From an uncultured Gemmatimonadales bacterium (GTDB lineage Bacteria; Gemmatimonadota; Gemmatimonadetes; Gemmatimonadales; Gemmatimonadaceae), in NCBI GenBank assembly GCA_963701965.1, contig OY969695.1:576001-640000 (forward strand): a stretch of DNA of 64,000 bases. Direction: 5' to 3'. Below the pieces are notes generated by a model that was given only the letters and a program-made list of their open reading frames with translations, was not told the DNA's origin and did not search any database. Below, one piece after another: positions 1 to 64,000 of the stretch. Made by a program: the position numbers and the translations under genes. How positions within the stretch are numbered: the stretch's first letter is position 1; every line of letters begins with the position of its first letter.

Positions 1-774
1 CTCGAGGAGCGTGTCGGCGCCCAGCATCAAGAGGGCGCGGGCCCGATCGTAGGTCGCGGGTGCGGGGTGACCGGCCACCGAGAAGTGATAGTGCTTTCCC
101 GGGACGCCGGCCACCAGGCCCAGCGAGGCGGGGTCGTCGGCATTGATGACCAACTCGGACCCGGCGCGGGCATTGGCGAAGAGCCGGCGCTTGTCGGCGT
201 AGTAGTCCTCCACGCTCGCGTAGCGGTCGAGATGGTCGGGGCTCAAGTTCGTGAGCACGCCGACCATCGGGTCGATGGACGGCGTGTCGTGCAGTTGAAA
301 GGACGACAGCTCGAGCGCGACCCAGTCCGGCGCCGTCCGGCGGAGCGCTACCTCGGTGAGGGGCAGGCCAATGTTGCCGGCGTCGACCGCGTCGTAACCC
401 ATCGCCCGCAGCAGGTGGCCGACGAGCGCCGTCGTCGTCGTCTTGCCGTTCGTCCCCGTGACGGCGATGTAGCGTTGGCCGGGCATCGCGCGGAGGGCGA
501 TTTCGATCTCGGAGACGATCGGCACGCCCGCGGCGCGGGCGGCCGCCAACGGCGGCGCGTCGGGCGGGATACCCGGGCTCGCGACGACTAAAGTCGCGCG
601 AGCAATGCGCGGCAGGTCGTGCCTGCCGAGATCGACCGCGACGCCGGCCGGTGGAGACCAGACGATCGAACCGTCGGGGTCGGACGCGTACACGGGCCGC
701 CCTTCGCGGGCCAGCAAGGCGGCCGCGGAGCGGCCGCTCTTGGCCAACCCGAGCACCGCGACTTCGCCCGTCAC
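1..774 (-). CDS. murD: UDP-N-acetylmuramoyl-L-alanine--D-glutamate ligase (3' end runs off the window)
   Basis: Hand translation from a GTG overlapping the mraY stop: VAVLGLAKSG, SPGIPPD, AVTGTNGKTTTT, ELSSFQL, NLSPDHLDRY. Position in dcw cluster. Confidence 0.95.
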   Translation of the reverse strand, partial: MTGEVAVLGLAKSGRSAAALLAREGRPVYASDPDGSIVWSPPAGVAVDLGRHDLPRIARATLVVASPGIPPDAPPLAAARAAGVPIVSEIEIALRAMPGQRYIAVTGTNGKTTTTALVGHLLRAMGYDAVDAGNIGLPLTEVALRRTAPDWVALELSSFQLHDTPSIDPMVGVLTNLSPDHLDRYASVEDYYADKRRLFANARAGSELVINADDPASLGLVAGVPGKHYHFSVAGHPAPATYDRARALLMLGADTLLE

Positions 775-1913
775 CGCAGTTTGAGGGTGCTCAGCGCCAG
801 CGTGGCGAACAGGATGCCCACGATCCAGAACCGCACGACGATCTGGGGCTCGGGCCATCCGAGCATCTCGAAGTGATGATGGAGCGGCGCGCGCCGAAAC
901 ACGCGATGGGCCTGCGCGTACTCCAGACCGTGCCGTCGCTTGCGATACTTGAACACGCTGCGCTGCACGATGACGGACAAGCTCTCGGCCACGAAGACGC
1001 CGCCGATGAGCAGCAGCAAGAACTCCGACTTGAGCAGAATGGCGATGGCGCCGAGCGCGCCGCCCAGCGCCAACGAGCCGGTGTCCCCCATGAACACCTC
1101 GGCGGGGTACGCGTTGTACCAGAGGAAGCCGATCGTCGCCCCGAGGATCGCCGTGCAGAAGACCGTCAGCTCGCCCGCGCCACGGAGATAATAGATCTGG
1201 AGATAGGCGCTGGTATCCACGCGGCCGATCACATACGCAAACAACGCGAACGTGAGAGCCGCGATGGCGCTCAAGCCCGCCGCCAGGCCGTCCAAGCCAT
1301 CCGTGAAGTTGACCGCGTTCGACGTGCCGGTCAGCACGAAGGTGACGAATCCGACGTACAGCCACCCCAGCCACGCCGCGGCCGGCACCACGAGCACGTA
1401 CTTGAAGAAGGGCAGCGTCGTCGACGCGCCGGGAAGCGTCGAGATCGGAAATCGCCACAGGTAGAGACCAAGGGCGAGCCCGATCGACACCTGGCCGATC
1501 AGCTTGTACTTCTCGACCAGTCCGGAATTCTTCTCGCCGCGCCGCTTCTGCAGGAGCTTGAGGTAGTCGTCGAGAAATCCAATCATCCCCATCCACATCG
1601 TCACAATCAGCGCCAACACGACGTACCGATTGTCGAGCTTGGCCCACAGCAGAGTCGGGACAATGATCGCGCACAGAATAATGATGCCGCCCATCGTCGG
1701 CGTATTCTTCTTTCCGGCGTGGGTCGCGGGCGTTCCCTCGCGCACGACCTGGTTCACCGACATACGCCGCAGCCGCGCGATGATCGCCGGGCCGACGATG
1801 AACGCGACCACGAGCGACGTGACAAAAGCGCCCGCGGCGCGAAACGTGATGTAGTTGAAGAGGTTGAAGAGCTTGATCGAGCGCGATAGCGGCGCCAGGA
1901 AGTGGAAGAGCAC
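771..1913 (-). CDS. mraY: Phospho-N-acetylmuramoyl-pentapeptide transferase
   Basis: KKNTPTMGG, GFLDDY, NAVNFTDGLDGL, FMGDTGS and APLHHHFE motifs. GTG start overlaps the murF stop. Confidence 0.96.
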   Translation of the reverse strand: MLFHFLAPLSRSIKLFNLFNYITFRAAGAFVTSLVVAFIVGPAIIARLRRMSVNQVVREGTPATHAGKKNTPTMGGIIILCAIIVPTLLWAKLDNRYVVLALIVTMWMGMIGFLDDYLKLLQKRRGEKNSGLVEKYKLIGQVSIGLALGLYLWRFPISTLPGASTTLPFFKYVLVVPAAAWLGWLYVGFVTFVLTGTSNAVNFTDGLDGLAAGLSAIAALTFALFAYVIGRVDTSAYLQIYYLRGAGELTVFCTAILGATIGFLWYNAYPAEVFMGDTGSLALGGALGAIAILLKSEFLLLLIGGVFVAESLSVIVQRSVFKYRKRRHGLEYAQAHRVFRRAPLHHHFEMLGWPEPQIVVRFWIVGILFATLALSTLKLR

Positions 1914-3271
1914 TACGCGGTCGCTCCCGCCCAAGTGGTCAAGTGTGGTATCAGCCGCTCCAGTCGCACGCCCCGCGACGCCTTGATCAGGATCATGGCA
2001 TCCGCCGCCAGCCGCGGCTCCAGCCTCGGCCACAACTCGTCGACATCCGCCGCGGTGACCACGCGCGCGTCGCCCGCGGCGACGGCGGCCAGCGCCGGGG
2101 CAAAGTCGCCGATGCCCGCGACGACATCGAACGGACGGGACACCGCATCTTGGGCAATCATTGTGTGGAGGGAGGGAGCCTCGGGGCCGAGCTCGCGCAT
2201 CGTACCCAGGACGACCACGCGCTGGCGACCGGCACCGACGTGCGCCAAAAGATCGAGCGCCGCGCGCATCGAGGCCGGGTTGGCATTATAGGCGTCATTG
2301 ATCAACGTGGCGCCGCGAGCGCCCAGGGGCGCCCACGCCGACCGCATGGCCGGCGCCGGCGTCGCCGCGAGTCCCGCCCCGGCGCGCTCGGCCGACACCC
2401 CGCACGCCTCGGCGGCGGCCAGGGCGAGCATGGCGTTCCGCAGGTTATGGGCGCCGCGCAACGGGACCGTGACGTCGACACCCCGAATCCGCAGCGCCCC
2501 TTCCCCGGTTTCCGTGATGCGCCAGGTCTCGGGCCGCACATCCCCGGCATCGAGGCCCGCGGACAGGACCCGCCGGGCTTTGGCGCGCGCCAATGCCGCG
2601 AGCTCCGGCTGTTCAGCCGGGATGAGGCCCAAGGGCACGCCGTCGAAGACCGCGCTCTCTTCGGCCAGCACACCCGCCAGATCGCGGAAACCCTCCAAGT
2701 GCTCTTCGCCGATCGACGTCACCAGGGCCACGTCCGGCTCCACAATCGCCCGCAGGAGGGCCACTTCGCCTGGGTAGTTCGTGCCGATCTCGATGACGGC
2801 GACATTGGCGGCGTCGGGCGTCGCCAGGAGCGTCAGCGGCACGCCGATCTGATTGTTCAGGTTTCCGGCGGTCGCGTGGACCTCGAGCGCGGCGCCGAGC
2901 GCCGACCGCAACATCTCTTTCGTCGACGTCTTCCCGTTCGAGCCGGCGACGGCGATGACCGGCTTGCCCCAGGCGCGGCGCCGATACCGGGCCAGGCGCC
3001 CGAGGGCCGCGACCGTGTCCGGGACCTCGTACACCGGCACGCCCAGACCGCGCACCTGGTCCAGTTTCGACACGATGACCGCCGCGCAGCCTCGATCGAC
3101 CGCCGCGCGCAGGAAATCGTGCCCATCGAATTGATCGCCGGTGAGAGCCACGAAGACATCGCGGGGGTTGACCGAACGCGTGTCCGTCGACACGCCGGCC
3201 ACCTCGGCGGAACCGCGCGGTCCCGTCCCCAGCGCCTGGGCGATCCGATCCAACGACCAGAAGGTATTCAA
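1913..3271 (-). CDS. murF: UDP-N-acetylmuramoyl-tripeptide--D-alanyl-D-alanine ligase
   Basis: GSNGKTSTKEM, GNLNNQIGVPLT, DAYNANP, KASRG. Confidence 0.95.
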   Translation of the reverse strand: MNTFWSLDRIAQALGTGPRGSAEVAGVSTDTRSVNPRDVFVALTGDQFDGHDFLRAAVDRGCAAVIVSKLDQVRGLGVPVYEVPDTVAALGRLARYRRRAWGKPVIAVAGSNGKTSTKEMLRSALGAALEVHATAGNLNNQIGVPLTLLATPDAANVAVIEIGTNYPGEVALLRAIVEPDVALVTSIGEEHLEGFRDLAGVLAEESAVFDGVPLGLIPAEQPELAALARAKARRVLSAGLDAGDVRPETWRITETGEGALRIRGVDVTVPLRGAHNLRNAMLALAAAEACGVSAERAGAGLAATPAPAMRSAWAPLGARGATLINDAYNANPASMRAALDLLAHVGAGRQRVVVLGTMRELGPEAPSLHTMIAQDAVSRPFDVVAGIGDFAPALAAVAAGDARVVTAADVDELWPRLEPRLAADAMILIKASRGVRLERLIPHLTTWAGATA

Positions 3272-4725
3272 CGAAGGATGCCCCGCACGATGGCGCGCTC
3301 GTCGAACGGATAGGCCGTCGTCCCGCGCACTTGATACGTCTCGTGCCCCTTGCCCGCCAGGACGATGACGTCGTCCGGGGCGGCCAACGCGATCGCCCGC
3401 GCGATCGCGCGCTCCCGATCCTCGATCCGCTCGTGCGGCCGCGACATGCCGGCCTCGATCTCATCGAGGATGCGCTCCGGATCCTCGGTCCGCGGGTTGT
3501 CGCTGGTGAGAATGACGGCATCGGCCAAGCGCTCGCTCACGGCGCCCATGGCCGGTCGCTTCCCCCGGTCCCGATCGCCACCGGCGCCGACGACGATGAT
3601 CAACCGCCCGTGCGTAAACGGCCGCACGGCCTCGAGCGCGCGGACAATCGCATCGGGGGTGTGCGCGTAGTCGCGCAACACGGTCGGGCGCTCGTGCAGG
3701 ATTTCCAGGCGGCCCGGGATCTGCGGAACGGTCTGGAGTCGTTCGGCAATGACGTCTGGGGGCCAGCCGAGCGCCCATGCGGCGCCCGCGGCGCCGAGGG
3801 CGTTCTCTACGTTGAATGCACCGATGAGTGGCAACGCGACGTCGAATTGCGCCGAGCCCAAGATCAGATCCCACGCGCTGCCGCGCGGCGCGAAGCGCAC
3901 GCGGGTGGCGCGCACGTCGGCGGCGCCGCCTGCGGCCGAGAACGTGATCGTGCGGGGCGCCGGCGGCAGATGCGCCCAGGCCCTGTCGTCGGCGTTGACG
4001 ATGGCCGCGCCGTCGCGGGTCAGATAGGAGACGAGACGCGCCTTGGCCGCGAAATACGCGTCCATGGTGCCGTGGTAGTCGAGATGGTCCTGCGTCAGGT
4101 TCGTGAACAGGGCGGCGTCGAATGGCATCCCGTCGATGCGGTGCTGATCGAGACTGTGCGATGAGGCCTCCATCGCCAGTGTGCGCACGCCGCGGTCGAC
4201 CAGCTCCCGCAACAACTGCTGGAGCGCGATCGGTCCGGGCGTGGTGAGCCCCGTTTCCCCGATCGATTCCCCGTCGCCTGCACCGAGAAACACGCCGACA
4301 GTGCCGAGCGACGCGCTCCGCGCCTGCGGCTCGTCCAGCAGATGGCGCAGGAGGGCCACCGACGTACTCTTGCCGTTTGTTCCTGTCACGCCGACGGCCC
4401 GGAGCGCGCGCGCCGGAAACCCGTACGCCGCGGCCGCCGCCGCCGCGGCGGCCGGGCGCGTGTCGCGCACGACGAACGCCGGCAGCGACGTGCGCGCCGG
4501 ATCATCGACGATCGCGCCTGTCGCCCCGGCGCGCTCGGCGGTCGCCAAATAGTCGTGGCCATCGCGCGCCGAGCCGCGGACGGCCACGAACAGCGCGCCC
4601 GTCTCCACCGCCCGACTGTCATCGGTCACCATGCGGAACTCGGCCGGCAACGCCGGCGATTCCGTCACCAGCACGCCCGCATCGGCGAGCGCGCGGGCCA
4701 CGGCGCGGCGCGCCACCGGCGTCAC
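3268..4725 (-). CDS. murE: UDP-N-acetylmuramoyl-dipeptide--diaminopimelate ligase
   Basis: GTNGKST, MEASSH, NLTQDHLDYH, DYAHTPD, DNPR (DAP specificity), GKGHETYQ. GTG start overlaps the ftsI TGA. Confidence 0.93.
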   Translation of the reverse strand: MTPVARRAVARALADAGVLVTESPALPAEFRMVTDDSRAVETGALFVAVRGSARDGHDYLATAERAGATGAIVDDPARTSLPAFVVRDTRPAAAAAAAAAYGFPARALRAVGVTGTNGKSTSVALLRHLLDEPQARSASLGTVGVFLGAGDGESIGETGLTTPGPIALQQLLRELVDRGVRTLAMEASSHSLDQHRIDGMPFDAALFTNLTQDHLDYHGTMDAYFAAKARLVSYLTRDGAAIVNADDRAWAHLPPAPRTITFSAAGGAADVRATRVRFAPRGSAWDLILGSAQFDVALPLIGAFNVENALGAAGAAWALGWPPDVIAERLQTVPQIPGRLEILHERPTVLRDYAHTPDAIVRALEAVRPFTHGRLIIVVGAGGDRDRGKRPAMGAVSERLADAVILTSDNPRTEDPERILDEIEAGMSRPHERIEDRERAIARAIALAAPDDVIVLAGKGHETYQVRGTTAYPFDERAIVRGILR

Positions 4726-6663
4726 GGCGCGCCCTCGCCGAGTCGAACCAGCGATCCGCCCGGCACCACCGTGTGCGCGGCGGGCATCGTCGTCCCGCCC
4801 GGCGCCTCGATGAGCGCCACCTCGAATCCCGCCCGATGCAGCGTCCGCACGGCCGCGCGCAGGCTGAGACCGTGCACATCCGGCACGGGCCGCGGCGCCG
4901 CCGCCCGCGCCGGCGGCGCGGGTGCCAACGGCAGCGCCACCGTGATCGCGCTCGGCGCCGACGTGTCGGCGATCACCTCGGCGGCGGCGAGCGTCGTCTC
5001 GCGCGCCGCCAGCACCGAGCGGTCGAGCGCCGCATCGCGGGCCGCGATCGCTGCCTCCAATACCATTCTTGGAGAGCGGGGCCGCCGTCTTGGCCGCAAA
5101 ATATTCCTCGCCGCGCGCCGGCGGATCGTTGATTTTCACCAGGATAACGTACTGCGGATCGTGCGCCGGGAAGAGTCCGACGAACGTCGCCGTGTATGCG
5201 TGCGGGACGTAGCCCCGGCCGGGCGCCGTGCGCCGCGCCGTGCCGGTCTTGCCTGCCACCGCGAAGGTCGACAAATCCGCCGCGGCGCCGGTGCCGTGGG
5301 CGACCGTCTCGCTCAACATGTCGCGTACCGTGGCGGATACCCCCGATGGCATGACGCGGCGCACCACCCGGCGCGTGTGCCGGTAGACGACCGTCCCGTC
5401 GGCGCGCCGGATCTCGCGGATGAGCCCGGGCTCCAGCAACTCGCCGCCGTTGGCGATCGCGGCATAGGCCAACGCCAGCTGCAACGGCGTGACCGCGACC
5501 TCGTATCCGATCGCCAGCGACGCCGGCGACTGCTTGGACCAATCGACGGGTGGGCGCAGGGTGCCTGGCGACTCGGACGGATAGGGCGTCCCCGTCGGCA
5601 TCCCGAACCCAATGTCGCGCAACGCCTGATACTCCTGGGCCGGCGTCAAGCGCTCGGCGAATTGCGCGATGCCGATGTTGCTCGACAACCGGATGACCTC
5701 CTGCAGGGTCATCCGGGCCGCCTTGTGCTCGTCGGTGAGGCGGCGCCCATTCAACTCGAACGAGCCGTTGTGCGTGTCGATCGTATCGGTCGGTCGGGCT
5801 TTGCCCAGAGCGAGGAGCGCCGCCGCGATGAACGGTTTGATCGTCGACCCCGGCTCGAACGGCTCGGTGAGCGCCGTGGGCACCGCGAGGCGCGGGTCGG
5901 CGCGGCGCGTGGCCATGGCCAGCACGGCGCCGTCGTGGGGATCGACGACGACGATGTCGCCGCCGCTGGCCCCTTGGCCTGTCACCGCTTCGGCGAGGGC
6001 GCGCTCGCAGATTTCCTGCAAGGCGTGATTGATGGTGAGCACGACGGTGTTCCCGTCGCGCGCCGGCGTCGCCGAGTCGCCCGGGGCCGCGAACTGCGTG
6101 CCGCGCGCATCGCGCGTGAGGGTCTCGCGCCCCGCGTCGCCGCGCAGGACCGTATCCAATGCCTCCTCGAGGCCATCGGGCGGGACGCCGTTGCTGCCGA
6201 TGCGTCCGATCAGCGGTTGCAGACCGGCCGACACGTTCGGCTCGCGATCGATGAGCGGCTCCGGGTGCACCCCCGGGGTAGCGAGGATCGCCGCGACGTC
6301 GCTGGGCACGTAGTGCCCCGGGAGCTCCACCCACTTCTCGGCCGTGTCCGTCGCCCGGCGCACCCACGGCGCCGGAACTCCGGCGCGCGCCAGCGCCGCG
6401 CCGAGCGCGCGCCGGTCCTTGACCTCGCGCGGGGCGACGCGGATTTGGACGACACGGCGGCTCTCCACGAGCACGGCTCCGGTCGCATCGAGGATCGGGC
6501 CTCGGGGCACCAGCTCCGGCGTGCGCGCCAGATGCTGGCGTTCGGCTTTCGCCGCCCACGCCCGTCCTTCCCACAGCTGCACTTGTGCCGCCTTCGCGAT
6601 GAGGGCCACGACGAACGCGACCAGGGACGCGTGGATGATCGCGACGCGGCTAATGCGGCGCAT
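4722..6663 (-). CDS. ftsI: Penicillin-binding protein FtsI/PBP3 with C-terminal PASTA-like domain; +1 frameshift at about 5067 (probable sequencing error)
   Basis: N-terminal TM helix, PGSTIK (SxxK), SSN, KTGT. C-terminus continues in ORF 4722..5099 (VPDVHGLSLRAA). Confidence 0.9.
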
Positions 6664-6943
6664 GGCTCAACACGATGACCTGGCTGTCGTCGGGCACCCG
6701 CATGTGCAACCGCTGCTCGGCGATGGCGCCGAGGCGTTCGCGGTCCGACATCATCCGAATGTCGCTCTCCAGTTTCGTCGCTTGTCCGTCCAACGTGGCG
6801 CGCTCGACCTGCAGCCGGCGCACTTCGGCGGCCTCACGGAGACCGATCGTGCGGCGCCAGATGACCGCCAATGCGATGACGACGAAACCCACGAGGATGA
6901 GGGCGACGCGCGTCCGCCCGCGCGCGGGCTTTCGAGCCGCCAC
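6650..6943 (-). CDS. ftsL: Cell division protein FtsL-like
   Basis: Single TM followed by a coiled coil, between rsmH and ftsI. Confidence 0.75.
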   Translation of the reverse strand: MAARKPARGRTRVALILVGFVVIALAVIWRRTIGLREAAEVRRLQVERATLDGQATKLESDIRMMSDRERLGAIAEQRLHMRVPDDSQVIVLSHAPH

Positions 6944-7888
6944 CTAGGCCGCCCTCCACACGCGCAGCCGGGCGCTCCGCGCGCGCCCATTGCGCGCGAT
7001 CTCGGTCTCCGTGGCGACCGCGGCTTTGCGGGTCACCAGGGTGCCGAGGGCGCGGGCACCGCACGTGCAGCGCGGCGCCAGCGGAGGGCAGGTGCAGGCG
7101 CGCGAAGCGGAGCTCCAGTCGCGAAAGGCATTCTTCACGATGCGGTCCTCGCCCGAATGGTAGGCGATGACGGCGAATCGTCCACCGCTCAGGAGCCGGT
7201 CCCTGAGCCGCACCAGGCCTTCGGCCAACCGCTCCAGCTCGTCGTTCACCGCGATCCGGACCGCCTGGAACAACCGGGCGAAGTCGCCCGGTCCACTGCG
7301 CGGTCCGAGGACCTCGCGAATGGCGCCCACGAGATCGTCGCTGGTCTCGAAGGGCCGCGTCTGGCGGCGCCGGACGATCGTGCGGGCCAGCCGCGCGCCG
7401 CGTGGCTCATCGCCGTACGATCGGAAGATCGTCGTCAGGGTCGGCTCGTCGCTCTCATTGAGGATCGCCCGCGCATCGGTCTCCACGTCCCGCATGCGCA
7501 TGTCGAGGGGGACGCCCGGCCGAAACGAGAAGCCCCGCGCCGGGTCGTCGATCTGGTGGGACGAGATGCCGAGATCGAGCACGACGCCATCATAGCGCAC
7601 CCCAGCCAGAACGGGGACGCTATCGATCTCGGCAAAGTTGGTCTCGAAGGCGCGAAACCGGCCGTCGGCTTCCGCGGCTGCCAGACGGCGCCGCGCCGCG
7701 GCGAGCGCTTCGGGGTCTTGATCGAGTCCGTCGACGATGGCCCCGGCATCGATCAGGGCGGCGGCGTGACCGCCGCCGCCCAGGGTCCCATCGAGCACGC
7801 GCGTGGCCCCGCGCAGGTGGTCAACGACGGCGTCGACCATGACCGGGGCGTGGTAGGGAGAATCCCACCGCGCCCCTGCGTCAGTCAT
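6944..7888 (-). CDS. rsmH: 16S rRNA m4C1402 methyltransferase
   Basis: HAPVM, DGTLGGGGH, DLGISSHQID, RGFSF, PLDMRM, FQAVRIAVN, YHSGED. Confidence 0.97.
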   Translation of the reverse strand: MTDAGARWDSPYHAPVMVDAVVDHLRGATRVLDGTLGGGGHAAALIDAGAIVDGLDQDPEALAAARRRLAAAEADGRFRAFETNFAEIDSVPVLAGVRYDGVVLDLGISSHQIDDPARGFSFRPGVPLDMRMRDVETDARAILNESDEPTLTTIFRSYGDEPRGARLARTIVRRRQTRPFETSDDLVGAIREVLGPRSGPGDFARLFQAVRIAVNDELERLAEGLVRLRDRLLSGGRFAVIAYHSGEDRIVKNAFRDWSSASRACTCPPLAPRCTCGARALGTLVTRKAAVATETEIARNGRARSARLRVWRAA

Positions 7889-7892
7889 ACGG

Positions 7893-9598
7893 TCACTTAC
7901 AGAAGGCTTTGGTCGCTTTCTGAACGAACGGATTCATCTGCTGCTGGAGAATCGTTAGCAGCTGCTTGGCCGGCTCCGGATACACCGGCAGGCCGGCGGG
8001 CAGGTTCGTTTGTGCTACCGTGAAGTAGTCCGAGGCCTGCTTGATCTGCGGGCAGCTCTTCTGCTTGCCCGCGTCCTGCGCGACGAGGTAGCCCGCGGTA
8101 AACGCCGAGGCGCCCATGAGGAACTTGGCCTGTGGCGTGGCATCGAGCGAATCCGAGTAGGACAGGAACCGGATGGCGAGATCGAGCGTGTCCTTGTTCT
8201 TGTTGTCGCCGTTCCCGCTCTTGTAGTACTTGTTGCCTTGACTGAGCGCAACTTTGGCGAGATCGGCGGGAGGGGCGCCCGCGCCGGCCGCGACGTGAAT
8301 GGCCGCCAGTGTGCTATCCGGCTGTCCGGACGTGGCGTACAGATTCACCAGAATCAGCGCGGCATCTCGATGATTTCGGGTTCTTGGCCATGATTGCCTG
8401 CAGCGCCGCTTTGGCCTCGGGGATCTTGCCCGCCTTCACGAGCTCCTGCGCCTGAAGCGTGGCCAACGACATGTTGTTGGGGAACTTCTGCACGCCCTTG
8501 GTTATCGTCTCGAGGGCCCTTTGCGCCTGGCTGTCCGACTCATACGCGAACGTCTGGCGCTGGAAGAAGAGCGTATCCGCAAACGCCGTGTCTTCCTTGG
8601 TGACTTCCTCACCGATCGGCAACGCCTGCTTGAAGTGCTTCGTCACGATGTCGAGGCGATACTGCAGCTCGAGGAGCTTGGGGTCACCCTGGTTCGCCTT
8701 GACGACCGTATCCATGATCGGCAGCGCCGCCTCGGCGCGGCCGCTCTGCACGATACGGGTGACGATATTCTCGACCTGATCGGAGTTCGACGGATCGGCG
8801 GCGATCAGTTCCGTCCACGTCTTCACGGCGTTGTCGAAGTCCTTCTTGTCATAGTATGCCTGGCCGGCGAGCTCCAACGAGCGCTTGTTGTGCGGGTCGA
8901 GGGCCAGGATCTCCTTCGTCGCCGACAGGATCGAATCCGGAGGGAGTTTCTGGGAGGCGTAGACGTTGGCGATGCAGAGGCGGGCCAGCGTCGACTGCGG
9001 ATACGCGACGATGGCTTGGCGCGCCGCGGCGATCGCATCCGGGTATTTCTGCTGGCCGGCATTCTGGTAGCACTTGGCTTCGCCAGGGACCTGCTTCAGC
9101 GCGGCTTCGACCGACTTGGAGACGAACTTGGCCGCGGCGCCGGGATCCTTGCCTTCCGCGGGCGGCAGCGGTTGGGCGAACACTTCGCCGCGGGCGAGGA
9201 CCAGTCTCGGATTGAGACGGACGCCGGTCGGAGTCTTGGTGGCAATGCCGTCGACGTAGAAGTCGGCGCGCAGTTGGCTGGACAGCTGCTTGGCATCCGA
9301 CGCGGTAATCGGCAGACACGGGTCGAAGCCCGAGGCCTTGAGCGTCTCCTCGATGTTGGTCTGCGAGAATGATCCAGAGCTTGCGCGAATCGAGGTCATC
9401 GTCGATGCGGCTCCGGACCTCCTGGGCGGCCTTGCAGCCGAGGGCCTTGTCGGGGGATGTGAACGCGGGGACGACGAGGAGTTTTTGGGCATCCGCGTCG
9501 TGCGGACGCGGCGCAGTTTGCGCGCCGACGACTCCGGCGCCCACCCCGACCGCGAACAATGCGAACGCGGCGCCAATGCCGAGGCGAGAACTTACCAT
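7893..9598 (-). CDS. Secreted TPR-repeat protein with a possible TolB-N/CsgG-like N-terminal domain; two +1 frameshifts (about 9368 and 8373)
   Basis: GGAGG SD, then signal peptide MVSSRLGIGAAFALFAVGVGAGVVGAQ. TPR-like helices across three consecutive frames (ORFs 8849..9877, 8314..9576, 7893..8348). Confidence 0.75.
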
Positions 9599-9647
9599 CA
9601 CGTGACCAACCTCCGAGATATGTACCTGCCGAAACATACGTTTACCA

Positions 9648-9721
9648 TGGGCGAAGAGGGACTCGAACCCCCGACATCCTGCGTGTAAGGCAGGCGCTCT
9701 AACCAACTGAGCTATTCGCCC
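9648..9721 (-). tRNA. tRNA-Val(TAC), CCA not encoded
   Basis: GGGCGAATAGCTCAGTTGGTTAGAGCGCCTGCC-TTACAC-GCAGGATGTCGGGGGTTCGAGTCCCTCTTCGCCCA folds as a cloverleaf with anticodon TAC. Confidence 0.97.
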
Positions 9722-9747
9722 TGGCGAGGAACAGAGGGGTGTCCGGG

Positions 9748-9927
9748 CTACTGAAAGATTGCGATCGGAACGAGCACGCAATAGCCGATCACGAGGAGAA
9801 TTGGAGCAATCGTCTCTCCTCCCCGCGCCAGATCGGCGAACCCCACGATGATCACGACGAGTGCGAGCGCCCACCAAAGGGCGCGACGACGCATCGGCGT
9901 CAGTGTATCGGTCGCGTTCGAGGCCAT
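9748..9927 (-). CDS. Small two-TM membrane protein
   Basis: Two hydrophobic segments (LWWALALVVIIVGF, IAPILLVIGYCVLVPIAIF). TAGTCT lies 7 nt before the ATG. Confidence 0.6.
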   Translation of the reverse strand: MASNATDTLTPMRRRALWWALALVVIIVGFADLARGGETIAPILLVIGYCVLVPIAIFQ

Positions 9928-9966
9928 TAACGAAAGACTAGATCGAGTAGAAAACAGTGTCAAGAA

Positions 9967-10953
9967 CTATAGAGATCGTGGAGGCACTGGCGGGATCGTC
10001 GCCAACAGTGCGTCGATGGCCGCCTGGCGCGCTTGAGACTCGCTGGCTTCCTCCGCCGCGCGCAACGCGGCCAGACGTTCCCGGTCGCGGCGCCGCCGGG
10101 CGATGTACAAGGGCGTCAGCAGTATCAACATCAACAGGGTGACGGCGCTGAGATCGGTCACGAGCGCCAGGGCGCCGTAGCGATGGCGGATGCGCGTGCG
10201 CCAATCCCGCTCGAATGTTTCCAAGGGCTCGCCATAGGCGCGGCGCATGGCCCGGTCGAGCGAGCCGGTCGTGCGCCAGTCGGCGAGAAAAAACGCGAGA
10301 CCGTGGGCGGGGTCGGCCGCCGCGAGATCGGCGACCGCGCGATAGGCGAGCGCATAGCTGGCGTCCGCTTCCATCGCCGTGCCGGTCAGGCCGCTGTCGA
10401 CCGCGGCCAGGGACGGGGTGCCGCGCAGTGCCAGCGCGACGTTCGCCGCCAGCGCGTCGTCCCGTCCCAATTCGCCGGACGCATACGAGGCGTAGCCTTC
10501 ATCGAACCACCGCGGCACGGTCGCCGCGGTGTTCTCGCCGAAAAACTCGTGCAGCGCGAGATGCGCCAGCTCATGGCGCAGGGTGATCGACGGACTCCCC
10601 GCGGTCGACGGCGCCGACCGTCCCTGCAACACGATGCGATGCGTCTCCGGGAATGCCAGCGCCGCGCCCCACTCCGGCGCCGCCGGTCCCGCCCACTCGC
10701 GAAAACGCGCGCGATCGGGCGCGATCGCGATCACCACGTGCTCGCGCGGGAGCGGCAAGCCGGGAAAACTGTCGCGCCGCGCGGCCTCGGCGATGAGACG
10801 GTGCGCGAGGATGGTGTCGGCGCCGTAAGCGATCGCGGTGAAACGGCCCGCGTCGACGCGCACGGCGCGTCCGTCCTCCGCGGGCGCCGGAGCGACCGGG
10901 ACGGGTTGTTGCGCGGGCGATGGACTTTGTGAAGCGAGACCGAGCGCTACGAC
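9967..10953 (-). CDS. Peptidase MA-like (gluzincin) zinc metalloprotease with C-terminal TM anchor; start uncertain
   Basis: HELAH followed by PRWFDEGYA, C-terminal hydrophobic helix then RRRR. No clean in-frame start; a GTG at 10972 is in another frame. Confidence 0.7.
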   Translation of the reverse strand, partial: VVALGLASQSPSPAQQPVPVAPAPAEDGRAVRVDAGRFTAIAYGADTILAHRLIAEAARRDSFPGLPLPREHVVIAIAPDRARFREWAGPAAPEWGAALAFPETHRIVLQGRSAPSTAGSPSITLRHELAHLALHEFFGENTAATVPRWFDEGYASYASGELGRDDALAANVALALRGTPSLAAVDSGLTGTAMEADASYALAYRAVADLAAADPAHGLAFFLADWRTTGSLDRAMRRAYGEPLETFERDWRTRIRHRYGALALVTDLSAVTLLMLILLTPLYIARRRRDRERLAALRAAEEASESQARQAAIDALLATIPPVPPRSL

Positions 10954-11814
10954 GCGTGCGGAGGCTCGCCACCGGCGGCGACCGCTTCCAGCACCTCCGC
11001 GCAACGCTTGCCCCATGGATTGAACTTGTTCGCCGCGTGTCCGGCGCGCCACGCCTCGATCGCGCCGTCCGTCGCGCCCCCAAACCACCGCGCCCGGCCG
11101 AGCTCGTAGTAGGCTTCGATGAGGTTGGGCCCGAGCACCAGGGTCTTCTCGAAGAACGTCTGCGCATCTTCGTACATTCTCGCGCTCGAGATACACGAGG
11201 CCGAGATAAAAATGCGCGTAGAGCGTGGCCTTCTTGTCGTTGTCGAGCCGGATGGCCTTGGAGAGATGCTCGATGGCCTCGCCGAAGATGCGCTTCTTGA
11301 GGCAGATGTACCCGACGTTGATCCGGGCCAGCGCGTTGGACGGCTGCCGCATTAACACGCGCTGAAAGTTGAGCAGCGCGTCGTCGTATTTTTCCTGCAG
11401 CATCTGCGCCCAGCCCAACAACGATTCGGATTGCGGATCGTTGGGGGAGAGCTCCAGCGCTTTGGTCAGCGCCGCTTCCGCGCCCTCGTAGTCGCCGAGG
11501 GAGATGCGACTCCATCCCTTCTCGATGAAGGTGGAGGCCCCGATGTGATCGGCGTGCACCTGCGGCCGCTCGCCCGTGAACTGCGGGGCCACCGACGGCG
11601 CCACCGCTTGCTGCGCCGCCTTCCACTTGTCCACCAGCCGCTTGATGTCGTCCTTGAGCGACGACAGCTCGGCCACCCGCTGCTCGACATGCTTGTAGAG
11701 CGCGATGATCTCGCCCTTGAGCTGCTCCCGCGCTCCGTTCTGGGCTTCCGGCCCGTCGAGACGGGCATCGATCGCCGCGTAGCGCGACCTAAGTTCGGCG
11801 ACGTCGTCGGGCAT
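10947..11814 (-). CDS. Coiled-coil plus TPR protein; +1 frameshift at about 11178
   Basis: N-terminal coiled coil and about 5 TPRs. C-terminus in ORF 10947..11177. Confidence 0.8.
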
Positions 11815-11818
11815 ACGC

Positions 11819-12283
11819 CTACGCGGCGGCGTCGGCCAGCGTGAGCCGCTCGGTGGCGGTCAGCAGTTTGGTGACGTCGAGCAGCATGACCAACTTCTGG
11901 TCCCGCCGCACGATGCCTTTGAGGTACTCGCCCGCCAATCCGCGAAAGAGCGCCGGCGGCGGTTGGATCGCCGCGGCGTCCACGCCGCTGACGTCGAGCA
12001 CGGCGTCGACCACGCCGGCCACCCATTGGTCGCCCGCATTGAACACCAACACGCGCGTCTCGCTGGTGGCGTCCTGCGGCTCCATGTCGAAGCGCGTCCG
12101 CATGTCGATGACCGGCACCACGCGCTTCTGATACTCGATCACGCCCACGATCCACTCCGGCACGTTCGGCACCGTCGTCGCATCCTGGCGGCGCAGCACC
12201 CGCTCCACGCCGTGGATGTCGGCCGCGAAGAAGTCGCCCCCCAGCCGGAACGTGACGATCTGCACCAGCGTCGCCGTGCTCAT
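11819..12283 (-). CDS. cheW: Chemotaxis coupling protein CheW
   Basis: IVTFRLG, VPNVPEWIVGVI, VVPVIDMRTRF, GVVDAV. Confidence 0.9.
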   Translation of the reverse strand: MSTATLVQIVTFRLGGDFFAADIHGVERVLRRQDATTVPNVPEWIVGVIEYQKRVVPVIDMRTRFDMEPQDATSETRVLVFNAGDQWVAGVVDAVLDVSGVDAAAIQPPPALFRGLAGEYLKGIVRRDQKLVMLLDVTKLLTATERLTLADAAA

Positions 12284-12768
12284 GCGCTCTCCCCGGCCCG
12301 GTCCGCTGTGCACGCCGCGACCAGCGCCTCGATGTCGACGACCGCCAGCAGATGCCCGCGCGACGCGATGCCCAACACCATGCCCTGACCAGGCGTCGGT
12401 GTCAGCGTCTCGAAGTCGAACGCCTGCACGCCCTCCGCCTCATCGACGGCCAGCCCGATCCGCCGCCCGTCGCGCGTGCGCGCGACGATGACCTTGCGTT
12501 GCTCGCGGAGCCGCACGCCGAGCGCGGGGCCAGGGGTATGCACCGGCATGAGCGCTCCACGCAGCTCCGATACGCCGAGCATCGTCCCGGGACTCTGGGG
12601 GAGCGCGGTAACCGGCGGGACGTCGATGACCTCTTCGACGGCGGCCAGACCGACCGCAAAGCGCTCGCCGCCGGCGCGGAAGATGAGCAGGTCGACCACA
12701 CCCGAGCGACGGCGCACGGCTTCCCGCACGCCGTTCGCGTCGGCCAGGAGAAACGCCGCCGCGGTCAT
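12280..12768 (-). CDS. cheW: Chemotaxis coupling protein CheW (divergent)
   Basis: LLIFRAGGERFAV, LPQSPGTMLGVSELRG, IGLAVDEAEGV. ATGA overlaps on both sides. Confidence 0.8.
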   Translation of the reverse strand: MTAAAFLLADANGVREAVRRRSGVVDLLIFRAGGERFAVGLAAVEEVIDVPPVTALPQSPGTMLGVSELRGALMPVHTPGPALGVRLREQRKVIVARTRDGRRIGLAVDEAEGVQAFDFETLTPTPGQGMVLGIASRGHLLAVVDIEALVAACTADRAGESA

Positions 12769-13838
12769 CCCGCCCGCCCCGCCCCGGCCATCCGGTGCGC
12801 CAACAGGTCGACGACCGCCTGCGCCACATCCGTGAGGGCACTGACGCGGTCCGCACCCGCGGTCGCCAAGGCCGCCTGGGGCATGCCGTAGATCGTCGAG
12901 GTCATCTGATCTTGGACGACGGCCTGCCCCCCGGCGTCTCGGATCGTCCGCAGCCCCTCGGCCCCGTCCCGGCCCATCCCCGTCAAAACGACCCCTACGA
13001 CCGCCGAGCCGAAGATCTGGGCGGCCGACCGGAACAGCGGGTCGGCGGCCGGCCGGACCCCCCAGATCGGGGCGGCCGTATCCAACGTCAGTGTCGGGAG
13101 CCCGTGGCGGACCGCGACCCGCATATGATGCCCCCCGCGCGCCAGATAGACGCGGTTGTGCACGAGCCGGTCGCCGTCGCTGGCCTCCACCACGCGCAGC
13201 GCGCTCATGGCGTCCAACCGCGCCGCCAGACTGGCCGTGAACCCCCCCGGCATGTGCTGGACGACCAACACCGCGGCATCGAGCGTCGGCGGCAGGTTGG
13301 GGATGACCTCGGCCAGCGCCCGCGGTCCCCCGGTCGACGCGGCGATGGCCACGACGCGGGTCGCGCCACCGGTGCGCTCCTGCACGCGCACGGAGCCGGT
13401 GGACCGCCGCGGACGGGCCAGGACGTCGACGCCGGCGAGGTTCACGCACGCCGCGGCGCGCAACGCCTCCAGCAACCGGTCGCGCACCGAGGGCAGGTCG
13501 AGGCTCACCGGTCCCGATGGCTTGCGCACGAAGTCCACGGCGCCCAGCTCCAGCGCGCGCAGCGTCAACTCCCGCCCATCGTCTGTGCCGGCGGCGCTCA
13601 GCATCACCACGGGCCGCGGCGTCTCCGACATGATGTACCCGAGCGTCTGAATCCCATCCAGCTCGGGCATTTCGATGTCCAACGTGACGATGTCGGGCTC
13701 CAGCGTATGGATCTGCTTCAAGGCGTCGAAGCCGTTGCGCGCCGTCCCGATGACCCGAAACTCCCGCGAGGCGGAGATCAGCTCACCGATGACTTTTCGC
13801 ATGAAGGCACTATCGTCGACGACCAGGACGGTCTTCAC
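12765..13838 (-). CDS. cheB: Chemotaxis response regulator methylesterase CheB
   Basis: REC domain (VVDDSAFMR, LDIEMP) plus esterase motifs ASTGG, QHMP, LTGMGRDG. Confidence 0.96.
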   Translation of the reverse strand: MKTVLVVDDSAFMRKVIGELISASREFRVIGTARNGFDALKQIHTLEPDIVTLDIEMPELDGIQTLGYIMSETPRPVVMLSAAGTDDGRELTLRALELGAVDFVRKPSGPVSLDLPSVRDRLLEALRAAACVNLAGVDVLARPRRSTGSVRVQERTGGATRVVAIAASTGGPRALAEVIPNLPPTLDAAVLVVQHMPGGFTASLAARLDAMSALRVVEASDGDRLVHNRVYLARGGHHMRVAVRHGLPTLTLDTAAPIWGVRPAADPLFRSAAQIFGSAVVGVVLTGMGRDGAEGLRTIRDAGGQAVVQDQMTSTIYGMPQAALATAGADRVSALTDVAQAVVDLLAHRMAGAGRAG

Positions 13839-14317
13839 AGAATCTTTTCTGGCGACGACAGCGATTTGACCACCACCCGCCCATTGCGGATGTGCAAGTA
13901 CACGCTGCGCCCGTACGATCCGCCGGTGTCCTGGGCCACGAGCGAGATCTGCGCCATCCCCAGCGCCCGCCGGCTCGCCTCGACGTTGCGGTCACCCATA
14001 TTCACGCCGCCAGCGGGCAGGAGCGACGTGAACATGCTGGCGCCACCCACGAGCTTGGCCTGAAACGGCCCGCGCGCGCCCAGCTTGCGCATCTCCTCCA
14101 GCAGCAGGGGCACGGCGCTGGCGGGGAACTTGGCGCGGTTGTGCGTGTCGCGCGACATCCCTTCCGTCGGCAACAAGATGTGGGCGAGGCCGCCCACCTG
14201 CGCGACCATGTCGTAGACGGTGATGGCGACGCACGAGCCGAGGCCGATCGTGGCAATGATCGCATCGCCACGGGCCACGGCGTAGTCCGCCACTTTGACG
14301 CGAATGGTATCGATCAC
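13835..14317 (-). CDS. cheD: Chemoreceptor glutamine deamidase CheD
   Basis: TIGLGSCV, GLAHILLP, AKLVGGASMF, DTGGSYGR. Confidence 0.93.
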   Translation of the reverse strand: MIDTIRVKVADYAVARGDAIIATIGLGSCVAITVYDMVAQVGGLAHILLPTEGMSRDTHNRAKFPASAVPLLLEEMRKLGARGPFQAKLVGGASMFTSLLPAGGVNMGDRNVEASRRALGMAQISLVAQDTGGSYGRSVYLHIRNGRVVVKSLSSPEKIL

Positions 14318-15120
14318 CGGCGGCGGAAGATGCGCTCGCGTGCGTCGACCGGCTCGAACAACGAGCGCGTGGCACCGAGCAGAGTTTCGACTTTGCCCAG
14401 CACCAAAAAGCCGCCGGGCACCAAGGCTTCGTGAAATCGGACGAACAACTGCTCCTGCGTGGCACGATCGAAATAGATGATCACGTTCCGGCAGGTGATG
14501 AGGTTCAGGTTCGACGGCGCCGGCCCCTGGATCAGATCGCGCCGCTCGAATCGCACCATGGGACGGAGATCGGGGCGCACCGCGTGGGGAGCCGTGGCGC
14601 CAAAGTAGGCGGCCCGGAGGTCGGCCGGCGTGTCGGTGAACGCATCTTCGTCGAACGTGGCTTCCGCCGCCGCCAGGAGACTGGCCCGGTCGATGTCGGT
14701 CCCCAGGATCTCCACGCGCCCCAGCCGGTGGAGCTCGCGCTGGGTCTCGGCATGACGGTGGACCATGACGGCCAACGAATAGGGCTCCTCGCCGGACGAG
14801 CATCCGGCGCTCCACACGCGAAGCTGGGCCGGCGCCTCCTGCCAGATGACGGGAATGACCTGCGCCGACAGCGCGTCCCACATCTCCCAGTTGCGGAACA
14901 ACTTCGTGACGTTGATCGTGAGCGTATCGAGCAGTTTCTCGTACTCGCGCGCGTCCACGTCCAGGAGCCGCCCGTAGTCGGCATAGCTCACGAGTCCGCG
15001 CGCCCGGAGTCGCACGCCGATGCGGCGCCGCAAGCACTTTTCCTTGTAGTGCTGGCAGTGAAACGACCGTTCGGCGGCGATCTTGACCAAGAGGGCCTGG
15101 AACTCGGCGTCGTCGCTCAT
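14314..15120 (-). CDS. cheR: Chemotaxis methyltransferase CheR
   Basis: TINVTKLFRN, WSAGCSSGEEPYS, GTDID, CRNVIIYF. Confidence 0.95.
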   Translation of the reverse strand: MSDDAEFQALLVKIAAERSFHCQHYKEKCLRRRIGVRLRARGLVSYADYGRLLDVDAREYEKLLDTLTINVTKLFRNWEMWDALSAQVIPVIWQEAPAQLRVWSAGCSSGEEPYSLAVMVHRHAETQRELHRLGRVEILGTDIDRASLLAAAEATFDEDAFTDTPADLRAAYFGATAPHAVRPDLRPMVRFERRDLIQGPAPSNLNLITCRNVIIYFDRATQEQLFVRFHEALVPGGFLVLGKVETLLGATRSLFEPVDARERIFRRR

Positions 15121-16733
15121 CCGGCCCGCCGCACCGTTTCGAGATTCTTGCGAATGATCGCGTTCGCCGGCTCCAGCTCCAGAGCCCGCTCCCAGGACTT
15201 CACGGCTTCGGCCGTCTCCCGCCGCCGGTAGCGAATGTTGCCGATCTTGAAGAAGACATCGTCGCCCAGCGATGGATTGATGCGCGTCGCGCGCTGATAG
15301 GCGTCCAGGGCCTCGTCGTACTGGCCCGACCGATAAGCATAGTCGCCCGAATTCTTGTGCAACTGGGCCAGCGCCGGATCCTCGGCGGTGCCCCGCTCCA
15401 CGCTGGAGGCGGCGTCGGCCCACCCGCCCCGCCGCTCGTGCACGGCGGCGAGATTGTTGAACAGCGCCGCGGCGTGGGGATGGTGTCCGATTCCCTCCGC
15501 GAGCAAGTCCGCGGCGCGCGGCAAATCCCCGACCAACGCCGCGGCCAAACCCGCGTAGTGGAACCACGCCGCTGGCGGCGGCCGCTTGCCCCACAAGGGC
15601 CGGGTCGCCGACAGGACCGCATCGGCCTGGGCCACTTCGCCCGCGCGCAGCGCGAGCGCCCCGTACAATGTGCGCACCTGCGGCGTGTTCCCCGCGCCCC
15701 GCTTCACGGCCTCATCGAGTGCCTGACGCGCCTCCTCATAGGCACCCAGCCGTTCATAGGCATACGCGAGATTGTGAAAGACGGCGGCCCTGGCGCCAGG
15801 GGCGGCGGCCGCCTCCCGATACACGTCGGCGGCGGCCGGCCACTTGCCCTGCCGCATGAGGACCAGGCCCAGATAGAACGCGGCGCTGGCGTCGCTCGGT
15901 CGGAGCTCGGCCACCCGGCGGAACTCCCGCACGGCCTCCTCCAGCATCCCGGTCTTGTAGAACGCGATACCGAGATTGCGGTGTTCCTCCACCCGCGCTT
16001 CGGAGACCAGCGGCTCCGACTTGCTGGTCCCCACGCGATGCAGGAATCCGGCGGACGAGAGCGCGTACAGCGCTTTGCCGACGTCGAATTCCCCGAGTCC
16101 GCTGGCATCGACCAGGGTCGTCACGTCGCGCACGCCGTCGATGACGTCGAGGAGGATCTCCTGCTGCATGGTGAGCGACACGCCGCTCTGGCGAATGCGC
16201 TCCCGATCCACGTCGAAGACGAGATCGAAGCTGGGGATCTTCTTGCTGATCAGACTCCATTCATCGACGCGCCGCGCGCCTTCGAGGAGCAACGACTCGG
16301 GGTTGATCGAGACGATGAAATCCTGTTCCTCGGGGCGAATGTCCGCCTCGAAGTTGAACGTCCCCTGCGTCCACGTGAACAGGAAATAGACGGCGTCTTC
16401 GATCTGCGTGCGGACCTGCGCGTGGAGCTCGTCGCGCGAAACGAGCCCCTGGGCCACCAGGATGTCGCCGAGGCGCTTGTCCCGATACTCGGCCTGCGAA
16501 CCCACGGCTTCGTCGATCTGCTCGCGCGTGATGAGTCCCGCTTTGATGAGCAACTCGCCCAGACGGTCGCGCCGGTTCACGATCGACGCGAAGGCGATGC
16601 GCCCGCGCTCGAAGTAGATGTAGCCGAAGTTGTTGCGATGCGTGACGCTCAGGCACCCGGTCTTCTTGCCCATGGCCAGGAGCTGCAGGACGTCCGGGAG
16701 ACTGGCCTCTTTGAGGCTGCCTTTTATCGCCAT
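15117..16733 (-). CDS. DUF4388 (PATAN/PatA-N-like) domain plus TPR protein
   Basis: MAIKGSLKEASLPDVLQLL..KKTG, RLGELL, FTWTQGTFNF, LLLEGARRVDEW, then multiple TPRs. Confidence 0.85.
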   Translation of the reverse strand: MAIKGSLKEASLPDVLQLLAMGKKTGCLSVTHRNNFGYIYFERGRIAFASIVNRRDRLGELLIKAGLITREQIDEAVGSQAEYRDKRLGDILVAQGLVSRDELHAQVRTQIEDAVYFLFTWTQGTFNFEADIRPEEQDFIVSINPESLLLEGARRVDEWSLISKKIPSFDLVFDVDRERIRQSGVSLTMQQEILLDVIDGVRDVTTLVDASGLGEFDVGKALYALSSAGFLHRVGTSKSEPLVSEARVEEHRNLGIAFYKTGMLEEAVREFRRVAELRPSDASAAFYLGLVLMRQGKWPAAADVYREAAAAPGARAAVFHNLAYAYERLGAYEEARQALDEAVKRGAGNTPQVRTLYGALALRAGEVAQADAVLSATRPLWGKRPPPAAWFHYAGLAAALVGDLPRAADLLAEGIGHHPHAAALFNNLAAVHERRGGWADAASSVERGTAEDPALAQLHKNSGDYAYRSGQYDEALDAYQRATRINPSLGDDVFFKIGNIRYRRRETAEAVKSWERALELEPANAIIRKNLETVRRAG

Positions 16734-16734
16734 C

Positions 16735-18615
16735 TCACCGCCACTCCTCGATTACCCGCCCCGAGAGCTCGGGCCAGTCCCAGATCACCTTCTCGTCGTC
16801 GAGGAAAAACGCGTCGACTTCGGCGGCCGCGGGCGGCGGCACCCGCGCCGCGCCGGGGCCCTCCAGCTCCGTCTGTGCCAGATCGAGCGTCACCGGGACG
16901 CCGGCCATATCGGCCGCCGCCACGAGTCGGCTCGTCAGCCCGGCGATCTCGCGAACGCTCGCGACGGGCCGATCGGCCAGATACATCACGAGCGCGGGCT
17001 CGGGCTCGATATCGACCCGCGCCAGATAGCGGGCGTATAACTTCTCGCGCAGTCCACGGTCCGGCGGCTGAATCACCACCACGAGCCCGCCCTCGAACCG
17101 CGAGCGCAACCGCTCTTCCAAATCCTCCAGCTCTTTGGGCGGACGGTCGCTGGACAGCACGACCTGCTTGCCCTGCGCGTACATATCGTTGAAGACGTGG
17201 AACAGCTCTTCCTGCGTGCGCTCCTTGCCCGCGAGAAAATGCACGTCGTCGATGAGCAACGCGCCCGCGGCCCGGAACCGGGCCCGCCAGCGGTCGACGG
17301 TGCCTTCCTGCAGCGCTTCGATCAGCCCGTCGACGAACTGTTGGGCGCCCAGGCAGGTCGCCAACGGCAGCCCGTTCCCAATGGCGTGCAACAAGTGCGT
17401 CTTGCCCACGCCGCTCGGGCCGTAGATGAAGAGCGGATTGTAGCGGCGGCCGGGATCGGCCACGATCGCGTCCGCCGCGCGCACGGCGAGTTGATTGGCG
17501 GCGCCCACTTCATACTCATCGCGCGTGAACTCCGGCGACGGGCTGGCCGGAGGCATGTCGCCGGCCTTGGCCTTGGCCACCAGCGCTTCGGCGGCGGCGA
17601 CCGCCAGGGGATCGCGAAAGACCTCGTCCCCACCGAGGGCGGCGTCGACTTCGGTGGCTTCGGCTTCCAGCACCCGCAGCTGATCGACGGCGAGCGCATA
17701 CTCGGCCAGCACCGCCTCGACATCGGGCGGCGTGGACGCGCCGAGGAGCCGCTCGAGCTGGACGACGCGATACCCTTCGCCGCGCCAGTAGGCGATACCC
17801 TCGGCCAAACGGACCCGCCACGCGTTCTCGCTCACGACGCGTTGCACGCCCGTCAGGAAGGCGTGATACCCCCCGCCCTCGGCGCCGCCATGCCGCCCGT
17901 TGACCGGGCCGCCGAGGACGAGCGCCACGTCGCCGACCGTCAGCTCGCCGGCCTCCAGCGATTGATGGGCGATGAGCCGGTTGAGCGCGCCCTGCAGCTC
18001 GCGGACGTTGGCGAACGTCATCCGGGCCAGCGCGTCGAGGACCCCGGCGGCGAACCGGACGTCGCGCTCCTCGCACTTGCCGCGGAGAATCGCGACGCGC
18101 GTCTCGTAGTCCGGTGAGCCGATGTCGACGATCAGGCCGCCGGAGAGGCGGGTCAGCAAGCGCTCGTCGACATCGGCGATGTCCGTGGGAGGCCGGTCGC
18201 TGGTCATCACGACCTGGCGGCCGCCACCCTGCAAGGCCATGAACAACCGGAGCATCTCGCTCTGGGTCTCGCGGCGTCCCGTGAGAAACTGGACGTCGTC
18301 CAGCAGCAGCAGATCGACGTGCTGGTAGCGTTGCCGGAAGGGATCGGCCTGCCCGGTGGACACGGCGGCGTGGAGCTGCCGCACGAATTCGTCGAGCGTG
18401 AGATAGTCGACGACGAGCGCCGGTTGCACGGCGAGGGCCTGATGGGCGATCGCGCTCATCAGGTGCGTCTTGCCCAGCCCCGACCCGCTGTAGATGAAGA
18501 GCGGGTTGTACGCGCTGCCGGGCGATTCGGCCACGGCGCGGGCCGCCGCCACGGCCAGCCGGTTGGCCGAGCCGACGACGAAGTTGTCGAACCGGTAGCG
18601 GGCCACGCCGGTCAT
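16735..18615 (-). CDS. Tandem DnaA/Hda-like AAA+ ATPase (two domain-III modules, no domain I or IV)
   Basis: Two copies of F-x-x-F/Y-x-VG-x-AN, YNPLFIY-x-x-SG-x-GKTHL, DDV-x-FL-x-G, SDRPP, RL-x-x-R and VRE. Confidence 0.88.
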   Translation of the reverse strand: MTGVARYRFDNFVVGSANRLAVAAARAVAESPGSAYNPLFIYSGSGLGKTHLMSAIAHQALAVQPALVVDYLTLDEFVRQLHAAVSTGQADPFRQRYQHVDLLLLDDVQFLTGRRETQSEMLRLFMALQGGGRQVVMTSDRPPTDIADVDERLLTRLSGGLIVDIGSPDYETRVAILRGKCEERDVRFAAGVLDALARMTFANVRELQGALNRLIAHQSLEAGELTVGDVALVLGGPVNGRHGGAEGGGYHAFLTGVQRVVSENAWRVRLAEGIAYWRGEGYRVVQLERLLGASTPPDVEAVLAEYALAVDQLRVLEAEATEVDAALGGDEVFRDPLAVAAAEALVAKAKAGDMPPASPSPEFTRDEYEVGAANQLAVRAADAIVADPGRRYNPLFIYGPSGVGKTHLLHAIGNGLPLATCLGAQQFVDGLIEALQEGTVDRWRARFRAAGALLIDDVHFLAGKERTQEELFHVFNDMYAQGKQVVLSSDRPPKELEDLEERLRSRFEGGLVVVIQPPDRGLREKLYARYLARVDIEPEPALVMYLADRPVASVREIAGLTSRLVAAADMAGVPVTLDLAQTELEGPGAARVPPPAAAEVDAFFLDDEKVIWDWPELSGRVIEEWR

Positions 18616-18619
18616 GCGG

Positions 18620-19225
18620 TCAGGCCCGCGCCGGTGCCGGCGCGCTCAGGCGCTTGAGGACCAGCTCCGAGATGCCGCGCAGCGTCTCGAACACGCCGGC
18701 GCCGTGCATGGCATCGGCGGCGTAGTGCGGAACGCCGCGAAAGTTGAGCGCGTCCTCCAGCGTCTCCTCGTCGAGGATGAGATCGCGCGGCAGGTCCTGC
18801 TTGTTGTACTGCAGCACGAGGGGAATGCTGCGGGGATCGACGCCCTGCTCGGCGAGGTTGGCGTGCAGGTCCTGGAGACTCTCGACGTTTTCCTCGAGCT
18901 GCCGGGCCTGGCTGTCGGCCACGAACACGATGCCGTCGGCGCCCTGCAACACCAGCTTCCGCGTCGCCTGATAGTAGATCTGGCCGGGCACGGTATAGAG
19001 CTGGATCTTGGTCGTGAAACCCGAGATCGAACCGAGGTCGAGCGGCAGAAAGTCGAAGAACAGCGTGCGGTCGGTCTGCGTCGCCAACGACACCATCTTG
19101 CCTTTCCGGTCGCCCGGCACCTGCCCGTAGATGTAGTGCAAGTTCGACGTCTTCCCCGACCGTCCGGGGCCGTAGTAGACGATCTTGCAGGTGATCTCGC
19201 GGGTGGCGTAGTTGACGAGCGACAC
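18620..19225 (-). CDS. mglA: MglA-family small GTPase
   Basis: KIVYYGPGRSGKTSNL, DRTLFFDF, LYTVPGQ, GADGIVFVADS, YNKQD. Confidence 0.93.
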   Translation of the reverse strand: MSLVNYATREITCKIVYYGPGRSGKTSNLHYIYGQVPGDRKGKMVSLATQTDRTLFFDFLPLDLGSISGFTTKIQLYTVPGQIYYQATRKLVLQGADGIVFVADSQARQLEENVESLQDLHANLAEQGVDPRSIPLVLQYNKQDLPRDLILDEETLEDALNFRGVPHYAADAMHGAGVFETLRGISELVLKRLSAPAPARA

Positions 19226-19230
19226 GGGCG

Positions 19231-19701
19231 TTACCGGCTGAACAGCAGCTTGAGGTTGCGATCGAGCTCGGACTCGAAATTCTCGGCGAGGACATCCAGC
19301 GCATCGCCGGTACTCGCCGGCGCCGCGTCGCCGAGGCGGGTGGTGAACTCGTCGTAATACAGCTGCACCAAGCCCAATGAGCTGGCCTGATCGAAGACCG
19401 TGAGGAAGACGTACGGACCGCGCGGCGTATCGGCGCGGGCCAGGAAAAGCTGCCGCCGGCGGCCGGCGTGATGCAGGCCCGCGAAGGGCCGGCCCTGCAG
19501 CAGCATGCCGAGCTCGGTCGACGAGGCGTGGATGGCCGCCGCCAAGGCGCACGCCGACATGACGTCGACGGCCCGCGCGAATCCGTGCTGCGCGAGCACT
19601 TGGCCACTCGGCGTCAGCAGCAGCGCCAGTACCGCCTGCGCGTCCTCGACGAAACGGCGCAACGGAGCCTCGACCCACCGCTCGACGACGGCCATCGTCA
19701 T
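19231..19701 (-). CDS. mglB: Roadblock/LC7 protein, MglB-like
   Basis: Directly upstream of mglA. FDQASSLGLVQL and the terminal LKLLFSR helix resemble MglB. Confidence 0.8.
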   Translation of the reverse strand: MTMAVVERWVEAPLRRFVEDAQAVLALLLTPSGQVLAQHGFARAVDVMSACALAAAIHASSTELGMLLQGRPFAGLHHAGRRRQLFLARADTPRGPYVFLTVFDQASSLGLVQLYYDEFTTRLGDAAPASTGDALDVLAENFESELDRNLKLLFSR

Positions 19702-20051
19702 GTGGGGAGCCCGGCCACGGCCCGCAACAACTCCACGCGCAACCGCCCGACCCCGACGCGGGTGTCGGTCACCAGGACCACCACGAGGTCATCGCGGCCG
19801 GCCATGCACAGGCGGCCACTGTCGGCGATCAATTCCAGATAGCGCACGCTCCCCAGACCCGCGGCGTCGGACGATTGCCGCGCCCGCCGATACAGCGACG
19901 CGGCCAGGGCGGCGACGACCGGGGACTTCACGGACGTCTGCACGACCGCGTCCACGACGATGCCGTCGTTCTCGCTCACGATGAGACCGCCGAGCACGCC
20001 GCGTTGCCGCGTGAGGTGTTCGAGGCTGGCGATGTACGGGGACGGCGTCAC
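19698..20051 (-). CDS. Roadblock/LC7 domain protein (MglC-like)
   Basis: GVLGGLIVSENDGIVV, AALAASL, VGVGRLRVEL. Confidence 0.8.
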   Translation of the reverse strand: MTPSPYIASLEHLTRQRGVLGGLIVSENDGIVVDAVVQTSVKSPVVAALAASLYRRARQSSDAAGLGSVRYLELIADSGRLCMAGRDDLVVVLVTDTRVGVGRLRVELLRAVAGLPT

Positions 20052-20992
20052 GCCAGTCGCTCCATCCACAAGCGGGCCCGCTCCGCCACGCGCTCCAGCG
20101 CGCGGCGCACCAGTCCCGAGGGCACGCTGGGCGCCGCGGCGACCAACGCCAGCCCGTCGTGCGGCGCGGGCGTCATCGCCACGGTGGCCGCCTCGGTCTC
20201 GAAGACGATCGTGCGCCATTCGCCGAGCGGCAAATGCCGCATGGCCCGGCGGGCTTCGTCGCTCACACCCGTCAGCGCCGCACCCACCTCGGCCCCGACG
20301 TCGTGTCCGCCATCCACGACGTACTGTCCGGCCAAGACCAGTCCGTCCTCGTCGAGGAGCAGCGCCGCTTGGTCGGACGTGCCGATCACATCGGCGAAAA
20401 GCTGCCGCGGGTCGTCGGCAAACATGTCGACCGCCGGCGTCTCAGAGCCATCAGATCCGTCGTCATCCGGCCTCACGACCGGGAGCGCGACACCGGCCGG
20501 CGTCGGGACGCCCGCCGCAGGCGTGGTGTCGTCCACCGGGAGCGCCGCGGGCGGCGTCGCGTGCTTGCCATTGGTCGCTGGCGGCGCCAGCTGGTCCCGC
20601 ACGCGCGCCAGCGCGGCGGCGAGCCCTTCGTCTTCGGCACCGGCCACCGCGGCCTGGGCGAGATAGTGCTCGGCGTCGGCGAGCCGACCTTGGCTGAAGC
20701 ACACGAACCCCATGCCCTTGAGCGCCCCAACGTGCCCGGGCGCACAGCGCAGGGACACGTCCCACTCGTCGAGCGCGCGCTCGATCTCTCCGCGATCCAC
20801 GCAGATGCGCGCCAACAAGTCGTGGGCATCGGCGTCGTACGGATGCCGCTCCAGCCCGCGCACCGCCACCCGGAGCGCCAGGTCGACCTGTCCGCTGGTG
20901 CGCAGCGCTTCACCGAGCGGCAAGAAGACCATGCTCGCCGGGTTTCCGGCCAGCTCGTCGCTCCAGCGACGGACGTCGTCAGGCGCCGACAT
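20048..20992 (-). CDS. TPR plus Roadblock/LC7 fusion protein
   Basis: N-terminal TPRs, Pro/Asp-rich linker, C-terminal ALLLDEDGLVLAG...GLVRRALE roadblock pattern. Confidence 0.75.
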   Translation of the reverse strand: MSAPDDVRRWSDELAGNPASMVFLPLGEALRTSGQVDLALRVAVRGLERHPYDADAHDLLARICVDRGEIERALDEWDVSLRCAPGHVGALKGMGFVCFSQGRLADAEHYLAQAAVAGAEDEGLAAALARVRDQLAPPATNGKHATPPAALPVDDTTPAAGVPTPAGVALPVVRPDDDGSDGSETPAVDMFADDPRQLFADVIGTSDQAALLLDEDGLVLAGQYVVDGGHDVGAEVGAALTGVSDEARRAMRHLPLGEWRTIVFETEAATVAMTPAPHDGLALVAAAPSVPSGLVRRALERVAERARLWMERLA

Positions 20993-22127
20993 AACCCTCG
21001 ACGAACCGATCGAGCCTGAGCGCCGATGCGACGGCCTCCCGAATGTCCGGCGCCGTCGGCGCCGTGGGGGCGGTGTCGAGGAACTGCTGCCAGCTGGCCA
21101 CGGCCCCGCGGAAGTCCCCCTGACACAATGCCGCGAGTCCCAGCTCCAGCTGGATGTTCGGATGCGCCGGATCGGCATCCGCCGCCCGCCGCAACTCGTC
21201 GCTGGCCTCGGCGTACCGCCGCATGCGCCGCAGGGCCCGCGCGGCCATGAGCCGGGGCGCCGGCGCCCGCGGGTCCATGGCGATCGCCGACCGTGCCGCG
21301 TGGAGTGCTTCGTCCAACATCCCGGCCCCCAAAGCCACTTCCGCCATCTCCAGATAGACTCCCGAGTCCGGCACGATGGCGGTATTGACCACCGGCGTGA
21401 GCGTGCCGCCGCGCAGCTCGACGACGCCGGTCGTCATCAATCCATAGACCACCTTCGCGATGTCGAACTCGCTGCGCCCCAGGGCGCCCGCGATGCCGCG
21501 CAGGTCATTCACCCCATCGATGATCGCCAGCACCTCCCACTCGCTCGGCAAGAGGTCGAGCTGCGTCGGATGGTCGTCGTGGATCGACGCCAGCACGGGC
21601 ACGACGCCCAGGTGCGGGACCTTGTCGGCGATGCGGCTCCACTCGTCAATGCGCCGCGCGCCTTCCATGAGCAACGACTCGGTCGAGACGTGGACCGCCG
21701 CCTCCAGCTCCACGCTGCCGACGTCCCGCTCCTCGAAGGAGAAGAACCCCTCGCGCCAGGACATGAGCTCGAACACCACCGTCTCGATCTGGAGGCGCAC
21801 CTGCCGCTCCAGCTCCCGCGTGCTGATGGCGCCGATGGCGACCAGGATGTCGCCAATGCGCCGGGCGCCGTTCTCCTGTTCCTGCATCTCCCGCGCCTTG
21901 CCCAGATCGCGTTCGCTGACGCGGCCCGCGCGCACCAGCATGGCGCCCAGGGGGTTGGGACTGGACCGGATCTGCGCCGAGATCACGCGGCCCCGGTCGA
22001 ACTGCACCGCGCCCTCGTTGTCCCGGAACGCGGACGTCACGCGCAGCGCGCCCGTCTTCCGGCTCAGGTCGAGCAACTGGAAGACATCGTGGATGCTGAG
22101 TTCCCGGAGCGGTCCTTCGATCGCCAT
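20979..22127 (-). CDS. DUF4388 (PATAN-like) domain plus TPR protein, second paralogue
   Basis: MAIEGPLRELSIHDVFQLL..RKTG, MSWREGFFSF, LLMEGARRIDEW, C-terminal TPRs. Confidence 0.85.
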   Translation of the reverse strand: MAIEGPLRELSIHDVFQLLDLSRKTGALRVTSAFRDNEGAVQFDRGRVISAQIRSSPNPLGAMLVRAGRVSERDLGKAREMQEQENGARRIGDILVAIGAISTRELERQVRLQIETVVFELMSWREGFFSFEERDVGSVELEAAVHVSTESLLMEGARRIDEWSRIADKVPHLGVVPVLASIHDDHPTQLDLLPSEWEVLAIIDGVNDLRGIAGALGRSEFDIAKVVYGLMTTGVVELRGGTLTPVVNTAIVPDSGVYLEMAEVALGAGMLDEALHAARSAIAMDPRAPAPRLMAARALRRMRRYAEASDELRRAADADPAHPNIQLELGLAALCQGDFRGAVASWQQFLDTAPTAPTAPDIREAVASALRLDRFVEGYVGA

Positions 22128-22130
22128 CGC

Positions 22131-24858
22131 TCAGCGCCCTCCCGCCGCGACCGCGGCGCCGCCGCTGGGGCGCCGGCCATTGGTGAAGATCTGCGCCAGA
22201 TCGGCCGCGGTGCGGCCATCGCGCCGGGCCCGCCGGCCGTACGTTCCCTCCGGCTCCAGCGCCACCACCTGATCCCAACGCTCGATCGCTTCCCGGAACC
22301 GGTGCTGCTCGGCCAAGAGCGCGCCCTCGTAGTACAGCGCCGCCGGATGCGCCGGATCCATGCGCGTGAGCCGCGCGAAGGCCAGCGCCGCGTCCTTGCG
22401 GCGTCCCATTCTCGAAGAGCAGCTCCCCGAGCGCCAACAGCGCCGCGATCAACGTCGTATCGCGCTCCAGGAGCTCGATGATGACGCGGAGCGCCGCTTC
22501 GCCGCGTCCCGTGCGCCGCCACAAGCCCGCCAGCTCCAGCGACGCGTCGACATAGGTGGGGACGGCGTCCAGCGCCGCCAAGAGCTCGGACTCGGCATCG
22601 CTGTCGTGGCCTTCGGCCACGAGTAGCTTCGCCAGCTCGTATCGCACGATCGCCAAATCCCCGTCCAGGGCCAGCGCGTCGTAGTACGCCGTTTGCGCGC
22701 CTGCCCGGTCACCGCGCGCCCGCAAGACATCGCCGATGCGCTGCGCGATATCGGCGCGCTGCGGCGCGAAGCGCCGCGCGCGGGTGAGTGCTTCCAGCGC
22801 GGCGTCCGGGTCCCCAGCGGCGGAACGGGCGGCGCCGGCCAACAGCAGCGCCTCCGGGTCCTCGGGCGCTCCGGCCAGCACGTCCTCCGCCACGGGGCGG
22901 GCGTCCGCGGCACGGCCGAGCGCGATCAACGCCCGCGCCTCGCCCATCATGGCCCGGGCATGGCGCGCGTCGATCCGGCGCGCCTCCCGATAGCGCTCCA
23001 GCGCCTCGCCGTGCAGACCCTGACGGACGAAGACGTCGCCCATGAGGGTCAGGCCATCGCCGCGATCGCCGCCGCGGAGCAACGCGCGGCTCACTTCGGC
23101 CGCGGCGCGATCGTAGAGCCCCTTCGACAGATAGTCGGACGCCATCGCGTACGCGTGACCCCCGCTCGGCGCCGGCGCCGCGGCCGGCGTGTCGGACGGC
23201 GTCAGGGTTGTGAACAACGAGTCGAGCAGCGCCGCGTCGAACGCGAACTCCTCGATGGGCGCCGACGTTTGCCGCGCGCCGCCCAGGTCGGGCACGATCG
23301 ACAGGTCGGGATCCTCGTACTGCAGATCGATCGCCAGCTCGAATTTCTGCGGCACGTAATACGGATCCAACTCCAACGCCCGTTTCGTCTCCCGCAGCGC
23401 GCTGTCGAAATCGCCCAGGTTGGAGAGGGCAAAGCTCAGATTGTAGTGCGCCTCGGCGAAGTTCGGCCGGCTCTGCGTCGCCCGCGCGAACGCGTTGCGC
23501 GCTTCCTCGAACTTGCGCAGGTCGGTCAGCACGAGCCCCACGCCGTTCCAGGCCACGGCGTGCTCCGGCGCGTCGAGCAGCACCTGACGAAACGCTTCCA
23601 GGCTCTGTTGGAGGCGTTTGCCCTTCATGAAGAGCAGCGCCAGGTTGAGCCGCGCCTTGACGAACGTCGGCGCGACGTCGAGGGCGCGGTGGAACGCCTC
23701 GGCGGCGGCTTCGGCATCGCCGGCGTGATAGTGGGAGACGCCCAGATTGTTCGACGCCAGCGCATACCGGGCATCGGCCTCCAACGCCCGCGCATAGCAG
23801 GACGCGGCATCCGCGTAGCGTCCGTCCTGGTGGAGCGCGACGCCCTTCTCGTTCCAGAGCTTCGGGCTGTCCGGTTGCCCCTCCAGCAGCTGGTCGTAGG
23901 TGGCGACCGCCGCGGCCACGTCTTTGCGGAGGAGATGCACTTCGGCGATCGCCTGCTGGACGAGGGCCGGATCCTCTCCGCGTTCGATCGCCAGTTGATA
24001 CTCGCGCAGCGCCTCGACGTAGTACCCTTTCTGACGAAACGCCAGACCCAGGTTGAAGTGCGCCAGCTGCCCCTCTTCGGCGACCGTCATGCGCTCGACG
24101 TGGGTCGGCCCCGAGATGCGGCGCAGCGCGCTGCCGTTCTCCAGTGTCAGATTGGCTTGGGCCCGCGACAGCGTCGGGTTGAGCCGGACGGCGCGCTTGG
24201 TGGCTTCCCGCGCCTCATCGTGGCGGCCCATGTCCCCGAGGACAAATCCCATGAGATAATGGGCGTCGGGATTGTCCGGGTTGCGCTCGATCGCCCGATG
24301 GAGCGCCGCCAGCGCTTCATCGTTGAGACCCCGGTTATACAGGACCTCGCCGACGTAGAAGTGGATCACCGAGCTGTCGGGGTCCAGCGCGCGGGCCCGC
24401 TCGAACCACTGCTGCGCGTTTTCCAGATCGCCGCTGGCCTTCTCGGCGAGGCCGAGCTGCACGATCGCGCCCAGGTCGTCCGGATGGTGGCGGAGCAGCT
24501 CGTTGAATTCGGTGACCGCGTCGGCCAGCCGGCCCAGGAGCGCGTAGGCCCGGCCCAGTTCCCATCGGGCGTCGCGATCCTCGGGGGCCGCCCGCAAGCG
24601 CTCCCGCAGCTCCCCCACGCGACGGTCGTAGTACCCGGTGTTGAAGTAGGCGATTTCCAGGTTGCGCTGCGCGACCTGCATCTTGTGGTCGAGCTCCAGC
24701 GCCCGCGAAAACGCCTCCACGGCCTCCTCGTGCAGGCCTTTGTGGTAGTACAGCACGCCCAGATTGTTGTGCGCACCCGCATCCGATGGATCAATGCGGC
24801 GCGCGAACGAGCGCAGGACCTCGCGGTCCCGCTCGGACATCAGTGGGGGCGTGCCCAC
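22131..24858 (-). CDS. Large cytoplasmic TPR-repeat protein (about 900 aa); +1 frameshift at about 22410
   Basis: Many TPRs (AHNNLGVLY, AHFNLG, AWNGVG, AHYNLS). C-terminus in ORF 22131..22409. Confidence 0.85.
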
Positions 24859-24873
24859 GGTCGGCTCCCGCCC

Positions 24874-25494
24874 CTACGCGACCTTGACGGCGCGCAGAAT
24901 GGCGTGCAGCGAAGCGACGTCCGGCAGGAGGAGGAAGAAGCCCCGCAACCGCTCGTTGAAATCCTGCATGTAGAACTCGCTCTCCACGCAGAACACGTAG
25001 TCCCGGTCGGTGCCAAACTGCAGATACGCCGTCGAGAGCACGGCGCTCGACATGTCGACCGCCAGACTCGGTGGGCTCGGCAACAGCATCAGGCCCATAA
25101 AATCGCTGAGGGCGTTCATGTAGGCCCCACTCAGGATATTGCCCGCCTCTTTGATCGCCGATTGTTCCAGCTCGCCGAGATCGGCATCGGGTTTCGCCTG
25201 GCGGTTCAACATGAGATCCGACAAGCGGAGCGCGGTCGGCCGCGGAAACACGAGCAGCGTACGCCCGGTCAGGTCGCCCAGCATGTTCATGAGCACGGCT
25301 GCCACCGGCTCCTCGGGGCCCGACACCTGCGGGGGCACGTCTTCGAGGCGGGCAATGTTGATCGTCGGCACGCTGATCATGATCGTGTTGCCGGTCATCT
25401 GCGACAACGCCGTGGCCGCGTGGCCCGCGCCGATGTTCGCGACCTCCCGGAGCGCGTCGAGCTGGATCGCCTTCAACGAGCGAATGTCTTCCAT
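24874..25494 (-). CDS. cheC: CheY-P phosphatase CheC
   Basis: Two E-x-x-N sites: DALREVANIGAGHAATALS and SAIKEAGNIL. Confidence 0.93.
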   Translation of the reverse strand: MEDIRSLKAIQLDALREVANIGAGHAATALSQMTGNTIMISVPTINIARLEDVPPQVSGPEEPVAAVLMNMLGDLTGRTLLVFPRPTALRLSDLMLNRQAKPDADLGELEQSAIKEAGNILSGAYMNALSDFMGLMLLPSPPSLAVDMSSAVLSTAYLQFGTDRDYVFCVESEFYMQDFNERLRGFFLLLPDVASLHAILRAVKVA

Positions 25495-25509
25495 TGATGC
25501 CTCTATGCC

Positions 25510-27420
25510 TCAGAAAAGACTGCCCACATCGACGATCAAAGCCGGCGCGCCGTCGCCGAGGATCGTCGCGCCGGTGAACAACGTCAGACCGCCCCGCACC
25601 CCATCGAACTGCTTCACCACGATTTCCTGCTGCCCGGGGAGCTCGTCGACCACGACCGCGACCTCCCGATCGGCCAGCTCCACGACCACCGCCTGCTCGG
25701 CCTCGGCGCCAACCCGGTCGCCAAGGGCCGGCAAGCCGACCACGTCGCGCAGCCGGACGAGCGGCATCACCACATCCCGGAGCACCAACACCGGCTTCCC
25801 TTGCAGCGTCGACAGGGTCACCGCATCGAGCGAGATGGTCTCCCGCACGTGGGCCATCGGGATGGCGTAGACCTCATCGGCCACCTTCGCCAAGAGCGCC
25901 CGCATGATCGCCAGGGTCAACGGCAACCGCGCCGTGACCGTCGTGCCCCGCCCCGGCGCCGTCCGAATGTCCAGCGAGCCGCCGAGCGCCCGCACCCGGT
26001 TCTGCACCGCATCGATCCCGACGCCGCGCCCCGAGATCTCGGTCACGGCGTCGGCCGTGGAGAACCCGGGACGCGAGATGAGCCGCATGAGCTCATCGTC
26101 CGACAGCTCGGCGGCACTCGCCTCGACGAGACCCGACTCCCGGGCCTTGCGCAAGACTTTGTTCCGATCGATCCCACGGCCGTCATCGGACACGCGAATC
26201 AGCACGTTCGCCCGGTCCCGGGCCGCGCTGAGCGTGAGGCGCCCCATGGGCGGTTTGCCGCCAGCGGTCCGCTCGGCGGGCACCTCGATACCGTGGTCGA
26301 CGGCGTTCCGGAGGAGATGGACGATCGGATCGCCAATCTCGTCGAGCATCGACCGATCGAGCTCGATCTCCTTGCCCTCGATCTCCAGCGTCACGTCCTT
26401 GCCCAGCAACCGGGCGGCGTCGCGCACCATCCGCGGGAACCGGTCGAAGACCTGCCACACCGGGACCATGCGGCACGTCATGATCTCGTCCTGCAGGTCG
26501 GTGATGAGGCGTGAGGCCTGGGCCAGCGCCTCGTCGAGCGCGGGATGCCCGATCTCGCGTCCCAGCTCGGACAAGCGGCCGCGGGTGATGACCAGCTCGC
26601 CGATCAGGTTCATGAGCGAGTCGAGGCGGCGGAGATCAATGCGCACGTGGCGCTGCTTCTGGACGCCGGTGGCCTCGTCCCCGATCGCCTGCAGGGCGAC
26701 CGTTTGGCGCGCACTGGCGCCTGGCGCGGGCGTCGCGTCTGTGCCCAGATGCACCGTCCCCACGTCGCCCGCGCTGCGCAGGACCCGCTCGATCTCGGCC
26801 GGCGGCGCCGCCGTGACCACGGTGAACTCGAAGACGCCGTCGAACGCCTCCTCTCCGAACGCCGACTCGTCGGGCGTGATGCCGGCGACTTCGCCGAGCG
26901 TGCGGGCCTTCTGCAGGACCAACACCGCGCGGACGCCGGGCAGCGGCGCGCCATCGGCGATGGCGACGCGCACGACGACGCCCAGGGCGTGGGACACGCG
27001 CTTGGCGCGCGCCTTCGGGGCCTTGGCCGTCGGGGGAGACGGCGCATCGCCCGAGAGCGCGCGCAGACGTTCGATGATCTTGGCGACTTTGACGCCCGCT
27101 CCGCCGGCGACGGCGGCTTCGATCGCCGCCTCGAGGGTGTCGGCGGCTTTGAACATGGCGTCCATCACGCCCGACGTGATCGTGAGATCGCCGCGGCGGA
27201 CCCGCTCCAGCAGCGTCTCCAGCACGTGGGAGAGGTCGGCGACCTCGGTGTAGCCCATCGTCGCGCTCATGCCCTTCACCGTATGTACGGCGCGGAACAA
27301 CGCGCCTACGGTCTCGGCCGTCCCCCCGCTCCGCTCCATCTCGAGCAGCGCATGGTTGATGGCCGACAGGTGCTCACGGCTCTCCGTGAGAAAGAGCTCG
27401 GCGTAGCGCGACGTTTCCAC
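25510..27420 (-). CDS. cheA: Chemotaxis histidine kinase CheA
   Basis: Hpt (FRAVHTVKGMS), P2, dimerization LDSLMNLIGELVI, HLLRNAVDHG, DDGRG, GFST, SGRGVG, CheW-like P5. Confidence 0.97.
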   Translation of the reverse strand: METSRYAELFLTESREHLSAINHALLEMERSGGTAETVGALFRAVHTVKGMSATMGYTEVADLSHVLETLLERVRRGDLTITSGVMDAMFKAADTLEAAIEAAVAGGAGVKVAKIIERLRALSGDAPSPPTAKAPKARAKRVSHALGVVVRVAIADGAPLPGVRAVLVLQKARTLGEVAGITPDESAFGEEAFDGVFEFTVVTAAPPAEIERVLRSAGDVGTVHLGTDATPAPGASARQTVALQAIGDEATGVQKQRHVRIDLRRLDSLMNLIGELVITRGRLSELGREIGHPALDEALAQASRLITDLQDEIMTCRMVPVWQVFDRFPRMVRDAARLLGKDVTLEIEGKEIELDRSMLDEIGDPIVHLLRNAVDHGIEVPAERTAGGKPPMGRLTLSAARDRANVLIRVSDDGRGIDRNKVLRKARESGLVEASAAELSDDELMRLISRPGFSTADAVTEISGRGVGIDAVQNRVRALGGSLDIRTAPGRGTTVTARLPLTLAIMRALLAKVADEVYAIPMAHVRETISLDAVTLSTLQGKPVLVLRDVVMPLVRLRDVVGLPALGDRVGAEAEQAVVVELADREVAVVVDELPGQQEIVVKQFDGVRGGLTLFTGATILGDGAPALIVDVGSLF

Positions 27421-27426
27421 GGGACG

Positions 27427-27789
27427 TCAGCCAAGCACCCGCTGCACGGCTTCGAGCACACGGCTGGGCTGGAAGGGCTTCACCACGAAGTCTTTGGCGC
27501 CCGCTTGAATGGCCTCGACCACCAAGGCCTGTTGCCCCATGGCGCTGCACATGAGGATCTTGGCGTTGGCGTCGAACTTCGTGATTTCGCGGACCGCGTC
27601 GATGCCGCCCATGTCCGGCATCACGATGTCCATCGTCACCAGGTCGGGCCGCAGCTGCTTGTACTTCTCGACCGCCTGCACGCCGGTCTCGGCTTCCCCG
27701 ACGACCTCGAAGCCCGCTTGGCTCAGGATGTCGCCGACCATCGTGCGCATGAAGATCGCGTCATCGCAGATCAGTACCGAATGACTCAC
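27427..27789 (-). CDS. cheY: Chemotaxis response regulator CheY
   Basis: Single REC domain: ICDDAIFMR, MDIVMP, CSAMGQQ, VKPF (Bacillus/Thermotoga-like CheY pattern). Confidence 0.92.
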   Translation of the reverse strand: MSHSVLICDDAIFMRTMVGDILSQAGFEVVGEAETGVQAVEKYKQLRPDLVTMDIVMPDMGGIDAVREITKFDANAKILMCSAMGQQALVVEAIQAGAKDFVVKPFQPSRVLEAVQRVLG

Positions 27790-28265
27790 GAATTCCCCCC
27801 GAAGATTTGCTTGATGACTGCCCGGACATCGAGCAGCATCGCCACGCCGTCGCCGACGCGCAGGACGCCGCTGACGAGCCCTTCGCCGATCTCGCCATCC
27901 GACGCCTCGATGTCGGCACGGGCGACCCGCTGCACATCACGGAGCTCGTCGACGCCCAGCCCAATGACGCGTGTCCCGTGCTCGGCGAGCACGATCGACC
28001 CTTTGGCGGGATCGACGGGCGAGCCGCCCAGCCGCACGCCCAGATCGATGACCGTGAGAATGGAACCCCGGAGGTTGATCAGCCCCGTGACGAACGGCGG
28101 GGCGCCGGGCAAGCGCGTGGCGTGCCGGTAGGGCACGATCTCGCGGATGGCGTCCAGCTCGCAGGCGCACACGCGCCCGGCGACGCCGAACAACAGCAGC
28201 CGCGGCGCGTCGGCCGTACTGGCGAACGCGTCCTCAGTCGTCGACTCGGTAGAAGCCCACATCAT
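27786..28265 (-). CDS. cheW: Chemotaxis coupling protein CheW
   Basis: LPGAPPFVTGLINLRGSILTVIDL, GLGVDEL. Confidence 0.92.
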   Translation of the reverse strand: MMWASTESTTEDAFASTADAPRLLLFGVAGRVCACELDAIREIVPYRHATRLPGAPPFVTGLINLRGSILTVIDLGVRLGGSPVDPAKGSIVLAEHGTRVIGLGVDELRDVQRVARADIEASDGEIGEGLVSGVLRVGDGVAMLLDVRAVIKQIFGGNS

Positions 28266-29211
28266 CCAGCTCGGTGTCCTCGTGCGAGACTGCCGCCAGT
28301 GCTTGGCGGAGGTCGGGCGGCAGCGGCGATCTCAGATCAAGCTCGGCGCCCGTGATCGGATGACGAAGGCGAAGCCACGCGGCATGCAGGAAGTGCCGGT
28401 GTGGAGGGAGCGCCACCACGCGCCGTCCGACACCACCGCCATACGTGTCATCGCCCACCACCGGGTGCCCGATCGACGCGAGATGCACGCGAATCTGATG
28501 CGTGCGTCCTGTGTGCAGCCGGGCGCGGAGGAGGTCCACCGAGCCGTAGCGCGCCAACCGGGCGAAGTCCGTTCGCGCCGGTCGACCTGTAGTGACGACT
28601 GCCATGCGCTTTCGGTCTCGCGGATCGCGGCCAACCGGCCGATCTACGGTCACCTGGTCATCGGCCAAATGGCCGAACGCCAGGACCGCATACAAACGTC
28701 TCACGGAGCGTCGCGCCAAGGCGGCCGTCAGGAGCCGGTGCGCGCGGTCGGTTTTTGCCACCAGCACGAGTCCCGACGTCTGCTTGTCGAGCCGGTGGAC
28801 CAATCCCGCCCGCTCGACCGTGTTGGGGGGCGCTTCGCGGCCCACCAATGCATTGACCAGCGTCCCGCTCCAATGCCCCGGCGCCGGGTGGACGACCATC
28901 CCGGCCGGCTTATCGACGACGAGGAGAGCCTCGTCTTCATAGACGATCGAAAGGGGGATGGTTTCCGGTGTGACCGACCGCCCAGGGGGCGGGGGGATGA
29001 CCACCACGACGCCCGCACCGCCCGGAGGGCGGTAGCTGGCCCGCTCGACCCGGCCGTCCACCCACACGTGGCCGGTGGCGATCAGGGTCGCGGCTTGGGT
29101 CCGCGAGAGGCCGATCGCGGCGGCAATGACCAAGTCCAGCCGGACGTCGGAGCCCGGCCGCACGGTGAACTCATGGCGGGTGGCGCCGGCTTCCTCGCCG
29201 GCGCCGGTCAC
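28234..29211 (-). CDS. rluD: RluA/RluD-family pseudouridine synthase
   Basis: S4 domain, VDKPAGMVVHP, HRLDKQTSG, TGRTHQIRVH. Confidence 0.93.
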   Translation of the reverse strand: MTGAGEEAGATRHEFTVRPGSDVRLDLVIAAAIGLSRTQAATLIATGHVWVDGRVERASYRPPGGAGVVVVIPPPPGRSVTPETIPLSIVYEDEALLVVDKPAGMVVHPAPGHWSGTLVNALVGREAPPNTVERAGLVHRLDKQTSGLVLVAKTDRAHRLLTAALARRSVRRLYAVLAFGHLADDQVTVDRPVGRDPRDRKRMAVVTTGRPARTDFARLARYGSVDLLRARLHTGRTHQIRVHLASIGHPVVGDDTYGGGVGRRVVALPPHRHFLHAAWLRLRHPITGAELDLRSPLPPDLRQALAAVSHEDTELDDVGFYRVDD

Positions 29212-29738
29212 GACAGCTCGCGGGTCTCGGTCGGCGCGCTGACCGGCGTCGCGTGGTGCCGGTCCTCGTTCCAGAGAACCCACGCGAGCAGGATGGCCCC
29301 GGTGCTCACGGCCATGTCGGCCACGTTGAAGGTCGGCCACCGATGGTCATGGAACCCGACATCAATGAAGTCGACGACGCCGAGGGGCGATCGGATGCGG
29401 TCGATGAGATTGCCCACGGCGCCGCCGCAGACGAGCCCCAACGCCAACGCGCGCGGAATGTCGCCCGCCCGCGTCGCCCGGTACAGCCGCCCGAGGATGA
29501 TCAGCGCCACGACGGTGGCCACCAGAAAGATCCACCGGGACAACGCGCCGAACGTCAATCCGAACGCCGCCCCTTGATTGAACACCAGCGTGAATCGCAC
29601 CGCTTCGCCGAGGACGTCGTGCGGGAGCTGCCTCGGCATGAGCTGCGTGACGGCGAGCCGCTTGGTCACCACGTCCAACAGGACGACGGTGACCAGGGTG
29701 CCCCAGAACAGCCGCCCGTTGCCGCTATTTCTTTCCAT
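29208..29738 (-). CDS. lspA: Lipoprotein signal peptidase II
   Basis: DVVTK, NQGAAFG, GGAVGNLIDR, VVDF, FNVAD. Confidence 0.96.
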   Translation of the reverse strand: MERNSGNGRLFWGTLVTVVLLDVVTKRLAVTQLMPRQLPHDVLGEAVRFTLVFNQGAAFGLTFGALSRWIFLVATVVALIILGRLYRATRAGDIPRALALGLVCGGAVGNLIDRIRSPLGVVDFIDVGFHDHRWPTFNVADMAVSTGAILLAWVLWNEDRHHATPVSAPTETRELS

Positions 29739-30138
29739 CTTCCTCGCGTTGCTTGCACGAAAAGCAGAATCGCGCGTGAGGCAGCGCGTCCAACCGCTCG
29801 AACGCGATCTCCTCGCCGCACTGGTGACACTTCCCAAACGTCTCGGGCGATCGGTACAACCGTCTCAGCGCTTCATCAATGTGCCATAGAAAGCGCCCTT
29901 CCTGGCTGGCGAACAGAAACGCCTTCTCCCGCTCCATCGCATCGGTGCCCTGATCGGCCATGTGGAACGAGTACGAGCTGAGATCGCCGTCGGCGTTCTG
30001 CATCGTCGCGCCAAACGCTTCGCTGTAGTTCCCGAGCTCCTTCAGCACGCGCCGACGCTCCTCCAGCAGCCGCTTCTCGAAGTGCGTCAGCTGCTTCTTC
30101 GACATCGGCTTGGCCTTCTTTACACTCGGTGAGGTCAT
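29725..30138 (-). CDS. TraR/DksA C4 zinc-finger protein
   Basis: Coiled coil with HMADQGTD, plus CHQC...CFSC zinc finger. Confidence 0.88.
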   Translation of the reverse strand: MTSPSVKKAKPMSKKQLTHFEKRLLEERRRVLKELGNYSEAFGATMQNADGDLSSYSFHMADQGTDAMEREKAFLFASQEGRFLWHIDEALRRLYRSPETFGKCHQCGEEIAFERLDALPHARFCFSCKQREEDGKK

Positions 30139-33100
30139 CGTTCGACTTCCCTGGTCAAGGCGAAGCGCACCGTGCGGCCATCGATCGGCACGTCGCGCTC
30201 CGCGTCAAATTCGCCGTTGCAATTCCCGATCACGATCTCCCGCGCCAGGACCTCGCCCGCGATCCATTCGCGGTGCCCCTGCACCGCCGCCTCGATCGCC
30301 GGATCCCCGGCGACGCACAGCCGAATGCGATCGCTCACCGCCAGTCCTGTATCCTTTCGCAGATTCTGGACCGCGCGGATCGTTTCGCGCGCCAGCCCTT
30401 CCCGTTCCAGGTCCGCTGTGATCGTGGGATCAACCGCCGCCAGATAGCCATCGCGCTCTTCCACGACGAGCTCGCCCGCCGTCTGGTGCGTGATCGTGAG
30501 ATCCTCCGGATCGAGATGATGCGTCTGCCCATCCACCGTCACGTACAGCGGACCGGCCCCGTGCTGAAACGCCGCCAGCTCGCTGCTCGTGAAGGCCGCG
30601 ACGGCCTGCGCCGCCAGGGGGGTGCCTTTGCCGAACTTCTTCCCCAACGTGCGATAGTTGGCCTTCGCGGTCAGGGTGACGAGGGCATCCGCCGACTGCA
30701 GGAACTCTACGCGCTTCACATTCAGCTCGCTGGCCAACAGCGAAGCCAGCCGTTCTACGCCCGCGCGCGACGCGGCGCGCGGGGTCACACAGACGAGCCG
30801 CGAGAGCGGCTGCCGGGTCTTCCGCCGCGCCGTCTCCCGCGCCGTGTGCCCCAGGCCCGCCAGCACGCGCACGTCATCCATCGCCATCTCCAGTGCGTCG
30901 TCGGTCGGTCCGGGATCGGCGCGCACGAACGATGACAGATGGACCGACGCACCGGTCAGCTCCCGGTGTATCCAGTCGGTCACGAAGGGCATGATGGGCG
31001 CGAGCAATCGGCAAACGACCACCAGGGTCTCGTGCAACGTGGCGAACGCGGCCCGGTCATCGGCCCAGAAGCGCGCGCGGGACAACCGCACGTACCACTT
31101 CGACACGTCGGTCTCGACGAAGTCCATCACCAGCCGGGCGGCATCGTAGGCATCGAACCGCGTCAGCCGCTCGTCAGCGGCGCGCTCCACCCGCGCGAGA
31201 CGCGACAGCAGCCAACGATCGAGCGCGGGCCGGTCGGCGGGAGCCGGATCCTGCTCCGATGGGCTCCAACCCAGGTTGGCGAGATCGGCGAAGAACCGAT
31301 ACGTGTTGACCAGCGCGTTGAGAAACCCGCCCGACGTATCACGAATCTTCGCTTCGTCGAACCGGCGCGGCAGCCACACCTGGCTGGCCGACACGAGAAA
31401 GAGCCGCACGGCGTCGGCCCCGTGACGACCCACCACGTCCCAGGGATCGACCGCGTTGCCGCGGGACTTCGACATCTTCTGGCCCGTGGCGTCGAGGACC
31501 AGATCGTTGACCAACACGTGGCGATAGGGCGACGCAGTGCCCGCCGTGTTGTTGGGGAGCGCGTCACCGAGCGTGCTGGCAATCGCCAGCAGCGAGTAGA
31601 ACCATCCCCGTGTCTGGTCGACGCCCTCGGCGATGTAGTCGGCCGGGAATTGCCGGCCGACGACGTCCCGGTGCTCGAACGGATAGTGCCACTGGGCGAA
31701 CGACATCGACCCGGAATCGAACCAGGCATCGATGACCTCGGGCACGCGGCGCATGGTGCCGCCGCACGAACATCCCCACGCGTAGTCGTCGATAAAGGGC
31801 TTGTGCGGATCAAAATCGGCCGGCAGCGCGCGCCCCGCCTTCGCAGCGAGGTCGGCGTAGCTCCCAATGGCGTCCGTGTGCGCACGGTCGGCGTCGCAAA
31901 CCCACAAGGGGAGCGGCGTGCCCCAGTACCGGTCGCGCGAGATCGCCCAATCGATGTTTCCCGCCAGCCACTCGCCAAATCGTCCCGACCCGACTTCCGG
32001 GGGATGCCAATCAATGCGGCCGTTGCGCGCCATCATCTCCGGCTGCACGGCCGTGGTCCGGATGAAGTACGACGTGCGCGCGTAGTACAGGAGCGGCGTG
32101 CCGCACCGCCAGCAATGGGGATACGAGTGCTCGAATTGCGCCGCCTTCCACAGGGCGCCGGTCTCCCGCAGATAGGCGATGATCCGCTCATTGGCGCGCT
32201 TCACGTTCATGCCACCGACCACCGGCAGGGCCGCGGTGAACTCTCCGCGCGCATTCACGGGCTGCAGGAACGCCAGGTCGTGCCGCTGCGCGGCGGCGAA
32301 GTCATCGGCGCCGAATGCCGGGGCCATATGCACAACGCCACTGCCGTCCTCCGCGGTGACGAAGCCCTCCCCGACAATGATCTCATGCCGTCCCTGCGCA
32401 GGGTACGGCACCCAATCGATCGGCCGCGCGTAGCGCAGGCCGACGAGCTCGGCGCCGCGGAAGCGGCGCGCCTCGGTCCAGTCGGGGCCGAGCAACGCGT
32501 CGACGCGAGCCGCCGCGAGCACCAGCGATGCGTTGCCCCGATGCATCTCGACGTACTCGAGATCGGGATTCACGGCGAGCGCGACGTTGGACACGAGCGT
32601 CCATGGGGTCGTCGTCCATACCAAGATCCGCCGTCCGTCCGCCAATGGCATCATCACGTAAACGCTGGGATCGGCGACATCCTTGTAGCCGAGGGCGACC
32701 TCGTGGCTGGACAGCGCGGTCTCGCAGCGCGGGCAGTACGGCAGCACCTTGTACCCGTGATACAGCAGTCCCTTGCGGTGGAGCTCGGCCAGAGCCCACC
32801 ACACGCTCTCCACGTACTCGTTCGTGTAGGTGATATAGGGATGCTCGTAGTCGAGCCAGTAGCCAATGCGCTCGCTCAGCTTCTCCCAATCGCCCCGATA
32901 CTGCCACACGCTCTCGCGGCAGAGGCGGTTGAACTCGGCCACGCCGAACTTTTCGATGTCGGGCTTCCCGGAGAGATGCAGCTTCTTCTCGATCTCGATC
33001 TCGACGGGGAGCCCGTGCGTGTCCCAACCGGCTTTGCGCGGCACGTGAAAGCCGTGCATGGACCGGTGCCGGCAGAACAGGTCTTTTAGCGTGCGCGAAA

Positions 33101-33269
33101 AGACGTGATGAATGCCGGGGCGCCCGTTGGCCGTCGGAGGACCTTCGTAAAACACGAATAGGGGCTTGCCTTCGGCGGCCGCCAACGTCTGCTCGAAGAG
33201 ATGCTCGTCGCGCCAACGCGCGAGCATCTCGGTCTCGACCTCGAGCAGCGTCGACAGCCGCCGATACAT
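30135..33269 (-). CDS. ileS: Isoleucine--tRNA ligase, type 2 (IleRS2), with GIHH signature
   Basis: FYEGPPTANG, GWDTHGLP, WTTTPWT, SRDRYWGTP, EGVDQTRGWF, KMSKS. IleRS2-type C-terminus. Confidence 0.96.
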   Translation of the reverse strand: MYRRLSTLLEVETEMLARWRDEHLFEQTLAAAEGKPLFVFYEGPPTANGRPGIHHVFSRTLKDLFCRHRSMHGFHVPRKAGWDTHGLPVEIEIEKKLHLSGKPDIEKFGVAEFNRLCRESVWQYRGDWEKLSERIGYWLDYEHPYITYTNEYVESVWWALAELHRKGLLYHGYKVLPYCPRCETALSSHEVALGYKDVADPSVYVMMPLADGRRILVWTTTPWTLVSNVALAVNPDLEYVEMHRGNASLVLAAARVDALLGPDWTEARRFRGAELVGLRYARPIDWVPYPAQGRHEIIVGEGFVTAEDGSGVVHMAPAFGADDFAAAQRHDLAFLQPVNARGEFTAALPVVGGMNVKRANERIIAYLRETGALWKAAQFEHSYPHCWRCGTPLLYYARTSYFIRTTAVQPEMMARNGRIDWHPPEVGSGRFGEWLAGNIDWAISRDRYWGTPLPLWVCDADRAHTDAIGSYADLAAKAGRALPADFDPHKPFIDDYAWGCSCGGTMRRVPEVIDAWFDSGSMSFAQWHYPFEHRDVVGRQFPADYIAEGVDQTRGWFYSLLAIASTLGDALPNNTAGTASPYRHVLVNDLVLDATGQKMSKSRGNAVDPWDVVGRHGADAVRLFLVSASQVWLPRRFDEAKIRDTSGGFLNALVNTYRFFADLANLGWSPSEQDPAPADRPALDRWLLSRLARVERAADERLTRFDAYDAARLVMDFVETDVSKWYVRLSRARFWADDRAAFATLHETLVVVCRLLAPIMPFVTDWIHRELTGASVHLSSFVRADPGPTDDALEMAMDDVRVLAGLGHTARETARRKTRQPLSRLVCVTPRAASRAGVERLASLLASELNVKRVEFLQSADALVTLTAKANYRTLGKKFGKGTPLAAQAVAAFTSSELAAFQHGAGPLYVTVDGQTHHLDPEDLTITHQTAGELVVEERDGYLAAVDPTITADLEREGLARETIRAVQNLRKDTGLAVSDRIRLCVAGDPAIEAAVQGHREWIAGEVLAREIVIGNCNGEFDAERDVPIDGRTVRFALTREVER

Positions 33270-33295
33270 TGTCCGGGGTCCGGGATCCACGAGGG

Positions 33296-34198
33296 TCACA
33301 GGCGCTCCATGACCCCCGACACCAACGCCGTCAGCGCGGGCTCGGCACGGCCGGCGACCGCCAGGATCTCCTCGATGCTGGTCGGGGTCAGCGTGTCCGG
33401 CAGACACAGATCGGTGACGATCGACAGACCGAGCACGCGCATCCCGCCGTGCACCGCGACGATCACTTCGGGCACCGTCGACATCCCCACGACATTGGCA
33501 CCGATGGTGCGCAACGCCCGATACTCGGCGCGCGTTTCCAGGCTCGGTCCCGTCACCGCGACGTACACGCCCTCGCGCAGCGTGGTCCCCTGCTCCGCGG
33601 CGATCGCGCGGGCCATCGCCCGCAAGCGGGCATCATAGGGATCCGACATGTCCGGAAACCGGGGCCCGAGGGTTGGATCGTTGGGACCGATCAGCGGGTT
33701 GTCGCCCAGCAGATTGATGTGATCGGCGATCAGCATCAGATCGCCGGCCGACCACTCGGGGTTCAAGCCGCCGCAGGCGTTGGAGACGATGAGCGTCTCG
33801 GCCCCCAGCGCGCGCAGCACGCGCACCGGGAAGGTCACCTGCTGCAGTGAGTAGCCCTCGTAGCGGTGAAACCGCCCCTGCATCGCGATCACCGGGCGCC
33901 CCGCCAAAGTGCCGCACAGGAGACGGCCGGCGTGGGATTCGACGGTAGAGAGCGGAAAGTAGGGGATGTCGGCGTAGTCGATCGATGCGACCACATCGAT
34001 CTCCCGCGCCAGGCCGCCAAGCCCGGTGCCGAGGATCACGGCCGCGGTGGGCGTCGGCGCGAAGCGCGCGCGCACCACGAACGCGGCGGCGGCAATGCGC
34101 TCCACCGCGTGGGCCGTGCCCCCGACGCCGTCCCGCATCGCGGCGGCGTATTCCTGCGTCGCGTGCAACGCAGCCGACGGTCGGGCGTGCGACGTCAT
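33296..34198 (-). CDS. Purine-nucleoside phosphorylase (trimeric type)
   Basis: [37 protein letters not shown]. Confidence 0.93.
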
Positions 34199-35097
34199 TC
34201 GCCGCTCGGCACCGCTTTGAGCCACGCCGGTGTCTGCACCGAATGCCGCGGCCCTTCTTCGTCGACATGCTCATCGACCGCTTTCTCGGCTGTGGCTTTC
34301 TCGGCTGTGGCTTTCTCGGCTGTGGCTTTCTCGGCTGTGGCTTTCTCGGCTGTGGCTTTCTCGGCTGTGGCTTTCTCGGCTGTGGCTTTCTCGGCGCTGG
34401 CTTTCTCGGCGCTGGCTTTCTCGCCCGTCGCCGAGACGCCGCTCGCCGTCGTGCGTGCGACCACACCGGCAGGAGCCTCCGGCGGCGGAGGCGGCGGAGC
34501 CGTTGACGCGGCCCCCGCCGGCGCAGGCACTCCGCCCGATACCCGCCGCTCCGGCCCACTGACGGCCGCCTTCGGGGTTTCGGCGGCCGCAGTCCCCTCG
34601 CCCTCCGCATTCTCGACCGGCGCCCGCACGGCGTCATGCACAGGGATGGCGTCGATCTCGGCGAGCTGCCGGGCGACGAGCGCCCGCAGCTGCGCGAGAT
34701 ACGCGCGCCGCGCCCGCTCCAGGGACTCAATCTCGCCGGCCAAGCGCCGGATCTCGGCTCGCGCAGCGTCGACGAGCCGGCCGCCTTCGGCGCGCGCCTC
34801 GCGGAGGACGAGCTGGGCTTCCCGCTCCGCCTGCTCCCGCGTCTCCGCCCGCAGCTGCTGCGCCGATACCAGCGCTTCGTTCAGCGCTTTGTCCCGCTCC
34901 CGAAACGCCCGCAACTGCTCGTGAAAGCCCTTGGCTTTGTTGTCGAGCTCTTGATTGAGCCGGGTCAACCGCTCCAGTTCATTGGCGACCCGATCGCGAA
35001 ATTCGTCGACGCGCGCCCGATCGTACCCGCGCAAAGCCGCGGGAAATTCGGCGCGCCGCACGTCGAGCGGCGTGAGATGAAAGGATTCGTCGATCAC
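34195..35097 (-). CDS. divIVA: DivIVA domain protein with low-complexity repeat tail
   Basis: [16 protein letters not shown]...VDEF followed by coiled coils. Position between yggS and ileS. Confidence 0.88.
34280..34423. repeat. 15-bp coding tandem repeat (GCTTTCTCGGCTGTG x7, two variant copies, one partial)
   Basis: Read directly. Encodes (EKASA)2(EKATA)7EKA in DivIVA. Confidence 0.95.
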
Positions 35098-35750
35098 CGT
35101 GCGCGAGCCCCGAAGAGAATCGTCCCCAATCGCACCATTGTCGCACCTTCCTCGACCGCGATCTCGAAATCGTTCGACATGCCCATCGACAACTCGGTGG
35201 CCGGATGCCCGGCCGCCCGCACGATGTCCAACGCCTTGCGCGCTCCACGAAATGTGTCCCGCATGACCCGCTCCGACGCCTCGAGGGGCGCCATGGTCAT
35301 GACGCCGCGCACCCGCACCCCACTCTTACCCGCGAGACGCTCGGCTTCCGCCGGGACATCCTCGGGCGCCCAGCCATACTTGGACGCTTCGCCGGACGTA
35401 TTCACCTGCAACAGCGCGTCGACCGCCCGTCCCCGACTGACGCCGATCTGATCCAGGGCGTCCGCGAGCCGCGAGCTGTCGACCGAGTGCACCAACGCGA
35501 ACCCCTCGACCGCTTTCACTTTGTTCGTCTGCAAGTGCCCTATGAGGTGCCACCGCACCGGCACGTCGACCGCCGCCATTTTTGCGACCGCTTCCTGCAC
35601 GCGATTCTCTCCGACGTCTTCGAGCCCGGCTCGATACGCCGCCGCGACCGCCTCGGGGCCGTAGGTCTTCGTCACCGCGACAATCGTGACATCCTGACCC
35701 ACGCGCCGCCGGACGTCCGCGAGGCGCGCCGGCAAGTCAGGAAACGGCAT
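35094..35750 (-). CDS. yggS: PLP homeostasis protein YggS
   Basis: VAVTK, GENRVQE, WHLIGHLQTNK, LSMGMSND, VRLGTILFG. Confidence 0.95.
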   Translation of the reverse strand: MPFPDLPARLADVRRRVGQDVTIVAVTKTYGPEAVAAAYRAGLEDVGENRVQEAVAKMAAVDVPVRWHLIGHLQTNKVKAVEGFALVHSVDSSRLADALDQIGVSRGRAVDALLQVNTSGEASKYGWAPEDVPAEAERLAGKSGVRVRGVMTMAPLEASERVMRDTFRGARKALDIVRAAGHPATELSMGMSNDFEIAVEEGATMVRLGTILFGARAR

Positions 35751-35798
35751 AACACGTGAAGATATCTGGAGTTAGCGCGCAGAGCAAGTGCTGGGCCG

Positions 35799-36596
35799 TC
35801 AGCCCGGGGCGGCGATAACCGGCTGTTCCGTGCTCCGACGGCGGCGCCCCTCCAGGACGTCCCGAACGTCGGCCGGGGTCAGGGACCGCGCGAGCCGCGC
35901 GTCGCGTGCCAGGGAGATCACGGCCGTCTCCTCCGAAACGACGAAGACGAGGGCGTCGGACTCCTCCGCCAATCCCAGCGCCGCCCGGTGCCTGGTGCCC
36001 AGCGAACGGTCGCTGATCGGGGCCTGCGACAGCGGCAAAATGCAGCCGGCCCCAATGATCGTGTCGCCCCGGATGATCACGGCCCCGTCATGCAATGGTG
36101 AGTACGGCGTGAAGATCGTCGTCAACAAGTCGGACGAGACCTTCGCGCTCAAGTCCGTACCGGATTCGACGTATTCGCCGAGCGGGACCTCGCGCTCGAT
36201 GGCGACGATGGCACCGATCCCCGATTTGCTGAGGCGCTCCAAGGCATCGGTGATCGCCTCGGCGACTTCGACCTCGCCAAGTCCGCGAATGAGCCGGGTC
36301 ATGCGGGACTGGCCCAGGTGTGCCAGGGCCTGCCGCAACTCGGGCTGAAAGATGACCAGTCCGGCAAACACGCCATACGTGAACACGAACCCCAAGAGCT
36401 CGGTGATCATCGACAACTTGAGCACGAGCGCCACGCCGTAGACGAACACCAGCACCACGATGCCGGTCAACATCTGCACGGCCCGCGTCCCATGGAGCAG
36501 CAGGAGGCCGCGGTACAGGATGTAGGCGACGAACGCGATCTCAATGACGTCGCGCGGACCGAACGTCAGCCCCTGCAGTTGCTCGAAGAGCTCCAT
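35799..36596 (-). CDS. cdaA: Diadenylate cyclase CdaA/DacA (membrane-bound)
   Basis: Three TMs, IFQPELR, PLHDGA, GTRHRAA, VSEET. Confidence 0.93.
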   Translation of the reverse strand: MELFEQLQGLTFGPRDVIEIAFVAYILYRGLLLLHGTRAVQMLTGIVVLVFVYGVALVLKLSMITELLGFVFTYGVFAGLVIFQPELRQALAHLGQSRMTRLIRGLGEVEVAEAITDALERLSKSGIGAIVAIEREVPLGEYVESGTDLSAKVSSDLLTTIFTPYSPLHDGAVIIRGDTIIGAGCILPLSQAPISDRSLGTRHRAALGLAEESDALVFVVSEETAVISLARDARLARSLTPADVRDVLEGRRRRSTEQPVIAAPG

Positions 36597-37447
36597 CAGC
36601 GCCGGTCACGCCGCAGGATCGCCCATGCGGCATCGAGGGACCGGCGCGCGCCGCGCACGTCGTGCACGCGGAACAGGGCCGCGCCAAGCGTCAGGGCCAC
36701 GACGTCGACGCCCAGGGTTCCTTCATCGCGATCGGCTGCGGTCGTCACGCCGGTAATCTCTCCGATAAATCGTTTTCGCGATACGCCCACCATTACCGGA
36801 TAGCCCAACGCGCCGAGCCGGGGCAGATCGGCGAGCACACGCAGGGAGTGCTCGGTCCGCTTGGAGAATCCGATACCGGGATCAACGACCAGCGCCTCGC
36901 CGTCGATCCCCGCGACGAGCGCCTCATCGACGCGCTCCGCCAGCTCGGCAAGGACTTCGCTGGTCACATCCCCGTAAGTCGCGCCGGCGAACGACGCCAT
37001 GGCGCTCACGTCGCCGCGGGAGTGCATCAGGACGACACCGGCGCCGGAGCGCGCGCAGACGCCGGCCATCTCGGGATCGAGCCGCATGGCCGAGACATCG
37101 TTGACGATCGCCGCGCCGGCGTCGAGCGCCGCGGCGGCGACGCTGGCTTTCACGGTGTCGATGGACAGGGGCGTCCCGGGCACCGCTTCCCGCAGGGCAC
37201 GGATGACGGGCAGAACGCGCTCGAGCTCCTCGGACTCGGCGACCGGTTCGGCATTGGGACGGGTGGACTCCCCGCCCAGATCCAGCACATCGGCCCCCTC
37301 GGCCACGAGGCGGCGCCCGTGGGCGACGGCCGCCTCCGGGGCGAGGAACGCGCCCCCGTCGCTGAAGCTGTCGGGGGTGATGTTGATGATGCCGATGACG
37401 ACCGGACGGTCGAGGGCAACGGTGCCGCCGCGGACGCGCCAGATCAT
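36596..37447 (-). CDS. folP: Dihydropteroate synthase
   Basis: NITPDSFSDGG, GGESTRP, DPGIGF, SRKRF, RVHDV. Confidence 0.96.
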   Translation of the reverse strand: MIWRVRGGTVALDRPVVIGIINITPDSFSDGGAFLAPEAAVAHGRRLVAEGADVLDLGGESTRPNAEPVAESEELERVLPVIRALREAVPGTPLSIDTVKASVAAAALDAGAAIVNDVSAMRLDPEMAGVCARSGAGVVLMHSRGDVSAMASFAGATYGDVTSEVLAELAERVDEALVAGIDGEALVVDPGIGFSKRTEHSLRVLADLPRLGALGYPVMVGVSRKRFIGEITGVTTAADRDEGTLGVDVVALTLGAALFRVHDVRGARRSLDAAWAILRRDRR

Positions 37448-37477
37448 GCGATCAGGACGCGCCGCGGCGGTTCGAGA

Positions 37478-39472
<1,995 letters not shown>

Positions 39473-39487
39473 GCAAAACCTCTGAGA

Positions 39488-40033
39488 CTACAAGCTCGCG
39501 ATATACGGCAAGTGGCGGAAATTCTCCGCGTGATCCAACCCGTACCCAACCAGGAACTCGTGCGGCGCGTTAAAACCGACGAATTTGACCGGCTCGTGCA
39601 ACTCAGTGGCAATGTGCTTATGGAGCAATGCGCATACCTCCAACGAGCTGGGCCGCCGGGTCCTGAGTACGGCCATCAAACGACTCAACGTCCGGCCGGA
39701 ATCGACAATGTCCTCGATCAGTAAAATGTGCTTTCCTTCGAGTTCCGTCTCCGGATCATACACTAAATGAACCGTCCCGCCGGACTCCGTGCCACTGCCA
39801 TAGCTGGATGCTATGAGGAAGTCGACCTGGAGCGGGCGGGCGATCCGCCGGATGAGATCGCTGAAGAAAATTATGCTTCCCTTGAGCAGGCCCAAAAGGA
39901 GCAAATCCCCTTCGAGATATGAATCCGTGATCTGCCGTCCGAGTTCGCTTACGCGGGCCGCGATCGCCGCCTCGTCGAACACGACACGCTGCAGGGCGCG
40001 CCCGCCCAGCCGCGGATCAGCGGCGCCGCCCAA
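39488..40033 (-). CDS. hpt: Hypoxanthine phosphoribosyltransferase
   Basis: LLKGS, LLIEDIVDSGRT, FLVGYGLD, RHLPYI. TTG start inferred. Confidence 0.93.
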   Translation of the reverse strand: MGGAADPRLGGRALQRVVFDEAAIAARVSELGRQITDSYLEGDLLLLGLLKGSIIFFSDLIRRIARPLQVDFLIASSYGSGTESGGTVHLVYDPETELEGKHILLIEDIVDSGRTLSRLMAVLRTRRPSSLEVCALLHKHIATELHEPVKFVGFNAPHEFLVGYGLDHAENFRHLPYIASL

Positions 40034-40940
40034 CGTCCAACGACCGGAAGACGAAGAGAAGGCGCGTGCGCACAACTTCGACACCGCCGGAAAGCTGGAT
40101 CGACGCGCCCAGTCTGCCCCCATTCGTAAACGCAACCAGGCGCGAAGTTCCGCGCCAGTCGAGTGTCACGCCGGCGCGCGCCGCGATCGCCGGCCACAGG
40201 ACGGCCAGCGATTCGGGATCATATCCGGCGAGATCGGCCGCCGCAACGGCGCATCCGCGTTCGGTGCGGTGTACCGGACAACGCTCCCGCACCAGAGTCT
40301 CCACCCGGCGGCGCCAGTCGGCGGCCCGGCGCGCCACATCGAGCATCGCGTCCTCCAACCCGGGCTGCGCCCGCCGCAGCGCGGGCAGGAGGTCGAGGCG
40401 CAGCCGGTTGCGCAAATGGACCCGCGAGAGATTCGACGGGTCCTCGGCGATCGGAATCGACCGGTCGCGTACGTAGGCCGCGATGACGTCCCGCGGGACG
40501 TCGAGGAACGGCCGCACGATATCGGAGTCGGCGTAGAGCCCCGCCAGCCCGCGCGCGCCGGCGCCGCGCAGAACCCGGATGACCACGGTTTCGACTTGGT
40601 CGTCCCTGGTGTGTGCCGTCACGACCGACGCGCGCTTCTCGCGCGCGACGCCGCGAAGAAACGTCCAGCGCGCCGCGCGCCACGTCGCCTCGGTGCTCCC
40701 CGCCCCGGCACGGCCGATCGTGACGGGCAATCCAAGAGCGCTGGCGTGATCCGCCACCAGCGCCGCCGCGAAGCGGGCGGCGCCACCTGTTCCGTGATCG
40801 AATGTCGCGACCGCCGCGATGTGATCCCGCGCCGCATGAGCGGCGGCGTCGAGCAACGCCATCGAATCCGTTCCACCGGACACGGCGAGGACGTATCGCC
40901 GTCCAGGCGCGAGAGCTACCGCGGCGGCCCCTTGAACCAT
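40017..40940 (-). CDS. tilS: tRNA(Ile)-lysidine synthetase (short form)
   Basis: AVSGGTDS, AHTRDDQVET, RPFL, EDPSN, RNRLR. tilS-hpt-ftsH order. Confidence 0.92.
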   Translation of the reverse strand: MVQGAAAVALAPGRRYVLAVSGGTDSMALLDAAAHAARDHIAAVATFDHGTGGAARFAAALVADHASALGLPVTIGRAGAGSTEATWRAARWTFLRGVAREKRASVVTAHTRDDQVETVVIRVLRGAGARGLAGLYADSDIVRPFLDVPRDVIAAYVRDRSIPIAEDPSNLSRVHLRNRLRLDLLPALRRAQPGLEDAMLDVARRAADWRRRVETLVRERCPVHRTERGCAVAAADLAGYDPESLAVLWPAIAARAGVTLDWRGTSRLVAFTNGGRLGASIQLSGGVEVVRTRLLFVFRSLDVGRRR

Positions 40941-40947
40941 ATTGTTT

Positions 40948-40954
40948 TAGCTTA
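40948..40954. promoter_or_regulatory. Overlapping bidirectional -10 elements (TAGCTT on +, TAAGCT on -)
   Basis: AT-rich island in the 36-bp gap between divergent tilS and the small ORF. Confidence 0.5.
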
Positions 40955-40976
40955 ACCGATCGCTCGGAGAGGAGCT

Positions 40977-41141
40977 GTGGAGAATCATGGTCCGCTTGGG
41001 ACGCTGTGGGTGGGGTTGGGGCTGGGCGGTTTCTACCTGGCCTTGATCTGGGTCAACACCCTGCTGCCCGGCATTCTGGTGCCGCTCTTCCTGCTGCCCA
41101 TCACGAAGGTGCTCGACAAGATCAAGCGGCGCACGACGTGA
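40977..41141 (+). CDS. 54-aa membrane protein, absent from the ORF track
   Basis: GAGGAG SD, then GTG. MENHGPLGTLWVGLGLGGFYLALIWVNTLLPGILVPLFLLPITKVLDKIKRRTT. Confidence 0.65.
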   Translation: MENHGPLGTLWVGLGLGGFYLALIWVNTLLPGILVPLFLLPITKVLDKIKRRTT

Positions 41142-41199
41142 CGTCCGCGTAAGCGCCGGCGTTGGCGCGCCGCTCCACCTTCCACCGGAGTCCGGTTCG

Positions 41200-41802
41200 A
41201 TGCCTGTCCTGATCCTGTTAGCGGTGGTGGTCGTGGCCCTGCTGTTCTGGGTCATCGGCGCCTACAACGGTCTCGTTGCCCTCAAGAATCAGGTCGCGAA
41301 CGCCTGGAAGCAGATCGACGTGCAGCTCAAGCGCCGCCACGATCTGATCCCGAACCTGGTCAATACCGTGAAGGGCGCGATGCAGTTCGAGAAGGACACG
41401 CTGGAAGCGGTCATCAGCGCGCGCAACAAAGCCATCGCCGTCCAGAGCGGCGGTGGACCGACCGGCCCCTCCGTCGGCCAGACCGCGGCGGCCGAGTCTC
41501 AGCTGTCCGGCGCCCTTGGCAAGCTGTTCGCCGTCGTCGAGGCCTATCCGGATCTCAAAGCGACCGGCAACGTCGCCCAGTTGCAAGAAGAGCTGACGTC
41601 GACCGAGAACAAGATCGCGTTCGCCCGCCAGCTCTACAACGACACGGCGACCGAGTACAACACCAAGCAGCAGCAATTTCCGACTTCGCTGGCCGCCGGG
41701 ATCGCGGGCGCCAAGCCGGCCGAGCTCTGGGAGATCACGGACGCCGCCGAGCGGGAGAACGTCAACGTCGACCTTTCAATGACGCCTCCACCGGCAAAGT
41801 AA
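41200..41802 (+). CDS. lemA: LemA family protein
   Basis: YNGLV, AWKQIDVQLKRRHDLIPNLV, EAYPDLKA, ENKIAFARQLYN. Confidence 0.95.
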   Translation: MPVLILLAVVVVALLFWVIGAYNGLVALKNQVANAWKQIDVQLKRRHDLIPNLVNTVKGAMQFEKDTLEAVISARNKAIAVQSGGGPTGPSVGQTAAAESQLSGALGKLFAVVEAYPDLKATGNVAQLQEELTSTENKIAFARQLYNDTATEYNTKQQQFPTSLAAGIAGAKPAELWEITDAAERENVNVDLSMTPPPAK

Positions 41803-41809
41803 GTCCACC

Positions 41810-42814
41810 GTGAGCGACGCCAACCTCTTCGCGCAGCAGGAGGCCAACCGGCGCCGCTCGTGGTGGGTGGTCGCGGCGTTCGTCGTGTTTTTCGCCTGGC
41901 TCGGATTCGGCGGCGATTGGATCTGGTATTTGGCCTCGCGCGGCGCGCCGCCGGCGCACCAGCATGTCTTCCCGTGGCTCGGCCTCGGGACCATCGTGCT
42001 GGCCCTCGGCATGACCGGGTGGGCGTGGCTCACGGGTCCGTCCGCCGTGCTGTGGTCGACCGGCGCCCGCCTGATCGAGCAACCGTCGACGCCCGAGGAG
42101 AAGCAGCTCGTCAACGTCGTGGAGGAGATGGCGATCGCGTCGGGCCTGCCCAAGCCCGCCGTCTACGTCGTCGACGACGCCGACCCCAACGCGTTCGCCA
42201 CCGGCCACGACCCGAAGTCCGCGAGTATCGCGGTCACGACCGGCCTGCTGGCCCTCTGCACGCGCGATGAGTTACAGGGCGTCGTGGCGCACGAGATGGG
42301 ACACGTGCGCAATCTCGACATCCGCCTCATGACCATGCTCGCCGCCCTGGTCGGGGTCGTGGCCCTCGTGTCCAACGGCGCTTGGCGATTCATGCCCTGG
42401 GGCGGGTCGCGCGACAGCGACGAGGAGAAAGGCTCCAACAGCGCCCTGGTCGTCATTCTGTTCGCCGTCTGGGTCGTGAGTTGGATGCTGGCGCCGCTCG
42501 TCACCCGGCTCCTCGCCCTGGCCGTGAGCCGCGACCGGGAATATCTGGCCGACGCCTCCGGCGCGCAGTTCACCCGGAACCCCGCGGCGCTCGCGTCGGC
42601 GCTCGACAAGATCGCACACACCAACGCGCCGTCCACGGTCATCAAAGGGGGCGCCGCCCATCTTTGCATCGCGGATCCTTTGGGGCGCGCCGTCTCGTCC
42701 CGGGAAGGCAAGCTCGCCGACCTCCTGGCCACGCACCCTCCCATGCCCATTCGGATCGCCCGCCTCAAGGCCATGGCGTACCGCGCCGCTACCGCAGAAC
42801 CCGCGGCGTCCTGA
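41810..42814 (+). CDS. htpX: HtpX-like M48 zinc metalloprotease
   Basis: PNAFATG, AHEMGH, SRDREYLAD, ATHPP. Follows lemA. Confidence 0.9.
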   Translation: MSDANLFAQQEANRRRSWWVVAAFVVFFAWLGFGGDWIWYLASRGAPPAHQHVFPWLGLGTIVLALGMTGWAWLTGPSAVLWSTGARLIEQPSTPEEKQLVNVVEEMAIASGLPKPAVYVVDDADPNAFATGHDPKSASIAVTTGLLALCTRDELQGVVAHEMGHVRNLDIRLMTMLAALVGVVALVSNGAWRFMPWGGSRDSDEEKGSNSALVVILFAVWVVSWMLAPLVTRLLALAVSRDREYLADASGAQFTRNPAALASALDKIAHTNAPSTVIKGGAAHLCIADPLGRAVSSREGKLADLLATHPPMPIRIARLKAMAYRAATAEPAAS

Positions 42815-43493
42815 GGGCCCCGAGATCCCGCGCCCACTCGGCCGCGTGCAGCAGGGCGTCGAGCGCCGCCGAACGCGGGACGCGGATCTCGGTGCGTAGC
42901 ACCAACGGCGTACCCGGCGAATAGCGGATCACGACATTGGCGTGGGCGCGCTGGGGCGCGATGTACTGCTCCGTATCCGGCGCCCGCCGCCGGAGGTGCT
43001 GCGCGACCTCGTCCGGCGTGTAGCCGCGCTTGGCGATGTCCCGGGCGATTTTCCATTGCACGCGCAGCGCCGGATCGGGATCGAGAAACACCGACAGATC
43101 GAACGCGGCGCGTAACGCCGGGGTGTGGAGACCCAGGAGACCGCGGACCACCACGACGTCGCGCGGCACTACGCGTTCGTCGGGCGCGAAAGTCCCGTTC
43201 GTGTGATCGTAGACGGGCTTCTCGATAGCGGCCCCCGCGCGCAACGCGTGGAGATGCTCGGCCATGAGATCGAGCCGATTGCACTCGGGAGAGAGGGCGG
43301 TCAGGTCCAACCGCATCCGCTCCGCGCGATCGTACTTGTGATAGTCGTCGAGGCAGATCGCGGTCACCCGGTCCGGTCCCAGGCACTGGGCCAGTGATGC
43401 CGACAGCGTCGTCTTGCCGGAGCCCGAATCGCCGATCACGCCAATGAGCAGAGGACTAGTTTTGTCGCCATGCCGCTTGCCGCCATGTCCCAT
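42789..43493 (-). CDS. Phosphoribulokinase-like kinase (PRK/uridine kinase superfamily), C-terminally short; start uncertain
   Basis: IGVIGDSGSGKTT, ICLDDYH..DR, TALSP..N, KPVYDH..G, WKIARD..KRG, YIAPQR. Confidence 0.8.
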   Translation of the reverse strand: MGHGGKRHGDKTSPLLIGVIGDSGSGKTTLSASLAQCLGPDRVTAICLDDYHKYDRAERMRLDLTALSPECNRLDLMAEHLHALRAGAAIEKPVYDHTNGTFAPDERVVPRDVVVVRGLLGLHTPALRAAFDLSVFLDPDPALRVQWKIARDIAKRGYTPDEVAQHLRRRAPDTEQYIAPQRAHANVVIRYSPGTPLVLRTEIRVPRSAALDALLHAAEWARDLGALRTPRVLR

Positions 43494-46334
43494 CGCACGC
43501 TCGTCGCGTTGTGTTGCTGTGTGCCCGCGGTCCTCACCGCGCAATCCGTCGTGCGTCCCGCCCAACGATGGGAGACGGTACGAACCGAGCATTTCACGGT
43601 CCACTTCCCCGCGTCGTCGCGCGAGTGGACGCTGGAGATGGTCCGCCGGCTGGAATCCGTCCGCACCGCCGTCGATCGCGCCGTCGGCAATAGCCCGACG
43701 CGTCCGGTCACTATCGTGATCGACGACCCCTATAGCGACGCCAACGGATTCGCGCTCCCGTTTCTCGATGCGCCCATTATCGTCCTGTTCGCCGCACCGC
43801 CCAGCCCCGACGCCGACATCGGCACGTTTCGCGATTGGGGTCCGACGCTGATCACGCACGAGTATACGCACATTGCGCACCTGACGCGCCCCAGCCGCAA
43901 CGCCTGGGAGCGTATCCTGGCGCGGCTGGGTCCCGCCGACTTGAGCCCGATCGCGGCGCGCACGCCCCGCTGGGTCATCGAGGGATACGCGACGCTCGTC
44001 GAGGGCCGGCTCACCGGCAGCGGACGGCCCAACAGCGCCACCCGGGCCGCGGTCATCCGCTCGCTGGCGGTCGAGGGCCGGTTGCCGACGTATTGGGCGC
44101 TGAATGGGTCCGGCGTGTTCGAGGGCGGCTCGATGGCCTACCTCACCGGATCCGCCTTTTTGGAATGGCTCGCGGCCAAGCACGGGGACTCGACGCTGCC
44201 GCATCTCTGGCGCCGCCTCACGGCGCGCCGGCCCCGCACGTTCGACGAAGCGTTTGCCGGCGTGTACGGATCGCGCCCCGAAGATCTCTATGGCCGCTTC
44301 ACGGCCGAGGTGACGGGCAAAGCGCTGGCCGCGGTCGGTGCGCTGAACGCGACGGGCATCGACACGGGCGAGACCGTGGACCGGCTGACGTGGTATACCG
44401 GCGATCCGGCGGTCTCGCGCAACGGGCGGCTCCTGGCCGTACCCGAACGCGCGCGCGGCCGTGCCACGCGCATCGTCGTGTCGACGACCGCGCCGTCGCC
44501 GCACGCCGATTCCGCGGTCGCGCGGGCGCGCCGCGCGCTGCTGGCGCGCGACCCGGAAGATGTCCCGGCGATCGACTCCGGACCGCCGCGGCGCCGCGTG
44601 CTGGCGCAGCTGGTGTCGCGGCTCGGACGCGGCTACGACGAACCGCGGTTCATCGGATCAGACTCGACGTCCGGGGTGCTGCTCTCCCGCCTGGAGCCGC
44701 GACCCGACGGGGCGCTCCGGCGGGATCTTTTTCTGTGGTCGCTGCATACCGGCGCGGTGCGCCGCGTGACCCACGGCGCCGGCGTGCATTCCGCTGATCC
44801 GGCGCCCGATGGCCGCTCGGCCGTCGCCGTGCGCTGCCACGACGGCGTGTGCGACCTGGTCTCCGTCGGGATGACCGACGGCACGGTGCGCGTGCTGCGC
44901 CGGGGATCGATCGACACGACCTATGATCACCCGCGACTGGCGCGCGATGGACGCACGATAGTCGTGGCCGCGCACGACCGCAGCCACTGGCGCGTCGCAT
45001 TGATTGGCGACTCCACCCGTTGGCTGGGACCGGCCGACGGCGCGAATCGCTACGATCCCGTCTGGACGTCCAATGGCCAATCGGTCGTCGTGGTCTCGGA
45101 CGCGGGGGGCGTCGAGCACCTGGAGGTGATCGACGTCGCGTCGGGCACGATTCGCATGTTGGCCGCCGAGCCCGGGGTCATCGCGGCGCCGGACGCCGGA
45201 GATTCCGTCGTCTACTTCCTCACGACCCACGCGAATGGCCGTGCGTTGCAGCGCGTGCGCCTCTCGGCGGCGCGCGACATGGCGCCGCCGATCCTCAAGG
45301 ACAGTTTGTTTCCCGTCGCCCTTCCAACGCCGCTAGCGGCCGACTCGTACGCGGTCGCACCCGCTCCGCCGGTCCGCCCCTACGGTCTTGGGCCCCGGGG
45401 CTATCGCATCCTCCCCGGTGGCGCCATTGCCACCGACGGGCGGTTTGCCACCCTCGCGCTCGCGAGCGCTGATCCAGCCGGCCGCCTGGGCTGGATGCTG
45501 AACGGCGCCCTCGGCGACCCCGCTGCGTGGCGCGGCGCGGCACTCTCGGGTGTTTGGCGCGGCTGGCCCGTCGCCCTCGACGCCCAGATCTTCGGCGTGT
45601 GGGACACGCCGTCCCGGCAAAGCGCCGGAACGTTCGCGACGCCTGCGCTGGATCTCGAGTACCACGGACTCGCCGTCGGCGCGACGCTGCCGTGGGTCTC
45701 GAGCTGGCACGCGGAAAGCTACCGTCTCGGATTTTCCACGGGGCGTCTCAACGGCGACGACCGCACACTGGGATTCGCGCGGGCATCGACGAACGTGGAT
45801 CTCACCAGAGATGACATCTTCGCCGGCGTCTCCCTCGCCGCGTCCGGCGACGTCGGCCACACCGACGGCGCGGGCTGGCAACGCGCCACCGGCGCCGCGG
45901 CCGCCCATGTCGGGACGCGCGCGTTGGAGATAGCGGGGACCTTCATGGGAGGGGCGACGAGCAGCGGCGCTCCGGTGTTCGAACAGTTCGCCGTGGGCGG
46001 CATCGAGACGCCGATCACCGATCCCGCGCTGCTCGACCAACGCATCGCGTCCCCCGCCCTGCCGCTCGGCATCGCGGGCGGACGGTACCTGCTGCACTAT
46101 CGCGCCGCACTCGACGGCGTCGTCCCGGTGTCGGTGTATTTCGAGGGCACGGCGGCGGGCGACGCACTGCACACCTGGCATCGGCTGTATGGGGCCGAGT
46201 GGCGGTTCGCCGTGCCGCCACTCGGGTTCGTACGCCTGCCAGCCGTCGAGGCGACGGCTGGCGCGGGCTACTCGATCGACGAGCCCTTCAAATACAAGCT
46301 CCGCGGATATCTCGCCCTGCGATTCGCGCCCTGA
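43470..46334 (+). CDS. Secreted or outer-membrane protein: HExxH peptidase-like domain, PD40/TolB-like propeller, probable C-terminal beta-barrel
   Basis: Signal peptide, HEYTH...PRWVIEG, propeller repeats (DPAVSRNG, PAPDG, DPVWTSNG), amphipathic beta strands ending YLALRF. Confidence 0.75.
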   Translation: MPLAAMSHRTLVALCCCVPAVLTAQSVVRPAQRWETVRTEHFTVHFPASSREWTLEMVRRLESVRTAVDRAVGNSPTRPVTIVIDDPYSDANGFALPFLDAPIIVLFAAPPSPDADIGTFRDWGPTLITHEYTHIAHLTRPSRNAWERILARLGPADLSPIAARTPRWVIEGYATLVEGRLTGSGRPNSATRAAVIRSLAVEGRLPTYWALNGSGVFEGGSMAYLTGSAFLEWLAAKHGDSTLPHLWRRLTARRPRTFDEAFAGVYGSRPEDLYGRFTAEVTGKALAAVGALNATGIDTGETVDRLTWYTGDPAVSRNGRLLAVPERARGRATRIVVSTTAPSPHADSAVARARRALLARDPEDVPAIDSGPPRRRVLAQLVSRLGRGYDEPRFIGSDSTSGVLLSRLEPRPDGALRRDLFLWSLHTGAVRRVTHGAGVHSADPAPDGRSAVAVRCHDGVCDLVSVGMTDGTVRVLRRGSIDTTYDHPRLARDGRTIVVAAHDRSHWRVALIGDSTRWLGPADGANRYDPVWTSNGQSVVVVSDAGGVEHLEVIDVASGTIRMLAAEPGVIAAPDAGDSVVYFLTTHANGRALQRVRLSAARDMAPPILKDSLFPVALPTPLAADSYAVAPAPPVRPYGLGPRGYRILPGGAIATDGRFATLALASADPAGRLGWMLNGALGDPAAWRGAALSGVWRGWPVALDAQIFGVWDTPSRQSAGTFATPALDLEYHGLAVGATLPWVSSWHAESYRLGFSTGRLNGDDRTLGFARASTNVDLTRDDIFAGVSLAASGDVGHTDGAGWQRATGAAAAHVGTRALEIAGTFMGGATSSGAPVFEQFAVGGIETPITDPALLDQRIASPALPLGIAGGRYLLHYRAALDGVVPVSVYFEGTAAGDALHTWHRLYGAEWRFAVPPLGFVRLPAVEATAGAGYSIDEPFKYKLRGYLALRFAP

Positions 46335-46338
46335 TGGT

Positions 46339-47685
46339 TTAGCGCGCGAGCGCGACCTTCGCCTTGCCCGCGGGCTTGGCCGCCCGCGACGGGGTGTCGT
46401 GAAACTGTTCCTGTTCGGTCGATCCCGCGAGCGCGCCGGTCGACGCCGTGCCGCCAGTGACCGTGTGCAGAATGAGATCGAAGTAGCCGGTCCCCGCCTC
46501 GCGCTGGTGCTTGGTCGCGGTATATCCGTCCCGCTCGCGCTCGAACTCGCGCTCCTGCACGCGCACGTACGCGCTCATGCCTTCGTCGCGATAGGCCGAG
46601 GCCAGCTCGAACGTCTCGAGATTGATGAGGTGCCAGCCGGCCAGCGTGATGAACTGGAACTTGTACCCCATGTCGGCGAGCGACCGCTGGAATGAGGCGA
46701 TCGTGTTGGCGTCCAAGTGCCGCTGCCAGTTGAACGACGGCGAGCAATTGTAGGCCAGGAGCTTGCCGGGGAACTTGGCGTGCACGCCCTCCGCGAAATG
46801 GCGCGCCTCTTCGAGGTCGGGAGTCGACGTCTCACACCACAGCATGTCGACGTACGGCGCGTAGGCGACGGCCCGGGCGATGGCGCTCTCGATGGACCCG
46901 CGTACGTTGTAGTACCCCTCTGCGGTGCGCTCGCCGGTCATGAATGGCGTGTCGCGCGAATCGATGTCGCTGGTCAGGAGCGTGGCCGACAACGCATCGG
47001 TCCGGGCAATCAGCACGGTGGGGATGCCCAGCACGTCGGCGGCGAGCCGGGCCGCGCTCAGCGTGCGGATGAATTGCGAGACGGGGACGAGCACTTTGCC
47101 ACCCATGTGACCGCACTTCTTCTCCGAGGCCAGCTGATCCTCGAAGTGCACGCCCGCGGCCCCGGCCTCGATCATGGACTTCGTGAGCTCGAACGCGTGA
47201 ATCGGTCCCCCGAAACCGGCCTCCGCATCGGCGACGATCGGCACCAGCCAATCCCGCTCCTGGCGCTCGTTCTCCGTCCACTCGATCTGATCAGCGCGCG
47301 ACAGCGCGTTGTTCAAACGGCGCACGAGCGTGGGCACGCTGTTCGACGGATAGAGCGACTGGTCGGGATACGTCTGCGCGGCGAGGTTGGCGTCGGCCGC
47401 CACCTGCCAGCCGCTGAGATAGATCGCCTGGAGCCCGGCCTTCACCATCTGCACCGCCTGCGTGCCGGTGAGCGCGCCAAACGTGTGCACATAGTCGCCC
47501 GACGTCAGCATCGCCCACAGCTTCTCCGCGCCGTGCCGGGCCAACGTCTGTTCGACCAACAGCGATCCGCGCAGCCGCACGACGTCCTCGGCCGTGTAAT
47601 CGCGACGGATCCCCTGCCACCGGGGATCCGTATCCCACTGACGTTGAAGCGCAGCAACCTGCACATCGAATGCGATGCGGCTCAT
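46339..47685 (-). CDS. aceA: Isocitrate lyase
   Basis: [34 protein letters not shown]. Confidence 0.98.
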
Positions 47686-47734
47686 CCACTACTCCTGATG
47701 TGATTTATTTTTTTTGCGAGAGCAACTTGAGCAG

Positions 47735-47750
47735 TGCAATGGTCGTGCCT
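47735..47750 (-). promoter_or_regulatory. Putative sigma54 (-24/-12) promoter of aceA
   Basis: AGGCACGACCATTGCA matches TGGCAC-N5-TTGCW except for the first base, about 50 nt before the ATG. Confidence 0.65.
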
Positions 47751-47854
47751 CGCTCGTACCCTGCACCGGACGGGCAAATTAACCGCTCAAGCCCGCGCGC
47801 TGTAGCGCGCGTACGACGTGGTGTCGCGTCTCGTAATAGAGTTCGTGACTTGGA

Positions 47855-48226
47855 TCACTTATCGCAAACGGGAACCGCTTCCTGCCCCGTGAGCCCCAGC
47901 GATTGCGTGCGCGGCGCCGGCACATTGCCGACGAAGATCACGCAGCTCTTACCGGGCGCCGCCGCTGTCGCGGCCGAGGCGGACCATCCCGTCGCCGTCG
48001 CCTGTCCGACGGAAACGGTTACACCCGGCGAGGGCTTGAATCCGGGTATCGCGCCGAGATCGCTGGCGTAGCGTTTGTTCTTCGCGTGGTAGACCTCGTT
48101 CTGACTCACGAGCCGCCGCAAATCCGCCTTGGCCGCGGCCAAAGGGTCCTGGGCCGCGGCGCGTTTCGCGAACCCGGTCATCGCCAACGCGCAACCACAC
48201 CACAACAGTCGACGAGCTGTTCGCAT
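47855..48226 (-). CDS. Secreted protein resembling a type IV pilin head domain
   Basis: Sec signal ending AAA-Q, KADLRRLVSQNEVYH helix, beta meander, C-terminal Cys pair. Confidence 0.6.
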   Translation of the reverse strand: MRTARRLLWCGCALAMTGFAKRAAAQDPLAAAKADLRRLVSQNEVYHAKNKRYASDLGAIPGFKPSPGVTVSVGQATATGWSASAATAAAPGKSCVIFVGNVPAPRTQSLGLTGQEAVPVCDK

Positions 48227-48290
48227 TCGCGCCTCCTGAGCACGATACTTGTGTCCTCTGACGGAGTATAATGGCAATGCCGACCACAGC

Positions 48291-50211
48291 ATGACCCCTC
48301 AGTATTCCACGGCAGAAGTTCCCGCCTTCGGTTCACCGTCTCCCAACGGCACCGGCGCGGCGTCCGACCCGACGTGGCGCGATCGCATGGCCGCGCTCCG
48401 CTACGTCCCCCAGCTGATCAAGTTGATCTGGGACACGGGGCCGTTGCTCTCCGTGCTCATGGTGCTCCTGCGGGCCGCCCGGTCGCTCACGCCGATCCTC
48501 GAGCTAGCCATCGGCCGCATGATCGTCGACACGGTCATCGCCTCGCGCCTCCACGGCGCCGACTGGCCCCGCCTGGTGCACCTCTTTCTGTTCGGCATCC
48601 TGGTCGCGGTCACCAGCGACCTGCTGGCGCGCGGGTCGATCCTGATCGAAAGCCTCATGGGGGACCTGTTCGCCAACAAGACGAGCGTGCGCATCATGGA
48701 GCACGCGTCGATCCTCGACCTGGCGCAGTTCGAGAACCCGGAGTTCTACGACCTCCTGGAGCGCGCCCGCCGCGAATCGCAGGGCCGCATCAGCCTGTTC
48801 TCCCAGGTCCTGGCCATGTCGCAGGATTTGATCACGCTCATCAGCCTGAGCGCGGCCATGATCGTCTTCAACCCCTGGCTCCTCCTGCTCCTGGCCGGCG
48901 CCGTCCTGCCCAGCTTCATCGGCGAGACCCATTTCGCTGGACTGGGATATTCCCTGCTCTTCAAGTGGACACCGCAACGCCGGCTCCTCGAGTACCTCCG
49001 CTTCGTGGGCGCCAGCGACCGCACGGCCAAAGAAGTACAGATGTTCGGCCTCGCGCCCTGGCTCACCGAGCGGTACCGGGTCCTGGCGCACCAGTTCTAC
49101 GAAGAGAACCGGTCCCTCTCCCAGCGCCGGGCCATGGTCAGCGCCAGCCTGTCTCTGCTGGGGACGTTCGGCTACTACGCCGCCTATGGGCTCATTCTCT
49201 ACGACACGGTCCGCGGCGCGGTGACGATCGGCACCATGACATTTCTGGCGGCGTCGTTCTCCCAGAGCCGCGATATCATCCAGCGGCTCATGCTGTCCGC
49301 GACCGAGGTCTACCAACAGATGCTCTATCTGAAGGACCTCTTTCGCTTCTTCGAGATCAAGCCGACCATCACGAACCCGGCCGAACCCAAACCGGTCCCG
49401 CGTCCGATGCGGACGGGGTTCGTGTTCGAGGATGTCGGGTTCCAGTATCCGGGGAGCGAGCGGTGGGCGGTCCGGCACATCAACCTGGTGCTCAGTCCGG
49501 GAGAGCGCATTGCGCTCGTCGGGGAGAACGGCGCCGGCAAGACAACGCTCACCAAGCTCTTCGCCCGCCTCTACGATCCGACCGAAGGCCGCGTGCTGCT
49601 CGACGGTGTGGATCTCCGGGAATACGATCTCGTCCAGCTGCGCCATGCCATCGGCGTCATCTTTCAGGATTTCGTGCGGTACGACATGCGTTTCGACGAG
49701 AACATCGGCGTCGGGAAGATCGACGAGAGCGCGTCGTACTTGAAGGAGGTCACGGACGCCACCAATGGCGCCACCCCAGCGGTTCCCGAGCCGATCGTCT
49801 CGGCCGCCCGGGACTCGCTCGCCGATACGCTCCTCCCCCGCCTGCCCCATGGGTACGCCCGAGATGCTGGGTCGCCGGTTCGAGGAGGGCGTGGATCTCT
49901 CCGGCGGAGAGTGGCAGAAGATCGCGCTGGCCCGCGCCTATCTCCGGGACGCGCAACTCCTCATTCTCGACGAGCCCACGGCCGCGCTCAATGCCCGCGC
50001 CGAGTTCGAGGTCTTCGAGCGCTTCTCCGAGCTGACGCGCGGGCGCGCCGCCGTGCTGATCTCGCATCGCTTCTCGACGGTCCGCATGGCCGACCGGATT
50101 CTGGTGCTCAAGCAGGCACACCTGATCGAGCAAGGCACCCACGAGGAGCTCTTGCAGCAGGGCGGCCTCTACGCCGAGCTGTTCGCGATGCAGGCCGCCG
50201 GCTATAGGTGA
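48291..50211 (+). CDS. ABC transporter permease/ATPase; +1 frameshift at about 49858
   Basis: TMD, GENGAGKTT. LSGGEWQK, ILDEPT and ISHR lie in the second frame. TATAAT at 48267. Confidence 0.9.
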
Positions 50212-52167
50212 TACACGGCCGCGTACAGATCGCGGCCCCGGATGATCGCCCGCACGTAGTCGCGCGTCTCGGCGAACGGAATGCGCTCCACGAACACCTC
50301 GGGATCGTCGGTGCCACGACGCGTGCTCCAGAGCGCGACGCGCGACGGGCCGGCGTTATAGGCGGCGAGTCCTCGCGCCAGCACGCCATGCTGTTCGGAC
50401 AGAAAGCCCGCCAGGTGTGCCACGCCGAGCACCAGGTTCGTGTCGGGCTGGTCGAGCATCGCCGGGTCCCAGCCGGTGACGTTGCGGCGGCGCGCGATCT
50501 CGCGGCCCACCGCCGGCATCACTTGCATGAGACCGCGCGCGCCCACCGGAGACACGGCGTTGGCGGTGAAGTTCGATTCCTGCCGGATGACGGCGGCGAC
50601 CAAGGCTGGATCCAGCGACGCGGCGCGAGACTCGGTCGTGAGACGGTCGGCATACAGCAACGGGTACAACAGGCGGTAGACGCGCGCGTCGGCGCGGGCG
50701 CTGTCGCCGCGGGCGAGGGCGCGCCAGCCGAGCGCGATGCCGCGGGACGGATCGCCGGCGCGGGCCAAAGCGGCGCCGAGGCCGAGCAGTTCGGCCAACG
50801 TGCCGGTGGTGGGGCGCGCCACGCGATCGGCCTCGAAGCGCGCCTCGACGTCCATCCCCAGGCTGGTCAGCAGCATCGCGCGACCCAGAGCGCTGTCGAT
50901 CGCGGCGCCCACGGGCGGCGGCACGGTGTCGGCGCCCATGCGCGGCGTCACCGGCGCGCCATCGAGCCGCTGTCCGCTGAGTCCCGCATAGTACGAGAGC
51001 GGTTCGCCGGCGATGATCGCGCGCCAGCGCGTCCGCGCCGCGGTCGTGTCGCCGGCCGCCATCCACGCGCGCGCGCTCCAGTACTTGGCCGCCACCGCCT
51101 CATCCGACCGTCCGTCGCCGGTGAACGCATCCCACTCCCGCGCGGCGACGCGGAGGCGGCCGGCGACGAACGCGATCATGGCCGCGCGGAACCGCGCGCG
51201 GGCGGCGTGGAGAGACGCAGGGAAATGGCGCGTGACCGTGAGGTACGCGTCACGGGCCGCGTCATCGTGTCCCTCGTCCGTGGCCAGGTCGGCGAGCAGC
51301 ATGAGCGCGCTCGCCGACGCCGTGTCGCGTGGGGCCGTGCGCAGTAACGCGCGGAGCACTTTTCGCGCGCCGGTCTTGTCCCCGCTGGCGACGAGCACGC
51401 GTCCGCGCTGATAGGCCGCGGCGTGGGCAAGGGCCGGGATAGTGGTGATGCGCGCGAACTGGCGCGCGGCGTCCGCCTCGCGGCGGACGCGGGCCAGAGC
51501 CATCGCGTAGGCGAAGCGTTCGTCGGGCGTCAAACGGCCTGCCGAGTCGAGGCGCGCGAAGCCCTGGGCGGCACGGGTAGCGGGGCCTGATATCGCGGCG
51601 CTCCTAGCGGCGGCGCGCTCCGCGTCGAGCGGCAGCGGCGCGCACACCCGATCGCCGATATCAATGGCGGCACGGGCATCGGGTCCGCCACTGTGCGCGA
51701 CGACGAATTGTTCCACGTCGGCGCACAACGCCCGTCGCGCCGTACTGTCGGTGCCGAGGGACGCGGCTCGCGCCTGCAACGCATCGGCGTGGGCCCCGAG
51801 CGAATCGTACGCGCGGGCTGCGCCCGCGGCGTCGCCCGTGCGTTCGCGCGCCAGCGCCTCGGTCCACGGAATGCGGGCGCGAGCGACTGTAGTGCGAACC
51901 GCGGAGTAGTCTCGGGAGCGTACCGCCGAATCCGGCGTCACGCCGGCGGCCCGCAGCCAGAGCCAGTCCGAGAATGGTCGGGAGCAGCGCGGCGGCGGCC
52001 TCGTAGCCCGCGCGGGCGCTGTCCAGCGCATTGGCGCGGTCGAAGGCGCGGGAAGCGAATACCAGCGATGCAGCGGGGGTCCGCACCGGTTCAGGCACGG
52101 ACTGGGCGGCAATACAAAAGACCGGCGCGACAGTGGCTAGCGCGATCGCTCGCGCCAGGTGGGACAA
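50202..52167 (-). CDS. Soluble lytic transglycosylase (Slt70-like, helical repeats plus SLT domain); +1 frameshift at about 51973
   Basis: IRQES, GARGLMQ, AAYNAG, ETRDYV. The signal peptide is in the upstream frame. Confidence 0.88.
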
Positions 52168-52169
52168 GA

Positions 52170-52391
52170 TCAGGCTTTGTGTCGGTACGTGATGCGGCCG
52201 CGGGTCAGGTCGTAAGGAGAGACTTCGATCTTGACGCGATCGCCCGCCAACACGCGGATGCGGAAACGGCGCATGTTGCCGCCAAGTGTGGTCAGGACGT
52301 CGTGACCATTGTCCATCACGACTCGGAACGTCGCGTTCGGCAAGACTTCGGCCACGGTGCCTTCGAGCTCGATCGCTTCCTGTTTCGCCAT
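52170..52391 (-). CDS. infA: Translation initiation factor IF-1
   Basis: [19 protein letters not shown]...[21 protein letters not shown]. Confidence 0.98.
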
Positions 52392-52515
52392 AGAGTAGGG
52401 GTGTGTGGTATATGGTGCTGATGTGGGCAGTCAGATAGATCTGAAGGCTAACCGAACCAGGTCCAAGCCGCAACGTAACCCCTTGTCAGATCACGCTAAT
52501 CGATATATTACGTCA

Positions 52516-52660
52516 TGCCCACCTCTATGCGAACCCACACACGAGGAGGTGATCCTTTGTCTACTGACCATCTGGCGGATCGGATCGCCGGACACTGCTA
52601 GGCGGCCCGAACCGTCTGGTCTGAAATCGCTGAGCCTGGGCGCGATCCGCGCCCAGGCTC
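52516..52660 (+). ncRNA. Candidate small structured RNA or leader-peptide transcript (14-aa ORF 52557..52601)
   Basis: TTGTCA/TATATT promoter-like elements, 12-nt extended SD, long hairpin 52566-52621, terminal hairpin. Confidence 0.4.
52632..52660. terminator. Perfect 13-bp GC hairpin, probable terminator between convergent units
   Basis: GAGCCTGGGCGCG-ATC-CGCGCCCAGGCTC. No strong U-tract. Confidence 0.6.
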
Positions 52661-52673
52661 GGTGCCATCTGGG

Positions 52674-53588
52674 CTACGCCGCGCGGCGGCTTTCAGCCGG
52701 GACGACGGGGAGGGTTCGGACGGCACCACCACGGACAAGGGCCACGCGGGCCGGAACGCCGATCCGCTCTTCCGTGAGCACCCGATGCAGGTCGTCGACC
52801 GTGCCGATCGCCTGGTCGTTGAACCGCACGATCACGTCGCCGTCGGCCAACCCGGCCTGAGCGGCCGGGCTGTCGGCCTCGACCGCGGTCACCAGGACGC
52901 CCGTCTCACCCTTCCGCGGGAGCGCGATCGTTTGGCCGCTCAACCCGAGATAGCTGCGCCGCACGCGGCCGTCTCTGAGGAGCGCGCCGATCACGAACTT
53001 CGCCGTGTTGATGGGAATCGCGAAGCAGATCCCCTGCGCGGGAAGAATGACGGCGTTGTTGACGCCGACCACGCGGCCGCGCGAGTCGAGCAGCGGACCG
53101 CCCGAGTTGCCAGGGTTGAGCGCGGCATCGGTCTGCACGACGTTGTCGATCAGCCGGCCCGACGCCGAACGGAGGGACCGGCCAAGCGCGCTGACGACAC
53201 CAGCCGTGACCGTGTATTGGAACCCATAGGGGTTGCCAATGGCGATGACGACCTGCCCGGGGCGCAACGAGGACGAGTCGCCCAACTCCACGGTCGGATA
53301 CGGACCGTGGGCACCATCCAACCGCATGAGCGCCAAATCGGTCTCGGGATCGTCGCCGACCACGAGCGCCTCGTGGGAACGGCCGTCCTGCAGCGAGACC
53401 ATCGTCCGCTCGGCGCCCTGCACGACATGGCTGTTGGTGACCACGAGGCCATCGGGCGCCACGACGAATCCGGAGCCCGAGCCGCCGCCCCGCCGCCGGC
53501 GACGGCTGTCGACCTTCACCACGGCCGGACTGGCGCGCTCGGCGGCGCCGGCGACCGCCTCCGAGTACGCATCGAGAAGTGTGTCCAT
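52674..53588 (-). CDS. HtrA/DegP-like S1C serine protease with one PDZ domain, no signal peptide
   Basis: GSGF, TNSHV, DLAL, QTDAALNPGNSGG, PDZ (SPAAQAGL..GDVI). Confidence 0.92.
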   Translation of the reverse strand: MDTLLDAYSEAVAGAAERASPAVVKVDSRRRRRGGGSGSGFVVAPDGLVVTNSHVVQGAERTMVSLQDGRSHEALVVGDDPETDLALMRLDGAHGPYPTVELGDSSSLRPGQVVIAIGNPYGFQYTVTAGVVSALGRSLRSASGRLIDNVVQTDAALNPGNSGGPLLDSRGRVVGVNNAVILPAQGICFAIPINTAKFVIGALLRDGRVRRSYLGLSGQTIALPRKGETGVLVTAVEADSPAAQAGLADGDVIVRFNDQAIGTVDDLHRVLTEERIGVPARVALVRGGAVRTLPVVPAESRRAA

Positions 53589-53703
53589 CTTGGGATCGTA
53601 TCCGGCGGCGCCGGACCACGACAATCGGGCGTTCGGCCGATCCGGGCCGTTAACGTTCGCGTCGCTCGACCGTCATCTCAGCACCAACTTTTCGAGAGAA
53701 TTC

Positions 53704-54042
53704 ATGACGCTCGCCAAGTCACTGTTCGTCATCGCCGTGTGCACGGGTGCCGTCGCCTGCGCGACGCACCGGCCGCCCCCACCCCCGCCTCCGGGCGCCG
53801 AGCGCGTCGTCTACGTGAGCGCCGCGCCGCCGGCCGAGATCGTGGAGGCCGTCCCCGCGCAGCCCTCACCCGATCATGTCTGGATCCGAGGGCACTATCG
53901 CTGGGACGCCAACCACGCCGCCTACATCTGGCTCCCCGGCCACTGGCAAGTGCACCCGGCCGGCTACGTGCGTTGGGTGCCCGGCCACTGGCAACAGGCC
54001 GATGGCCGGTGGTATTGGGTCGAGGGGCACTGGCGCGCCTGA
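53704..54042 (+). CDS. YXWGXW-repeat lipoprotein
   Basis: Lipobox AVAC, poly-Pro stretch, repeats WIRGHY, WLPGHW, WVPGHW, WVEGHW. Confidence 0.85.
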   Translation: MTLAKSLFVIAVCTGAVACATHRPPPPPPPGAERVVYVSAAPPAEIVEAVPAQPSPDHVWIRGHYRWDANHAAYIWLPGHWQVHPAGYVRWVPGHWQQADGRWYWVEGHWRA

Positions 54043-55281
54043 CTACATATTTTCGACCATCGCTTTCGCGAACTCGCTGGTCTTGAGCAAGGTCGACCCC
54101 GGCATCAGGCGCTCGAAGTCGTACGTCACGCGACGCTGCGCGATCGTCTTTTCGAGCGCCGCGATGATCTTGTCGGCGGCTTCGTCCCAACCCATGTAGC
54201 GGAGCATCATCTCGCCGGATAAGATCACCGAGCCGGGATTCACCATGTCCTTGCCCGCGTATTTGGGCGCCGTGCCGTGCGTGGCCTCGAACACCGCGTG
54301 GCCCGTCAGGTAGTTGATATTGGCCCCCGGTGCGATACCAATGCCGCCGACCTGGGCCGCCAGCGCATCGGAGATGTAGTCGCCATTCAAGTTCATGGTG
54401 GCGATGACATCGTATTCCGCCGGCCGGGTCAGGATCTGCTGCAGAAACGCGTCGGCGATGACGTCCTTGATGATCGTGCCGCCGGGCAGTTGAAGCCACG
54501 GGCCACCCTGATACTCGGTGGCGCCGTACACCTCGCGCGCCAGCTGGTATCCCCAGTCCCGGAACGCGCCTTCGGTGTACTTCATGATGTTGCCCTTGTG
54601 CACCAGCGTGACACTCTTCCGCCAATGCGTGACCGCATAATCAATGGCGGAACGCACCAGCCGCTTGCTGCCCTCCTCGGAGATCGGCTTGACCCCGATG
54701 CCACTGGTCTCGGGGAAGCGGATCGACGCGCCCAATTGATCTTGCACGAACGCGATCAGTCGCCGCGCTTCCTCGCTCTGGGCCTTGTACTCAATGCCGG
54801 CGTAAATGTCCTCCGTGTTCTCGCGGAAGATTATCATGTCCACGAGCTCCGGATGCTTGGTCGGCGACGGCACGCCGGTGAAGTACCGCACGGGACGGAC
54901 GCAGGCGTACAGATCGAGTTGCTGGCGGAGCGCGACGTTCAGCGAACGGAATCCTCCGCCCACCGGCGTCGTCAGTGGTCCCTTGATCGCCACGAGATAG
55001 TGGCGGATCGCCGTCAGCGTGTCCTCCGGCAACCAGCTATCGAGGCGGTCCTTGGCTTTTTCGCCGGCCAGCACTTCCATCCACGCGATGCGCCGCGATG
55101 AGCCATAGGCCGCGGTGACGGCCCCATCGAAGGCGATGCGGCTGGCGCGCCAGATATCGGGGCCCGTGCCATCGCCTTCGATGAACGGGATGATCGGCGT
55201 GTTCGGCACGTGCAGACGTCCGCCGACCAGCGTGATGGCCTCGCCGGTCGCGGGAGCGGTAAGATTCTCGTATGCTGGCAT
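54043..55281 (-). CDS. icd: NADP-dependent isocitrate dehydrogenase (E. coli type)
   Basis: [51 protein letters not shown]. Confidence 0.97.
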
Positions 55282-55291
55282 ACCCTCAAAC

Positions 55292-56980
55292 ATGAGCAGC
55301 ACGCCCGGGCTCGCGCCAGCGCCCGCTTCGGCGCTGGCCGACGTCATCGCTGCCGCGTTCGACTCGTATCATGCCGGCTTCCGTTACATCACGCGGCGCG
55401 CCCGGGGCCACTTCGAGCAGCGGGAGTGGCCGGCGGCGCAAGCGGCCGCTGCCGCGCGGTTGGCGCTCTACGAGGAGCGGGTGGCGGCCACGGTCGCCGC
55501 GGTCCAAGCCTGGCATGTCGCGCCGGATTGGACGCTCGTCAAACGTTCCTATCGCGCCGCGGTCCGCGACCGCAATGACACCGAGATCGCCGAGTCGTTC
55601 TTCAACTCGGTCGTGCGTCGTCTGCGCGGGACGGTCGGGAGTGATCCCGTGATCGACTTCACGGCGCCGGACGAACCGCCGACGGGCGAACCCGCGTTCG
55701 TGACCATCCCCACCACGCGCCTCGACGCGGGCGCGGTGGAAGTGATGTTGGGCATGTTCCCCTGGGACGTGTCGTGGGTCGCCCGCCGGCGCGACGCCGA
55801 ACGGGCCGCGGCGATCGCCGCTATCGCGGCGCCCCTGGCCGGGATCGACGTGGTGCCCGCGGTGTTCTTTCGCAACAAGGGCGCCTACATCGTCAGTCGT
55901 GTGCGCATGGCCGGCGGCGGCGCCCAGCCGTTCATTCTGGCGTTGGCCTCGACGCCGGCCGGACTCGCGGTCGACGCCGCGCTCACGACCGCCGACGACG
56001 CGGCCATCGTCTTTGGTTTCAGCTGGTCCTATTTCCATATCGACATCGAGCGACCGCGCGCGCTCGTGGCGTTCCTGGCGTCGGTCATGCCCAGCAAGCG
56101 CATCGACGAGCTCTATACGGCGATCGGGTACAACCGCCACGGGAAGACGGAGCTCTATCGGAGCCTCGTGCGGCATCTCGACCGCGCCGATGCCCGGTTC
56201 GAGCTGGCCGAGGGCGACCAGGGCACGGTCATGAGCGTGTTCACCCTGCCCTCGTTCAACGTCGTGTTCAAGATCATCAAGGACACGTTTGGCTTCCCGA
56301 AGCGGACCACGCGGCAGGCGGTCATGGATCGCTATCGGTTCGTCTTCGTGCGCGACCGCGTGGGACGCCTGGCCGACGCCCAGGAATTCGAGTCCATGGA
56401 GTTTCCGGCGGGTCGCTTCTCTCGGGCCCTCCTCGAGCATCTCCTGGCCACCTGCGCGCGCACCGTGCGGATCGACGGCGACCGGGTGATCGTCCGCCAC
56501 CTATATACGGAGCGGCGCGTCACCCCGCTCAACCTCTATCTCAAGCTCGCCGGCGCCGACGACGCGCGCGACGCCGTGCTCGACTACGGGAACGCCATCA
56601 AAGATCTGGCCAACGCGGATATCTTTACCGGCGATATGCTGCTCAAGAACTTCGGCGTGACCCGCCACGGGCGCGTCATCTGCTATGACTACGACGAGCT
56701 GGCGCTCTTGTCCGAGTGCGCGGTGCGGGAGATCCCGCGGCCGGCTACGCTCGACGACGAGTGGGCCGCCGAGCCGCCATATTACGTCGGGGAGCACGAT
56801 ATCTTCCCCGAGGAATTCCGCGCCTTTCTGGTGCCGCCCGGGGCGCTGCGCGAGGCGTTCCTGTCCGCGCACGGCGACCTGCTGGACATTGATTGGTGGC
56901 GCGAGCGGCAGGCCCGCGTACGGGCCGGGGAGATGCTCGACATCTTCCCCTATCGGCCCGAGCGCCGCCTCCGGCCGTGA
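55292..56980 (+). CDS. aceK: Isocitrate dehydrogenase kinase/phosphatase
   Basis: [52 protein letters not shown]. Confidence 0.95.
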
Positions 56981-57357
56981 CGCTGCGCGCCATCCGCGGG
57001 GCGATCACCGTGGATCACGACACACCGGCCCAGCTTCACGAGGCCACGCGCACGCTGCTGGCGGAGATCGTCGCCCGCAACGCCGTGACGACGGACAGCA
57101 TCGTCAGCGTCATCTTCACGGTGACGCCGGACTTGACCAGCGCCTTTCCGGCAATGGCGGCCCGGGCCATGGGGTGGCTCGACGTCCCCCTGCTCTGCAC
57201 CATGGAGATTCCGGTACCGGGCGCGCTGGGTCGGTGCATCCGCGTGCTGCTGCACGTCGAAAGCGACCGGCCGCGCGCTGGCATCCAACACGTCTATCTC
57301 CGGGACGCCGCCACCCTGCGTCCCAATGTCTCGGAGATCAGGCCGGGACCGGGGTGA
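56977..57357 (+). CDS. aroH: Chorismate mutase, AroH type
   Basis: RAIRGAITV, FTVTPDL..FPA, CIRVLLH, HVYL...LRP. Confidence 0.93.
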   Translation: MTLRAIRGAITVDHDTPAQLHEATRTLLAEIVARNAVTTDSIVSVIFTVTPDLTSAFPAMAARAMGWLDVPLLCTMEIPVPGALGRCIRVLLHVESDRPRAGIQHVYLRDAATLRPNVSEIRPGPG

Positions 57358-59144
57358 TGTCTTCGCCGGGGTTGGCGAACAGATCCGACTCCAGGCCGTA
57401 TTGCCGGTTGTACAGCTGCCGATACCGTCCATTGAGCGCCAGCAGCTCCTCGTGCCGCCCGTGCTCGACAATGCGGCCTTCCTCCATCACTAGGATCTGA
57501 TCGGCGCTCTCGATGGTCGACAGCCGGTGGGCGATGACGAACGTGGTCCGTCCGGAGCGGAGCGCCGTGAGGCCGTCCCTGATCGAGCGCCTCGGTCTCG
57601 CTATCCAGGCTGGACGTGGCTTCGTCGAGCACCAGGATGCGGGGATCCGCAATGATCGCCCGCGCGATCGCAACGCGCTGGCGTTGCCCACCCGAGAGCT
57701 TCACGCCCCGCTCGCCGACGATCGTGTCGTATCCGTTCGGGAAGCGCTCCACGAATTCGTCGCAGTGCGCGATCCGGCTGGCGGCGCGGACCTCGGCGTC
57801 GGTCGCGCCCGGCTTGGCGAACGCAATGTTGTCCCGTACCGTGCCGTCGAACAGGAAATTGTCCTGCATCACCACGCCGAGGTGGGCCCGGTAGTCGCGC
57901 AGGCGAAGCCCTTGGAGATCCCGGCCATCGACGAGGATGCGCCCGCGGTCCGGCGCCGCGAACGCCAACAGCAGCGAGAGCGTAGTACTCTTCCCCGACC
58001 CGCTGGACCCGACGAGCGCGGTCGTCGTTCCCGCGGCGGCGGCAAAGCTCACGTCGTGCAGGACGGGCGAGCCAGCGGTATAGGCAAAGCCCACGCGGTC
58101 GAACACGACGTCGCCGCGGATAACAGGCAACGAGGCTTTGGCCGCGTCCCGCTCGTCCTCGGTGGGCGTCTCGTTGATCTCGCGAATGCGATCCAGCCCG
58201 GCAAACGCCTCGCTGACCTGCGTGCCAATGGAAGCCATCTGGATGAGCGGCGCGGCCATGAGGCCGATGAAGAACACGTAGCTGAACAAGCCGCCCAGCG
58301 TCATGGCACCCGAGAGGACGGCGCGCCCCCCGCCGATGATGACGATGACACCAACGAGTCCGACGATCGCGGTGGCGCCCGCCGAGACGGCCGACGTGCC
58401 GGTGATCGTCGCCGCGACGTTCCGAAAGAGCCGGTGCACGCCGCGCGCGAACACCGTCTGCTCGCGCCGCTCGGCCACGTACACCTTGAGCGTCCGGATG
58501 CCGCCCAGGGACTCCGTCAGGCGCCCGGTGATCTCGGCCGTGATGATGCTCCGCTCGCGAAACAGGGGCCGGAGGCGCGCGAAGGCGTACGACATCATGC
58601 CGCCGAACGCCGCCAGCAGGACGAGCGTCGCCAGCGTCAGCGACCAGTTCAAGTAGAAGAGCATCACCAGCGCCAACACGGCGGTGACTATTCCGCCGAC
58701 CAGCTGAATCAAACCTGTTCCGATGATGTTGCGGACGCCTTCGGCGTCGTTCATGATCCGCGCCACGAGCACGCCCGACTTGGTGGCGTCGAAATAGGCC
58801 ACGGGCAGATGCAATACCCGGCGTTCGACTTGCTTCCGCAGATCGGTGATCGCGCGTTGCGCCGCGATGCTCACGATCTGGGAGAGCCCGAACAATGTGA
58901 CGGCTTGGACGACGGTCGCGGCGCCGACGGCGATCGCCAGCGGAATCAGCCGGTCCGCCTGATGATGGCCGAGCACGCCATCGACCAGGTACTTCGTGGA
59001 GAGCGGCAGGACGAACCCCGCCAGGCGGCTCACCAACATGACGGCGAGTCCGATGGCCAACGACCCGCGGTGACGCCACGCCAACGTGCGCGCCTCGCGC
59101 CACGCGCGGGCGCGATCGAACTTGGCCTTCGCCTCTTTCGCCAT
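57338..59144 (-). CDS. ABC transporter permease/ATPase (MsbA-like exporter family); +1 frameshift at about 57585
   Basis: TMD, GSSGSGKST, LSGGQRQR, LDEATS. IAHRLST lies in the second frame. Confidence 0.9.
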
Positions 59145-59154
59145 GACCCGAAAG

Positions 59155-60039
59155 CTAGTCGATCTCGTCGATCGATCGCGGCCAGTCCTCACGGAGAAGC
59201 CGGGACAGCGCGCGATCCGCCAGCAGGCGCCCGCCGGTCTGGCAGCGCGCGCAGTAGTTTGTCTCGTTTTCGGCGTATACGATCCGTTGGACCGGCGCGC
59301 CGCAGGTGGGGCACGGCTTTCGGTAGCGGCCGTGGACGGCCATATCGTCGTGAAACGCCGTCACCGTCTCGGGGAAGCCCGCGCCGACCGCTTCGCGGAG
59401 GCGCGTGGTCCACTCGATCAATGTCTCGCGCACCGCCGCATACAGCCGGGCGATCCCGGCGGCGTCGAGACTCGTGGTCATCGTGAGCGGCGACATCCGG
59501 GCCCGATGCAGAATCTCGTCGGAGTACGCGTTGCCGATCCCGCTGAACAATCGCGGGTCGGTGAGCGCCCGCTTGACGGTGTGGCGCTCGCTCGTCAGGC
59601 GCGCGGCGAACGCCGCCAGGTCAATGTCGAGCGGCTCGATGCCGCCCCGGTCGATCTCCCGCAGGGCCGCCTCCCCGGCCACGAACGTCAGCGAGGCGCG
59701 CCGTTTCGATCCGGCTTCGGTCAGATACAGCGTGCCATCGGCGAAGTCGAAGGCGGCTTGGACCAGTTTCCCCCGCAGCGGCTTGGTGGGCGGCCGCCAG
59801 CGGAGCCGCCCGGCGATCATGAGATGGATGACGAGAAAGAGATCGCCCTCCAGCGCCAGCACGATCCGCTTGCCGATCCGCCGTACGCCGATGACCCGCC
59901 GCCCGTCGGCATCGGCGATCGGCGGGCTGACCGATCGCAGGACGAACGGATTCACGACGCGGACGCGCACGAGCGTCTGTCCAACGACGCGCGCCGTGAG
60001 CCGCTCGAGATAGACGACGACGTCAGGGAGCTCGGGCAT
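59155..60039 (-). CDS. Fpg/Nei family DNA glycosylase
   Basis: MPELPDV N-terminus, HLMIAG, GIGNAYSDEIL, CPTC...CARC zinc finger. Confidence 0.92.
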   Translation of the reverse strand: MPELPDVVVYLERLTARVVGQTLVRVRVVNPFVLRSVSPPIADADGRRVIGVRRIGKRIVLALEGDLFLVIHLMIAGRLRWRPPTKPLRGKLVQAAFDFADGTLYLTEAGSKRRASLTFVAGEAALREIDRGGIEPLDIDLAAFAARLTSERHTVKRALTDPRLFSGIGNAYSDEILHRARMSPLTMTTSLDAAGIARLYAAVRETLIEWTTRLREAVGAGFPETVTAFHDDMAVHGRYRKPCPTCGAPVQRIVYAENETNYCARCQTGGRLLADRALSRLLREDWPRSIDEID

Positions 60040-61303
60040 GGGTCGTCGCGACCTGCAACGCCTGCACGACCTGGGCGAGGCGGGGATCGTCGACACCGTT
60101 CAGCGGCGGTGGCGGTGGCGGCGGGGCGGCCAGCGCGCGGCCCGCGAGCGCGCGCGCGGCCGCCTCGGCGCGAAATCGCACCAGATTGACCTCGTGCTCG
60201 GTGGCGAACGTTTCCGCCGCCGCGAACGCGGCCCGCGCGGCCGCGGGCCGGCGCAGCCGCTCCAACCCCTCGGCGATCATGAGGAGAAAATGGGCCTCGA
60301 GGCGGGGCGACAGCCGGTGGGCGGCAATGTCCCGCCGGTATTGCTGAAACACCGTCTCCTGTCCGTCGCGGGCCGCGATCTCCATGAGATTGAGCATCGC
60401 CATCACCCGCGTCTCGCGCTCGATGGCGGTCGCCGAGAGGATGAGAAAGGCGTTCCGGGCGGCGTCACGGAGTCCGAGATCGGCGAGCGCCACCGCAATG
60501 TCGGCCAGCGCGCGATCCTTGTTCACCGGCTCGGTGTAGGCTTGCCACACCTCGTACAACTGGGCCACGGCTTGCTGGGGTTGCCCGCGTTCGTAGGCGA
60601 TGACGGCGCGGGCGTGCACGGCGTGGGCGCGGACCAACGGCAACCCGTGCTGCTCGGCGGCCGCGACGATCTCGACCAGCAACGCATCCGCGGTCGGCAG
60701 ATTGCCGCGGTGTTTGATGATCGCCGCTTCGTCAATGCGGAGGCGGAGGCCCACGGCCACGTCGCCGAGCGACGTCGCGACCGCCCGCCCGGTGCGGCAG
60801 GCCGCGGCAGCGCCCTCGAGGTGCCCCTGCATCCGGAGCGCGTACGCCAGCCGCTGATAAGCTTCGGGCACGAGGAGGAAATCCTGCGGCGTCGCCGCGC
60901 GCGCGATGAACGTCTGATAGACGTCGGCGGCCTGCGCCCATCGCCCGTCGTTGAGCAACGTCCGCGCATAGGCGAGGAGCCGCGTCGCGGTGAATGCCCG
61001 GCCGGCGCACGCCTCGGCGAGAGCCTCGAGGACCCCGGCCAGCGTGTCCCGTAAACCTGCACCGTGTCCCATATCAGCGACCAGCAATCGCACCCGCCGA
61101 AACTCGGGTGCGGTGGGCCACTGCTCGCGCGACACGCCGACGCGGATGCGGTCGAGAAACCGGAGCACCGCCAGACCGGCCACGGCCTCGCGCCGCGCGG
61201 CCACCACATCCTCCGCGCCGTCATGCGCGTCGAGGAAGACGTGGTGGGCCTGGAGACCCGCCGCGGCGCCCGGCTTCCTGGCGCGACGCCTACCCGCCGC
61301 CAC
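60023..61303 (-). CDS. Helical-repeat (TPR-like) hypothetical protein
   Basis: 426-aa Ala-rich all-helical ORF that fills the gap between co-directional genes. Confidence 0.65.
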   Translation of the reverse strand: MAAGRRRARKPGAAAGLQAHHVFLDAHDGAEDVVAARREAVAGLAVLRFLDRIRVGVSREQWPTAPEFRRVRLLVADMGHGAGLRDTLAGVLEALAEACAGRAFTATRLLAYARTLLNDGRWAQAADVYQTFIARAATPQDFLLVPEAYQRLAYALRMQGHLEGAAAACRTGRAVATSLGDVAVGLRLRIDEAAIIKHRGNLPTADALLVEIVAAAEQHGLPLVRAHAVHARAVIAYERGQPQQAVAQLYEVWQAYTEPVNKDRALADIAVALADLGLRDAARNAFLILSATAIERETRVMAMLNLMEIAARDGQETVFQQYRRDIAAHRLSPRLEAHFLLMIAEGLERLRRPAAARAAFAAAETFATEHEVNLVRFRAEAAARALAGRALAAPPPPPPPLNGVDDPRLAQVVQALQVATTHARAP

Positions 61304-61825
61304 CTACCATCCCGAGCGCTGCCGCAAGTTCGTGATGTGCGCGACGTGGTGATCGCCGTGCCACGCGTACAGCATGACCAGCTGCTCCAAACGCCAGGCC
61401 CCGCTCTCCGGGTGATGCAAGGCGCGCCGGAATGCATCCGGCCCCAGCGCGCGCAACAGCACGACCCAACGCGCGTGCAGGGCCTCGAGCATCGCCAGCG
61501 ACGTCTCCACCGGGGTCGCCGCCACGTCGGGCGTGAGGGCCCACTGCGTCTGGTCGTACGGCCGGATCGTCGGCATGTCTTCCGTGAGCGCCAGTTTGGT
61601 GCGCACGTACGCGTTGAGATGACTCTCGGGGACGTGGTGCACGAGTTGGCGCACCGTCCATCCGCCGTCGCGATATGGCGTGTCGAGCTGGGCGGGCGTG
61701 AGGCCGGTCACGGCGGCCCGCAGGCGGCCCGGCGTGGCGGCCATGCGCTCGATGGCTTTGGCCAAGGTGCTGGCGTCGACGTGCTCGGGCCGCGCGAATT
61801 TGCCAATGGGGTAGCGTGGGTCCAT
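61304..61825 (-). CDS. YfiT/BstA-like DinB-family thiol transferase
   Basis: DPRYPIG, DTPYRDGGWTVRQLVHH, YAWHGDHH. Confidence 0.9.
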   Translation of the reverse strand: MDPRYPIGKFARPEHVDASTLAKAIERMAATPGRLRAAVTGLTPAQLDTPYRDGGWTVRQLVHHVPESHLNAYVRTKLALTEDMPTIRPYDQTQWALTPDVAATPVETSLAMLEALHARWVVLLRALGPDAFRRALHHPESGAWRLEQLVMLYAWHGDHHVAHITNLRQRSGW

Positions 61826-61834
61826 GCGCTCAAC

Positions 61835-62269
61835 TTAGCGCGGTACCCGCTCCCACCGCAGTACTGACACGCGGGACCGCTCGGACGGCGTGGCCAAGTC
61901 CAGCCGCCCGCCAGCGAGTGTGACGAATCGCCGTTGGTCGGTCCCGACCAGATTGGGGAACAGGCTCACGGCCACATGGTGGATGACGACACGCTCCGTC
62001 TCATCCACGTCGTAGGTGCCCGCGTACGCAATGTATCCGGTCGCCGCGGCGCGGACCTCGGCGTCCGAGCCGCCCGGCATCGTCGGGGCGCTAAACCCGG
62101 GCCGACCGGCGCGCATGACTTGACCGGACATATGGCCATCCGCCGTGTAGATCAGCAGTCCCGAGATGTCCGGGCCGAACGGAAGGCGGACCGCGTCCCC
62201 GGGCCCGCGCGTCTCGAATCCCACCAGACGCCAGACCCCGATCAGGCGATTTGCGAGACTGTCACTCAT
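61835..62269 (-). CDS. Lipocalin-like domain protein
   Basis: LIGVWRLV, GLLIYTADGHMS, YIAYAGTY, PNLVGTDQRR. Confidence 0.8.
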   Translation of the reverse strand: MSDSLANRLIGVWRLVGFETRGPGDAVRLPFGPDISGLLIYTADGHMSGQVMRAGRPGFSAPTMPGGSDAEVRAAATGYIAYAGTYDVDETERVVIHHVAVSLFPNLVGTDQRRFVTLAGGRLDLATPSERSRVSVLRWERVPR

Positions 62270-62366
62270 CGACGCCCACGGTGTTGCGTCCGCGCCACAA
62301 AAAACGCGCTGGGTAAGTGAATTTTAAGGATCAACGGCCGGCCCCCGATTTGCCTCTATCCAGGGC

Positions 62367-62696
62367 ATGACAACCGACCCGCTGACGGCCACCAATGACG
62401 CGTTGGAGAGAATCACCCGCTCGACGCTCCTCGACCGGCTCTCGTCAGCGCTCACGGCCGCGGTGCGCTTACCGGCCACCGAGTTGCCCGCCGTGGACAC
62501 GGCCCTCTCGGCCTACGTGTCCACACTGAAGCGCCAAGGCGGACGCCCGGAGCACGCCATCGTCTACGTGCGCGACGCGGCGCGCCGCGCGGCGGAATGC
62601 GAGCGCGCGACGCATCATCCCGATTGGATGGACCCCGAGCTCTTCGTCATGCACGTGGAGCGTCGCTGCTTTCGGGCGTACTTTCGCGCGGACTGA
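62367..62696 (+). CDS. Hypothetical helical protein
   Basis: ATG start, divergent from the lipocalin gene across an AT-rich spacer. Plausible composition. Confidence 0.55.
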   Translation: MTTDPLTATNDALERITRSTLLDRLSSALTAAVRLPATELPAVDTALSAYVSTLKRQGGRPEHAIVYVRDAARRAAECERATHHPDWMDPELFVMHVERRCFRAYFRAD

Positions 62697-63063
62697 GGGG
62701 CAACACGACGAGCATCGCCACGACCAGCGCGCCCCAGGCGCCGAGCGTCGCGGCCAGCGGGAAGAGGCCGAACCATCCCAGCGCCCGGGCGTATCGGATC
62801 AACGGCGCCGCCCGCATCCCAATGACGATCACGCCATAGAGGCCGAGCAAGATCGCCAGCGCGCGACCCGCGGTCGGCCGGTCGCGCACCAGCCAAAACG
62901 CCGCCAGCCCGCCGAAGATGGCCTGGGCCAGGAAGAGCAACCACGGGACGACGCTGGGTCCGTGCGGCGGCCAGGGCAGAAAGAGCGCCATGCCGAGCCC
63001 GGCGACGGCGGCGAAGAGATCGCCGGCGGCGGCGACCAGAGCGAGACGGCGGGTCAAGCGCAT
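62647..63063 (-). CDS. Four-TM membrane protein
   Basis: Four hydrophobic segments. Start overlaps the mug stop region. Confidence 0.65.
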   Translation of the reverse strand: MRLTRRLALVAAAGDLFAAVAGLGMALFLPWPPHGPSVVPWLLFLAQAIFGGLAAFWLVRDRPTAGRALAILLGLYGVIVIGMRAAPLIRYARALGWFGLFPLAATLGAWGALVVAMLVVLPLSPRESTPESSDAPRA

Positions 63064-63593
63064 GCGTCGCGCACCTCGCGAAAGAGTCGCGCGAAGTCGC
63101 GCGCCTGGTAGTGGGCGTTGAGGCCGCTCGGGTTGGGCAGGACCCAGATGCGGGTTGAGCCGAACGTCCCGGTCTGAAGTCCGAGCATCGCCGCCGGCTG
63201 GTCGAACGCGGCGCGATAGGCTCCGACGCCGAGCACACAGAGACAGCGCGGCGCCAACCGACGCACGAGCGCGCGCAGCCGCTCGCCGCCGGCCCGATAT
63301 TCCTCCGGCGTCAACTCCGACGCCGTCGCCGTGGCGCGCCGGACGACACCCGTTATCCCGATGCCCAGCCCCAACAGCTCGCGTTCCTCGCTGGGATCGA
63401 GGAGTCGCGGCGTGAATCCCGAGGCGTGGAGCGCGGGCCAGAAACGATTGCCTGGGCGGGCGAAGTGGTGTCCCGCCCAGGCGGTATACAACCCCGGATT
63501 GATGCCCGCGAACAACACGCGGAGCCCGGGAGCGACGAGATCAGGGACCGTGCGGCCGGCGGCGGCGAGAAGCGCCGCACGCGACGGCCTCAC
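63054..63593 (-). CDS. mug: G/U mismatch-specific DNA glycosylase
   Basis: GINPG, HHFARPGNRFW, LPNPSGLN. GTGA overlap with the upstream gene. Confidence 0.92.
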   Translation of the reverse strand: MRPSRAALLAAAGRTVPDLVAPGLRVLFAGINPGLYTAWAGHHFARPGNRFWPALHASGFTPRLLDPSEERELLGLGIGITGVVRRATATASELTPEEYRAGGERLRALVRRLAPRCLCVLGVGAYRAAFDQPAAMLGLQTGTFGSTRIWVLPNPSGLNAHYQARDFARLFREVRDACA

Positions 63594-64000
63594 CCCCGCC
63601 ACACGATCCGCCAAATCCGGCCATGCAGGTCATCCGTCACATAGAGCGACCCATCGGGTCCCTCGGCGATGCCCACGGGCCGGTGCGCGGCCTCACTGGG
63701 ATCGTGGATCGGCTTGTCGCCGGCGAAGCCGTCGGCGAACGTCTCGAACTTGCCATCGGCCTTGCCATTCACCATGGGCACGAAGACGACACGGAACCCC
63801 GCTTGGGGGTCGGGCGCCCGATTCCACGATCCGTGGAACACGATGAACACGCCCTCGCTGTAGCGCTTCGGAAATGTGCCCTTGGTATAGAACATCGACG
63901 ACATCGGGGCCCAGTGCCCGGGGAACGCCGCGACCGGCTCCTGTTTCGACGCGCACCGTCCGATCTTGTGGCCGCCGTCACCGCCGTATTCCGGCGCCAG
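63590..64000 (-). CDS. PQQ-dependent sugar/sorbosone dehydrogenase family (C-terminal part)
   Basis: LAPEYGGDG, FPGHWAP, FHGSWNR, RPVGIAEGPDGSLYVTDD..GRIWR. Confidence 0.85.
   Translation of the reverse strand: MAPEYGGDGGHKIGRCASKQEPVAAFPGHWAPMSSMFYTKGTFPKRYSEGVFIVFHGSWNRAPDPQAGFRVVFVPMVNGKADGKFETFADGFAGDKPIHDPSEAAHRPVGIAEGPDGSLYVTDDLHGRIWRIVWRG

Follow-up and report, generated by a model that had tools for sequence, protein, structure and literature searches.

We describe a protein that contains the AAA+ core of the replication initiator DnaA twice and is likely a signalling adaptor, not a replication protein. The tandem protein (626 aa) is encoded on the minus strand at positions 16735–18615 of the window, the whole stretch of 64,000 nucleotides from an uncultured Gemmatimonadales bacterium that was analysed. 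In a reading that we consider reasonably probable, its C-terminal tail would hold a PATAN-MshEN-TPR protein, and ATP-dependent head-to-tail assembly would cluster or release this partner, as part of a system of Che proteins, MglA, and c-di-GMP that probably directs type IV pili. If true, the ATP-driven filament core of a replication initiator has found a second use unrelated to DNA metabolism: it switches assembly in a polarity pathway of the Gemmatimonadota, a phylum of abundant, little-studied soil bacteria.

The open reading frame, Pfam, and our own profiles reveal two complete DnaA-type modules. Walker A is found at residues 43 and 399, Walker B at 103 and 453, the sensor I sequence SDRPP at 139 and 489, RLLTRL at 152, RLRSRF at 502, and the sequences NVRE and SVRE at 203 and 553, with an acidic/aromatic tail starting at 603; every motif named in the original prediction is present. 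Pfam assigns Bac_DnaA to two stretches of the protein (E = 3.9e-107), and DnaA_N and Bac_DnaA_C are absent among the 15 Pfam families at E ≤ 0.01, as had been expected. Profiles of DnaA domains IV and I, built from 22 and 24 true DnaAs, respectively, detected E. coli DnaA as a positive control (8.7e-34 and 2.7e-14) and gave best E-values of 2.4 and 7.5 against 53 tandem proteins, which amounts to no match, in agreement with the predicted lack of both domains. An hhalign comparison of the linker with domain IV returned a probability of 0.4%. With Pfam, our own profiles, and hhalign all negative, a hidden DNA-binding domain in the tandem protein was rejected.

AAA+ module 1 (res. 6–220; 17956–18600, minus strand, as for all domains of the protein) has a conserved nucleotide site and changed ssDNA residues, and module 2 (res. 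361–585; 16861–17535) combines an invariant arginine finger and box VII with a nucleotide site that varies within the family. Between the modules are helix 1 (res. 249–263; 17827–17871), which bears an amphipathic EFxxFLxDVxxxV motif retained in the mini-proteins described below, and a helical linker domain (res. 265–351; 17563–17823) with a W..EGY..L...DP pattern. The chain ends in a Trp tail (res. 603–626; 16738–16809), the predicted ligand of a TPR groove. The AlphaFold2 model (mean pLDDT 86, pTM 0.49) is confident for the two AAA+ modules, whose mutual arrangement is not settled at this pTM, and for the linker domain (pLDDT about 90), and less so for the tail and for a helix at 250–263 that stands apart from the linker domain. 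The helical linker originally predicted is thus helical indeed, but consists of a folded domain (res. 265–351) and a separate, less confident helix. This domain gave no usable match to PDB sequences (best E 0.024) or in the ESM Atlas, and Pfam searched with 42 linker rows returned solely a weak ABC_tran_CTD match in 15 of them (best E 0.0011).

Both modules correspond to domain III of DnaA, the AAA+ domain with Walker A/B, sensors, and arginine finger, and are 40–45% identical to the DnaA of the same genome and of E. coli. Relatives of the tandem protein are named DnaA in databases because it exceeds the curated TIGR00362 cut-off (513 versus 343.9 bits; Pfam PF00308 family), a possible pitfall for annotation and for studies based on marker genes. 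The tandem protein differs from DnaA in the lack of domains I and IV, in having two modules, and in its novel helical domain and tail, and its gene lies in a che/mglA operon (C1:592.7 kb), whereas the canonical dnaA-dnaN locus is elsewhere in the genome (C1:2.64 Mb). Hda, as presented in the accessible text of PMC5397184, is also a DnaA paralogue without a DNA-binding domain, and module 2 resembles an arginine-finger donor, with the finger conserved in 39/39 copies of module 2 and 38/39 copies of module 1. In contrast to this likeness, the tandem protein is only 22% identical to E. coli Hda, scores 160.4 against a cut-off of 194.8 in the Hda model TIGR03420, and falls far below the cut-offs of other Hda models. 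The N-terminal clamp-binding motif of Hda (QLSLF/QLSLPL; same accessible text) has no conserved counterpart in 39 tandem proteins, which contain four scattered, chance-like matches. A quick tree, in which Hda is a long branch, joined it to neither module. By sequence, then, the tandem protein is neither DnaA nor Hda.

Conservation of individual residues suggests how the two modules may cooperate. We use the numbering of B. subtilis DnaA (8btg) and residue roles taken from the available portions of PMC6669920 and bioRxiv 2022.03.18.484894, with positions assigned to either the finger face or the nucleotide face by our own reading of a figure legend. The tandem alignment comprises 39 proteins, obtained by de-replicating 52 published rows at 80%. 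Module 1 keeps Walker A/B in 39, sensor I in 37, sensor II in 38, F218 in 36, G317 in 38, and R321 in 32 proteins; at its interface, R206 is not conserved and H231 is replaced by Arg, and its ssDNA positions carry His at I190 (29/39) and Arg or Gln at K222. Module 2 displays the reverse picture: R260 and R264 are kept in all 39 proteins, L269 in 38, R202 in 37, R206 in 35, and H231 in 26, but sensor I has drifted to 25, sensor II to 30, F218 to 13, and G317 to 24. The modules had been described as intact, which is accurate for the copy in the window but not for the family, where the nucleotide site of module 2 is partly eroded. The finger face of module 2 persists even in the proteins in which the Walker motifs of this module are dead (3/39). 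Relatives with a single module (44 non-redundant proteins) keep Walker A/B, sensor I, R260, R264, L269, F218, and G317 in 44/44, sensor II and R321 in 43/44, H231 in 36/44, and R206 in 31/44; they have lost I190, K222, and T225, with a six-residue gap at this site in 12/12 rows among those listed. In phylogenetic trees, each module of the tandem protein forms a firm clade (100/100), and the single forms join module 1. Support for a sister relationship of modules 1 and 2 through internal duplication varied: it received 85/78 in one tree, was unresolved in a second, and was not recovered in a third.

We infer from this pattern that the two faces are shared out, module 1 providing the nucleotide site and module 2 an arginine-finger face that would serve module 1. 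The pattern fits a DNA-independent, self-assembling ATPase whose chains may still extend because module 1 keeps its own finger. The same residues would allow co-assembly with DnaA, which brings in an improbable alternative: the tandem protein would join, cap, or inactivate DnaA filaments in an Hda-like manner through the finger of module 2, tying replication to polarity, and the tail would merely localise it. The finger-face residues of module 2 (R202, R206, H231, R260, R264, and L269) and F218, G317, and R321 of module 1 are kept as this alternative would have it, but self-assembly requires them as well, and the single-module relatives keep them and yet lose the ssDNA motif. Should the modules pack against each other within a chain, module 1 onto module 2, both outer faces would be DnaA-like. 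Each module also has the identity to the DnaA of the genome given above, and in tandem-bearing lineages module 2 keeps the ssDNA residues along with the finger face of DnaA. Against this stand the lack of a conserved clamp-binding motif, the Hda model score below cut-off, and domain II of Gemmatimonadales DnaA, which is alike with or without the tandem protein. Capping of DnaA filaments is therefore unlikely.

The adaptor model does not explain why module 2 retains the ssDNA residues of DnaA, namely I190 (Ile or Val in 37/39), K222 (25/39), and T225 (Thr or Ser in 30/39). These residues would be accounted for if module 2 still bound single-stranded nucleic acid and the protein reported ssDNA, be it incoming DNA or the state of replication, to the pilus system. 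We regard this as very unlikely: these residues are gone from module 1 and from the single-module family, so that at most every second subunit would bind, K222 is Thr in 10/39 proteins, and the protein is net acidic.

The tandem gene sits in an operon-like run with the order cheW, cheY, cheA, cheC, a large TPR gene, a PATAN-TPR gene, three Roadblock genes, mglA, the tandem gene, a PATAN-TPR gene, cheR, cheD, cheB, cheW, and cheW. Specifically, Pfam identifies, on the minus strand throughout, the upstream genes cheC, cheA, cheY, and cheW (24874–28265), the large TPR gene and the second PATAN-TPR gene (20979–24858), three Roadblock/LC7 (MglB-like) genes (19231–20992), of which the last has TPRs and two give weak Roadblock matches, mglA for a small Ras-like GTPase (18620–19210), and the downstream cheR, cheD, cheB, cheW, and cheW (11819–15120). 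The intergenic gaps originally reported, 4 bp on the mglA side and 1 bp on the side of the DUF4388 (PATAN) gene, are confirmed. Adjacent PilB/PilT-type ATPase genes occur in the source genome, the one genome in which pilus ATPases were checked. The che operon (window 9967–28265) has CheA, three CheW, CheR, CheB, CheC, and CheD, but the 18 genes scanned there include no chemoreceptor; nine MCP matches lie elsewhere in the genome, as does a second che cluster near fliG. A second mglA paralogue, 50% identical, is located at G000:C1:1026086–1026760 and is common across the order. Two probable assembly indels affect the operon: the large TPR gene (window 22131–24858) loses its reading frame towards the end, and a single ORF (window 9967–11814) covers the coiled-coil TPR and peptidase-MA genes, which are separate in relatives.

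The family is widespread in the phylum. Named relatives of the tandem protein are Gemmatimonadota, and the linker profile matches 201/301 Gemmatimonadota genomes (197/297 when four unpublished genomes are left aside), with 55/70 and 121/125 in the two largest families and 0/17 in other classes. These matches rule out an assembly artefact absent from relatives. Kinship among the genomes makes this and all other counts given here non-independent. A PATAN-TPR gene lies directly downstream in 48/48 tandem loci (L006–L052 and L064, some of which repeat a genome, with L023 from an unpublished genome), and mglA lies upstream in 47/48, the one exception beginning at a contig end. The protein at this position takes several forms. 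One module with linker and tail is found in L145, L146, L155, and L167, and 71 such proteins of 380–402 aa were found; L156 has one module and a tail without the linker; module 1 is degenerate in L133, L158, L169, and L170; and module 2 has dead Walker motifs in L129–L131. Genera with three matches were considered as carriers of split genes, which was rejected, as the matches lie in one open frame with insertions (G125 has a frame break). In L147–L149 and L203, which belong to other classes, the gene for a single module with a tail of the W-x5-R-x2-E type is followed by a TPR-only gene, away from the che/mglA operon. When these deep-branch single forms were used as search queries, just one or two Gemmatimonadota loci were found. 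In the deeper classes (L162–L164, L202, L203), the single-module and TPR-only genes adjoin, by eye, dapF-like and glycosyltransferase-like genes, again outside the che/mglA operon.

At the far end of this range, 23 loci in five genera encode mini-proteins of 60–83 aa that consist of helix 1 and the Trp tail, the AAA+ module being gone. Of the 30 loci that the search returned, 6 matched the tail only; the other 24 fitted the mini profile over its full length, and one of these, an unpublished locus, was set aside. A wider search with the mini profile added just three longer proteins, all DnaA-type. The mini-protein gene directly precedes the PATAN-TPR gene in 23/23 loci, and the gene upstream is mglA in 16, cheC in 5, and mglB in 2, leaving 7/23 without an adjacent mglA. 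In genera g22 and g10, both motifs have uncorrected pN/pS values of 0.17–0.22 (22 mini-protein sequences in all), compared with 0.50–0.54 in genus g5, where selection is weak; pooled values are 0.33–0.35 for the motifs against 0.60 for the spacer. The mini-proteins are under purifying selection. In the tree of the partner protein, mini lineages nest among tandem-bearing lineages, and the mini-proteins therefore represent losses of the AAA+ modules. The tree needs two changes, which would mean two origins of the mini-proteins, but a single origin is not rejected (p-AU 0.17). The MshEN insert of the partner is deleted in 18 of 20 readable mini loci and kept in the other two.

The AAA+ ATPase is thus not an irreducible part of the tandem family, whose members have two, one, a degenerate, or no module. 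This bears on the core function first proposed for the protein, a covalent pseudo-dimer that caps or regulates DnaA filaments, which is not supported in view of the 23 mini loci without AAA+ modules in which the gene is still under selection, the loss of the ssDNA motif in single-module relatives, and the lack of a conserved clamp-binding motif. It bears equally on a remodelling activity, in which hydrolysis would pull apart or reload a PATAN-TPR/MglA/Che complex rather than only cluster it. AAA+ proteins often remodel docked substrates, and the catalytic residues of module 1 are near-invariant (Walker A/B 39/39, sensor II 38/39), but the operon is retained by forms without an ATPase, module 1 is degenerate in the four loci given above, and modules of the DnaA clade form open filaments and not threading rings; we rate this activity as rather improbable. 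At the opposite extreme, the AAA+ modules could be inert bulk or decaying relics, with helix and tail alone mattering and the tail serving in part as the ribosome-binding site of the next gene. The modules are indeed repeatedly lost or decayed, and the EE codons of the tail overlap a Shine-Dalgarno-like GAGGAG of that gene, with GAG as the codon of E623 wherever a tandem tail retains this residue, L131 excepted; because of this overlap, the EE residues are weak evidence for a tail function. The tail Trp, Pro, and Arg, however, fall outside GAGGAG and are not explained by it, the region before GAGGAG is under selection, and the residues for catalysis and the finger hardly vary from order to order, which makes the relic explanation most unlikely.

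The predicted partner of the tandem protein is the PATAN (DUF4388)-MshEN-TPR protein of 538 aa encoded directly downstream (15117–16733, minus strand). Inserted in its PATAN domain is a tandem MshEN c-di-GMP motif (res. 57–80 and 87–110; 16404–16565, minus strand), with two 24-residue RLGxx(LVI)(LVI)xxG...Q motifs separated by a spacer of 6 residues instead of the canonical 5 (motif definition from the accessible text of PMC5013675); the protein passes NF053729 with 50.7 bits against a cut-off of 38. We surveyed 26 linker-positive genomes and 52 genomes chosen as linker-negative. A PATAN-TPR orthologue is found in 26/26 of the former and 14/52 of the latter, and in these 14 a member of the tandem family lies directly upstream in every case. 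The genes proposed or implied as partners fare less well. MglA, the partner implied in the original prediction, is not a constant neighbour and was rejected as obligatory, being missing beside the gene in some loci (the 7/23 mini loci above). CheA was rejected in the same way, as 11/66 genomes keep the tandem-family/PATAN-TPR pair without the cluster's cheA, and so were flagella, as FliG was not found in 17/31 genomes possessing the cluster's cheA (66-genome set; as these are MAGs and kin, not found does not equal absent). The sole constant neighbour of the tandem family is the PATAN-TPR gene, not mglA, cheA, or flagella.

We modelled the complex of a relative's mini-protein with its own partner (L154), standing in for the pair of the window. 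The ipSAE is 0.76, compared with 0.02 for the best of three controls; the mark applied is reached by 116/157 solved pairs and 2/215 mismatched pairs, a calibration that transfers only roughly to the alignments used here. Runs agree in at least 92% of contacts, and the pLDDT of the partner is at least 72. In the model, tail residues 33–38, 42–51, and 53–60 lie in TPR residues 231–436, and helix 1 is outside the named interface. Conservation is higher for polar residues of the TPR interface (0.71, n = 19) than for the remaining polar residues of the TPRs (0.50, n = 51; naive permutation p 0.0002), and a comparison of all residues gives 0.64 for the interface versus 0.57 for the rest (p 0.024). 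The conserved polar interface corresponds to R294, N321, H392, N426, N427, E433, Q457, K460, N461, and D464 of the window's partner. TPR grooves accept many peptides, and groove asparagines are conserved across many TPR proteins, so the interface conservation is partly a trait of the TPR family. The model predicts that the tail of the tandem protein docks in the TPR groove of its partner. Together with a gene fixed directly before the PATAN-TPR gene, this supports the other half of the original prediction, an initiator-clade ATPase repurposed for signalling.

In the adaptor model, the Trp-containing tail would bind the TPR groove of the protein whose gene lies 1 bp downstream. The arginine finger of module 2 would complete the ATP site of module 1, within one chain or between chains. 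ATP-bound assembly would present several tails and so cluster the partner, which hydrolysis would release. The partner would bind c-di-GMP through MshEN and relay the Che/MglA signal through PATAN to the type IV pilus motor, a step that is probable by analogy. Where the AAA+ modules have been lost, the two short motifs would act as a constitutive adaptor. With the predicted peptide–TPR interface and a natural deletion series that runs from two ATPase modules through one or a degenerate one to none, the function is testable with two small proteins.

The closest parallels come from two polarity and motility systems. In Myxococcus, the MglA system sets the pole of type IV pili, MglA acting via the TPR protein SgmX, and it shares with the operon described here a small GTPase, Roadblock and TPR proteins, and a chemosensory system; the accessible text of this source mentions no DnaA-derived ATPase (PMC7519303). 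Unlike SgmX, the TPR protein here carries PATAN and MshEN, and all parts are in one operon. In cyanobacteria, PatA-type regulators likewise use PATAN/DUF4388 as a chemosensory output: PATAN of Synechocystis binds PilB1, and PatA-type PATAN also binds PilC, according to the available part of bioRxiv 10.1101/2021.06.11.447907. There, however, the arrangement is PATAN-REC, whereas here PATAN is fused to TPRs predicted to hold the tail of an AAA+ adaptor. The mglA gene is a known neighbour of PATAN genes (PMC4316618, whose main text, as far as available, contains neither DnaA nor Gemmatimonas). The literature searched, mostly outside subscription papers, contains no description of the tandem family.

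The linker-type unit extends beyond this protein. A linker profile search over 1.84 billion representatives returned 472 proteins. Among the best 150 of these, 123 have one or two linker copies, 90 of them together with an AAA+ module, and the remaining 27 repeat the unit at least three times and match the profile without its tail part. Three proteins fuse the linker to other domains, which argues that it is portable: P0195 has linker and tail fused to a TPR domain in place of the AAA+ module, P0207 has both on an unnamed Cys-containing domain, and P0200 has the linker alone on such a domain. Five giant proteins of 1084–1420 aa (P0092, P0099, P0102, P0112, and P0216) contain five to seven linker-type repeats followed by one DnaA AAA+ module, with domain IV absent, and some of them end in zinc ribbons. 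Helical repeats can match by composition; the W..EGY...L...DP pattern is nonetheless visible in the repeats examined. The DnaA modules of the giants are DnaA-like at 18/18 scored positions and in a quick tree group together in a clade separate from both module 1 and module 2. One cluster of repeat proteins is named as a Thermoplasmata DUF835 protein, and the shared repeat is what suggests that the giants are probably archaeal. A PATAN-like N-terminus in the giant repeat proteins was not supported (hhalign probability 0.7%). It is a tentative thought, and one we would sooner doubt than adopt, that signalling has repeatedly taken over the filament-forming AAA+ core of DnaA as a polymerisation module switched by ATP and independent of DNA. 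The Gemmatimonadota proteins would couple it through a TPR-docking tail to a c-di-GMP/pilus scaffold, the probable Thermoplasmata giants would have acquired their module separately, and the helical unit with a DnaA module would define an unrecognised class of localisation scaffolds in bacteria and archaea.

The genome also shows peculiarities in DnaA itself. The canonical dnaA (L002:1033–2601; G000:C1 about 2.6425 Mb) has a frame change inside domain IV, probably an assembly indel. A third dnaA copy (L003:1435–2505; G000:C1 about 2.722 Mb) lacks domain I, keeps domain IV, and has Gln in place of the arginine finger; it is divergent from a Ku-like gene, by eye, and nests within the DnaA of the order. 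A link between the tandem protein and a QMD[LF]F motif of true DnaA was rejected, as the motif is kept in 5/5 genomes without the tandem. True DnaA of the window's order has QMD[LFI]F at the start of domain II in 13/13 copies (L002, L124–L128, L137, L138, and L215–L219), and eight DnaAs of other orders or classes lack such a motif there. The motif resembles a beta-clamp-binding motif, and DnaA of this order may bind the clamp itself.
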